DNA of 64,000 nt from Nemertoderma westbladi. Taxonomy: Eukaryota; Animalia; Xenacoelomorpha. The notes under the pieces are model-generated. The model worked only from the letters and a program-made list of their open reading frames with translations. It searched no databases and had not been told where the DNA came from. Within the stretch, counting starts at the first letter, position 1; each line of letters begins with the position of its first letter. Positions 1-64,000 of this stretch are shown here, in pieces. The stretch is taken from positions 124,001-188,000 of the forward strand of contig JAUCBJ010006962.1 in the NCBI GenBank assembly GCA_032718475.1, in the 5' to 3' direction. The position numbers were made by a program, and so were the translations under genes.

Positions 1-159
1 TTTCATCTATACTGACTGTGCTGTCATATCTTATATTCTATCAACGTACATATACCTTACTATCAATTATATTGGAAGAAAGACAAACAACTGCTTTCAC
101 TCACACGGCGGGGACGCGTATATAAACCGAACTGGTCAGGATCCTGTGATTCCGTCACA
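1..159 (+). repeat. 3' part of the 5' LTR of element A
   Basis: Direct repeat of 6918-7076; similarity stops exactly after ...CGTCACA. Confidence 0.9.
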
Positions 160-173
160 GTCTTAAAGTCACC
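160..173 (+). promoter_or_regulatory. Non-tRNA primer-binding-site position of element A, complementary to its own LTR
   Basis: GTCTTAAAGT(CACC) follows the LTR CA directly. Its reverse complement ACTTTAAGAC is at 6864-6873, preceded by GGTGAC. No TGG PBS. Confidence 0.65.
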
Positions 174-214
174 CGAAGCCTAGACAACTGCGACCTCCAC
201 CAATAGAAGTAAAG

Positions 215-3200
215 ATGAGCCAAGAAGGAGAGAGGACACCGCCGCGGACCCCGGACGACAACCTAACGATCCGCGAGGCCGCGACGCGACGGTATCGACC
301 CATGACGCCGGGTTCGTCTACGATAGGCGATCCTGCGGCCCAGGCGGAGGGCGGCCTTCTACCACAACAAGGAACGAGCGAGTCGAGAGAAGGGAGAGAC
401 GAGTCAACGCACGACAGTGGTCGAGGAACCGATGTTGCCGGCCAGCCACAGGCCGAGGGCGACGGACGGCCCACCGGAACGGCGATGGTTGGGCCGCCGG
501 TACGATGCCGAACACGGAGAGAAAGAGGGGACGTCGGCGACGAGGACGTCGGAGTCAGCGACCAGTTGCAACGAGCCTACAACGCAACGAGGAGACAGCT
601 AAAGGAAGCCAGGGAGGGAACAAAACTGGACCAGGTGGAACTAGAACAGCGACTAGGTGAGTCGAACAAACACTTTGATTATCTAGTTCGCTTTGGGCAA
701 GGACAGTTGGCGGGTGAGAGAGTGAGAGAGACCGCCACCAAACTGTTCGAACTGTGGCAATCTAGGGGTATAGAACCTGGTGTAGTGTACATAGGGCCAT
801 ATTTAATGGATGCCAGGGGAGTTAAGTTAGTGGGTTGGGCGGGGCCGCACGAGGGCGAATCCGAGGTTGACTCCGAGGATTCGGTCTCGTCGGTCAGCAA
901 AAACCCCGGAAAGCGGGGGAAAGTTAGCAGGACAGAGAGGCGATGGGAGTCCGTCGTGACCGATAAGTCCGCTACATCCTCCGCGAAAGAAAGAAGGGTG
1001 TTAGAAATAGATCTGGCGTGTCAGCTGAGCATTGCGGCGCTAGATCAGAAAGAGTTAGAGAGACAACTGAGTGAGGGGACCGCATTATTAGAGAAGAGAG
1101 AGAGTTGCCAGGGAATGTAGAGAGAGGGCCGAGAGAGTGGCGAGAGAGCTGAGGATGCGAGGAACGGGAGGAGAATGAGAACGAGCGTAAAGAGTGGGAG
1201 ACGAGGTAGAGAACGAGCGTAAAGAGCGGAGACGAGGTAGAGAACGAGCGTAAGAGCGAGAGAGAGAGACGAGGAGTAAGAGCGAAGCGAGCGCGAGGCG
1301 AGGCGGCTTGAGAGGGTTGCGAGAGAGGCAGAGTTGGCCGAGCAGAGTTTACGAGAGGATAGAGAGAGAGAGAGAGAGGGAAAGCGTATGCGGGATGATA
1401 TGCATGCCCGGCTAAGGGGGCTTATGCAGTATCAGGCCAAGCAGAAGCGCCGACTAGAACTGGCGCAGTTGGGACTATCAGAGAGTGAGGCTGGCTCGGG
1501 TAGTGTTTACGAGGAGCCAGAAGTAGTGAAACGTTTGTTAATACCCCACTTACAGGCACCGGGCGAGAGAACCAGAACTGGTGTAGCCGTACGGGCGGGG
1601 GGGGGGGGGTAATAATAATACGTTAGAAGAAATTAATATTAATAGTACCGTAGTAGATAACCCTAATCAAACTTTTATTGCAGGAAATATATTTTACCCG
1701 GTAATTTAAATTTAAATCAAATAATCTCAAATAATAATTCCAATTCAAATATTCAAAATAATCCGAACTAATAATTTAAATTCTAATATATATCCAAATA
1801 ATTCGAATAATAATTTAAATTTAGAAAATAATAATAATTCTAATTTAAATAATTTAAATAATAATATTGATAACGGGGCTATTAATACTAATGTAGACAC
1901 AGGTAGTCCGGCCAACGGGGCCTGCAAGGCCACGCAGTTAGTGCGCAGGGAGTAGCGGGGTGAGAGACCCCGACGGGGGCCTGGTAGGCCACGTAGTATA
2001 GGCAGGGAGTAGCGGGGGTGAGTCAACCCGACGGGAGCCTGCCAGGCCACGCAGTTGCACAGGGAGAGGCGGGGGTGAGTAGACCCAGCCGCAGTAGAGA
2101 CAGTGCGTCGACTAGAGAGGGGTGTAGAAGCGAAGTAAGAGGTAGTGAAGTTAGAAGTGGCGAGTGGGGGGGGGGGGGGCTACGGGCGCCCCACCACGGA
2201 AGATTAGTGGCGAGAGAGGGGGGGGCAGAGAATGCCCCACAAGAGGGACGTAGAAGTGAAGTAAGAGATAGTGAAGTTAGAAGCAGCGGGTGGGGGGGGG
2301 GGAGGCTACGGGCGCCCCACCACGAGAGATTAGTAGCGAGAGGGGGGGGGGGCAGAGAATGTCCCACAGGCGTCGGCGGATAATGCGCGGGGCAAGTTAG
2401 GTGAACCGCGGCACCCGACGACGGAGAATAGTAGGGGGATGGCGAGTATCCCCAGGAGGGTCCAGCCGGACAGAGTAGAGTCAGATGTTAGCGCCGAGAG
2501 TGGGCGAGCGACGAGACGTCAAGCCCAGTCAGAAGAGAGAAGAAGATTAGTAGAGTTTAACCGAGAGGTCGAAGAGAGAAGAAGAATAGTAGAGTTTAAC
2601 CGAGAGGTCGAAGAGAGAAGAAGTGAAGAGAATAGAAGAATCGTTGCTACGAGCAACCGGAGAGCGAGGACGGATAGCGAGCCGTCGGTAGTAGAGATGG
2701 AGTTAGGGAGTCAGTGGGGTCGAACTCCGGGAGATTGCCGTCGCCCCGGAGAAACGCACCGCATGCCAGGAGAGGGGTACAGGATGTACCGATACGAAGA
2801 CGAGAACAGGAGAGGGGATCGAAGAGAAACTTCCCGACGGGATATAGCTGCCGATCGAGAGTACGGTAGTCGCGGGGAGATTCGAGATTCGAGAAGATTA
2901 AACTTCGGTTCGGAAGGGCACATGCAGACTGCAGGACATACTGTAGGCCTTACTGCACATACTATTATAGGCCATGCTGGGAGAGATAGTGTAGGCGATA
3001 GGGTAGCGCGGACGACGGGATTAGATCCGGAAGTCGCGGAGTACATGCCGGTAGGTAGGCAAGAAGTAGATAGGCCTATATCAGTACCAGCACAGCAGCA
3101 TGACTATAGTATCCAGGGACATAACATATATCCAGGGGAGGGGAGAGTTATTGCTGATAGATGTATGGGCCCCAATATATTAACATCAACCCCAGTACCA

Positions 3201-3239
3201 AACATACCGGTGGGGGTGGGGGGGGGGGGGACAGGGTGA
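215..3239 (+). pseudogene. gag: Disrupted N-terminal gag region of element A (R/E-rich coiled-coil, Asn-rich tract, ~120 bp tandem duplication at 2130-2370)
   Basis: Chain of same-strand ORFs 215-1120, 1334-1612, 2018-2383, 2439-3239, broken at stops and G/GA runs, leading into the gag-PR ORF. Confidence 0.65.
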
Positions 3240-3279
3240 CATTCCCCCATTACAATATCAACAATATACTCGAACAGCA

Positions 3280-5709
3280 ATGAGAACATCGAACCCCCTG
3301 GACGAGAACAGGTCGTGCGACACGGAAATATGGAGGGGGCCGTTACCCCCAATGATATATCCGAAACAAGTTAGGTCAACAGACAGGACGGGCGGACCGC
3401 ACCCAACAGGAGAATCTGTACAGCATCCATCGAACCCATTGGAAGCACAGGCAATGGGAATGGCGACACTAATCGATGCACTAAAGACCAGGATCGAGTT
3501 ACCACCAGTCGAGCCATTTAAATTCGACGGAAGTAGGCTGGAAGAATACCTGCAATTTCGGCGCATGTACAGCAACGAGATATTAAGTAAGAACTTGACG
3601 CAGCCGGAGTGCCTAAAATATCTACAGGTGTATAAAGGAGGCCCAGCATACGACATCGTGAGGCAGTACCAGGGCATCGAGGGCGGCTTCACGACAGCAT
3701 GGCGGGCGCTAGACAGGGAGTACGGGCACCTGGCCAAGATCATCCGGCAGACCCTGAGAGGTATAACATCGGGTGGCCTACAGGATAACCCCGCTAGCAT
3801 AAAGACGTTTGCGAACAAAGTCGAGAAGGTGTTAATCGTGCTGAAGACACTAGACGCGCCATACGAACTCAACGCATCTCATAACATCACCATGATAGCG
3901 CAGGCACTGCCGATCTGGCTGCGGAGCAAGTGGAGGAAGATCGTCTTCTCCACTCGGGAGAAGAAAGGTGCGGAGCCGGGGCTAGAGGAAATGTCAAACT
4001 TCCTCAACTACAAATCCGAGTTGATCGCAGACCCAGTCTATAGTGAGGATAGTTTGGGGAAGGCGCCAAAGACCGAATACAACAGGCCTAAACCCGAACA
4101 CAATCCTGCAGATCCATTCCCGAGAGTAAGACAGTCGCTACCACATGTGGCCACACAGGGGGCTACAAGCCCACAGTTAGCTGGGAGTAGGGCCACACCG
4201 TGGCAGGGACAGAAAGAAAATAACACCACAAATAAACATAATCCCAACATACCCAGAAGGCCGAGTCTAGATAACCAAAACAATAAATCGGTAGATATAC
4301 ACCTACGCGCGATACATGAAGGACTATACAGGGAACGCTATAATCCAGGATTCGAATGTCAATTACATCGGGACAGAACCTATAAGACCATGAGTTGTAA
4401 GCACTGGCAAGCGTTGCCCAAACAAGATCGTATAGCCTACACAGACGCAAACGGACTATGTCATCGATGTGTGGTAGAAGGACACAGATCCGGAGAGTGT
4501 AGAGAAACAGCAGACAACGAGACTGGAGGCCAAACAATGGCTACAAGCACAACAGTAGCAAGAAAAAAGAGGAAAGTACTACTCGGGGTAGTAGCAGTGG
4601 AGATATCAGGAAAGGGCGGTCGATCAGTTACAACATTAATGCTGGTCGACAGCGGAGCAGCCTTCACACTGGTGGAGAATTGGGTGGCCGAAGAGATAGG
4701 GCTAAAGACAAGGCCGAATAGGATGGCGGTAACTACCGTCTCAAGTAAGGATGAGGTCCTGGAGATGAGGATGGGGCGGTGCAAGATAGCAGCGATAGCA
4801 CCGGGATGCGATTATGGGGCGATAATCGTCCCCATCCACGTGTTAGAATCGATGAATATCAACGCCAGGCAACCAACCAACATTGAGGTCGAACAATATA
4901 GATTCCTGGACAGTATCGATTTCTCAATACCAGATGTGGACGTTAGGAAGGTATCCATTATAGTAGTAATGGACTGTCCGACGGCCCACGAGAGAATACA
5001 GACGGTCTTCGGCGAAGACAGACAGCGGGATGCGACGGCGATCCTCACGCCGTTCGGATGGATGCTTAGCGGCCCAGTTAAAACCAAGATTCCATCCGGG
5101 GTGACGGAGACATCAGGGTGCATGTTACCAGGCACCATAGACGCAGAGGATGAAGAGAAGAAACCGGAGATGGTAGATGAGCCAGACGAGGAAGCAACAG
5201 TAGGAGAGTGGGCGGAGGAGAATGGATTTGACGCGGAAGACTTAGAGGCAATGGGATGGAACAAGGGTCCCAGCAAGTATCGGTATGGGGATGGAGAGGA
5301 GCAGACGGCGAGATGTCCGGAGGACTGTCCGAAGGAGTGTCCGGAGGAGTGTCCAGAGGAGTGTCCGGAAGAGACGCCGGTCCGGTTGAGAGGCATACCG
5401 ACAAGGGGGAGGTCGACTAAGAAGAGAGGATGGAAAGGGATAGGATTACTATTGTTCGTTCTGTTCTATCTATTCTTCCGATTTCCTTTCATTCTGCCGC
5501 CGGGAGACCAGATGAAGGGTGGCATTTCGCTGCCAGGAGATCAGGGAATTAAGAAGACGGCGGAGAGACCAGATTTTAGGGTGGCAGAAGAGGGAAAACC
5601 AATTCCTGGTCAGTTGGAATTGGCGAAGAAAGTGTGGCGTAGAATAAGAGGATGTATAGGAGGGCAGTGGGAGAGTGCCTACTGGAAGAAGGGGCACCTT
5701 AGAGTTTAG
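3280..5709 (+). CDS. gag: BEL/Pao Gag core + zinc knuckles + aspartic protease, with acidic/CPEE-repeat tail and hydrophobic segment
   Basis: LPPVEPFKFDG...LKYL...AWRALDREYG (DUF1759-like), CHRCVVEGHRSGEC knuckle, LVDSGAAFTLV protease, TPFGWMLSG. Confidence 0.85.
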   Translation: MRTSNPLDENRSCDTEIWRGPLPPMIYPKQVRSTDRTGGPHPTGESVQHPSNPLEAQAMGMATLIDALKTRIELPPVEPFKFDGSRLEEYLQFRRMYSNEILSKNLTQPECLKYLQVYKGGPAYDIVRQYQGIEGGFTTAWRALDREYGHLAKIIRQTLRGITSGGLQDNPASIKTFANKVEKVLIVLKTLDAPYELNASHNITMIAQALPIWLRSKWRKIVFSTREKKGAEPGLEEMSNFLNYKSELIADPVYSEDSLGKAPKTEYNRPKPEHNPADPFPRVRQSLPHVATQGATSPQLAGSRATPWQGQKENNTTNKHNPNIPRRPSLDNQNNKSVDIHLRAIHEGLYRERYNPGFECQLHRDRTYKTMSCKHWQALPKQDRIAYTDANGLCHRCVVEGHRSGECRETADNETGGQTMATSTTVARKKRKVLLGVVAVEISGKGGRSVTTLMLVDSGAAFTLVENWVAEEIGLKTRPNRMAVTTVSSKDEVLEMRMGRCKIAAIAPGCDYGAIIVPIHVLESMNINARQPTNIEVEQYRFLDSIDFSIPDVDVRKVSIIVVMDCPTAHERIQTVFGEDRQRDATAILTPFGWMLSGPVKTKIPSGVTETSGCMLPGTIDAEDEEKKPEMVDEPDEEATVGEWAEENGFDAEDLEAMGWNKGPSKYRYGDGEEQTARCPEDCPKECPEECPEECPEETPVRLRGIPTRGRSTKKRGWKGIGLLLFVLFYLFFRFPFILPPGDQMKGGISLPGDQGIKKTAERPDFRVAEEGKPIPGQLELAKKVWRRIRGCIGGQWESAYWKKGHLRV

Positions 5710-5711
5710 TC

Positions 5712-5742
5712 GTCCAATGTTTTGGACTGAGGGGGGTGAGAA
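5712..5742 (+). promoter_or_regulatory. Hairpin plus polypurine tract of element A
   Basis: GTCCAA-tgtt-TTGGAC stem then GAGGGGGGTGAGAA, followed by TG at 5743. Confidence 0.6.
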
Positions 5743-7076
5743 TGAGGGCGAGACGCCCTTCCCACGCACAAATAATTATTTAAATAATAAAATAATTAAA
5801 TAATTAAAATAAGAAAGTTAGTAGGAGATAGTAAGTAGAGAGCTAGAAAGTCAGAAAGTTAATAGAAGCTAGATAGTAAGTAGAAGTCAGTAGAAGTTAG
5901 TCAGATAATTAGTAGATAGTTAGACAGCAATTTAGAAGTTAGCAAGAAGTTAGAAGTCGGCGGGTAAGGGAGTGTGGTATATTGACATGCCACGAGTTGT
6001 AGCATAGGGGTTGTGGGCACCGTAAGCGCCACGTAGAAAGTAGTAGTAGAGTGGTTGTGGGCACCGAAAGCGCCACGTAGATGGAGGTAGTAACAGAGTG
6101 GTTTTGGGCACCGAAAGCGCCACATAGTTAGAAGAGTGGGTAGAGTTAGAGATTTTTAGTTAGAGAACTAGTTAGAGCTAGTAGAGTTGGAGTTAGTAGA
6201 GAGTTAGAGAGTTCTAGTTAGAGCTAGTAGAGTTAGAGTTAGTAGAGAGTTAGAGAGTTCTAGTTAGAGCTAGTAGAGTTAGAGTTAGTAGAGAGTTAGA
6301 AAGTTCTAGTTAGAGTTAGTAGAGTTAGAGTTAGTAGAGGTAGAGAGTTAGTAGAAGTAGAGAGTTAGTAGAGAGTTAGAAAGCTAATAGAGTTAGAATT
6401 AGAGTCAGTAGAGTTAGAGTTAGTAGACTAAGTAGTAAGTTAGATTTAGATAAGGTAGATAGTATGATAGCACAGGGGTAACACAAGAGTTTTAGCGCCT
6501 TTGAGGGCAGTCTGAGAGGAGTATGGAGAGGAGCTGCTGGCGAGAGAGAGTGCGGATGAGTGCGATTCAGGTGTGGGGAGAGAACAGAGCAGAGTTAGAG
6601 TGGAGTTAGAGCGGCGTTAGAGATAGAGTAGAGTTAGAAGTCAGAGTTGAGACAGAGTTTTAAAATTGTGTGAGAATCCACAATTGTCTCGACACGGGAC
6701 GCCAGATGTCTTGGTGCAAGATAGATGAAGTTGCACCAAGAGAGGGTAGTAACATCATACCCAGAGGGAGCGGCCTGGAAAGCCGACTCCAAAGTAAGAT
6801 AACTCCACCCCACATCCTATAGTAGATCGGGTTTCCAGCGGAATTGAAGCGCAGTATGGTGACACTTTAAGACCGTCACCGCCGTCACCAATACATATTA
6901 TCGTTACCGGTTAGTGCTTTCATCTATACTGACTGTGCTGTCATATCTATTATTCTATCAACGTACATATACCTTACTATCAATTATATTGGAAGAACGA
7001 CAAACAACAGCTTTCACTCACACGGCAGGGACGCGTATATAAACCAAACTGGTCGGGATCCTCTGATCCCGTCACA
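5743..7076 (+). repeat. 3' LTR of element A (start inferred from the PPT); U3 rich in AGAGTTAGT-type tandem repeats
   Basis: End fixed by the match to 1-159; start is the TG after the PPT; tandem repeats at ~6005-6125 and ~6140-6430. Confidence 0.6.
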
Positions 7077-10000
7077 CTATTTGCAAATAAGCGTGAACAT
7101 TTAGAAGCGTGAAAGGCGACTATGGTTCTAGAACAGCAAAGAAGACAGCAAATTTTAGAATATCAGTGTAAGCAAGACGCTATTGCTGAAGTTCAAAGAT
7201 GTATAACTTCAGAGAAAGAAGATTTGGAAACCTCAAAGGGACTGGAAAGGGTACAGTCTTTTTTAAAAAGATTCGATAAGTTTCAATCTTCAGTCATTAG
7301 ATTTAATACTGGGAGAAACTCTGGAGACACTACGGCTGACCAACATATGATGACGTCATTTAAGACTCATTTTCACGATATGTTGGCCAAGGGTGCTCAA
7401 ATTACTGATCCAGCAGAGATAGCACTTCAAGATTATCAGAAGAGACATGATGACATCAAATTAAGATATAACATTAAGTTAAGAGGAAATCGAATAGGTA
7501 TAAATACGGAACAACCAAACATAGCCAATAAGATGAAGTCAACTCCAGTCAACCCGGAGGAAAGGGAAACTAGTGTTAGAGTGCCATTGTTCCCTATGGG
7601 AGCGGAGCGAGCCACACATTCAGTAGAAAACTTTATAACAAAGGAGGAGGGGGAACATTATGCATCTGGGGAGTTATACCCGAGCGATGTTAGTCATATT
7701 CAACCAAATCCCGATACACCTATAGAACCAAGGTTTCCCATTGGACAAGTAGTACAGGAAGCGATTGCGAAGGGTAACGAGCCTGTAATGAGGATTGTAA
7801 GAGAAGTTTAAGGAGCTATACGGCGTGTTGACGATCGAGTTATTCGATCTGAAGAACGAATAGAACGACAACGGATAGTAGCTCGGCGTAATGAGAATGC
7901 TGAGTACAATGAATATGATAATGTAGATGAATAAGGAGATTATATGCCGACTAATCATAAGGTGATATTTATTAACAATAACTTCAGGACGGGCAGTGAA
8001 GACAGCATAACCAAGGTAGAAAAGAGGCCTAGTAAACTGGGGAATATTTTGAGAAATCGACTAAGTCACACGAGACAAACTGTAGACTTTGAACCAGTAC
8101 AAACTGAGCCAATGGCTCAGTAAGAGCCAAGAGCTTGTAAGGTCAAACCAGATATTGCTGAGGAAATAGTGTGCTTTGCTGCAAGGCAAGGATTGCCACC
8201 ACAGAAACCACCAAGATTTACTATTAGTGCAAAGTATTGGCATACTTTTAGTAACTATGTGGAGACACAAATAGCGGCAAAAGACTACTCCGACAGAAAA
8301 GTTTAATTATTTGTTCCAGTTACTTGACAAAGAACAACGTATTTTAGCAGACACCTACACAGGCTATCCTAGGGCATTTCAACTTTCTTATGATAGATTA
8401 ACAAAGGTCTATGGTGGGAGCACTAAAATGGCTAGATCTATAGCAGATTAGTTAACAAATGGTACTACTAGGATCGGCATGCTGCATTGCAGCTGTATTT
8501 TTAAGAATGCTGTGCCGGCTTATCGACAAAATTGCACCGCCACAACTCCCTATCACCCATGACATTTGCTAGATCATCCGCATCTTCAAGGCCAGTGTCC
8601 TTTAAGATGCGTCTCAAGAAAGTCATAGGCTGTCCACCATGCTTATTCACTCCATGAGGCTGCCAAAGTACAAGATTATGCACTGGCTGGTCCTCACGAC
8701 GAAAGCAATGTCCTGTAAAGCGAAGGCGATTTTGTTCTAGTGTCAAGCTTGGGGGAACCAATGAGACACCTCCAATGTTATATAGTGTCTGGTTGGAGAT
8801 GTGTGCATTGAACTTGACACAATGAACCCGGCGTAGCATTCTTGTGAATGTGCCATCCAGAGATTTGGTGTCCTCCTGCAGTTAGAGCCCATCATGGACT
8901 CCCATAGAGGAGTACTGTAACTACTGCTGCTCTAAATAACCGGACCTTAAGTTTCCGATTAATTCTCGGTGACTTCCAAATCCTGGAAAGCCTATTCAAG
9001 GCTGCCCATGCCTTTCCCTTACGTATTCGAAGGTCCTCATCTGACTTCCGCATCCATGATCCCAGGTAACAGAAGTCATCCACATGCTCAAGCATACCAT
9101 CTTTTGAGCTTATGCTCATCCGATCAGAGACTTGCTGAGGACTTTCAAAGTTAACTGTCAAAATTTTGGTCTTTCTGGAGTTAATAAAAAGACCAACACT
9201 AGAAGCAGCATGTTCTAATGAGCTGAGGAGCCGTTGGGCTCCCACTAGTGATTCTGAGAGTACTCCTAAGTCATCAGCAAAGTCTAATTATGGGGTGCAT
9301 CACCCCATAATCATTATGATGATCTAAGGACATGCGTAGAACATAGCCAACAACAATTATAAACAAGAATGGTGCAAGTGTGTCTCCCTGGAGGACGCCC
9401 CATAACACTTCAAATGGTTCTGTGTCACCGTCAACAGTAGACACAAATGTTGTCGAACCATCGTATACTGATCTGATTTGCTGCAATAATTTTATCAGGA
9501 ATCCCATATAATGAAAGTATGCTGAACATACGTGAGCGAGAGACTGAATCAAAGGCCTTGAAGAAGTCAACAAAGATAACAGCCAGATGCCTGTCTTTCT
9601 TTTTTGATAACTCTTCAATTATCCTTCTAAGTGCCAAAATGGGCTCCATGGTCCCACGACCTTTACGGAACCCATTCTGATTTCCACGGAGCAGTCTCTC
9701 AATGGGATCTCTGATGCGATTTAATAGAATTCGATTGTATAGCTTTGCAGCAATTGAGATCAATGAGATTCCCCGAAAAGAACCATATAGTGTTAGGTTG
9801 CCCTTCTTGGGAACTGGCACCAACTTATTTGTTAGAGAGTAAGATTGAGGACAGAGGAGAAAAGGTGTCTTTGAAACATATCTACGACATTATAAAGATA
9901 GAAGCAGAGTCTGAGCTGCAGTCTAACTATTCTGAAGAATATTTGCACAGAGATCAGAAAGTTTCAGTTTTAAAATCGAAAGTGGCTTTCTCAGCAGAAC

Positions 10001-10330
10001 AACATAGGACTTATAACTCTCTGGGAAGCACTAGAGACGACATACTCAAGGTAGCTGCACCCATAGGATCAATTCCAGCACAATCTCAGACATTATTGGC
10101 AGATTTTAGAGGGTGCCAATATTGTCACCAACAATTTCAGAAATACAACGATCACAAATGTAGTAATTGTAATCAGTTCAACAACAGTTCAATTCAGTGT
10201 ATACAGTCTTATGTGTAATTCATTCATCGTTTCAGGCATATTCGATAACTGACTGTGATTCTGACACATTTAGGCCAAGATGTAAACATAGTCAAAACAC
10301 GTTTTGCTGCTCTGAGCAAAACAGAACAAT
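7077..10330 (+). pseudogene. gag: Decayed BEL/Pao gag remnant, host of element A and interrupted by an RTE LINE
   Basis: ~8160 encodes EIVCFAARQGLPPQKPPRF, like DIGKFAARQGLPTQQPQKF of element B. 9826-10200 encodes LESKIE..SLKHIYDII..EAESELQSNYSEE and CQYC..DHKCSNC, like the B gag. Confidence 0.8.
8471..9825 (-). mobile_element. 5'-truncated, frameshifted RTE-type LINE (RT and C-terminus)
   Basis: VPVPKKGNL..RGISL, QNGFRKGR, FVDFFKAFDSV, GVLQGDTLAPFLF, FADDL, FCYLGS, LRFTGHCFRR. Confidence 0.85.
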
Positions 10331-10788
10331 GAATTTCCGGCCTAGCTGATTCCAAGAATCTGAGAAATCATGACGTCATAGACAGTGGCTTACCAACTTC
10401 CAATTAATATTAATAGCCACCTAGCGTCTTTGTTTACGTTTGAACAAATACCAGTTGAGTTCGGAAAATGAAAAATAGCTTCTATTGGCCATTTCAAACT
10501 GTTGTGTACTGGAATCGAACACGTCGGGGCGTGTGGGTTTGGCAAACTTATCAAGTTCTTGGTAAGTTTGGAGTAGACTGACTAGCTTATCGCTACTAAA
10601 AGGTACATTTTAGGCCGCAGAAGCTTTAACAGTTCCTATTGAACACAAACTGATTTATTATCTCATTAACTGCCAGTACAGAGTTCCTCCATATTGGTGT
10701 GATAGGTGAACCATTTTTACACGGGAGTTTTACTCTGCTTTGGAAAAGTTGCGGTCTTCTCTCAGTTAAGGAATTTGGATGGAGTTAA

Positions 10789-12092
10789 CCTTATTAGCAC
10801 TGGGCTATAAAATTTTGTACAAATACCGGAAGGGGGTTATATTGCCCCCCTCTTCCTAAAATCTACAAATTTTAACGAAAACGTCTGATTTTCTATTGTA
10901 CGTAGATTGAACTCAAAAATGTTAATTGATTTATACGATGCTATAAATTCACATTTTGAGGTTTTCGGGTGCGCTGATTCTAATGGAATACATTTCAAAT
11001 TATCCAGATCATTGCTACTGGTATATTTCGGCGTCTTATTGCAAATGTAGTGCCAAATTTCGTACCCATCAACAAAACGTACAAGTTTGAGATGTCCAGT
11101 GGTGTTTTTATTGATTCCATCGGATTCAGGACCCTCATAAACCCGTACAACGCAAGAAACAAGATGTTACTATCTACTGATCAACTTGCTTTTTTTCAAA
11201 ATTTAGTGTTGGCACAAAAAATTTCAACTACCACCGAAAAATACAACTTTCAGAACTCATATGTAATTTTTACTTATTCCATTGAATTCAGAACCCTCAC
11301 AATCCTGTATAACGCAAGGAACAAGCTGACACTTTCAATTGATATATATGATGGGTTTTAAACGTTGGTGCAAGCACAAAATTTGCACCCACTTCCAAAA
11401 AATACAGTTTGAGATGTCTTGTAAGATAAATTTATATTCAATTGAATTTAGAACCGCCATAAACCGCTAAAATGCGAGAAATAAGTTGTCACAATCAATT
11501 GAACTATTGAATGGATTTTCAAAATTTTGTGCCGCCACCAAATTTTGCACACAGCACCGAAAAATACAAGTTTGATACGCCTGGTACAACTCGTATATAT
11601 TCCATCGAAACGAGAAACCCAAAAACCCTTATTGCTCAAAAAACAGGTTAAATAATCAATTTACAAAATTGACATATTTCAAAATTTGCTGCTGGCACCA
11701 AAATTTGACACACGCCTAAAAAACAAGTTTGAAATTTCTAAATTATTTTATATGAGTTCCATGTAATTGCAAACACCAAAAAAACGGTGTAAATCAAAAA
11801 TAGAGATGTTTAATGAATGATATGTCATAATAATGTCATGAAATGTAATTTTCAAAAAATGTAACAAAACAGTGCCAATAGTAGGAATGAGAAATGGTGG
11901 TGCTATAACTCGAAAACTTCCCAATATCTTTGAAAACCGTTTTCACAATCATGAAGACAATATTATTTTAGCAAAAGTCATACAATGTCACATTCCCAAC
12001 TGCGTTTGTTTCAGAGTTATAGCAAAAAAACCACGGGGGTTGGTCCCCCCGCGGGTGGGGGGGGGGGGGGGGGGGGGGGTGGTTTAATATGG
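10789..12092. mobile_element. Non-autonomous TTAA-specific DNA transposon (piggyBac-type) with internal ~180 bp diverged tandem repeats
   Basis: TTAA|CCTTATTA ... TAATATGG|TTAA; repeated AAAATACAAGTTTGA-like blocks inside; no transposase. Confidence 0.6.
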
Positions 12093-12172
12093 TTAAAGTT
12101 TTTGCTTCATCTTCTTATAATCCTCTGAAAACATCCATGCATGGGCAGTTGACCCATTCCTTTTATCATGCG

Positions 12173-13306
12173 TTATGGAATTTTTGAATAAAGAAGGGAG
12201 TGGTAGGCCAAGTAAAAACATATGAACATGAACAAGTCAGGCAATGTTTGATACTTAAGAAACTTACCTCTAAGCATGGTAAACAATGTATAGATATAAG
12301 TATCACCCCCGTCGTCCACAACATGTGCTGAAGTAATTGAATACGAATCCAAGACCCGTCTGTACCATGACTGGCCGCTAGTGTCGACATACTTCTCTGA
12401 CTCAAACCGACAGGATGATGAAATATCTGCCTTCACGAATGTCGAAAAATTTTTTCCATGAGGTTCACCTTGGCAGGAACGAGCCACACGAGAATGTGTT
12501 TGAGGGCCATTGAATATTGGTGATTCAGTGTAGATTATATAGTGGTACTTCCCTTGCAGGAATTGTAAGATAAACATCGTGTATGGTGCGAACAGGTTTG
12601 TAGCTGGTGGATTGCTCACCTTATCATACTTGGCATCACTTGATTCAAAATCTCCAGTGATTCGTAGAATACAACTAAAGAACCAACCAACTTCCCCAAT
12701 AAAAGAATGAGCGGCAAATAGTACCATCTTACCATTAATTTGCTCGAAAACTTCAGTCTCATATTCTCTTTCAATGTCTTCCTTCACCATATCTGGAAGT
12801 ATGCACTTCGTTATTTCAAGATCTGTTTCCGTAAATCCCTTATTTAAAACACCATATTCATTGTCCACATTGAATAGTGTACAGCGTGGGGCCATTGCCC
12901 AAGTCCCACAAACAAAGAGTTTACCATCTGGACGGATTATAACCCTGCGAATGTAATTATGACTAGCCCATTCTGATAACACAGTCCCTGATATTCCAGA
13001 TCCAGCCAATTTTTCTTTATATTTGGAGGTTGTCAATCCCCACTTCAGTCCTTTTCCGGTATCCTCCATAGTTTCAGTGTCAATAAGGTAGAGCTCATTC
13101 CGCCCGAATACGAATACGCGATCGCCTTCTGGTGTAAATGTAAAATCATTTAAAGGCAGTGTCGCATTATGTGTGTTTGGTTTATCATCGGGTGGCTTAA
13201 AAACCTTCATGTCATCATCAATAACGAAAGTTACATTAACTTGATTTGAAGTCACAACATTAAATATGTAGAAGATCATAAATGCTAAAATATTGTGGCA
13301 GTTCAT
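12173..13306 (-). CDS. Semaphorin-like (Sema domain) secreted protein; probable exon 13306-12268 ending at a GTAAGT donor
   Basis: Hydrophobic N-terminal signal; VFGRNELY, HNYIR, LFVCGTWAMAPRC, YIIYTE, SRVARSC, FSTFVKA match Sema-domain motifs. Confidence 0.75.
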   Translation of the reverse strand: MNCHNILAFMIFYIFNVVTSNQVNVTFVIDDDMKVFKPPDDKPNTHNATLPLNDFTFTPEGDRVFVFGRNELYLIDTETMEDTGKGLKWGLTTSKYKEKLAGSGISGTVLSEWASHNYIRRVIIRPDGKLFVCGTWAMAPRCTLFNVDNEYGVLNKGFTETDLEITKCILPDMVKEDIEREYETEVFEQINGKMVLFAAHSFIGEVGWFFSCILRITGDFESSDAKYDKVSNPPATNLFAPYTMFILQFLQGKYHYIIYTESPIFNGPQTHSRVARSCQGEPHGKNFSTFVKADISSSCRFESEKYVDTSGQSWYRRVLDSYSITSAHVVDDGGDTYIYTLFTMLRGKFLKYQTLPDLFMFICFYLAYHSLLYSKIP

Positions 13307-14213
13307 CCTATCGGCGGTGAATAACGGATTAATTATTTATTAATTAGTTTTCGTTTTTCCCACATATGACATGATATCAAGTATACAATTCTCTAGAATA
13401 GTATTGTTTTATACAGTGTTACAGTATACAATGTTTTGTACAGCCGTAAATTTACGTCCGTCGTAACTCTAAATGAATCGTAAGTTGGATTACGACTATC
13501 GTAGCCATGATTGTCGTATATTGGTATGCATAAAACTGTATATGATTAATCGTACTTCCGATTATCGGAATTTTGTCTTAAACTGTCGTAAACTGTCTTC
13601 TTGCATTAAATTAATTAATACTAATAATAACCGTATACTAGGATGTGTAATTAATGATAAATTACCTAATTCTACCATTTTTCTAAACATTTATTTTCCG
13701 TGTGACAGCTATGATAATGCTGACTTATTTGACGACCTATTGGGCCAATGTGAAGCCATTGTTTCTGAATTCCCTAGTAGTCGTACTTGTATATTAGGGG
13801 ATTTTAACGCCGACCCTGGTCGCAACTTCGGAGCTAAACTTAAAAGTTTCTGTGTAGACGCAGAGTTAACATTGGTAGACCTTCAGCTATTGCCTTGTAA
13901 TTCTTTCAATTTCATAAGTAACGTTCATGATACTGTGTCTTGGCTTGACCATATTTTATCCTCTAAAGATTTTTATAGTAATATAGTAAGTGTTAACCTA
14001 CTGTATAATTCAGTGGGTGATGGTGCCACTATCCATCTCCTCCTGTCAATTATATCCTACAATTGAATATGACTCAGTGCTTCCTTGTGCATCTGTACAT
14101 AGGGCTAATTGGGCTAAGGCGACGCCTGAAAATCTCCGAAGTTATTCCAATAATGTAAACAATTTGCTATGTAACTTAGATCTCCCCGAGGAGGCTATTT
14201 ATTGTTGTGATGT

Positions 14214-16293
14214 TTATTTTATTTATTTATTTATTTATTCCAGACATCAGTAAAATTAAATACATAATACAGACGTCCATATAGCACAGTAAAACAATAA
14301 ATTGTATTATTATAATTAAATCAACGTATGTAATGTAGGGTAGGGTATAGGGTAGGCTTACTATGTAAGCATCCAGTAAAAAAATATATTGCATAATAAA
14401 AATATTAGGTAATATAATAAAAATGCCCTTAGTACAGTAGGCTAGAGTCCAGCATGGCCCGTATCCGCGACGTAGCGGACGTTACCCTGGTGACCGCTTG
14501 GATAAGTTTATTATTACTCGCATCTACTCTGGTAAATAAACTCCTAATCGATTTATGACGGATATGTATGAAACATGGTAGTTTGTTATTTCCAAAAAAG
14601 AGGGACATACTGTAACCACTTTGTATGGAGAATAACAACCTAGCCGCCCTATTATACGCCACCTTTAAACGATTATACACTACAGAAGAGTAATTGCTAC
14701 GTGACCACAATGAATTAAAATATACCGTAGTTAAAAATGCACGAAACAAAGTAACTTTAGCTGATATAGAACAGCATTTAAATTTTCGAACTAACGTATT
14801 TGCCTTTGCGTGTAACCCTCTATTAGCTTTCTTGATGTCATAATCATCATCCCTACTCTCATGAAATAAGTGCCCTAAATATACCCATTTGTGAGCTCTG
14901 GAAATCTGTTTACCATATTAAAAGAAAGGAATAACACCATTATTACTATAACTACTAGACAAAAAATACATGACCTTGGTTTTCTTTAGATTGAAAATAA
15001 TATTGTGATTTACAGCATAACTAAAGCAACAATTGATAAGAGACTGCAAACCAATAGCGGAATTAGAGATGAGACATATATCGTCTGCATACATTATATG
15101 ATTTAATCTACACGAAGTGGGGACTTCGCGCAGCACGAAGTTGGCGAAGCCTTAGCGAATTGACACTGTTAGGGGGTGGGTCAATTTATGCAAATAGTTG
15201 TCGTCGTTAGTTGTTTTCACTTTCAGACCTTTGGCCCTCTAGCGGCAGACTGGAGAACTGCAGATGGATTCGCCTCCTTTGAAAGTCACAGCTAATGGTC
15301 TAATACATATCTGCCAAGTTTCAGCTTAAACGGATTAAAAGCAAAGAAATGGGAGGGCATTTAATGTTTAGACATGTGGCCCTCTAGCGGGAGACCATTG
15401 CACTGATGGTGTCTGAAAGTCTCTCAAAAATCTCAACTTTTGCTCATATTGATACCTACAAATTTTCAACTTGGCAGCTTTAAATCCGACAAAGTTATTA
15501 GTATGTCAAAATCGTAACGACGACGACGACGACAACGACGACGACGACAACGACGACGACGACGACGACGACAACGACGACGACGACAACTATTTGCATA
15601 AATTGACCCACCCCCTAACAGTGTCAATTCGCTAAGGCTCCGCCAACTTCGTGGCTCGCCCCACAACCGTCTAATAAGCACCCCACATTGGTATCCACTA
15701 AATCGTAACTGAGTTGATCCATGTATACGTTAAATAAGTATCCACTCAAAATATCCCCCTGCTTAACCCCATTTGATACAGTAAAAGGACTAGAAAAAGA
15801 TTCACCCCATTTGACCTGCAATGTTTGCTTTCTGTACCAATAAGCTAATACCCTAACAATATACTTGGGTATACCCTTGAGGAGAAGTTTCTCAAAAAGT
15901 TTATCATGTAGTATTCTATCAAATGCTTTGCTAGAGTCCACAAAGCACACATATACTGAAGAACCGTTATATAAATAATAATCAATTATCTCCTTGAGGG
16001 TAAAAATGCACAATTCTGTACCACTACGGCGTTTAAACGAGTACTGATAATCGCTTACAATTAACTGTGATTCAATACGAGATAGGATAATATACTCAAT
16101 TAAATTACTAAATATTGAGGCTATAGCTATAGGTCGATAATTACCCTTATCCTCTATTGGTCCATTTTTATCTTTTATAATCGGAATTAATTAAACAATG
16201 GATTGCGCTAGTTGGTATTACACCGTGAATATTCATAGCGGTAACTAATAAGGCCAATAGTGTGTTGAGCCGGGGGCTATTGCTATTGCTATA
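14214..16293 (-). mobile_element. 5'-truncated LINE of similar type inserted in the outer LINE, TSD GATGT
   Basis: FVDSSKAFD, GVKQGDILS, YADD; (AATA)n tail at ~14214-14240; GATGT at 14209-14213 and 16294-16298. Confidence 0.85.
15113..15662 (-). mobile_element. Non-autonomous asymmetric element flanked by ACA, with (GTC)n microsatellite; short copy
   Basis: Same ends as 56174-57434. Removing it plus one ACA restores the LINE frame LDGC-RLNH. Confidence 0.8.
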
Positions 16294-18378
16294 GATGTGC
16301 ACTGTTGTAACCGTGACCACAATGCTTCCATCGTTAAAGCTACTCTAATGTTGTAAATGCTCTACAAAACGCGACCCGATCTAATATTCCCTCTAACAAA
16401 GTTGGGGCACATAAAAACCCTCCTATTCCAGGTTGGAATGATCTTGTAAAAGAAAAACGCTCTGCCTCTCTAGAAGCCTTCCATATATGGCGAGAAAACG
16501 GTCGCCCGCGTTCCGGAATTCTCTGGGAAGTAAAAAGGAAAACCTCTGCCCAATATAAACTTGCTCTTAGGAATTGTAGGAAGCAAGAATCTACTTTACG
16601 GAATGATAAACTCGCTGAGTCGTTTCTTGGTTCATCTAAAGATTTTTGGCGCAATGTCAAAGCACATAATAATTCAAAATTACCATGTGCTAGTAATGTT
16701 GGCGGGGCTCACTCCGAAGCTGAGATCTCTGACCTGTTTGGTAGGAAATACAGCGATATTTTTAACTCTGTATCTGCGGATCCTATTGATATTTCATTTC
16801 TAAATAATACCTTTATCTCTAGGGATGGGTCCGATAGGCCGCATATTAGTGCGGCGAATGTGGCCGATGCAATTAAGGACCTTGAGCGTGGAAAGGTGGC
16901 TGGCCCCGACGGTATATGTCCCAAATCTCTGAAATTTGCAGGAAATCGCCTCCCTGTTATATTATGCCTCTTGTTTAATAGCTTCCTCACCCATGGCTTC
17001 CTGCCGCAGTCATTAATATCCTGTAACCTGATCCCAGTTGTGAAAAACAAGAACTGCTCGTTGTCCGAGGATAACAACTACAGGCCTATTGCAACTGCTT
17101 CATTGCTGGTATAAAGAACACTGTTTACTCCCCCACATTAAATCGCACGTTAACCAAACTAGCAATCAATTTGGTTTTCAAACCAACCTAGGCACTGATG
17201 TTCAAAAAGATGTTCGATCTTAGGATTTCCGTCTGTGTGATTAGAATTATTATTTTTCTGGTATGCCAACCAGCTTATTTCAGTATCTTGGGGCTCGTCT
17301 CAAAGTAAATGGTTCACAGTCGGCAATGGCGTTTGTCAGGGAAGTTTGATTTCCCCGATTTTGTTCAATATCTACCTCGATGAACTGAGTCAGCGTCTTA
17401 ACAGTTCTAAAGTGGGCTGTATAGTATCAAAATTACTGATTAATCACATTTTATACGCTGATGAACTTTGTCTCATTTCTCCTAGTATCTACGGTCTCCA
17501 TGGCCTCCTCCGCATCTGCGAGAATTATGGACTGCAGTTCGACATCTCCTTTAATCCGTCGAAGTCGAAGTGTATGTATTTCTCCCAAACTAAATTCGGC
17601 CGCATGGGTGATGTATATTTGAACGGAAAGATTCTAGAATATGTTAAAGAATATACTTATTTGGGACACATAATATCCTGTGACTTATCCGACAAACCGG
17701 ATATGTATGTTTTCGAAGTGCAGTTTACCTATAAAGACTCTTCTCTTTAAGGCTTATTGCTATTCGCTATATTGTGCATCCGTATGGTCGACTTTCCGTG
17801 TAGAGTGTTTGCGGACCGTTAAGGTGGCGTACAACTCTGCATTCAGTCATCTATTTGGGTATAGGCGTTGCGACGACGTTGACACAATATTTGACTGCCA
17901 CCGTGTTAACAACTTCAAAGCTGTCAGCCGGGTACTGGCATTCTCGTTGCGTAATCGCGTCGCAATTTCCTGCAATCCAATCCTTGTAGCTTGTGCAAAC
18001 TTAGGTTACTCATCTCTCACTGATCGATGGGATGTGCTGCTTGTGTAATGCTCACCCCCCACTTCATGGCTTGCCCCCACATTATCGCGGCCTTCTCATA
18101 TTTCAAATCCTTGCAAATATTATATAATGTGAATTAATTCAATGTATATCTTATTATTTATTTTTGAATACATCAGACTTGAGCTACCGGTACTCAATTT
18201 TAATATTTAATATTTTGAATTCAGTAATGGGAATTGCTATTCTTTTGGTATTGGTTAGGCAGTGCCTGAGTGTATCCTTTTTTTTGTTTTTTTTGTTTAA
18301 TATTGTGCTTTCAAATTGCAAATGCGGTACCTTGGATATCGATTTAATTTAGTATTCTACAGTATATAGTACTCAATG

Positions 18379-20599
18379 TGTTACGGTATATGGCGCTGTA
18401 CACATTATTAGCCATTATACAGTATAATATATTGGTTCATTATACAGTATAATATATTAGTCCGTTATACTGTACGCAATATTAGTCCGTTATGCAGTAT
18501 AATATTTTAGATAAGACATAATAGCGAGGTGATATTTAGATAAGGAAACTGAAACGCCCATATATTTTGAACTCATCCATTTTGTATAGTATGTAGCCCT
18601 ACCTACGTAATTTTGTATTAAGATATAAGTAGATAGTTCCAGGGTAGCAAGTTCAGTTGGACCCTGGATATGTGCTTGCTGTTATTAGCTTCGATAGGGC
18701 CAGCATCTAGGGACGCAATCCTAACCATTCCGCAGCCAGGGACACGATCCATTACCATATATGGTAATAATTTACGGGTTGGAAGCCCTGAGGTTCACAA
18801 TCCGGCTTTCTAATTGGACTAACTGTTTCCAGGTTGGTCTAATGCTAGCGCGGACTGGAGAGCCAATAGGAGAGCGATTGCATCACCCTTATTGCATCAC
18901 CCTTCTCGGATCACCTATAAATTGGCGGTTTGCCGGTAGAGCTGTACAATCCTACTCCTCTACAACACCAACCCCATCTCAATATTCTGATGTTAGATGT
19001 TTAGGAGTACAATTTGTGCGTATTTTCTGCATTTCTACCCTTTGATTAATTTTCTTGGAATGATTCGTTAGTGTTATTATTCTTAACTGTGTTTCTCAAT
19101 CAATCCTATTGATTACTGCTAATTACAACCGGAACTATGATTTCTACCTCTTTCGTTAATGGTTCTATGTAATTTATTTCGACGCAATAATCCTACGGGA
19201 TTTCTGAGACTGTCAGACTTGTGATTTGCATGCGCCGCTACGGTAGCTATTCAATAAATGGAGGGCTAAGGTGCCAGTAGGCGGTGGGCGCATCGGGGGG
19301 TTAGCGACGAAGGGAGTGCGGAGGATTCAAAGGCGGGCAACGCTGGCGGGGGTCAACGTTGTGGTCGGGCAATTTGAACTGTAGGTAGAGACCGCTCGCT
19401 GGTACGGTAACTAGGGGGCTGATGATCCAGATTTTGTCTCTATTTAGTATTAGGGGGGCAGGAATTGGGTTAGTTAGGAAGCCTAGATGTACCCGGGAGG
19501 GGCCTGCATACCCTACAGTAAATTGCGAATTAGTCAATTGCGAATTATTACGTTGCGAATTATATAATTGCGGATTGTATAATTGCAAGTTATACTATTG
19601 TGATCTGTGATTGCTGACGCTGATTGGTGTGTTACTGAAGTGTGCCTATGATTACGAATGCTTAGGTAGGCGCCCCTTTCTCTTTGATTGATTTCTATTT
19701 CTTAGTTACAACAAATAATTACTGATTAGGTCAAAGTAATACGGCATTTTAGGCTATTACTAGCGAAACCTGTTGTGTAATAAATTAGAATTACGCATTC
19801 TGGAACTCTTAGTAATTAGTGCGCTGTTACATATTTGTGACTGAAATTGATTAGTAAAATTAAGAATTAGTACGCAGCATAGTGGAGAGTAGCTAAGGTA
19901 ATAATTTAGAGTACCGTAAACTATTCACGCTGAGCGGTTATTTGCATTAGCGGGCAATAAGCTAGATCGCAGTAGTCAGTACGCAAGACCCTAGTAGATT
20001 GCTGGCCTAAAGCCAGCTGCAGGCAAGTTTAGACCCAGAGCGGTATCACCCACGAAAGACAGTGTACTGTACCAATTTTTTGATTATTTTAAATATTCTC
20101 GCATTCACACATTCCGTTTGGGAATCCCCAGTATTCGCGATTAGAAAAGACGTAGACAATAGCGTGCTTTAATAGTGGTAAAATTAGGTGTAAGAATACT
20201 CTGAGTGAAAAGCCTCTCGCACTCGTCTTAAGTAAGCTTAGGGAGCCGACTCGGGTTTATTGTTTTGGTTATTCCCGCGTGGCTCATAGATTCGAACAGT
20301 TAGCTCTCTATCGAGCGATCGGTAGAGAAAGGAACAAGTGATTTTGCAGGAGCTGTGTAAATTTAGTAAAATATATTAGCGGACGGCAGATTAGCGCCAT
20401 CCAACGGTAAGTAGTGGTTTTGTATTTAGCAGCCTTTACATTTTAGTAATAGCACGCTCCTGATCCCCTTTACTTAACAGTAGAGCAGTCTTTGTGTCTT
20501 ATTGGTTAGGCGAGAACTCATTAGGTTGGCAGAGAAGTATACTGGTATTTGTCTGTTCAACAGTTCTGCTGTTAGTATAGGGGTCGCGCCAGTTTAACA
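18379..20599 (+). repeat. 5' LTR of element B (2221 bp)
   Basis: Near-identical to 36325-38294 apart from one large indel. Confidence 0.95.
18860..18955 (+). promoter_or_regulatory. Putative LTR core promoter (CCAAT, TATAAA 18916-18921, start near 18946)
   Basis: GCCAATAG at ~18861, CTATAAAT, downstream AATAAA at ~19254. Motif inspection only. Confidence 0.5.
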
Positions 20600-20611
20600 G
20601 TAGGGTATGTG
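20600..20611 (+). promoter_or_regulatory. Non-tRNA primer-binding-site position of element B, complementary to its own LTR
   Basis: GTAGGGTATG follows the LTR CA directly. Exact complement CATACCCTAC at 19507-19516; imperfect complement ACAATCCTAC at 18946-18955. Confidence 0.65.
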
Positions 20612-21795
20612 TTTATTGGCTGTTGCTTGCAGCAGTCAATAGTGTATTCTTAGGCTGTTAGGTAGGATCACTGTTACTGCAGTAATTAAGTAATAAGTTA
20701 GAGCACATGATATTGTCTGCTGTAGGCCATAGCGTACAGTAGAACATTGAGTGTATTCTTAGGCTGTTAGTTTAGATTACTGTATTCACTGGTCGCGTAT
20801 GATAGTACAGTAGTACATTAGGCTGATTGCTGTTACTGCGTACGGTAGAAGGACATTTGTTTGCCGTACCAAACACAGTATTAATTAGGCTGTTAGGTTG
20901 GTGTACGGTTTTACTTACTGTACTGCATACAGTGGAAGTATACGGTAGTGCGTTTTTTACTAATTGCGAATACAGCAGTTCCTTAGGCCTTAGGGCGAAT
21001 TGTAATTAGTAAGTTTTTTGAAATTTTAGCTAGGTTTGCGAGAATTCAGTTTCGGTCAAAATTATTTGTAAAATTCTAGAGTTTTGTACCGGTATGTTAG
21101 GTAACCGCTTAGTTATTTTATACCATCTGGAGATACATGGCAAGACGGAACTTCTGAGTTTGGGGTTCGTGTGGGTCTGCGGGTTCGGTTTGCAATCAGC
21201 GAAGGGACTGAATATTTGGACGTGGACGTGGAATCTCACAGCAAACAAGGTTAGTTGTTCTGTTGGCACCATTGTGTTTGTGGAAGCAGTAAAAAATTAT
21301 CGGTTGTTTAACTGCGAAGCTGAACTCAATTTATTAGTTAGGATATTTAGGTTTAGCCGGCCATGGTTTTTTGAATCGCTCAAGTTAGAGAGAGAGTTAG
21401 AGAGAGTCGCAACCCGAAGATGTAGCCACGCGCTAGTGGATACATATAATATTTGAAATTAAAATTACGTTGATTAGAGCTATATATGCAAAATTGGAAT
21501 TATTTGGGTGGCAAATTTATTCTGAATATTTTGTATTAGATTCAGAAATTATTTTGTGTCATACCGGTATATAATTGCTATAATAGCTATATAATAATAT
21601 TTTTGTTTAAATATTGTGCTAGTATTTGCTATAACTATACCCCATTAAATTCACAATATTGCATTGCGAATTTATTTTGACATTTTGGACCAACTGATTA
21701 TTAGACAAATAATTTGACCGTATTTCGGTTAAATTATAATTATATCTCGAACCTTTGCGAGATATTTTTGCCGAAAGGCAAACATTATTTAGACT

Positions 21796-24700
21796 ATGAG
21801 TGCCTCAGACAAGGAGGCACTAGAGGACAGCTATGAGACGGCGGCTGGACCGCCGACTGACGATAGCGTAAATATTACTGTTGACGACAATGCCGACTAT
21901 GACGACGCAGCGAGCGACGCTGACGTAAGTGAACAGGAGGGCGAGACAGTGACTAGTGAGGAAGAACAACAACCTCAAGTAATAGTATTAGGATCCCCTA
22001 CCGCTACTGTAAGGAAGGATTGTACAGCAGCCCGGACAGAGGTGAGTGATAGGGAGGGTAGTGTAGCAGAAGCGAGAGCCCGTAGCCCGGTTTCCAGACC
22101 TGTGGGTATGGTAAGTGCCGTGGTCCCAATGGCTGTAAGGAGTACCCGTAGTTCCCGAAATAATCCTTCAAGTCCACCGAGTGTGAGTCAGGTAAGCGAG
22201 AGAGAACTTGACATTGCGATAAAGAAGAAACTTCGCGCGCACGCCGGACATATAACTCGGATGACGGACAAGGTAAGGAAGATGTTAGCTGACTCAGCCA
22301 ACATCGGAAGGGTAGAGTTAGTAGAGATTAGAAGAGGATATAACTCAGCATTATTCAAGCAGACGGAGGAGCTTGCAGTCCTAGCGAAGAAGGCAGTAGA
22401 GTCTCAGTCGAGCGACGTGGCGACGAAGGTTTACGATAGGGTTTTGGCAGCCCTGTTGGAGCACCGCGCGTTATCGGAGCGATTTCGGCGAGTTAGGACG
22501 GAGAACTGGCTGCTATGGGCATCACAAGCGCAGGCGACTCAGGTGAGTGACGTAGAGTTGAGAGACTTAGTTGAGCGAGATGAGATCCAAGATAAAGAAG
22601 AGCGCCGTTATCAGAGGGAAGTTACTAGCTGGCTGATGCAGAATGGAGTGGTGGTACCAGGCCAGGTGCAACCGACGACGGAGAACATTCAACAGAGGAC
22701 GTTGACTCCACCCGACGACGCATCCAGAGACAGTTGCGATTCCCAGGTTAGTCACGCGCGAGGGAAAGTTATATGTGCTAGATCCCTTGTTTCTCACAAC
22801 TCGGCGGAGGAGAGAAGACGCCGACTGGACGAACAGCAGGCGGAGGTTTTGCGTGCATCGGAAGCACGGAAGGAAGCTGAGCGGGAACGGGAGCGCGCAC
22901 GTAAGTTAGACGCAAAGTTGCGGGAGTTGGAAGACAAAGGTAAGCGTGAGCAAGCGGAACGCGAATGAAAAGAACGCGAACTCCAACTTGAATGCGAACA
23001 GAAAGAACGCAAACTCCAACTTGAACGCGAACGGGAAGCGAAGAAACGCGAACTCCAACTCGAACGCGAACAGGAAGCGAAGAAACGTGAACTCCAACTC
23101 GAACACGAACAGAAAGAACGCGAACTCGAACTTGAACGCGAACGCAAGGAACGCCAACTCGAGATCGAGAAGGAGCGACAGATGTTGTATGAAGAAAAGG
23201 CGCGACTGGAAGAAGAGAGCGTAGCGAGACGAGCGAGGGAAGAAGAAGAGCGTAAACTGGCGCAGTTGGAAAGTGCGAGATTAAGTTTAGAGAGCGAAGA
23301 ACGGACTAGAAAGGCGAATGAAATCGCCGAGAAGGGGATGCGAATGATCGAAGAATGTGGGGCGAGTGTAGGGACCGAGTTGCGAGAACTGTTCGCACTG
23401 CAGAAGGCCGAACAGGAAGCGAGAACTCCGACCATACGCGAGTCGACGACGACCAGAATTCCTATACCCGGTCCAGCTATTACGAGTACACGGATCGCTA
23501 AACCATTCTCTACATATCGCACGCCAGTTGGTATTAGTGCTTCACCCATCGCCCAGGATCCACGTCATCGGAACACCGCACCACTATACACCGAACGCGA
23601 CAACGAAGAGTTTAGAGGAGAAACTCCGACGGGCCGAGTATTGGGCGAACCGAACCCGCCGGTTTGGAATACGCGGACGGAACGCCGACCCAGTTCGACG
23701 GAGAACTTCCGGGTTCAACCGGAAGAGGGATCATATGAGAGACAGCGGATTACTCAGATAGAGCCGACTATACAACAGAACCCTAGCCAGGAATTTATTA
23801 CGAGGGATGAGTTAAGTGCTAGTTTAGCGCAAGCTATATCGCCGCACATCCAACCTATAACGGACATGCTTAGCAACCTACGGTTAAAGGAAGCAGCCCA
23901 GGTAAGAAGTAATTCTAATCCTAGCAGGCCTGAGTTAGATAAAGTCCAACCTAGTCAACGAGTACGTATATCGGAGGAAACTATACCACATAGACCTCAG
24001 GTAAGGACGCCTGTCCCGAATATCCATAATCCCGATTTTGAAAATTCGAATTTTCGATTTTCGAATTTCGATTTCGATTTCGAATTCGATTTTGAAATTT
24101 CGAAAGATTTATTTAGGATGCTTGGATCAGGGCCTCAGCGCGCAAACCATCGCGAGCGCTAAGGACTGACACAGAATCAAGTGATGAAGAGGAAGACATG
24201 AGACGTCAGAAGTCCCGAAACTATAAGGAAAGAAAGACGGACGCGGAGCAGGTAAGTTTCAATCCCCGGGAAAGGACCAGACTTAACAACCCTGCGGAAC
24301 TAAACCATTTGTTAACCCAGAACGACGCAACCCTTAGGGACATAGGTAAGTTTGCTGCTAGGCAAGGACTGCCGACGCAACAACCCCAGAAGTTTATGGG
24401 TAACCATAAACACTGGAGGACATTCAAAACCTATGTCGACGAGCAGCTAACCAACAGCACCTTTACTCCCAACGAGAAGTTAAACTATTTGCTTCAGATG
24501 CTCCATCGAGAACCTAGAGCCATTGCTGACAACTTCGTCGGCAATGAAAGAGCATTCGAGTTAGCAATGAAGACGCTTAGCGACATCTACGGGAATAAAA
24601 CCAAGATGGCGCTGTCGATAGTAGAAGACTTGGGTAAGGGCGGAAGGATTACAACTCCGTTAGAGCTGTTGAACTTAGTGAACGCTATTTCGAACGCATT

Positions 24701-26675
24701 GGACATCTTGAAGACGGTGAATCTACCTCATCATGGTGACCACGCCGAAGTTTTAAAGAGCGTAATAAGACGTTTAAACATGCGTTATCGACAGAAATGG
24801 CGCAAATTAGAGAATAAGTTGGAGGGCCAAGGTAAGGTGTTGACACTTCAGCATATTCATGACATGATAGCCACAGACGCAGTAGCAGAGATGAAATCAA
24901 ACTTCTCAGAGGAGAATATGAGGGAGTCTAAACCTGTTACCAGTAAGTCTATGGTAAGTTTTGACGATGACAGGACCACTGTGACATTTAACTCAGTAGA
25001 CAGATATAATTCGAGTACCCCAGCCTATAGATCAGACTCGCGAGTATGGTCAGGTGAATGGTTAGATAGACCTAGGTTAAAGCAACAGGAGTTGCCGGAT
25101 GGATTTGTAGGTTGCCAATTCTGCTTACTAAAGGAGGTAAGATCTGACGACCATAAGTTAGATAGTTGCAGACGGTTCAAAGAATTAAATTCGGAACAGA
25201 GAAGAGTTCAAGTGCGGACGTTGGATACCTGTTGGGCATGTCTTGCGCCAGGTCATGTACGGCGGCAGTGCCCGAACAGCAAGGACGGATGCATGGAATG
25301 TGGCAGACTACATCACAAGTTGCTACATGCGGATTTCCACACCCCAACGGACCGTTACTTACAGCGAAATCCTCAAAGGAAGGGGAGCAAAGAACCCGTA
25401 TCGATAAGGAGAAATACGTATACTGGCATCCAGGACGATGGTTATCAACCAGGTTTGTCGGACGAGGATGGCGAGTCGGGCGCGAGAGAAGTGACCTGCC
25501 AAGGTTTCACCGCGGATAGTTCATCGACCAGCGCGCGGAGGTATTTATCATCGGCCACGTCGGAAATATTTAGCGTGATTCCGGTGAAACTTACTGGAGA
25601 TAAGGGATCGAAGCAAATATATGTGATGTTGGACACTGCGTCCACATTATCTTATATCGACGAGGAAGTGGAGAGAGCTGTTTCTAGCTTCCAGGACGCC
25701 GAGGAGATCCAAATAGAGTTGAAGTCTATGCATGGGGTAGGTGACCTCAAGGGACACAGAATTTCGGTGGAACTAGACTCCCTACTTCCGAGAGACCAAC
25801 ATACTCGACAAGAACGGAAAGCTTTGCCATTGGACGGATTTAAGTGTCTAGCTATGAAGGGATTCGGCAGGCAGTTAGGTAAGGTGCCGCCGATGAGTCC
25901 CATAGCACAGGAGTATTTTGACAAGCTCAGAGTACCGAGACACCAGGTAGGTTATAGGAATGTTTCTATGTTGATTGGTGCAGAACAGCTGATCGCACAC
26001 CAGATATGGGAAACGAGACCAGCTGAGCCGCATGTCAATGGACCACATGCCCATAGGACTATACTAGGTTGGTATACAAGAGTACCCATGTCTTATGAGT
26101 TTACAGGTGGCGACAAGCCAATAGACAGATACGACGAATTACAGCCTATAACTCAACCACCGTTAGTAGAACCACCAGACATAGACGAGTTTAGGAGAAC
26201 CTGTATTGACCACTATAGTGACTTTAGCGAGTCGGACGAGGAGTTGATTCCCGATAATGTTAGGTTGTCGGAACCACTTCACAACGACCGGACAGATAGT
26301 GAACCCGAGGACTGTTATCAGACCCGTGGGTCTGGTTCAGCGGCCCACGCTACTTATCTGAGTAACATTTTGACTTATACCAATATAGTGGAGGGTCAAG
26401 TGGCTAAATATCGAGACCTAGACATTTTCCAATACAGCGAGGAGGAGCTACAGAAGGAATTGATACGCCAGGACCTCGAGACAGGAGCCAGAACCGTCGA
26501 ATGGCTGGATAGGGACGCAATGGAACCCGGTGGATATGACCTAGCCATGTCTACTGATGAGAAACAGTCACTGGAGATGATGGAAGACACCATACGTCTG
26601 CTCCGACTGGACATTTTGAAGTTGGGATGTTGTGGCGTCGACAACCTACTAAGTTGGAGAAAAACTACAGCTTAG
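21796..26675 (+). pseudogene. gag: Gag + protease of element B (premature TGA at 22966-22968, frameshift near 24040-24190)
   Basis: Coiled-coil N-terminus, DUF1759-like core, three BEL-type Cys/His motifs (CQFC..H..C, CWACLAPGHVRRQC, CMECGRLHHKLLH), MLDTAS protease. Confidence 0.9.
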
Positions 26676-29600
26676 CCTTGAAAAGATTAAACGGAGTAAG
26701 GGCTCGGTTGTTGAAGAATCGAGATATTAGGGAGAAGTATTGCGCCCAGATCAACAACTATTTCGCCAAGGGATTTGCTGGGAAGGTAGAGGACCCTGAC
26801 TTAGTGACAGACCAGACTTATTACCTTCCACACCACTATGTGACTCACCCTGACAAGCCTGACAAAGTCCGAGTAGTCAACGACTGCGCAGCAGTCTATA
26901 GAGGTATGTCCCTGAATTCAGAGTTGATGGATGGTCCCAACCTGAACAATTATTTGATTGGAATACTGTTACGTTTTAGACAGCGGCGATTCGCATTTAC
27001 TTGTGACATCGAGGCGATGTTCCACCAGGTAAGAGCCTGTAAGGCAGACCAGGATAGCCTTCGCTTTCTCTGGTATGAGAATGAAGACTTATCCGGCCCA
27101 GTGGTTACATACCAGATGTACGTTAGGATATTTGGCGCCCGCGATAGTCCAAACGGCACGCTGTTTGTTCTAAAGAAAACGGCAACAGCCCAGATTGGTA
27201 AGTATCCAGTAGAGGTTATCGAGTCCATCTTGAGAAACTTCTATATGGACGACGGATTGGTGTCCAAGGACACAGCGGAACAAGCCATAGAAGTGGCTCA
27301 CGGCCTACAAGAGTGCTTGGCTACAGGTGGATTTCCTCTGACCAAGTTCACTACGAACTCGAAGGCCCTATTAGAGTCATTCCCGGTGAAAGATCGCGGG
27401 AGCGGAGACATTGAACTGGGGGTAGAACCCATCCCCATGGCGCGAGTACTGGGACTCGCTTGGAACCTGAACTCAGATAAGTTCCAGGTAAGAGTTAGAT
27501 TTGAGCCCAGTAGCCCAGACAAAGTTTTGACAAAGAGAATTTGCTTATCGACTTTGAGTAGACTATTTGACCCGATGAACTTTATCAGTCCGGTAATATT
27601 ACAGGCACGAGCGTGCATGAGGAAAATTTGGTTGTCCGACATAGAGTGGGACGAACCAATATCTCCTATACATGCAAAGCAGTGGAGGGAGTGGGAAGCC
27701 GAGTTACATCTATTGAAAAATATAGATGTACCCCGTTCCTACTTTCCGAATCAGCTGGTATTCCCAGCTGATCTCGAACTCCACCTATTTAGTGACGCAA
27801 GTGACACCGGCTTTGGTATGGTAGCCTACCTTCGCCGAGAGGTAAGTCAGGACAAGTTTGAGACGGCCTTTGTAACTTCTAGATCAAAGACAATGCCAGT
27901 CAAATACATGACTGTCCCTCGTGCAGAGTTACAGGCGGCTGTAGTTTCAGTCGAGGTAAGTAAGCAGATAACTGAGGAGTTAGATACGACATTGACCTTA
28001 TTCTATTGGACGGACACATCCTTGGTGTTAGTATACATTGCGGCCGACAATATTGCACTAAAGACATTTGTGGCCAATAGATGCGCTCAGATCGTTGACT
28101 TTTCGACGAAGGAACAATGGAGACATTGTCCGGGAGTATTGAACCCGGCCGACATAACTTCGAGAGGTGCAATGCCGGCGGAATTCTGTCAGGAAGAGTC
28201 GCAGGAGTTTTGGTTGCATGGACCTGATTTTCTAACAAGGACACAGGAACATTGGCCAGAGCGACTAAAGATAGTGACCAATCCGATGCCTGAAGATGCA
28301 GAAGTCAAGGTGGAGAAAGTCTCTAAGTCAAAGTCTAAAGCCAAACTTAAGTCATTGGAGCGGCCTGAAGAGTCATTGGAGCGGCCTGAAGAGTTATTGG
28401 AGCGGCCCGGAGACCTGTCAGACCTACAGACTTACGTGACTACTAGGTCAGGAAGGGTAAGTTATGACATAAAACCACCCTTACAGACTAAACCAGAGTC
28501 ACAGTTGGTAAGTGACGGACAGAAAATGACCGACACAATGGAGCCTTTGGTTTCCAAACCTGCGGGTTTGGATTCGAAACTTCCATTAATTAGCGGACAA
28601 CCGTCGCTGGCATTAGAGCCATGTAGTATTTATGACAAATTACTAAATTCGTCTGCCTCTTGGCTGACAATTTGTAAAAGAACTGCGTGGTTAAGCCGAT
28701 ACATTTCGTACCTTTGTTTAAAACATTCGAAACATTTGAGAGAACCATCGAGCACCAATAGTGAGCGAATTCAGAAATTGAAACAACCTCTGACAGAGGA
28801 TGAGATTGATCAAGCGGAATTAAAGCATTTGAAGCACTATCAAATGTGTGCCTTCCCAAAAGAATTCCATCTATTATCGGCTCAACGACCAGTTCTCTAT
28901 AAACCCCTTAGAAAATGGAGTCCATTAATCCATAAGGGTTTAATTTGTCATAGATCGAGAATCCAGACTGTCGACATAAACTCACAGTTTAGGTTCCCAG
29001 TGATAATCCCTAGTCACCCAATAGAATTGCAAAGAGCGATTCTGTGGGATATACACAAGAGGTTGCATCACGCGGGAAAGTTACACTGTTTGTCGGCAGC
29101 GAGACAGCGATTCATTCTATTGCAGCCAAGCAGGGCAGTCGGCACTATGTATGACGCCTGTCTGGTTTGCAAGAGGGTGAACGCCAGAGTATTGGAACAG
29201 GAGATGGCTGAACTCCCGGAAGCGAGAGTGCAGGCATATGACCCACCTTTTACGAACACAGGGGTGGATTGTTTTGGTCCGATTGAAGCAAAGAGTGGAC
29301 GGCTGACCCACAAGCGATGGGGTCTGCTACTGACATGCATGGCTAGTAGAGCCATACACATTGAGCGTGTGGCAGACATGTCGATCAAATCTCTGCTCCT
29401 GGCCTTAAAGAGATTTATGGCCAGGAGAGGACTAGTAAAGGCGTTCTACTCTGACAAGGGTACAAACTTTGTCGGGGGGAACAGCGAGTTAAACGCGGCT
29501 CACAAAGCAGCACAGAATAAAGAAATTTCTGCAGCACTTTTACCGCAAAGAGTAGAGTGGAGATTTAATACTCCAGAAAGTCCTTGGAGAGGAGGAAGTT

Positions 29601-30217
29601 GGGAGCGTTTAGTTCGCTCTGTAAAACAGGCCATTGCTAAGACGTTGCCTGTAAACAAACAACTTACCAACGACGAACTGGTCACAGCTTTCATCGAAAT
29701 CGAGCATACATTAAACTCGAGGCCGATAGCTATGTTACCAGACGGTGTTGCATTAACGCCGAATCATTTGCTAATGCAGAGTCCAGCATTTCTTGTGCCG
29801 GCATCAGAACCCATTAGTGCCGACCTATATAGTCGTAAGAGCTGGAAAATGACACAGTTTATTGCGTACACATTCTGGGAATATTGGCGGGAATACTATC
29901 TTCCCACCATATCCACCAGAACAAAGTGGTACAAAACGGTTCGGAGTCTCCAAAGGGGAGATTACGTACTGATAACCAAGCCGATTGTCAAGAGAAAGTA
30001 TTGGGAGACGGGAGTTATCTTGCATATACACCCAGACGTGCAAAACATAGTGCGCACAGTCACTGTGAAAATTAGGTGCAAGTGTCCGCACCCAAAGAAG
30101 TGTAAAACTAATGGCTTACACACCTTGGACCGACCGGTCCAAGATATCATGTTATTAGAGGAGACACGCATCGAGACGGGAGATTATAATTTGTCTCCTG
30201 CCTCAAAACAGAATTAG
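26627..30217 (+). CDS. pol: Pol of element B: RT, RNase H, integrase (frameshifted from the upstream ORF)
   Basis: YYLPHH, KVRVVNDC, DIEAMFHQV, NFYMDD, LFSDAS, NPADITSRG, HHAG..CLVC, GVDCFGP, SDKGTNF, WERLVRSVK. Confidence 0.95.
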   Translation: MLWRRQPTKLEKNYSLALKRLNGVRARLLKNRDIREKYCAQINNYFAKGFAGKVEDPDLVTDQTYYLPHHYVTHPDKPDKVRVVNDCAAVYRGMSLNSELMDGPNLNNYLIGILLRFRQRRFAFTCDIEAMFHQVRACKADQDSLRFLWYENEDLSGPVVTYQMYVRIFGARDSPNGTLFVLKKTATAQIGKYPVEVIESILRNFYMDDGLVSKDTAEQAIEVAHGLQECLATGGFPLTKFTTNSKALLESFPVKDRGSGDIELGVEPIPMARVLGLAWNLNSDKFQVRVRFEPSSPDKVLTKRICLSTLSRLFDPMNFISPVILQARACMRKIWLSDIEWDEPISPIHAKQWREWEAELHLLKNIDVPRSYFPNQLVFPADLELHLFSDASDTGFGMVAYLRREVSQDKFETAFVTSRSKTMPVKYMTVPRAELQAAVVSVEVSKQITEELDTTLTLFYWTDTSLVLVYIAADNIALKTFVANRCAQIVDFSTKEQWRHCPGVLNPADITSRGAMPAEFCQEESQEFWLHGPDFLTRTQEHWPERLKIVTNPMPEDAEVKVEKVSKSKSKAKLKSLERPEESLERPEELLERPGDLSDLQTYVTTRSGRVSYDIKPPLQTKPESQLVSDGQKMTDTMEPLVSKPAGLDSKLPLISGQPSLALEPCSIYDKLLNSSASWLTICKRTAWLSRYISYLCLKHSKHLREPSSTNSERIQKLKQPLTEDEIDQAELKHLKHYQMCAFPKEFHLLSAQRPVLYKPLRKWSPLIHKGLICHRSRIQTVDINSQFRFPVIIPSHPIELQRAILWDIHKRLHHAGKLHCLSAARQRFILLQPSRAVGTMYDACLVCKRVNARVLEQEMAELPEARVQAYDPPFTNTGVDCFGPIEAKSGRLTHKRWGLLLTCMASRAIHIERVADMSIKSLLLALKRFMARRGLVKAFYSDKGTNFVGGNSELNAAHKAAQNKEISAALLPQRVEWRFNTPESPWRGGSWERLVRSVKQAIAKTLPVNKQLTNDELVTAFIEIEHTLNSRPIAMLPDGVALTPNHLLMQSPAFLVPASEPISADLYSRKSWKMTQFIAYTFWEYWREYYLPTISTRTKWYKTVRSLQRGDYVLITKPIVKRKYWETGVILHIHPDVQNIVRTVTVKIRCKCPHPKKCKTNGLHTLDRPVQDIMLLEETRIETGDYNLSPASKQN

Positions 30218-30981
30218 TGTTAGACGCAACTCACTTCGTATGCATTCCTCGTATGCAAATCCAAGGAAATGCATAGGAGCGGGGTTGTGGTGATTTGCGT
30301 TGAGTTTTGTCTGGTGGGTATCAAAACAAAATTTTATTTTCAAAATTTTTGGAAAATTTTAAATTTTAAAAATTAGAAGCGAACCCAAGACAATTCCAGA
30401 TGCTGTGTATAGACGCGTTTTAGAATTCGTCTATAGAATAAACAGTAATTTGAAAAGTCGTGAAGCCTGGAAAATAGCATTTAGAAACCATGGTGACAGC
30501 TATATTACGTAGGAGTGTAAATTGAGTTTAGCAACTTCCACAGATTGGTGCCAACAGTGCAACTAAGGTGCTAAAGGTTAGTAGCACCAGAGGCGTACGC
30601 GGACCCCACTCAGTAGTTTGCAGTGAAGTGTGATATTCGATTATCAAACCTGTGGGTTTGGTATAGTCGAGTATTGAGACTATGGTCCTTTCTAACTACT
30701 GTAGTTTAGTACGAGTAATGGGAGTAGTTTGGGCATCAAAAAGTGAGTTGGTCACGGCCAGTTTATCTCCAAAGTTTTTGCGCTATGCATGGGAATAGGT
30801 TAGAGGATAGTTAGTTAGGAAGAGACGGGATCTAGAGAGTCGAACCTGAACTGCTGGAAGGCAGCGGGGGGGGGGGTTCGGGAGGTCTGTCTTTCGGCAA
30901 CATCTAACTGATTTACCCACAGTGTAATTGGTTACGTAACGGAACACTTATTGGGATATATATGTATATACGCGGGGCATA

Positions 30982-33900
30982 ATGGAGAAGGATATTAGAG
31001 CGCAACCGCGCAGAGGATTTACTGCTAGAGAGGAGGCGGAGCTACCATTCGCGCGACCAGGATGTAAAGATTCTAATGTTTACTACCATGGGTGGTCGGT
31101 GATGGAGCTAAATGGGAAATACATACCCACTTATGATAAGGAATTACGGAGGGAAAGAATGAGAGCGTTGGGGGACCATATGGAAGTTCTGCGGAAAGAG
31201 TATCGCACTCGGTATCCCTACGACTTCGCTTTAGACGTGTGCGACATCAGCGCAGATCCGGACGAAGAGATCGCGCGGCTGTACCACATGAATATGTATT
31301 TACGACATGAAGAACCTCTACCTGCAGTCCGCGATCAGTTCGACGGAATGCATCTGTACCGGAGGACTCGAGGCGAGGATCAGGAGACGCCGAAAATCTT
31401 CAGCGTGTACAAGTTGTTTTACAAGTGTGGTGAATGCATGAACAAACAAGACGAGCGATTCCCGACCGACTAGACGAGCAACATCCAGAACCGATATTAA
31501 CGCGATGTCCAGCTCACCAGTTCCTTAGATATAACGAGGGAGGTTACCCGATGAGCAACCCGATGATCAGTATCGACTTCAGCGGAAAGCGACCTCCAAG
31601 ACCTATTACGCCGACCGTTACGACATTAGATCCGTATACGGAGATTAAACCCTGTTCGACACCCAGTTTGATAGAGACGGCAGCGGCCATTTCGCTGTAC
31701 CAAGGATCTAGAGGCGCGGCGCGAAGCGGCACGGGACTCGGGTACCAAACCGAGCTCTCGTTTGGAGCTCTCGAGTCCCTGGACTGCGTTTACTTCACCT
31801 CACCGAGCGAGAACCCTCACTCCTGAGCATCAGGACGACATAGACGCGTTGCGGCAGGAGGAGCGAGCGGCGAAGGCGAAAGAGTTATTCGAGAATAGGA
31901 TAGCGGAGTATAATAAGACCGCGGATAGACATCAAGAGGAGACTAGGAGAGTGACCGGATTTGTTCCACAGGTCGTATCTCAACCCCGACCGGTGTATTA
32001 TTCCGATGGCAACGAACCTGCGATATTAGTAGATCATCCAGAGTCGCGAGAAGCGATAAGCTTCTTGCCGATGGTAAGAATGGCGGATCATTGGAACGTT
32101 GACTGTCTACGGGAAGTTTTATACGCGAAGTTCTTGCGTGATGTCCCAATGCAGATCACAGATTATGACACATTGGACAAGATTGGAGCTCCGGGGAAGG
32201 AGAGCAAACTGTTTGGATGGTTGGATAAGTACATCAAAGTATGGGTCGCGGTGGCTACATTCCCAGACGACGAGGAGGTAGACCAGACGTGGCTGAGGAG
32301 AAAGGGTTCTTACACCCGATATGATGACCACAAGGCTATCGAGCGCATGTGGACCCCATCAGACGAGATTCAGCGTCAGTGGAGGAAAACGGAGGAATCA
32401 CTGCAGGATTGGAGGGTGATGTTCTATGACAATGAAGGAGGGTCCCATCAGGAATGTTTGACTAGCAAGTGCATTCAAATTCGTGCAGCCGATGGTGTGA
32501 CTCATGTGTTTATGCGCGTGAGGGCGGATCGAGAGAAACCATCATAACGACACAATATCGGAGGGGGAAGGATCCTAGGGAGCAGATTTTGGAGGTATGC
32601 AGGCGAGGAGGTATGCACGGAGCAGAGCGTATTGACGCCAGGATGCTACCCAAGAAGGTTAGAGAGGCTATTCTCAACCAAGATTACGTCAAGGTGGGAT
32701 CAGGAGTCCAGAGCGATTTGGAGAGTGACTTCAACGCCATGACTGATCTGGAAGATAGATTGCCGAGACCGTTTGTCGACACCAAGCTATTGTTGCTATG
32801 GGCACAGGATATTGGAATTTATAGGGAGTATCCCAACTCTGCCAAGACTGGTATGGGCTTTATAGCACATTTGTTGTATAATTGGGACTTTAAGTTAAAG
32901 ACGCAGAAGAAGTACGAGGAGGCGTATGGTGAATACAACACGCGACTGGGAGCGGAGTTCAAATCCCACTTCAAGCGGCAAGCGTTAGTGTATTGGAACA
33001 TTTGCGCGCCACCCCGTGCGTCGCTACAATATTATTTGGTGCTTGAGTCGAACACGGTGACTTGTTTATTAGCGGATATCGTTGCGTGAGTTTTGAAGCG
33101 TCATCGATTGGTATTCGGAGGAGATCAATACGTTCGCTCGAAAGGGGGAATCCAATCCGACGTGATGAAGCATTTCTTAACCCCGTTCTTCAACCAATCG
33201 TTAGAGAATACGTCGATGGTTAGGAGAGGATTAGCGATATTCGAAGGAGTATATCGACAGAACATCGGAGATTTGGGAGACCGACCGTCGATGGAGTATC
33301 CGACGCCAGAGGCCTTGGAGAAGTGGTTCGGGAATCAAACCCGCGGGTTTGGTACTCCCTTCCACTCGGAGGCTGATAGACCCGTTAAGGAGGGTTGGCC
33401 GGAGACGTTAGTAGAGGTGTTCGGAGTAGATCTTCCGGTGGAGAAGACATATCCGAAACGAACGCGGGAGGAAATATTGGAGATAGAGGACAAGGGCGAG
33501 GATGTTTACTTTGTTCCAGATCGACAACCGCTGACCGGAGAGGACGACATCGTATTAGACATTGGGAAAGAAGGAAGTGCGAAACCGATTGGAGACCTCA
33601 TATACGAGAGGGCCTGGTTTCCTCAAGCGCGGAGGTGTAAGTTGTGCGGCAGCATAAGGCACAATCAAAAATCGTGCAACGCGGTAGTAGAGGCGGCGCA
33701 TAAGGTCTGCCGTTGGTGTAATGAGACCGACCATTCGTTTCACACATGCACCGTCTTCATTTCTTAATGCGGATACTGTGGGGTAAAGGGACATCGCAGC
33801 GCGAGATGTCAGCTGCGAGACGATTCCTTCCAAAACCACAGCGCTAACCTACTTCGAGAGATGCTAGATAAGTGGGAGTGTGTGGCCGACTACCACATCC

Positions 33901-34640
33901 AAGCGCAGATGCGTTGGTTACCATTTAAGGCGGGATACGGGTTTTGGGCAGTAGACCCATCTCACGTTGCGTATGAGCCGTATCTACAGTCTTTGCCACA
34001 ATATCAGGAGCTCATCTTGACCGCTCAAGACCTTCCACAGAACACTGGAGTAATTGTTGTTCGGGAATACTTTAGACAACTAAATATGGATAACAAGTAC
34101 ACTTGGAACTTCGTTGCTATTTGCGATCGAATCACGTAGGGTGTATTTTCGGAAACTAGAAAGGTGGTACGCGCGAGAGGAGATTGGAGGATGGCGGCTA
34201 TACAATACCGCAACGATTTCTTGTTGACTCATGTACCAGTGGGGTCATTGACCGCTGAGAGGATGCAGGAGCAGAGAATCGCAGCGACCACAGCGACAAC
34301 CGCTGGAGCTCAAGGCTCGCGGAAAGAACCAGGAGGAGAGGTCCAAGACAAGCGTCAAGTCAAGGACGACCACTATCACTCCATTATAGAGGCACAGCGA
34401 TTGCAGCGCAAGGCGCAGGGGGCGTCGGAAAAGGCGCGCGTGCAATTGCAGAAAGAAGAGTTGGCGGAAGCGACCGTAGGAGCACGACAATCGGGATGAG
34501 GCCGAGGTAGAAGTACCAGCCTGGAGTCTGTCAGGGCTCAGGGAACATCGTCGCCGGTTCCGGGGAGTGACGCCTCACGGACGCCATCAACAGAGTCGAC
34601 TAGAGGAAGATTGGTACCTAAAGAGGTGAGGTCTCTATAG
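30982..34640 (+). pseudogene. Extra ORF3 of element B, ~1150-1200 codons, unknown protein with three CCHC zinc knuckles
   Basis: ORFs 32469, 33093, 33861 and 34164 share one frame separated by single stops; 30982, 31434 and 31762 join by frameshifts. Knuckles: CKLCGSIRHNQKSC, CRWCNETDHSFHTC, CGYCGVKGHRSARC. Confidence 0.75.
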
Positions 34641-36324
34641 GGGTGCCAGTAACAGGCGGCGGCGGACTCGTGAGGGTCTGGGGGCACGTTAAATCTTCTT
34701 CTAAGTGCAAGGGAGATACTGAAGGCCCTCGTGTCTAGCGAACCATGAATCAACATGGTGCCGTGGTACCGTCTAGTCGGCCTGTTGCCGTACTGCCAGT
34801 CCTGTACACAGTAGGGGTGGTGGCATGGCGTGATTTGTGGTTCATGTGGTGTGAACTGTGATTTGTATGTGGGCGATCAGTGACAGTTTACTTGGAGCTC
34901 GGATGGGTTCCTTTGGCCATCAGCTGTTCCGTTTTTTTGATACTATATGTTATTGTCTCCATGTTCAGCTGATTGGGTTTTGGGATTTGTTTGGGCCTTT
35001 GAGTTTTCTGTTGCTGTGGGTACGTGAGTACACGTGATTGTGTGTATGGCCACTGCGAGTGAGTGTGGGAAACCTTGCCAGTTGGCTCAGTCGCCGCTGG
35101 TATTAGTAGGACCATATTTTACTGCGCCCTAGCATACTTTGCGCACACAAAGTTATTTTGCCCTGACGGCAAAATAAGGTACTCTCGACTCTCATGTTCT
35201 CTCTAGTCGATACAACTAGTCCCTCTCGATTTTGACCCCGATTTTGTCTTTCCCGATTATGACCTCTGTGTGTGCATGGTATGTGTCCAATTTGTGTACT
35301 TGATATTGTGAACATCTGTTGAGTACACGTGTACAGTGACTGGTAAGTGGTTACTTGTTCTTAGCTTTTGAGCAAGACAGTATTGTTTTTTCAATACTGC
35401 CGGCGAGGCAGGTGAAAACGAGTCAAAATTCCATGTTGGGTAGCGCAAGCCCACATGGGACAAGACCGTCGGTTAGGCCCAAGGGCGACCTTGGTGCTCG
35501 ATCGCTATCGACTGGCCCACCTGCCGGTTGACTCTCTGAGTTGGCTCAATGTACAGTCAGGCCACAGTAAGTTGACAGTAGCCGACCATCTGGCTACACG
35601 TTCGACGAGCTGTGCCGGTGTGATCGGGGAATTGAAAATTGAACCCAGGAAGCATCGGACCACCCCCCGGCCCGGTCTGATAATAACATCAGTCGGACTG
35701 GCCCCAGGGGTGGTGGAAACACGTCCGCCTCGTGGGTGCGCCTCAGGGAGGAGCCCAGAAGGACGAAAGCGGTATCTGGGAAGAGGGCGAAAGAGGGTAG
35801 CGAGCCCAAAGAACCCAGGAGCGGGTCAATAATGCATTTATAGCACAGGGCGACAGACTCTAGATATATACATCATCGTCGCTCTGATGTATATTGTAGC
35901 ATTTTAGAAATATCCGATTAGACTCATATACACTAGTTGCGCTGTTTTGAATTTATATTATGAGAGAGGCGAAGGAAGTGATTGGGGAGACAAACCTGCG
36001 GGTTTGGCTTACTCCTTTCACTTACCCTAGCAAAATTTTATATTTGATCTTGTATGTAGTAATCATTATGTAAGAACGAACGAGAAACAATATTTTGTAA
36101 ATTTAATTTGTATGTAATAATCGTTAAACAGTGAGAGAGATAATATTTTGTAAATTTAATTTGTATGCAATTCATTATGCAATATCTATAGCAATATTTT
36201 GTAAATAGTAGGATTTATAGTATCAAGTATTTAGATTATTTGGAAGAAATTTATTTTGTTTGTATACATCACCTATACTCTTCTACAGTTGGAGGGAAAC
36301 ATTGTATGATTTCCCTTGGAGCGG

Positions 36325-38294
36325 TGTTATGGTATATGGCGCTGTACACATTATTAGCCATTATACAGTATAATATATTGGTTCATTATACAGTATAATA
36401 TATTAGTCCGTTATACTGTACGCAATATTAGTCCGTTATGCAGTATAATATTTTAGATAAGACATAATAGCGAGGTGATATTTAGATAAGGAAACTGAAA
36501 CGCCCATATATTTTGAACTCATCCATTTTGTATAGTATGTAGCCCTACCTACGTAATTTTGTATTAAGATATAAGTAGATAGTTCCAGGGTAGCAAGTTC
36601 AGTTGGACCCTGGATATGTGCTTGCTGTTATTAGCTTCGATAGGGCCAGCATCTAGGGACGCAATCCTAACCATTCCGCAGCCAGGGACACGATCCATTA
36701 CCATATATGGTAATAATTTACGGTTTGGAAGCCCTGAGGTTCACAATCCGGCTTTCTAATTGGACTAACTAATATTCTTAACTGTGTTTCTCAATCAATC
36801 CTATTGATTACTGCTAATTACAACCGGAACTATGATTTCTACCTCTTCCGTTAATGGTTCTATGTAATTTATTTCGACGCAATAATCCTACGGGATTTCT
36901 GAGACTGTCAGACTTGTGATTTGCATGCGCCGCTACGGTAGCTATTCAATAAATGGAGGGCTAAGGTGCCAGTAGGCGGTGGGCGCATCGGGGGGTTAGC
37001 GACGAAGGGAGTGCGGAAGATTCAAAGGCGGGCAACGCTGGCGGGGGTCAACGTTGTGGTCGGGCAATTTGAACTGTAGGTAGAGACCGCTCGCTGGTAC
37101 GGTAACTAGGGGGCTGATGATCCAGATTTTGTCTCTATTTAGTATTAGGGGGGCAGGAATTGGGTTAGTTAGGAAGCCTAGATGTACCCGGGAGGGGCCT
37201 GCATACCCTACAGTAAATTGCGAATTAGTCAATTGCGAATTATTACGTTGCGAATTATATAATTGCGGATTGTATAATTGCAAGTTATACTATTGTGATC
37301 TGTGATTGCTGACGCTGATTGGTGTGTTACTGAAGTGTGCCTATGATTACGAATGCTTAGGTAGGCGCCCGTTTCTCTTTGATTGATTTCTATTTCTTAG
37401 TTACAACAAATAATTACTGATTAGGTCAAAGTAATACGGCATTTTAGGCTATTACTAGCGAAACCTGTTGTGTAATAAATTAGAATTACGCATTCTGGAA
37501 CTCTTAGTAATTAGTGCGCTGTTACATATTTGTGACTGTAATTGATTAGTAAAATTAAGAATTAGTACGCAGCATAGCGGAGAGTAGCTAAGGTAATAAT
37601 TTAGAGTACCGTAAACTATTCACGCTGAGCGGTTATTTGCATTAGCGGGCAATAAGCTAGATCGCAGTAGTCAGTACGCAAGACACTAGTAGATTGCTGG
37701 CCTAAAGCCAGCTGCAGGCAAGTTTAGACCCAGAGCGGTATCACCCACGAAAGACAGTGTACTGTACCAATTTTTTGATTATTTTAAATATTCTCGCATT
37801 CACACATTCCGTTAGGGAATCCCCAGTATTCGCGATTAGAAAAGACGTAGACAATAGCGTGCTTTAATAGTGGTAAAATTAGGCGTAATAATACTCTGAG
37901 TGCAAAGCCTCTCGCACTCGTCTTAAGTAAGCTTAGGGAGCCGACTCGGGTTTATTGTTTTGGTTATTCCCGCGTGGCTCATAGATTCGAACAGTTAGCT
38001 CTCTATCGAGCGATCGGTAGAGAAAGGAACAAGCGATTTTGCAGGAGCTGTGTAAATTTAGTAAAATATATTAGCGGACGGCAGATTAGCGCCATCCAAC
38101 GGTAAGTAGCGGTTTTGTATTTAGCAGCCTTTACATTTTAGTAATAGCACGCTCCTGATCCCCTTTACTTAACAGTAGAGCAGTCTTTGTGTCTTATTGG
38201 TTAGGCGAGAACTCATTAGGTTGGCAGAGAAGTATACGGGTATTTGTCTGTTCAACAGTTCTGCTGTTAGTATAGGGGTCGCGCCTGTTTAACA
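36325..38294 (+). repeat. 3' LTR of element B (1970 bp; lacks the equivalent of 18825-19077)
   Basis: Direct comparison; deletion junction at ~36770. Confidence 0.95.
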
Positions 38295-38299
38295 CAATG

Positions 38300-38420
38300 T
38301 ATCCTTGTGCATTTAGGTATTAATTGTGCTATGCTGTTAAATTTGGTATAAATAATCTGTACAGTATGTTTTATGGGCTCTGCCCGATGAATAAACTTGA
38401 AATTGAAATTGAATTGAAAA
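38300..38420 (+). mobile_element. 3' end of the outer LINE, with AATAAA and (TTGAAA)n tail
   Basis: GAATAAACTTGAAATTGAAATTGAATTGAAA directly beyond the TSD of element B. Confidence 0.65.
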
Positions 38421-39432
38421 TTTAGTTACGATGCTATTTTAGAGTGTTGCTTGGCAACTCTGTAAACAACACTGCAGCTGATAAATATCTGAGATTCCTT
38501 TAGTTAGTTGTTCCATATTTTAATATAGGTAAGCATGCTGATAGTCCGGCAGCCACGTACCTCTTTTTGGCCCAACCGAAAATTTTTGGACGGATTACAT
38601 TTTTTGGTTGTTTTGGTGTCTATGGGTCCCTCTTAACATAAAAAAGTGATTTATGGACTTTGACACCTTGGGCAATTTTAATTAATGACCCGTTTCTATG
38701 GACTACAGCAATTTCTTTGAAAGCTTAGCAATCAGAATGGCGATTAACTGGTGGGCTTGAACTGGTTGTAATTTTGATGGAAAATATGAAAATTTTAGAG
38801 AAACTATTGAAGTGTTGCTATGGTAACGAAGGCACTACAACTATCGCTCTATCTTTCCAAGGAAAAACTACTATGCCTACTGACACTCATGTGTTTTTTG
38901 TTTCGTTTGTGCACTTTATTAATAATATGTTTCCCTAAATAATATACACCACATCAATTTTGTATAGAAATATGTTTAGCAACAAATACCCGTATTCATG
39001 GAAACCACAGTAATTTATTGCGGACATCACATCGAAGCTTTTAAAACCTTGGCAAAAAATTATTACTTTAAAATGTATATAAATAAATTGTTTCCTGCTT
39101 GTTTCAGGTAGTGGCGCACTTTGACCGCAAGTGAAAATAGTGATCTTCAGCGCTAATTGACCGCAAGTGAAATAATGCAGAGTTTATTGCTTTGGTTAAA
39201 AAACATCGCCACTGTAACCTGCTCCTTTCCCTTAATGTTTTTAATTAAATTAAACCAATTTTTAAAACCCACCAAATTTATTTTGTGTTTGCGGACATTT
39301 TGCGCCATTGACTCACTTGTTTATACCAATTTTTTAATGAACACTAAATATACACAATTTAGTTAATGCATGGCGAATATGGAGACTATGCATTTTATAT
39401 TATTCATTGTTTGATTATAATACAATATGAGA

Positions 39433-39948
39433 TTACGAAAAGTTTGCGCATGAATCTTTATTGTAGTTGCAAAATTCTGTGTAATCATGTTTGTTTTTTC
39501 TGCAGGTGCACTTCTGCGATTTACATGGGATTTTGGATGAACAGTTACACCGAATTAATTGCAAAATGCATTCCGGAGCTGGTGGTATGCCCTCAGGTAT
39601 TGCAATCGGGGAAAGTTGATTGTTAGCTATTATCCACCCATATTTTCTGGGGTCTACACTAGGTGGTTTAATTTCCATTGAGTTCTTCAACACCTTTACT
39701 TGCAAATGGGCCCTTTTCACGTTCTCTGAGAAGGAGTCAGTGGTCGGTGGTATTGTTTGCAGCTTTGCACAGCGGGTGATTGTTTTTTCTGTGCACACCT
39801 TTTGTCTGTGACTGGGTCATGTTGTCTGAGTCATATCCATAGCAGTCCCGCCAGTCAGTTATAAAGTTAGTACATTCCATTAAGACTGTAGATTGCGGTG
39901 CTTCCATATCTCCCAAACAAGTAAGAGTGAGTCCTTTCTCCAAAGCCT
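39433..39948 (-). pseudogene. AcademX-type transposase C-terminal fragment (XPG-like region and Cys-rich tail)
   Basis: IPPT..VKRAHLQ..P..YGW..PPAP..LIRCNC..CKSQKCTCRKN..EFC; a VHAL motif continues at ~41580-41670. Confidence 0.65.
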
Positions 39949-39951
39949 TGT

Positions 39952-41577
39952 GGGGCGAGACACGAATGGCGAGCCATCAGCGAACTGATATAATTATACT
40001 ATGGCCGTTTTTCAAAAGTCTGTGTGTGTGTGTGTGTGTGTGTGACATGTGTGTGTGTCGGTAGCCATAAATGTCGGAAGCCATAATCTAAATTAATATA
40101 TTCAGCTAAAGAGCACCAATCTGAGCGAATGATACATCGGTTAGCCAGGTAGCTAGCTACTTGCAGACCAATCATAGGTGGCCTGCAGCAGGCTGGGTTG
40201 GTTAAGTAGTAATCTCAATAAATAGGACCCAGCAGGAGAGCGGAGTGGATCTACTGTGATTGGTTCTTGACTTACATTGGTAAGAACCAGCAGTAAATCT
40301 TAGATTAGCTTTTTTCAGTTCACATATTGTTTATAATCATAAACACAAAATGATTCAATTATTCAATTTTGCAATGTACCGGATGGGTGCTAGCGAGGTA
40401 GGCCTAGCAGGTCGTCAGTCCGTCATCCTACAAGTTGGATCTTGACTCTATCATGTGCGTTCATCTATATGATGCAGACCATCCTGAGCCCGTGAACATG
40501 AATTGTAAAGGCTATCTCGAGGCTGATTATTTTACACATTTACTTGATACTTGCATGAATGCGTCTTTGAGGTAAAATTGCATTATTCTGCAGTTGTTTT
40601 GTTATCTGAGAAATTACTGATCAGCAAGCAGGAAATTATAACAGCATCATCGTAACCACTCTGCTGACACTTTGCAGAATAAATTCTACCAGACCATAGC
40701 TGCGTGTTGGGAGGACGCCGACCAGTTTGCGGTTCTTCAGTCTGCCACTAGGAGGCGAAATGTCTGAAAGTGAAAATCTTATCCTATTTTGTTATTAATA
40801 ATGATTTTTAGCTGATACTTAGGTCCTTTACACAATATGTTTATAATGTTTTTTTTGCTGATACCAAGCAGAGTATACTACACCGTAAGGGTGTGTATTT
40901 GGGCTTGGGGAGACGATGACCAATCTACAGTTCCCCAGTCTGCCGCTATTAGGGGATGAAATGTCTGAATGAGGAAACCTACAATTTTGTTGTTTATGAA
41001 TGCTTTTTTGCTGATACTTGGCACTTGGCAGGCAGTCTGCCACTAGGGGGCGAAATGTCTGAAATTACAACCTTCCATTTTAATACGATAGAGTTGCTGC
41101 AGTGACCTACTGCACTATAGGTTATGTTTGCGAGGACGCTAACCACTACTCTGCAGTTATACAGTTTTCCAGTTACACACGCAGTTATACATGTAAAGTT
41201 TTGTTAAGTTAATTAATTAATTTATTTATGTTTGATATTGTCCATTGATTGATTGACTGTATAGAAGCTTGTGAACTAGAAGGTTTCTAGTGTTATATAT
41301 AAATATGCATTGTCTGTCTGTGAGTCTATGAGTCTGTGAGTCTGTCCAAGCTATACACTCCGACACACGAGCACCAATCTGAGCAAATGATCGAAAGCTC
41401 TCTTCCCGAGCACATAAACTATCGCTATCTCGAGGCTAATTTTACTTGTTTGTTTGCGTGAATGCGTATTTTGTGTGGGGCGAGACACGAATGGCGAGCC
41501 ATCAGCGAACTGATATACTGTAATTATACTATGGCCGTTTTTCAAAAGTCTCTGTGTGTGTATGTGTGTGTGTGACA
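39952..41577 (+). mobile_element. Relative of the ACA/TGT element: one unit 39952-41473 plus the start of a second unit at 41477
   Basis: TGT|GGGGCGAGACACGAA..GCGAAC head, (TG)n microsatellite, internal GCCACTAGGGGGCG repeats; head repeated after a single TGT. Confidence 0.65.
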
Positions 41578-42836
41578 ACAAGGCATGAACAAGGGCAGCC
41601 GTGCCCAATAATATTTCTTGAAGTTGTACATTACTAAAATGGCAGCTAAAGCTAAAGTCATTGACCAAGCCAGTGCCTAGGCTAGCACACAAGGACATGG
41701 CCTAACCTGTAGTAGTCTAGTAGAAGGAATAGTGCTCCTTCAATACATCTCAACAGACATCAATTCATTTGCCTCTGCCTACCATAACATAACATATATG
41801 CTTGATTTCCAATCACCTCTCACCACAATTATTATTAGTAATTAAAAGTTTCAATTCGATTTGTCTTTCCGTTATATGGTTATTCAGTTATTGCATTATT
41901 AATAAACAAATGTTTTAAAATATATCTTAGGCCAGTATTGGTTGACAAAAGGAGATACGCAATGCGTATCCCATTGCGCCTCATAATAGCCTCTCGTCAA
42001 CAAGTCAACCCCACCGACTAGCGGCACTGGCTGTTTCAGCTGACGGGGCTCTGTCGAAAAACGCGTCCCTGATGCAGTAAGGGCCCTCTTTTGAGGAGCA
42101 ATATTATTATTGCCGCGGAACTGCTTCTACTCTAGGCCAGACCTAGCCAGAAGTAGAATCCTCACCAACCATCAACACGAATAGATAAATCTGACACTTG
42201 CCCCAACACCCCCCCCCCCCCCCCCCCCCCGCCCCAATGAGGCAGAGGCAGACCAACAACACACCTCTTCACCTCTACCGATGTCGGAGAGTAAAATACC
42301 ACGCATTATAGAATACAGGATAAGTTTGATCCAAGCAATGCAACGAAACCTGTAAGTTAGAAAATGCATGGTCCCAATATTTGCAAAATAATTACAAAGT
42401 CCTACATTTATTTTGCATGAGATACTAACAACCCGTCACTAACCACAACAAACGTACTGTATAGTACAGTAGCCTGTCGTATTCGCCCAAATACGGCAGT
42501 ATAACTCTGGGTTCAGAGAACGTGTACATATTGACAGGCGGCAATCCCCGGATACAGTACCATGCATGTGTTTGATATAAATATTAGATTTCTACTTCCA
42601 TACAATTCTCATTGATTCCGCAGGTCAATGTTATAATTAAAACAGTCAATTTGATATATTCTTCCGATTCCATAGGCGGCTTACACACCAACTCCCACCC
42701 TACAGCCCTATTTATCCCAATCCATCAATTTTTGTCACAGGTGTGGTCTGAGGATACTACATTATACAAAATGAGTTTTCCATCCTGATAACTCTGTTTA
42801 ATTTGACAATGTTTATAATGATAACTTCACCTCGAT

Positions 42837-45800
42837 GGTCTGGCTGCAACCGGAGAGCCAAAGGCTCGACAGAGAATTATGAGGCATAGATACTGCAGCC
42901 TATTTAACGGAACATAGAACCCACCATCAACACCAACTTCAAACCTCATAATTTATACAGTCTAGAGACCTACCTATCAAGTAGGCACTTTGCTTTGATC
43001 TTTTTTAGGTCGATTTTTAAAGGATTTTTCCAGGAGAACGGCGAAAGCTAGAACGATTCTGTTTGCGCGATCTGGTAGATGGCCCTAGCGCGATAGCTAG
43101 GAGTTTTTGTGGAAAAAATCTGTTAATTAATTAATTAGTAATTAGCGATTAAAGATTTCTAATTGATTTATCTCGAAAAGTATTTGGTTTTTCCCCTAGC
43201 AACGGTGTTTTTTTTTGTTCATCTCGGTAAGATCTAAAAAAAGTTCAGTCATCGCTATGGCCCTCCTATTACTGTTAATTAGTACTAATTAGCCGAAAAC
43301 TAATTAGCGTCGTAACTCGAAAACACTAAGAGCTATGAAAAAACGTAACATCACAAAGTTGTTCGGAATTTTATTCTACACAAAAAAGTCTCTGGCGCCG
43401 ATGCCGTATCTCCTACCGTTAATTAGTAATTAACTAATTACTTAATTACCTAATTGGCGGGGGGGCTTTGCCCCCCCGTCCCCCAAATCCTTATTCACAA
43501 GGTGTATCAAAGCGGTTTACTATTTTACAAATGATAATTACTCTAAAATCTTTTGAATCGAACTAATTAACGATTTTACTAATTAGTAAAGTTCCCCAAA
43601 TTAATTAATAATTTATCCACTCCGGCTGCAATTAATTAAACAGCTGAGTCGTCAGCCTGGTTTGATGAACTTGATGAAATCATAAAGTCAGTAGTTGCTG
43701 TATGCCATTACTGACTAAAACTATATACCAAGCACCTCTTGCCGGTAGCTATCTCCACAGTCTGTAGTGAGCACCGGTGCAGGTATGGTAGGCCTACATG
43801 TATGGCATATTTAGTGGAGGTTCTTTTGGCAGATAGGCCTAGTCAAAACGTTACATCAGATGCCGTATTTTAGTCAAAACGTACCCTATCTTCATATAGT
43901 TGAGTATTGTCAATACAGGAATATCCAAGTACTGGGTACTCCTGTACTTAGTATACCCATCTGCCCATGTACAGTAACTGGCTGATAGTTACCCTTAGTT
44001 TGTAGGCTATAGATGATTGACGTTTCTAGCAATGTTCTTAACGTTGGGATTTTACTTGGAAGTTATTAATACCATAGTTTACCCCAAAAAAACTAAAATT
44101 ACCCAAATCGCACCAAATCAAAATAAATCTTATAACAGCAACACGGGCTATCTGACGATATGGATTAGATCAATGTAGCGGATAGTGACCATTGAAGGGC
44201 TTCTTATGCATGCAAAGGAAAATATGATCAGACCCAAATCACACAGTCAGACCTGATCTTTTGCTGATCAAATACCGGTAGGTGACTTTGCTGATATGCA
44301 GTAACATTTTACAGTACAATTTGATGCGAAAATGTTTTGGCCAGTACTCTGAACCTTCCATTGGGGTCTCAGGTCACGCGCGTACCGTGGTCACTGTATC
44401 TGGCACCTGATTGGCTCAAATATTCAAACGCTGAAAACTTACCTAGGCCTTGACAATTAGTGATAAGATTTTATGCGAATATGTTTTGGATGGTGTTCTG
44501 AATCTCGCGTTGAGGTCCCAAGTCACCCCCATACCGTGGTCATCAGATACGGCGCCTGATTGGCTAATGCTTTGAACGACGATAACTCGAGTTTGCTTCA
44601 CTTTGGGATGAAGTTTGAAAGCTAAGAATATTCTCTGGAGTATGCCCTAACTCACTGACGATGTTTTATAGCTGTTGGATTGTCGGGTTTTGCTACGTGG
44701 TCTATGATTGGTTAATTTTTTGAAAGGCTATATCTCAAGAAGTATTCACTTTGGAATGATGAAGTTTATTTTAAATGTTCTCTAGAGTGTTTCCGATCCT
44801 ACTAAAGACATCCAATTGCTGTATGACTACCGGTTTCACGCTTTTGATTGTTTGAATATGCATGAAAATTTTGCATATAATATATCAAGAAGAATTAATT
44901 TTTGCACAAAGGAAATAATACTTACAATGCTCTCTGACATGTCTGGTGTATTTTAAAATCACTGGGGTTGAACAATTGTAATTGGAATACACCTTCATGG
45001 GTTTTCTTTATGATTTTAGAGCTTTAAAAGTTCAATATTAAATTTTTTATTAAATAATTATTTTTGTGTTATTTGTTAATATGAGTATATTTCTGTATTT
45101 GCTGGTATTATATTTTGGGTGTTTTTTTTGTTATTAGTTTTGGTATTAATTATTTTTTATTAATCCAGGGAATATCCCTATTAACTCTGGGTCCTCACTC
45201 GTTAATTCAGGGACCACCCCGATAGCTCTGGGTCCACCCTCGTCTCGTTAATTCAGAACCACCTTTGTCAATTCAACAAATTTGAATAATTTTTTTTATT
45301 AGGTTTTCCAAGGTGCTGAATTAATTGATTGAAGATGGTTTTAAATGGCCTGCTTTTATTGTAATTCCATTTCGTGTGATGTGTTTCGTGCCACAAATTT
45401 TTGAAGTATAAATAATAATTTAATAATATGGTAGGCCTACATGTAGGGCAGATATAGTGGAGGTTCTTTTGGCAGATAGGCCTAGTCAAAACGTTACATC
45501 AGATGCAGAATTTTAGTCAAAACGTACCCTATCTTCATATATGGTAGTTGAATATTGTGAATACAGGAATACCCAAGTACTTCTGTAGGCCTACTAATGT
45601 ACATGCGCAAGTAATATAAATTGGGGGGGGGGGGTCTATGCGCCTGTCGATTCATACGAATCGACAGGCGCAACAAAAGTATTTGGAATATTATGCCCAT
45701 GTATACTTATATATGTAAGCCTTCAAGTATAAACAAAACTGACCTTAACAAAATCAAGGTAGGCATTTGTTATTTTCTATCAGCAATATGGGCTTTAACT

Positions 45801-48800
45801 TTTAACTTTACATGGGATTAATAATACTGTAATATTCTAGAACAATACCATATGGCCAACGCCGTCGGCCATGCGCTCGCACGGCGCAAATGCTCCATTT
45901 GCGCTCTCCACCTGGATGGTTTGGCTGCAACCGGAGAGCCCAAGGCTCGACAGAGAATTATGAGGTATAGATACTGCAGCCTATTTAACGGAACATAGAA
46001 CCCACCATCAACACCAACTTCAAACCTCATAATTTAACGGTCTAGTATCACTCCCTGAGAAGTAGGCATTTTGCTTTGATCTTTTTTAGGTGGATCTTTA
46101 AATGATTTTTCCAGGAGAACGGCGAAAGCTAGAACGATTCTGTTTGCGCGATCTGGTAGATGGCCCTAGCGCGCTAGCTAGGAGTTTTTGTGGAAAAAAT
46201 CTGTTAATTAATTAATTAGTAATTAGCGATTAAAGATTTCTAATTGATTTTTCTCGAAAAGTATTTGATTTTTCCCCTAGCAACGGTGTTTTTTTTTGTT
46301 CATCTCGGTAAGATCTAAAAAAAGTTCAGTCATCGCTATGGCCCTCCTATTACTGTTAATTAGTACTAATTAGCCGAAAACTAATTAGCGTCGTAACTCG
46401 AAAACACTAAGAGCTATGAAAAAACGTAACATCACAAAGTTGTTCGGAATTTTATTCTACACAAAAAAGTCTCTGGCGCCGATGCCGTATCTCCTACCGT
46501 TAATTAGTAATTAACTAATTACTTAATTACCTAATTGGCGGGGGGGCTTTGTCCCCCCCGCCCCCAAATCCTTATTCACAAGGTGTATCAAAGCGGTTTA
46601 CTATTTTACAAATGATAATTATTCTAAAATCTTTTGAATCGAACTAATTAACGATTTTACTAATTAGTAAAGTTTCCCAAATTAATTAATAATTTATCCA
46701 ATCCGGCTGCAATTAATTAAACAGCTGAGTCGTCAGCCTGGTTTGATGAACTTGATGAAATCATAAAGTCAGTAGTTGCTGTATGCCATTACTGACTAAA
46801 ACTATATACCAAGCACCTCTTGCCGGTAGCTATCTCCACAGTCTGTAGTGAGCACCGGTGCAGGTATGGTAGGCCTACATGTATGGCATATTTAGTGGAG
46901 GTTCTTTTGGCAGATAGGCCTAGTCAAAACGTTACATCAGATGCCGTATTTTAGTCAAAACGTACCCTATCTTCATATAGTTGAGTATTGTCAATACAGG
47001 AATATCCAAGTACTGGGTACTCCTGTACTTAGTATACCCATCTGCCCATGTACAGTAACTGGCTGATAGTTACCCTTAGTTTGTAGGCTATAGATGATTG
47101 ACGTTTCTAGCAATGTTCTTAACGTTGGGATTTTACTGGAAGTTATTAATACCATAGTTTACCCCAAAAAAACTAAAATTACCCAAATCGCACCAAATCA
47201 AAATAAATCTTATAACAGCAACACGGGCTATCTGACGATATGGATTAGATCAATGTAGCGGATAGTGACCATTGAAGGGCTTCTTATGCATGCAAAGGAA
47301 AATATGATCAGACCCAAATCACACAGTCAGACCTGATCTTTTGCTGATCAAATACCGGTAGGTGACTTTGCTGATATGCAGTAACATTTTACGGTACAAT
47401 TTGATGCGAAAATGTTTTGGCCAGTACTCTGAACCTTCCATTGGGGTCTCAGGTCATGCGCGTACCGTGGTCACTGTATCTGGCACCTGATTGGCTCAAA
47501 TATTCAAACGCTGAAAACTTACCTAGGCCTTGACAATTAGTGATAAGATTTTATGCGAATATGTTTTGGATGGAGTTCTGAATCTCGCGTTGAGGTCCCA
47601 AGTCACCCCCATACCGTGGTCATCAGATACGGCGCCTGATTGGCTAATGCTTTGAACGACGATAACTCGAGTTTGCTTCACTTTGGGATGAAGTTTGAAA
47701 GCTAAGAATATTCTCTGGAGTATGCCCTAACTCACTGACGATGTTTTATAGCTGTTGGATTGTCGGGTTTTGCTACGTGGTCTATGATTGGTTAATTTTT
47801 TGAAAGGCTATATCTCAAGAAGTATTCACTTTGGAATGATGAAGTTTATTTTAAATGTTCTCTAGAGTGTTTCCGATCCTACTAAAGACATCCAATTGCT
47901 GTATGACTACCGGTTTCACGCTTTTGATTGTTTGAATATGCATGAAAATTTTGCATATAATATATCAAGAAGAATTAATTTTTGCACAAAGGAAATAATA
48001 CTTACAATGCTCTCTGACATGTCTGGTGTATTTTAAAATCACTGGGGTTGAACAATTGTAATTGGAATACACCTTCATGGGTTTTCTTTATGATTTTAGA
48101 GCTTTAAAAGTTCAATATTAAATTTTTTATTAAATAATTATTTTTGTGTTATTTGTTAATATGAGTATATTTCTGTATTTGCTGGTATTATATTTTGGGT
48201 GTTTTTTTTGTTATTAGTTTTGGTATTAATTATTTTTTATTAATCCAGGGAATATCCCTATTAACTCTGGGTCCTCACTCGTTAATTCAGGGACCACCCT
48301 CGATAGCTCTGGGTCCACCCTCGTCTCGTTAATTCAGAACCACCTTTGTCAATTCAACAAATTTGAATAATTTTTTTTATTAGGTTTTCCAAGGTGCTGA
48401 ATTAATTGATTGAAGATGGTTTTAAATGGCCTGCTTTTATTGTAATTCCATTTCGTGTGATGTGTTTCGTGCCACAAATTTTTGAAGTATAAATAATAAT
48501 TTAATAATATGGTAGGCCTACATGTAGGGCAGATATAGTGGAGGTTCTTTTGGCAGATAGGCCTAGTCAAAACGTTACATCAGATGCAGAATTTTAGTCA
48601 AAACGTACCCTATCTTCATATATGGTAGTTGAATATTGTGAATACAGGAATACCCAAGTACTTCTGTAGGCCTACTAATGTACATGCGCAAGTAATATAA
48701 ATTGGGGGGGTCTATGCGCCTGTCGATTCATACGAATCGACAGGCGCAACAAAAGTATTTGGAATATTATGCCCATGTATACTTATATATGTAAGCCTTC

Positions 48801-48993
48801 AAGTATAAACAAAACTGACCTTAACAAAATCAAGGTAGGCATTTGTTATTTTCCATCAGCAATATGGGCTTTAACTTTTAACTTTACATGGGATTAATAA
48901 TACTGTAATATTCTAGAACAATACCACATGGCCAACGCCGTCGGCCATGCGCTCGCACGGCGCAAATGCTCCATTTGCGCTCTCCACCTGGAT
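42837..48993 (+). repeat. Head-to-tail tandem of a non-coding 3081 bp unit (two near-identical copies), probably a non-autonomous element
   Basis: Units start at 42837 and 45918; each ends in hairpin GCGCAAATG-ctc-CATTTGCGC then TCTCCACCTGGAT. Confidence 0.85.
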
Positions 48994-49734
48994 TCATATA
49001 CCATAAGCATCAAACAGTCTTGCAATGTAATAAATCTGCCCAATAACTCATTGAACCGGAAGGACGCCCCAGGCTGACAACATAAATCAAAGCTAAAGTA
49101 AACATTATCTCTCCTTCATGTACTTATGTCTTCAATAATATACTACCCAGAGACAGTCAGTCCCAGGCTATACAAAATTAGTTACCTCGGAGCCAGCAGC
49201 TGCTACAGAGTATTACATAACCCAAATCCATTTACTATAACATTGCCTTTCTTTCCATTTCTTTGTCACATTTTCTCAGTTACCCCCCCCCCCCCCCCCA
49301 CACCCCACCCCACCCCTAAGCAGTCTCATCAAACCACCTGAATTATTGCAGGAGTTAAAAGTATCACATTGTCCTAATCCAAATCAACTTGAGATACAAA
49401 GAGCAACGTTTATTTATTTATTTTTCAGATACATCGCCAACACTTTCTTCTTTTTGTTCATATTAAGTATACCGTAAAAACTCTTAACCCAGTGGCTCCC
49501 TACTGTAAGAAATGTACATACGCCAAATGTCAATATGTGCGCCGCGTCGTCGGATTCCGAGTGGCCCACACCCGCTTAGGTGTGCCCACTGCGGATCTTC
49601 CGTAGTAAACCAATTTGGTCAGGTCAAATCCAAACATTCACTGGAGATCACCAAATGGGGCGCTATGTGAAATACCGTGCAGACACGATGATGAAATATA
49701 TCTTACGAAATATGGTTAATAATTAAAACGTGTC

Positions 49735-50285
49735 GCTAACATTCTCGCTGTGGGGGTTTTAAGGGGTGCTGATTACATTTCTGATGTCAGTTTTCACGTT
49801 TACATAAATCTAGTCTGTCTGTCTGTCGGTCATTCTGTTAGTCAGTCTGTCAAAACATAAAAAACAATTCAAATTAACTAACATTCTCGCTATGGGGGTT
49901 TTAAGGGGTGCTGATTTCATTTCTGATGTCAGTTTTCAGGTTTACATTAATCTAGTTTGTCGGACTGTCGGTCTTTCTGTCAGTCAGTCAGTCTGTCAAA
50001 ACTTTAAAAAGAATACAAACTAACTAACATTCTCGTTATGGGGGTTTTAATGGGTGCTGATTTCATTTCAGATGTCAGTTTTCACGTTTAATAAATCTAG
50101 TCTGTCTGGCTGTTGGTCTGTCGGTCTTTCTGTCAGTCAGTCTGTCAAAACTTAAGAAAGTATACTAACTAACCAACATTCCCGCTATGGGGGTGTTAAG
50201 GGTTGCTGATTTCATTTCTGATGTCAGTTTACACGTTTACATAAATCTAGTCTGTCTGTCTGTCGGTCTTACTGTCAGTCTGTAC
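49735..50285. repeat. Four ~145 bp tandem repeats with GTCT microsatellite, probably inside a piggyBac-type element ending GGGG|TTAA at ~50536
   Basis: Repeated CTAACATTCTCGCTATGGGGGTTTTAAGGGGTGCTGATTTC; TTAACCC at ~49484 and GGGGTTAA at ~50533. Confidence 0.6.
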
Positions 50286-51619
50286 TACTGTACTGTGGTT
50301 GGCATTACGCCATATACCTAACACTAATACTACAGTCTACAATACAGCCTATCTACAGTACAGAATGGATTTTTTGCCATGAAGAGCACTAAATGTCTTT
50401 AATACTATCCACCAGTATACCTAGACCAAGAGCCTTCCAATGAAACATGTATTGCAGCATATTGCAGCATGACGTCCACTGCATGTCTTAGTGTTGTCCA
50501 TGGTGACATGCACTGGACGTCATAGGCTCTAAGGGGTTAAGCAACACGGTCCCTACTTCTCCCTGTCGACACCCCAGCCATTTTTCACCAATCATTTTTT
50601 AGAGTTTTTAAATTTTTTTGTTATTGGTGAAAGTTCTAGAACATTAGTAGATATGTTCTTTATGATAGCTACCGGTAGTGTTTTTTGCTAGCTAGTATTT
50701 TTAGAAATTATAAAAAATGTGAAAGTCCATGATATTTCAGGTTAAACTGTTGAAGAATATATTAATGACCAAAATAATTTCCAAAAATTACTAGCTAGTA
50801 AAAAATACTAGCTATATACCATAAAAAATCTACTAAGGTTCTAGAACATTCACTAATATAAAAAAGCAATCAAAATCACAAAAAAATAAAAGTTAAAAAA
50901 CTCATTCGGGACACTTTTGCTTAAGGAGTCAAAATTGTAGAAAAAATTACCGAAGTTTGCGACGTTTGCGAAATTCGCGACGTTTGCGAAATTCGCGAAG
51001 AATCCGTCAGTTTCTGTGCCCTAATGGGTTCGTGCCAAAACAATCAATTCTTACACACTTAACACACACGAACTAATTTAAAGTGGGTATTAGTATGCCT
51101 GAATAATTAAATAGAAATTAAGTTAATGAACGCTATTTCAACATGAAATCTACGGAATCAATACACAACACACGCACACTACTGAATTTAAAAATTTATA
51201 TAGATTGCAACTTATATTTGCCTACCTTTTAATGGGTGACTAATTTAATTATTCAACCCTATATATTTGTAGCCTTTTTAATTTGTGCCTCTAATTGAAT
51301 CAAACATTAAACTAAAATATATGTCACAATATTGGTCTGTCTGTAGCTGGTCAATGAATCCCTCATAAATTTGTTAATTAGTCGCTGCTCAGTCATTGAA
51401 CATTTGAACACGTGCTGCTCGAAGACCCCACAACGTGTTAACTTTCGCTTTGCCAATCCCAAACATAGGCCTACTCGTACCCGTTTCACACCCAGATAAT
51501 GCATGGCCTCCCAAAAGATTTCCTATGGTACCACGATGCATTTTTACTGTATCGCCCACGTCTATTAACTGCGGTACGGTTTTTTAATGGGGATTTTATG
51601 AAAAATGAATTGGTTATAC

Positions 51620-51900
51620 CTGTTACTTCCCTCAGATAAAAATGTAATAATAGAACAAATATTGAATATTTATCTGCGAAAATGCGCATAGCGCGCATGT
51701 TCTGTGGATACTTTTTCCCAGATAACATCTTCGAAACACCGCCAAAATACACACGATACACTTCAGAGAGGCCGGTTTCAACCATTAAACTTCCTATGGA
51801 TCCAATGAAACGCATTAATGTATGCATCCCCCCTAATGTAAGTCCACCGTACTGAACAGGAAAATCCAAATTACATAGTGACATCTTTGAGGAACTCATG
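51620..51900 (-). pseudogene. Academ transposase fragment
   Basis: LGGMHTLMRFIGSIGSLM..TGL..VSKMLSGKKYPQNMRA. Confidence 0.6.
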
Positions 51901-52089
51901 GTAAATACATTTAGCTCGATGTAGACCAATAGCAGACCCCGCCAAAACTTTTAATGGCAAGGCATTAAACCGGGTTTGAAATACTAGTATAACTCTTGAT
52001 ATCCAACCCAACCCCGCCCCCCCCCCCCCCCCCCCTCCCACCCCCACCAAAAAAATGTTTCATTTAACATATATTTACAATATCTAATT

Positions 52090-52577
52090 GTTGTATATTA
52101 TATACTGATTCGTATGCATGGTTGAAAATTTTGCACATAGTTTCAAGAAGAATTCACTTTAGTGCAAATAATTATAATTTATATAATGTTCTCTGGTATC
52201 TCTGGTGTGTTCCAAAAGACCTTCACTTCCACCAGCTTCGGGTTATGTGTTACTTCCACAAATAATAATACACAAGTAATATAAATTGGGGGGGTTTATG
52301 CGCCTGTCGATTTATACGAATCGACAGGGGCAACAAAAGTATTTGGAATATTATGCCCATGTATACTTATATATGTAAGCCTTCAAGTATAAACAAAACT
52401 GACCTTAACAAAATCAAGGTAGGCATTTGTTATTTTCCATCAGCAACATGGGCTTTAACTTTTAACTTTACATGGGAATAATAATACTGTAATATTCTAA
52501 AACAATACCACATGGCCAACGCCGTCGGCCATGCACTTGCACGGCGCAAATGCTCCATTTGCGCTCTCCACCTGGAT
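52090..52577 (+). repeat. Partial third copy of the 3' end of the 3081 bp unit
   Basis: 52273-52577 matches 45608-45917 and ends at the same CTCCACCTGGAT. Confidence 0.8.
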
Positions 52578-53473
52578 ATCTATGTCATGATCCGTTTTGG
52601 TCAATATCAGTACAGAATGATCCGCTTCATCCACATGTGATAAGGTAGGTTCAATATTCCTGTTTGGTTTGGTTATTAGCATAGATATTGAATGCGTGGA
52701 TTTCTTACAATTCATGGAACTTAAATTCGTTTATACAGTAGTTTGCTTGGCATTACTTAGGTAAACTCCTGTAAACCTGTAAGGGAGTCGGATGACTCTA
52801 GTCCCGACCCGTTAACTATGTAGTTACCGGCCCGTTAACCACATTTTATCTATTGACTTTTAAATAATGATCATGATTTTGAGATTTTACAAGCTATTTT
52901 ATTTATCAGATACAATAGTTACTGTTTTTCCAGGTGGCACCCATAATATCTTATGAATGTTCGTACTAGACATTATAGAATTTTTTACAGTAATTGCTAG
53001 GTTTCCTATTTCGATTAGCTATCATCAACTGTTATATTTCTAGAGAACTACGCAAACATACAGTACCATTTTAATTATTAAAAAAAACATTTATAAAAAC
53101 ATTAAAAAAACATACCGATGATAATTAAATGAACAATTCGACTCACGTTTAAGAAACTACAACTATGTCAATTTTCTAGAACAAGCTAATTAGTCCATGG
53201 GCCAGCCAGCATAGGGGATACTTTTTGGTAACCACCCGGAACTTATAGTTTTGGGAAGACCTAGCTTCTGGCCATTCATTTTGATATGATAACAAATATG
53301 AATCGGTAGCTGACTTGGTGTAATAATGATATGCAATAATGGAATAATGATAATTCGTTTTATTTCCTGTACATATGGAGGAATGTAAATAGGAAAATTA
53401 CCGTTAATCACAAACACAGATTACATAAAACAATATTTAAGAATTGTAGATAAAACTATACATAAATAAAATA

Positions 53474-55273
53474 TCATTGCATGAAAATCGGTATCTCATT
53501 GTTTATTAGATATCTAATAGCACTTGGAGCGAAAGAGTTTTGAAACATCTTGGTCCGTGTATCAGGCATTCTGTAATTATTGCGAGTTGCGGTGGAGTTT
53601 GATCGGCAACCAATAATGAAAGCGTGTAGAGGATGACTCGGCGTGTCCACAATCTTCTTTACCATGTTGGTGAACTGTTTGGAAAACGCATCATTTATAA
53701 TGTTCATGTAAACTTGTTTTTCAATTTTTGAGTGTTTGGCAAACAGCGACAGTGGCCTCTTTAACTTCTTTTTGAGATTCTTTGGAATGAGGGGGACCCA
53801 CGCAACCGCACAGTACATATATTGTGGTACAATGTAAGTTTCAAAGAGAAATATTTTTGTATCTTTATTTGCAAACCGGATGAAAAAACTGAATTGGCGA
53901 ACTATGTAATTTACCCTTTTTATAAGTTTAAATATATGAGTTTTCCATGATAGATTATTTGCAATCCATATTCCAAGATGTTTCACTTCGGACGGACGCG
54001 GAACCTCGTCACCATCTATGTAGATTATTTCTTCTGCGATATCTAGAACTTTCTGTTCTTTAAAGTTCATTGGAATGAAACATAGTTCTTCAGATTTCTT
54101 TGCGTTTATCTTTAAGTTTTTTCCATGTGATAGCTCAACAATTCGCTGTATGTTAGACTTATATTTGTCATTTTCTGCGGAATGCCTTATCGCCTGTAGA
54201 TTTCTTGAGTCATCAGAATATTTTGCTAGGGATCCATCGTCAGCTCGAATTTCATCAGTGTCTTTGGTAAACAAAGGTCCACTAAGAGGACCCCCTTGGG
54301 GAAAACCAACTTTCAGTGAAATAGAGGAAGATATGTTTTTTCCAGATTTAACCGATTGAGAGAAACCACTCATGTATGAGTGAAGCCAGCTGGCCAACCA
54401 ACGCATCTCTATTGGTAATTCGTCTAAAAGTCTGTTTAAAAACTTGTTTTGTAACACTGTGTTAAAAGCAGATGAGTAGTCTATGAATAAACATTTTACA
54501 ATTGTGTGTCTTTCATCTAACGCTTTTGTAATCTGATGAAGGAGGTATAAGATCGCATCAGCTGTAGAATAACCTTTTTTGTATGCAAATTGAAAAATAT
54601 CATCAGTGGATTTACTTGCATTACGAAATATATCTAGAGCCAATCTGTCTAAACACCTAGAACTCAAAGGAGTAACACATACTGGTCTGAAGCTGGTTTT
54701 TTCAGAAAATGATGAATCACATCTTTTAGGTAAGGCAGATGTCAAAGACGAATTCCAACATTGCGGGTATTTTTGTTGATGGAAACTATCTCTGAATAGT
54801 GAAGCATAAGGTATAGAAAGTTCTTTTGCAAAGGTTTTATAGCAAATTGCAGAAACAATGCTACTACCTTGGGCTGTATTCGGTTTCAATTTACGTATTA
54901 ATTTCTCAACCACAATCGGATCAACATGAATATCATTATCATAGGTGGTACCATTATATATAGGCTCATCCTTATTCACATCCTCGTTAAATCTAGTGAA
55001 GAAATTATTAAGACTCTCGACTTCATTTTCATCAAATTTATGAACTTGGTGTTTTTTCCTTATACAGTTATCAGATAGTTTGTACAGTTGAGTTTTTGGC
55101 ATATTGGTGAATTCCATTTGCCGTTTATCAAAGATCAGTTTGTTGATTTTTCTCTGGCACTCATTTCTCTTAACATTATCCTTACATGCTATAGCTTTCT
55201 TTTTCTCAGCTAGAATGCCTTTAACACCAGGAATAGGTTGAAACTTGTTTTTCAATTTTTGAGTGTTTGGCAA
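53474..55273 (-). CDS. Uninterrupted RT reading frame of the Rex1-like LINE (599 aa; N-terminus made by the duplication junction)
   Basis: ORF track plus the RT motifs above. Confidence 0.8.
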   Translation of the reverse strand: MPNTQKLKNKFQPIPGVKGILAEKKKAIACKDNVKRNECQRKINKLIFDKRQMEFTNMPKTQLYKLSDNCIRKKHQVHKFDENEVESLNNFFTRFNEDVNKDEPIYNGTTYDNDIHVDPIVVEKLIRKLKPNTAQGSSIVSAICYKTFAKELSIPYASLFRDSFHQQKYPQCWNSSLTSALPKRCDSSFSEKTSFRPVCVTPLSSRCLDRLALDIFRNASKSTDDIFQFAYKKGYSTADAILYLLHQITKALDERHTIVKCLFIDYSSAFNTVLQNKFLNRLLDELPIEMRWLASWLHSYMSGFSQSVKSGKNISSSISLKVGFPQGGPLSGPLFTKDTDEIRADDGSLAKYSDDSRNLQAIRHSAENDKYKSNIQRIVELSHGKNLKINAKKSEELCFIPMNFKEQKVLDIAEEIIYIDGDEVPRPSEVKHLGIWIANNLSWKTHIFKLIKRVNYIVRQFSFFIRFANKDTKIFLFETYIVPQYMYCAVAWVPLIPKNLKKKLKRPLSLFAKHSKIEKQVYMNIINDAFSKQFTNMVKKIVDTPSHPLHAFIIGCRSNSTATRNNYRMPDTRTKMFQNSFAPSAIRYLINNEIPIFMQ

Positions 55274-56173
55274 ACAGCGACAGTGGCCTCTTTAACTTCT
55301 TTTTGAGATTCTTTGGAATAAGGGGGACCCACGCAACCGCACAGTACATATATTGTGGTACAATGTAAGTTTCAAAGATAAATATTTTTGTATCTATTTG
55401 CAAACCGGATGAAAAAACTGAATTGGCGAACTATGTAATTTACCCTTTTTATAAGTTTAAATATATGAGTTTTCCATGATAGATTATTTGCAATCCATAT
55501 TCCAAGATGTTTCACTTCGGACGGACGCGGAACCTCGTCACCATCTATGTAGATTATTTCTTCTGCGATATCTAGAACTTTCTGTTCTTTAAAGTTCATT
55601 GGAATGAAACATAGTTCTTCAGATTTCTTTGCGTTTATCTTTAAGTTTTTTCCATGTGATAGCTCAACAATTCGCTGGATGTTAGACTTATATTTGTCAT
55701 TTTCTGCGGAATGCCTTATCGCCTGTAGATTTCTTGAGTCATCAGAATATTTTGCTAGGGATCCATCGTCAGCTCGAATTTCATCAGTGTCTTTGGTAAA
55801 CAAAGGTCCACTAAGAGGACCCCCTTGGGGAAAACCAACTTTCAGTGAAATAGAGGAAGATATGTTTTTTCCAGATTTAACCGATTGAGAGATCGGCTCC
55901 GATCCAGCTGGCCAACCAACGCATCTCTATTGGTAATTCGTCTAAAAGTCTGTTTAAAAACTTGTCTTGTAACACTGTGTTAAAAGCAGATGAGTAGTCT
56001 ATGAATAAACATTTTACAATTGTGTGTCTTTTATCTAACGCTTTTGTAATCTGATGAAGGAGGTATAAGATCGCATCAGCTGTCTAATAACCTTTTTTGT
56101 ATGCAAATTGAAAAATATCATCAGTCGATTTACTTGCATTACGAAATATATCTAGAGCCCATCTGTCTAAACA

Positions 56174-57434
56174 CGAAGTGGGGCCTTCGCGCAGCACGTG
56201 AAATGAGTTAATGCTAAGTATCAACTCGAAAGGATTATAAAAACATAGGAGAAGATTTTCCCGGAAAACGTTAACCCTCTAGCGGGAGACTGGGTAACTG
56301 AAGAAGGAAGGATTAGTTTCCCTACAAAGCCACAGCCTATGGTCTATTACATATCTACCAAGTTTCCGATTGACGGATCATAAATAACGAAATGTTGGAA
56401 GGTTTTCACTTTCATACATTTAGCCCTCTAGCGGCATATTAAAGAACTACGGATCGATCACCTTCCTCACAAAGACGAGGCATGTGGTCTAGTACATACC
56501 GGTACTGTATATTCCAAAATTCAGCTTAAATAGATTAAGATCAAGGAATTCGCGAAGGTTATCACTTTCCTACATTTCGCCCTCTAGCGGCAGACTCGAA
56601 AACTCCGGACCGATTACTGTCCACACAAAGACTTAGGATGTCTTCTAGTACATATATGACAAGTTTCAGCGTAATCAGATCATAAACAACTAAATGGAAG
56701 AATAATTTCACATTCGGGACATTTCGCCCTCTAGCGGCAGACTGGAGAACTGCAGACAGATTAGCCTCCTTTGAAATTTACAGCTAATGGTCTAGTACAT
56801 ACTTCCCAAGTTTCAGCTTAAACGGATTAAAAGCAAAGAAATGGGTGGCCATTTAATGTTTAGACATGTGGCCCTCTACCGGCAGACTGGAAAACTTCGG
56901 ACCGATTACAATCCACACAAAGACTCAGGATGTCATCTAGTACATATATGACAAGTTTCAGCGTAATCAGATCATAAACAACTAAATGGAAGAATAATTT
57001 CACATTCGGGACATTTCGCCCTCTAGCGGCAGACTGGAGAACTGCAGACAGATTAGCCTCCTTTGAAATTTACAGCTAATGGTCTAGTACATACTTCCCA
57101 AGTTTCAGCTTAAACGGATTAAAAGCAAAGAAATGGGTGGCCATTTAATGTTTAGACATGTGGCCCTCTAGCGGGAGACCATTGCACTGATGGTGTCTGA
57201 AAGTCTCTCAAAAATCTCAACTTTTGCTCATATTGATACCTACAAATTTTCAACTTGGCAGCTTTAAATCCGACAAAGTTATTAGCATGTCAAAATCGTA
57301 ACGACGACGACAACGACGACGACGACGACGACGACAACGACGACGACGACGACGACGACAACTATTTGCATAAATTGACCCACCCCCTAACAGTGTCAAT
57401 TCGCTAAGGCTCCGCCAACTTCGTGGCTCGCCCC
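56174..57434 (-). mobile_element. Non-autonomous asymmetric element flanked by ACA; long copy with ~146 bp tandem array and (GTC)n
   Basis: The empty site TCTAAACACCTAG is visible in the duplicated LINE segment at ~54648-54660. Confidence 0.85.
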
Positions 57435-59119
57435 ACACCTAGAACTCAAAGGAGTAACACATACTGGTCTGAAGCTGGTTTTTTCAGAAAATGATGAATC
57501 ACATCTTTTAGGTAAGGCAGATGTCAAAGACGAATTCCAACATTGCGGGTATTTTTGTTGATGGAAACTATCTCTGTATAGTGAAGCATAAGGTATAGAA
57601 AGTTCTTTTGCAAAGGTTTTATAGCAAATTGCAGAAACAATGCTACTACCTTGGTCTGTATTCGGTTTCAATTTACGTATTAATTTCTCAACCACAATCG
57701 GATCAACATGAATATCATTATCATAGGTGGTACCATTATATATAGGCTCATCCTTATTCACATCCTCGTTAAATCTAGTGAAGAAATTATTAAGACTCTC
57801 GACTTCATTTTCATCAAATTTATGAACTTGTTGTTTTTTCCTTATACAGTTATCAGATAGTTTGTACAGTTGAGTTTTTGGCATATTGGTAAATTCCATT
57901 TGCCGTTTATCAAAGATCAGTTTGTTGATTTTTCTCTGGCACTCATTTCTCTTAACATTATCCTTACATGCTATAGCTTTCTTTTTCTCAGCTAGAATGC
58001 CTTTAACACCAGGAATAGGTTGACGTATGTGAAAGTTATGTACTTTCATCTTAGTTAGAGGTACGTGTTGATCAAAGATATACTTATATAGCTCTCTGTA
58101 GCTTCCACACTTTTATCTAGACTAGTGGTGTCTTGGAAAACATTCCAATTTGTTTCATCAAAAATTAGTTTTACTTCAGCAATTTTTTCCTCGCTGAAAA
58201 CACGAGCCTTTTTGTAGCTAGGTTTAGGTTTATATGCATTGCTGCAGTCAATTTTTGGTTGAAGAAAGATAGACTTATGATCATCCACTCTACCAATAGG
58301 AGCTGATGTGGAGCAATGATATGGGTAGGCATCAGTGACATAGGCCACATCTAATTGTGATTCACCCCATTCAATTTAATTGTGATTGATGGTGTTATCA
58401 CCGGTTGTCATGGAAATGGTAAAACAACAAACATGCTGTAGTATTCTAATAACTCGATATAAATTCATCGCATCTTTTGAAAAAGATAGCTACTGGTCTA
58501 ACAATTCTAAATGTGACATAAAATTCTGGAATATAATTATTGTTACCATGGGAACGCTGCTAAATAAAAACTGACAATGTTTTAGAAAAATAGCTACCAT
58601 TCTAGAACAATAGAATTATTTTAAAAACAAATTGCCACATTTTATTGAATATTAGTTTTGGAAAATTTTGGTATACTATACTGAGAGCTAAACCTGTTTT
58701 GTTATAACGGTGATATATGGTTCCAAAGATATACCCAAGTTTGAAATATTTTTATTTTTCATCAATTTAATCTCATTCCACTCTGTTTCAAAATAATCGC
58801 TTTATATAACAATATTTATGCCAATAAAATACAATCAAGATGTGACTACAAATCACTTTAAAACGACAAGTGACATCTAAATGGCATTTCAAATAATACT
58901 CCTTCACAGGTTACCATGACTACCACTACAGATGCAATTGAAGATGACTCACATATGACACAAACAAATGACTTGACACCTACCACAAAAGAGAGGTTAG
59001 TTCTTTTAGTATATTCACTTCAATTTATATATTTATCATAATTTTTCCTAGATGATTTCTGCAAAGATGATATCTTCGATAATGACATTTTTGAATACTA
59101 AATCCTCTTTATTCTTTGG

Positions 59120-59978
59120 GGGGGCGTATTCCCAAAACTTACACTAGTAGGAAAAAAATCATGTAAGGATTGGAGATAGAGGTCGAACTAGTGTAAGAGT
59201 TTTATACTCAGTTTGCAGGTACAGTAGACCCAAAGTACGTGTTCCAAACGCTGTAAGGAACGGAGAAATTGGGTGAAATCATGTAAGGGTTATTACACCA
59301 ACAGTATTAGATGAGTAGACTTAACATTTGATATTATTCTAGGCAGTAGAACATTGGGTTATGGTTTATACAGGGCTGCATGAGCTGCCCCCACACATAA
59401 GGACCACACTGCGCACAATATTGTGCTTTGGCAGCACCATAGAGAAAATAAGCATGATGGACAGCCCATGACTTTCTTAAGATGCCTCCTAAAGGACACT
59501 GGCTTTGAAGATGCAGCTAATCTCGCGAAAGTCATGGGGGATAGGGAATTGTGGCGGTGCAACTTTGTTGGTTGATAAGCCGGTATAGAATTCTTAATGT
59601 ACGCTGCATTTGGCTTGCCGATTGCGGATTGCATGGTTGTGGCAAAATACATTTGCCAAGCTGGCATAGCATCTCGATGTGCAGTTTCAATGCAACAGGC
59701 CGATTTTAGTACTGTACAGCAGTAATTGCTTATGAATAGTCTGTCTGCTATTCGTGTGCATCGAACTGCACTAGCGCGCCATCTAGACATCTAGAGGTTT
59801 TAAGAGTTTATTTTATTTGGAGCCTTTGGAGCACTTTATAAAAACCTTACACTAGTTCGACCCCTCTTTCCATTCCTTACATGATTTCAACGTCCAATCA
59901 AATAATAACTCATTAACCAATCCCAGGTGTTAATGCAAGATGTGTTCCTAGTAGTGTAAGGATTGGGAATACGCGCCC
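59120..59978. mobile_element. MITE-like element with GGGCG(C)GTATTCCCAA TIRs, carrying an RTE 3' fragment
   Basis: Terminal and subterminal inverted repeats (CTTACACTA.TAGGAA; CATGTAAGGA..GTCGAACTAGTGTAAG). TSD not clear. Confidence 0.65.
59400..59625 (+). pseudogene. 3' fragment of the same RTE family as 8471-9825
   Basis: Encodes VLWQ..NKHDGQPMTFLR..LKDTG.EDA..VMGDRELWRCNFV, like 8501-8839. Confidence 0.8.
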
Positions 59979-60689
59979 GGTTTATTTTGTAATTAGTCCG
60001 TATCTTTGAGTGAGGTTTGTTTGGAACACCGAGATTTCGTGACTTTTCCTAAAATTTAATGGGTTATCCAACAGCGCAAACGCCATTTACATGGCCATGT
60101 TAGTTTTCGTGCTGTGCTCCCTTTATGGCACCCATCTCCAGTACTTTCCTATTAAGATTTTCAATAGTTTTCATAATTCACTAAAATTAATTTATTTGCG
60201 ATATATAGCGGTTTTTTTGGATGCTGAAAGCGATTATAGAACTGCAACATTACATTCGTGAAATTTTTTGGTAATTTTTAAAGTGTAACCTGGGGTACGA
60301 ATAAAACAAGTACTGCAAATGTTAGTCAAAAATCACGTCAAGAGCTTCAGTTCATTCAAATTTCGCCTCCTTCCTGTTGGTACATGACTTTAATTTGCAC
60401 AACTCAATGCAATGATGTTGATGTTTGTTTTGAAGGCAGATACAGAGTGAGTACAAAACAAAGACTCAACATCCAATTATAAAGACCTGCATAATCATCT
60501 AACATGTGTTAACTTTCGTTTATTGTTTTGGTTCCCCCAAAACGCCTCAGTAACGTGTTCCTTTACTAACCTGCTCCTTTAAATAGCAATGGGACTTATT
60601 GCTCTTATGGACCTAGCGCGACTTCACCTCTTTGTTTTGTACAGAACAGGCAGTAAAGTCTTGGATCTTTGTTTTGTACTCAACTGGCA

Positions 60690-61100
60690 GATACATGTTG
60701 GTGGTTTACAATTGCAATACAGCAGAGATAGAGAGTGAGGATAGATTATGGAGCTGGTAGAATATGCATCCAATCAGGTATTACCATATCCTCCTCATCT
60801 AACAGCCATCTTATGGGAGAAGATACATTGATGATGGGTACTACTAGGCTTATATACGATTGGTAGTTGGTTCTGGCTGGATAGGTGTCTATCTTTAAAC
60901 AATATTTACAAAGTGGCAGCAAGGTTGACTCGATTTCTCCATGTTTTGAACAGAAAAGACGATACCGAAGCTCGTTCACGTCATTAACTTCTGACATTCA
61001 TGTAAAGCAATAAGTATTATGCATAAGTCAGGTCCAAGATTAGCTGATATAGTGTTTATGTTATAATGCGTTATTCTACTTAGAGATCCACACTTTTGAT
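60690..61100 (-). pseudogene. AcademX C-terminal remnant
   Basis: DVNELRYRLFCSK..LLP..RTNYQ..W..PAP followed by Cys-rich codons. Confidence 0.6.
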
Positions 61101-63543
61101 AAACCTGGCATTTCAGGACATCGTTTTCAGCCCTTGTAATGTATTTGAGAGGCATTGATTTGTGTCCATTTATTGCCGGCACCCTCATTATCATATCGAA
61201 TATGAATGTCACATACTTGATCTAGTCTTTGACGTTTGCTATTGGATACACCACCCCCCCCCCCCCCCCCCCCCACCACCCCTTTCAGTGAAACCTGCCT
61301 CTGCACTGATGTCTATATTATTCTTAACCTTCCAACATATGTTAATCATTCATCATTGGCGAACATTGGCAACTATCAGAATCGTATCTAGAGAGATGGG
61401 GAGGATAATGATAATACCTGATTGGCCTACAAAATAAACTTCATTGCATTGAGTTGTAAAAATTCAAGTAATGCACCAAATGGAAGCATGAGGAATTGGA
61501 ATGAACTGATGCAATGATGAATAATGATGAATCAGATGATGAAGATGATTTCTAATACAGCAATAATTGTATCACATACATTACCTCCTCGACTAAGAAT
61601 ACTCGATTTGTTCGGATGACATCATCGCATACCAATTAAGAATACGTACATACATAATTATGTATTTATTATTAATTAAAGATAATTTAGTGTACAAAAA
61701 TGTTATTATCGATTGTGCGCAGTATGGTCCTTATGTGTGGGGGCAGCTCATGCAGCCCTGTATAAACCATATCCCAATGTTCTACTGCCTAGAATAATAT
61801 CAAATGTTAAGTCTACTCATCTAATACTGTTTGTGTAATAACCCTTACATGATTTCACCCAATTTCTCCATTCCTTACAGCGTTTGGAACACGTACTTTG
61901 GGTCTACTGTACCTGCAAACTGAGTATAAAACTCTTACACTAGTTCGACCTCTATCTCCATTCCTTACATGATTTTTTTCCTACTAGTGTAAGTTTTGGG
62001 AATACGCCCCCCCAAAGAATAAAGAGGATTTAGTATTCAAAAATGTCATTATCGAAGGTATCATCTTTGCATAAATCATCTAGGAAAAATTATGATAAAT
62101 ATATAAATTGAAGTGAATATACTAAAAGAACTAACCTCTCTTTTGTGGTAGGTGTCACGTCATTTGTTTTTGTCATATCTGAGTCATCTTCAATTGCATC
62201 TGTAGTGGTAGTCATGGTAACCTGTGAAGGAGTGTTGTCTAAAATGCCATTTAGATGTCACTTGTCATTTTAAAGTGATTTGTAGTCACATCTTGATTGT
62301 ATTTTATTGGCATAAATATTGTTATATAAAGTCATTATTTTGAAACAGAGTGGAATGAGATTAAATTGATGAAAAATAAAAATATTTCAAACATGGGTAT
62401 ATCTTTGGAACCATATATCACCGTTATAACAAAACAGGTTTAGCTCTCAGTATAACAAAATTTTCCAAAACTAATAATCAATAAAATGTGGTAATTTGTT
62501 TTTAAAATAATGGTTTTGTTCTAGAATAGTAGCTATTTTTGTAAAACATGTCAGTTTTTATTTAGCAGCGTTCCCATGGTAACAATAGTTATATTCCAGA
62601 ATTTTATGTCACATTTAGAATTGTTAGACCAGTAGCTATCTTTTTCAAAAGATGCGATGAATTTATATCGAGTTATTAGAATACTACAGCATGATTGTTT
62701 TTTTACCATTTCCATGACAACCGGTGATAACACCAAGTCAGCTACCGATTCAGATTTGTTATCATATCAAAATGAATGGCCAGAAGCTTGGTCTTCCCAA
62801 AACTATAAGTTCCGGGTGGTTACCAAAAAGTATCCCCTATGCTGGCTGGCCCATGGACTAAATGACATTTTCATGTCAATGAAAAAAAATTCCATATCAG
62901 AAACTATGAGTATATCAATTTTCTATAGAACAAGTCCCATTTAAATGCAGAGACCTGGAAACTCAGTAGCTATTCCATGAAGAAAACACTAAATGTGATG
63001 CCTAACTCATTGATAAATCATAGGCCTAACTAATGATCAATAACGAATAATCATCATTAGTTATGAATTCCAAACCCCATTCTCCATATCGAAATGGTCA
63101 CCCAAGATAAAGTACTGTAGTACCCAGCTCAAAATGTGATATATTATAAATATTATTATATATATCGTACGTTGGAACATAGGAACATACTATACTGTAA
63201 AGTAGAATCCACTCTAATCTACTTTGCTAAGGTACTTTATGCACTTTATCTGTACTATACCTTACGGTATCGATTTATGAATACGGGTATAATAAAATAA
63301 GACGCACAATACAGTAGAAAGGAGCTAAACTGGAAATAACAAATATCTTAGAAACATCACCTAAATGTTATAATCGCTGAAATTTGTTGTCTTTAATAAA
63401 TATGTTAGCACTCAAACGTGTCAGGTTAGGAAATAAATATCAGCCCAATTTAGATTCTTTACCTTGTCTAACGTTACAGAAAGGCCACGCTAATAAAATA
63501 AACATAATTTAACAAACTTTGGTGCATATTTTGTAACTCATGG

Positions 63544-64000
63544 TGTTACGGTATATGGCGCTGTATCCACATTGTTCGCCGTTGTACTGTATACACGACA
63601 TTGGTTATTATGCAGTACACATTATTAGCCATTATACAGTATAATATATTAGTCCGTTATACTGTACGCAATATTAGTCCGTCATGCAGTATAATTATTT
63701 AGATAAGACATAATAGCGCAGTGACATTTAGATAAGGAAATTGAAACGCCCATATATTTTGAACTCATCCGTTTTGTTATAGTATGTAGCCCTACCTAGG
63801 TAATTTTGTAATATGATATAAGTAGATAGTTCCAGGGTAGCAAGTTCAGTTGGACCCTGGATTTCGGGCTTGCTGTTATTAGCCTTGATGGGCTAGCTAT
63901 CACGGGTTTGATTTCTTTATAATCGCGCTAAATTAACTTTTGTGCATCATGTTATTAGTGCCACTAAATTAAGCATCGGCAAAATTACCTTATATGGTGA
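63544..64000 (+). repeat. Start of an LTR related to element B; diverges after ~63890
   Basis: TGTTACGGTATATGGCGCTGTA start and ~300 bp similarity to 18379-18700. Confidence 0.85.

Follow-up and report, generated by a model that had tools for sequence, protein, structure and literature searches.

Two BEL/Pao retrotransposons in a 64,000-nt window of the Nemertoderma westbladi genome (the window being the whole stretch of DNA analysed; the retrotransposons are here called elements A and B) and 23 families of metagenomic relatives carry, directly or shortly after the end of the 5′ LTR, a site that is complementary to a segment of their own LTR. We consider it probable (roughly 0.7), judging from sequence, that these elements use their own RNA to start reverse transcription in a Tf1-like manner, that the primer is usually built by splicing, and that elements A and B represent intron-less forms. 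The main feature of the group, missed in the first-pass annotation, is that a predicted LTR intron interrupts the complement in most relatives.

Layout and affiliation of elements A and B

Element B is full-length (18379-38294, 19.9 kb; all features described here lie on the plus strand) and flanked by a 5-bp target duplication with identical bases at 18374-18378 and 38295-38299. Its 5′ LTR spans 2221 nt (18379-20599) and the 3′ LTR (36325-38294), to which it is 99% identical, lacks 250 nt corresponding to 18825-19074. The TATA box (TATAAA, 18916-18921) sits in this segment and is therefore missing from the 3′ LTR copy. The candidate self-primer at 19507-19516, with a second copy in the 3′ LTR at 37202-37211, ends in AC and is located 1083 nt upstream of the LTR end. 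The TATA box lies 591 nt 5′ of it, one AATAAA also lies 5′ of it (19253-19258; disrupted in 35-60% of the family depth), and another AATAAA is found 262 nt 3′ of it (19779-19784). The site at the PBS position (20600-20609) is followed by gag-pol in several frames (21796-30217) encoding an RT with YMDD, RNase H and integrase, and by a broken extra reading frame with two CCHC-type knuckles (30940-34500). Pfam matches include Peptidase_A17 (E 1.4e-39), DUF1759, DUF5641 and Integrase_H2C2, and what we take to be the four acidic residues of RNase H are retained. PF05380 was present in 120 of 120 homologues among the matches listed. The named relatives of element B come from cnidarians, echinoderms, molluscs and one tunicate. 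No relative came out of a scan of viral contigs.

Element A is cut by the start of the window, so that its left end falls outside and only the 3′ end of the 5′ LTR is seen (1-159, 94% identical to 6918-7076). The PBS-position site (160-169) is followed by a broken gag-protease region (215-5709) with DUF1759 and an aspartyl protease (ORF 3184-5709), in which a domain search found no match to RT, RNase H or integrase, by a polypurine tract (5730-5742) and by a 3′ LTR of 1334 nt with TG...CA ends (5743-7076). The candidate self-primer, again ending in AC, was scored in the 3′ LTR (6864-6873, 203 nt upstream of the LTR end), because the 5′ copy would fall just before base 1. A variant hexamer, AATACA, which might act as polyA signal, lies 16 nt 3′ of it (6890-6895), and a TATA-like TATATAAA (7036-7043), 40 nt upstream of the LTR end, might be a promoter or a polyA variant. 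Element A is internally deleted, and its placement in BEL/Pao is drawn from DUF1759 and the protease only. A homologue search returned no longer relatives of its Gag-protease, and it is therefore absent from the tree described below.

In the ICTV description of Belpaoviridae (PMC8742986) the PBS measures 18 nt and fits tRNA-Arg or tRNA-Gly, the LTRs are 0.2-1.2 kb long and the genomes 4.2-10 kb. Elements A and B share with them the domain content and order (a Pao-type pol with PR-RT-RH-IN order in element B; element A has no pol part), a DUF1759 gag, the TG...CA LTRs, the polypurine tract and, where both ends lie in the window, the 5-bp target duplication (PMC8742986). Cys-His boxes are visible in the translations of both. 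However, neither LTR is followed by the TGG with which a PBS matching the 3′ end of a host tRNA would begin, the LTRs measure 1.3 and 2.2 kb, and element B reaches 19.9 kb. By protein, elements A and B are BEL/Pao, yet they fall outside the described tRNA-primed kind. They are not Tf1/sushi elements either, as Pao-type domains are found instead of a Ty3/gypsy (chromovirus) polymerase.

Complementarity between LTR and PBS position

The exact complementarity that had been claimed for both elements was recovered. In element A, 160-169 directly follows the CA at 158-159 and its reverse complement occurs at a single place in the window (6864-6873); in element B, 20600-20609 directly follows the CA at 20598-20599 and the reverse complement is found twice, at 19507-19516 and, in the 3′ LTR, at 37202-37211. 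The absence of TGG from both sites was also confirmed, and the number of copies expected by chance under each LTR's own composition is 0.0013 for A and 0.0008 for B. When offsets of 0-6 nt and introns were permitted, shuffled sequences reached 10 nt in 2/300 (A) and 1/300 (B) cases. Predicted pairing extends beyond 10 positions. In element A it covers 14 bp and includes a 2-nt bulge (6858-6873 against 160-173), and in element B it covers 12 bp including two G-U pairs, followed by a mismatch and about 10 more pairs with the LTR end. Allowing introns in the two LTRs did not improve either match. In A and B an N-G-T extension also pairs with the end of the LTR, but it was rejected as a general trait because the relatives do not generally share it.

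We then compared 79 metagenomic BEL/Pao loci, beginning with elements in which the LTR end is fixed by a repeat. All nine such elements without TGG had a complement of 10-15 nt in their own LTR, as opposed to neither of the two with TGG, which also had no LTR intron. When each site was instead set against the LTR of another element, 10 nt were reached in 1 of 110 pairs. A blind scan found at least 11 nt in 21/64 loci compared to 29/768 swaps. Scans over every CA, or over all GT-AG pairs, gave many chance matches of 9-11 nt and were too noisy alone, and anchored and swapped tests were therefore used instead. In total, 25 families showed a match, namely 23 relatives (19 across a predicted intron, 4 contiguous) plus the contiguous elements A and B. 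The site begins 0-6 nt after the LTR end, the match ends in AC or AT in 23 of 24 unconstrained cases, and in the tRNA-primed relatives TGG starts 2-5 nt after the LTR end, which is the same place. An LTR complement of about 11 nt at the PBS position together with a missing tRNA PBS is what would be expected of Tf1-type priming. Fifteen loci with at least 200 nt of upstream DNA showed neither signature, which speaks against self-priming. The metagenome contigs were assembled from short reads across repeats, and some are chimeric (the LTRs of locus L044 are 74% alike). Locus L064, with 10 nt across a 37-nt gap, was dropped from the counts as doubtful and is labelled spliced in the tree, and L014 has the exon-1 half only (8 nt), the other half being missing because the contig ends.

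Sister families thus keep the complementarity although its letters differ between them. The 25 site sequences are all different, none starts with TGG, and they therefore cannot be one host tRNA end. No tRNA genes were predicted in the 64,000-nt window (ARAGORN) and no Rfam matches were found in positions 1-40000. The suggestion made in the first-pass annotation of a tRNA-independent, self-primed BEL/Pao lineage is supported by these results and withstood those attempts at refutation that were run. In a quick, unrooted tree built without named reference elements the TGG elements group together as a single clade (SH-aLRT 99), contiguous-primer forms are dispersed among spliced ones, and element B, on a long branch, has an unsure position.

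Primer and PBS co-vary across families and at one pair within family B. In the majority of depth of the family B runs, each position counted separately, C is changed to T at 19513 (5082/5269 in X1, 5915/5915 in X3, 73/73 in X4) and G to A at 20603 (628/789 in X1, 1106/1106 in X3). No RNA run was among the runs listed as containing family B, and run X5, which may be RNA, covers neither position. The two positions face each other in the proposed helix, where both changes together would turn C-G into U-A. This compensatory change is a single pair with two transitions, seen among the variable places listed (40 of 464), and its chance was estimated at 0.001 to 0.13.

Split candidate primers and possible priming mechanisms

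In 19 families the full match appears only when a predicted GT-AG intron is removed from the LTR. Nearly all of these introns have GTAAG or GTACG donors and pyrimidine-rich AG acceptors, and in the six repeat-defined split cases the unspliced match is 6-9 nt. An inverted copy at the DNA level cannot account for a match that arises only once the RNA is spliced. Of the 17 spliced families scored, 13 have AATAAA or ATTAAA 6-96 nt 3′ of the primer, and a TATA-like box, as a sequence motif only, lies 36-591 nt upstream of it in 4/19 spliced and 2/6 contiguous families. The mean predicted helix probability was 0.62 for spliced versus 0.06 for unspliced RNA, with values of at least 0.7 in 11 of the 17 spliced loci but below 0.2 in five; the helix was also predicted in cis in all three contiguous relatives folded. 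In element B, where AATAAA intervenes between the sole upstream TATA and the primer, the probability was 0.00 from the TATA-based start, 0.25 with 60 nt upstream and 1.00, among the starts folded, for an RNA starting at the primer only. In element A the clearest TATA-like box lies 3′ of the primer, and if it is the promoter the transcript would be without primer. The positions of TATA and polyA motifs in A and B therefore seem to fit self-priming imperfectly.

In the proposed mechanism the genomic RNA would start at or upstream of the LTR segment, and in most relatives the host spliceosome would bring the primer halves together by excising an intron, about 70-430 nt long, from the 5′ copy of the LTR. 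The LTR segment would fold onto the site after the LTR, and the RT/RNase H of the element would, as in Tf1, cleave immediately 3′ of the terminal AC or AU to yield a 3′-OH. Minus strong-stop DNA would then extend from the end of the LTR as far as this cut and jump by means of the short repeat that separates cut and polyA site. Because the new PBS would be a copy of the primer made in plus-strand synthesis, the two would co-vary automatically. Since the intron is located 5′ of the cut, progeny would get it only from the unspliced 3′ LTR copy, and copying of a spliced 3′ copy would leave the primer contiguous and without an intron, which is how A and B are likely to have arisen. Intron retention requires that the 5′ copy is spliced and the 3′ copy is not, which is unexplained and counts against the model.

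Other readings of the pairing were considered. The primer could be element RNA that is not cut in cis, coming either from a short LTR transcript of its own, which would be spliced, terminated early at the polyA signal of the 5′ LTR and then trimmed, or from the second packaged genome. Cis cleavage has a precedent in the available text on Tf1 (PMC7175516), and the cis helix predicted in 11/17 spliced and 3/3 contiguous loci also argues against this reading. On the other hand, a polyA signal so soon after the primer in 13/17 spliced families means that short LTR transcripts could exist, and the partners in element B are 1083 nt apart with no cis helix predicted from the TATA-based start; we regard this reading as unlikely. 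The pairing could also be real but structural, serving packaging, dimer formation, polyA or translation control, with another primer in use. Long-range LTR-leader pairings are common in retroelements, the predicted helix of element B runs on into the LTR end, and the TATA and polyA positions of A and B are imperfect for priming. However, the site occupies the position at which tRNA-primed relatives have TGG (2-5 nt past the LTR), no alternative primer site remains there, the TGG relatives lack the pairing (0/2), and the primer length and conserved AC or AT end are also at odds with this reading, which makes a purely structural role improbable.

An outside RNA such as a tRNA half, tRNA fragment or snRNA, with an incidental LTR match, would have a parallel in the half-tRNA priming described for Copia lineages in the accessible text of PMC6317226. 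It appears very improbable in view of 25 site sequences in 25 families that each fit their own LTR only (1/110 in swaps); a fixed host RNA would keep the site constant, whereas 20603 varies in family B along with its partner. Chance, or an inverted DNA copy arising in replication or assembly, might be suspected from the many 9-11 nt matches in permissive scans and from chimeric short-read assemblies such as L044, but is hardly credible given the swap and shuffle controls and the 19 families in which splice-site motifs split the match, so that it is not contiguous in DNA.

Beyond self-priming as such, we lean, somewhat less firmly, towards a large and probably old marine radiation of tRNA-independent BEL/Pao elements in which the host spliceosome assembles the primer. 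The LTR intron would split the primer, only the spliced 5′ copy would prime, the unspliced 3′ copy would be inert and pass the intron on, and splicing would gate replication, with intron-less forms like A and B arising repeatedly via reverse-transcribed spliced 3′ copies.

Relation to known self-primed elements

Animal genomes contain BEL/Pao elements in abundance; these elements are defined as tRNA-primed, and their replication is little studied (PMC8742986). In the literature searched we found no description of self-priming in BEL/Pao and no precedent for a primer that exists only after splicing. If true, BEL/Pao would be the third LTR superfamily with self-priming, a host RNA-processing step would be tied directly to the start of reverse transcription, and both the missing PBS in annotation and the free drift of the PBS between families would be explained; an escape from silencing by tRNA fragments might also be possible.

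The Sailor lineage (Sinbad, Sparrow, Surcouf) of marine invertebrates is described in the available parts of two papers as the dominant BEL/Pao in molluscs and annelids (PMC6238403, PMC8556966), and neither these parts nor those of the Sinbad paper mention a PBS or priming. Molluscs are also among the hosts of the named relatives of element B, a likeness by host range. Self-priming outside the Tf1/sushi group has been predicted from sequence for the plant Copia TAR lineage (Houba, Osr-1); that lineage differs in belonging to Copia and to plants, and a split primer is not mentioned in the accessible text (PMC6317226).

In Tf1, Tf2 and Tj1, the Tf1/sushi group of Ty3/gypsy and Tcn1, the sources as available describe no tRNA PBS but about 11 nt of own LTR RNA that are complementary to the site following the 5′ LTR, with RNase H cleavage generating the primer in Tf1 (PMC7175516, PMC4600332). 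The elements described here share the missing tRNA PBS and the own-LTR complement, and their modal match of 11 nt equals the Tf1 primer length given there (PMC7175516). They differ in belonging to another superfamily, in a primer that is intron-split in 19 of 25 families and may lie well inside the RNA, in a gap of 0-6 nt between site and LTR end, and in the conserved AC or AT at the primer end.

Complementary sites in elements A and B

The two BEL/Pao elements of the window, A and B, each carry behind the 5′ LTR a site complementary to a segment of the LTR (the candidate primer), and this post-LTR complementarity is a real feature of both. The exact 10-mer matches claimed in the first-pass annotation were borne out by sequence search: the reverse complement of the A site (160-169) was found once in the 64 kb, at 6864-6873, and that of the B site (20600-20609) at 19507-19516 and 37202-37211, one in each LTR. 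Expected chance copies amount to 0.0013 for A and 0.0008 for B, and when offsets and introns are permitted, an equally good match arises in 2 of 300 shuffles for A and in 1 of 300 for B.

Element B spans 18379-38294, as defined by its LTR pair and a 5-bp target duplication, which is twice the ICTV size range for Belpaoviridae. Its LTRs are 99% alike except for 250 nt with CCAAT- and TATA-like boxes (18825-19074), present in the 5′ LTR and absent from the 3′ LTR. Gag-pol is spread over several frames with the domains Peptidase_A17, DUF1759 and DUF5641, and a Pao domain occurs in 120 of 120 B homologues among the matches listed. About 6 kb (30218-36324) separate pol from the 3′ LTR; a broken extra reading frame in B (~30940-34500) has two CCHC-type knuckles and gave no Pfam match at threshold. 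Element A encodes gag and protease only; its LTRs are 94% alike across the 159 nt that the window covers, its 5′ primer copy falls outside it, and its LTR includes purine-rich tandem repeats with a 46-nt unit (6020-6430). Judged by sequence comparison, A and B are distant from each other; B was absent from the 14 best translated matches to the A Gag-protease, and A likewise from those of B.

Variation within family B was compared between four sequencing runs over 18300-22300, with 40 of 464 variable places listed. In the proposed helix 19516 lies opposite 20600, and therefore 19513 would pair with 20603. Both positions show transitions, at a depth that is low compared to the flanks: 19513 C>T makes up 96-100% of depth in X1, X3 and X4, three runs that contain the family, and at 20603, where X4 has no cover, G>A reaches 80-100% in X1 and X3. 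The pair is C-G in the window copy and U-A in most family B depth, the two partners being read separately on short contigs. The chance that some pair among ten has both partners listed ranges from 0.001 (40 rows) to 0.13 (464 rows).

Related BEL/Pao loci

Metagenome contigs were scanned with an alignment of B pol and 40 homologues. Of the 467 stretches confirmed, the 80 best were kept, and these represent 79 loci. For a first test set of A, B and nine loci the 5′ LTR end was set by a direct repeat, independently of any complement. The envisaged covariation of the site with a complement in the element's own LTR was found in 9 of 9 repeat-defined elements without a TGG site, where 10-15 nt of complement begin 0-4 nt past the LTR end, versus 1 of 110 swapped LTR-site pairs reaching 10 nt and 0 of 110 reaching 11. 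The complement is contiguous in A, B and L044. In six loci it depends on removal of a predicted GT-AG LTR intron of 67-186 nt (L002, 15 nt; L003 and L060, 12 each; L016 and L047, 11 each; L076, 10), with an unspliced match of 6-9 nt. Neither complement nor LTR intron was found in L004 and L025, which have TGG sites.

In a blind scan each ACA or ATA upstream of gag was taken as a candidate LTR end. Matches of at least 11 nt were obtained in 21 of 64 loci versus 29 of 768 swaps, and of at least 10 nt in 28 of 64 versus 77 of 768, the swaps including sister copies; the 13-nt own-pair match of L066 was wrongly placed. Sorting by eye gave 22 loci of the spliced type (19 families), four contiguous (L026, L031, L044, L071), five of the TGG type (L004, L013, L025, L036 and probably L023), whose sites we take to be tRNA-like, one doubtful (L064) and 47 unsorted; outside the repeat-defined set these assignments are less independent, because the LTR end was picked by motif. 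Among the unsorted loci, 32 have less than 200 nt upstream of gag, and neither signature was found in the other 15, where more than 200 nt upstream of gag were examined.

Of the 24 matches for which no particular end was required, 23 have AC or AT at the end of the primer side; pairing in L060 runs one base past this end, and the L031 match was obtained with the AC/AT constraint imposed. In 13 of the 17 spliced families that were scored, a polyA hexamer lies downstream of the primer. With folding started 60 nt upstream of the donor, an arbitrary choice, the mean probability of the predicted helix was 0.62 for spliced versus 0.06 for unspliced RNA, with at least 0.7 in 11 of 17 loci and less than 0.2 in 5 of 17; in L043 the unspliced form pairs better, via the exon-2 half. 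Contiguous L026, L044 and L071 reached 0.87-0.99. In L015 (523-827) alternative acceptors predict a 75-nt or a 305-nt intron, and since exon 2 opens with the identical five bases, either splice would give the same primer. Three families (L016/L017, L044, L060), all of the self-complementary type, have LTRs ending in TA rather than CA, and the L029 contig consists of 6138-nt tandem copies of a single BEL/Pao element.

In a quick, unrooted IQ-TREE of 34 RT-RNase H rows (46 of 80 rows omitted), the four TGG rows cluster in a single group that leaves B outside (SH-aLRT 99). An earlier FastTree run placed B, a long branch of unsure position, within the TGG-containing clade. The four contiguous rows require four changes, L026 being sister to spliced L046 (SH-aLRT 99) and L071 lying within spliced families (SH-aLRT 98); as the tree is unrooted, gain and loss are indistinguishable.

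A self-priming model

The reading of A and B as self-priming, tRNA-independent elements, put forward in the first-pass annotation, was both supported and extended. We consider self-priming in some form highly probable (about 0.84), and cis cleavage as in Tf1 a good though lesser probability. The initial 11 bases of Tf1 RNA pair with its own PBS and are cut by RNase H (PMC7175516), Tj1 was proposed to self-prime as Tf1 does (PMC4600332), and self-priming is recorded for Tf1/sushi, Tcn1 and Copia TAR (PMC6317226). A and B likely share this working principle, but do not belong to the Tf1/sushi group. Belpaoviridae are tRNA-primed according to the ICTV (PMC8742986). A term search in the available parts of four BEL/Pao papers (PMC554778, PMC3118150, PMC6238403, PMC8556966) gave no mention of PBS or priming, and BEL priming is not treated in those of PMC3601003, PMC5443660 and PMC8220671. 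Neither a self-priming BEL/Pao element nor a splice-built primer was found in full-text literature searches, although subscription papers, Repbase, GyDB or supplements could mention them; the splice-dependent form, predicted in most relatives, is undescribed in the literature searched.

So far the sequence itself shows where the site lies, how long it is and that its letters are family-specific, together with the splice-site motifs. In the proposed mechanism the 5′ LTR copy would be spliced, the LTR segment would pair with the post-LTR site, RT/RNase H would cut 3′ of AC or AU, strong-stop synthesis would proceed from the cut primer, and the jump would use the repeat lying between the cut and the polyA site. 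Each cycle would copy the primer anew into the PBS, so that co-variation would be automatic and drift fast, and since the intron would survive only via the unspliced 3′ copy, intron-less families would appear sporadically; both consequences fit the data.

For A and B themselves, the arrangement of the promoter is where the model is weakest. The B TATA lies 591 nt upstream of the primer with an AATAAA in between, inside which 35-60% of family depth carries an insertion, and the B helix is predicted only when the RNA starts near the primer. The best TATA-like box of A sits downstream of the primer.

Other features of the window

The start of a third LTR, ~85% alike to the B LTR, occupies 63540-64000, the window ending before its primer site. 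A tandem duplication of ~3.08 kb occupies 42825-48993 (98.7% alike). An RVT_1 reading frame with duplicated pieces on the minus strand (53474-58112) probably belongs to a non-LTR element, and inverted arms of ~1 kb, 96.6% alike, at 58390-62735 mark a possible DNA transposon.
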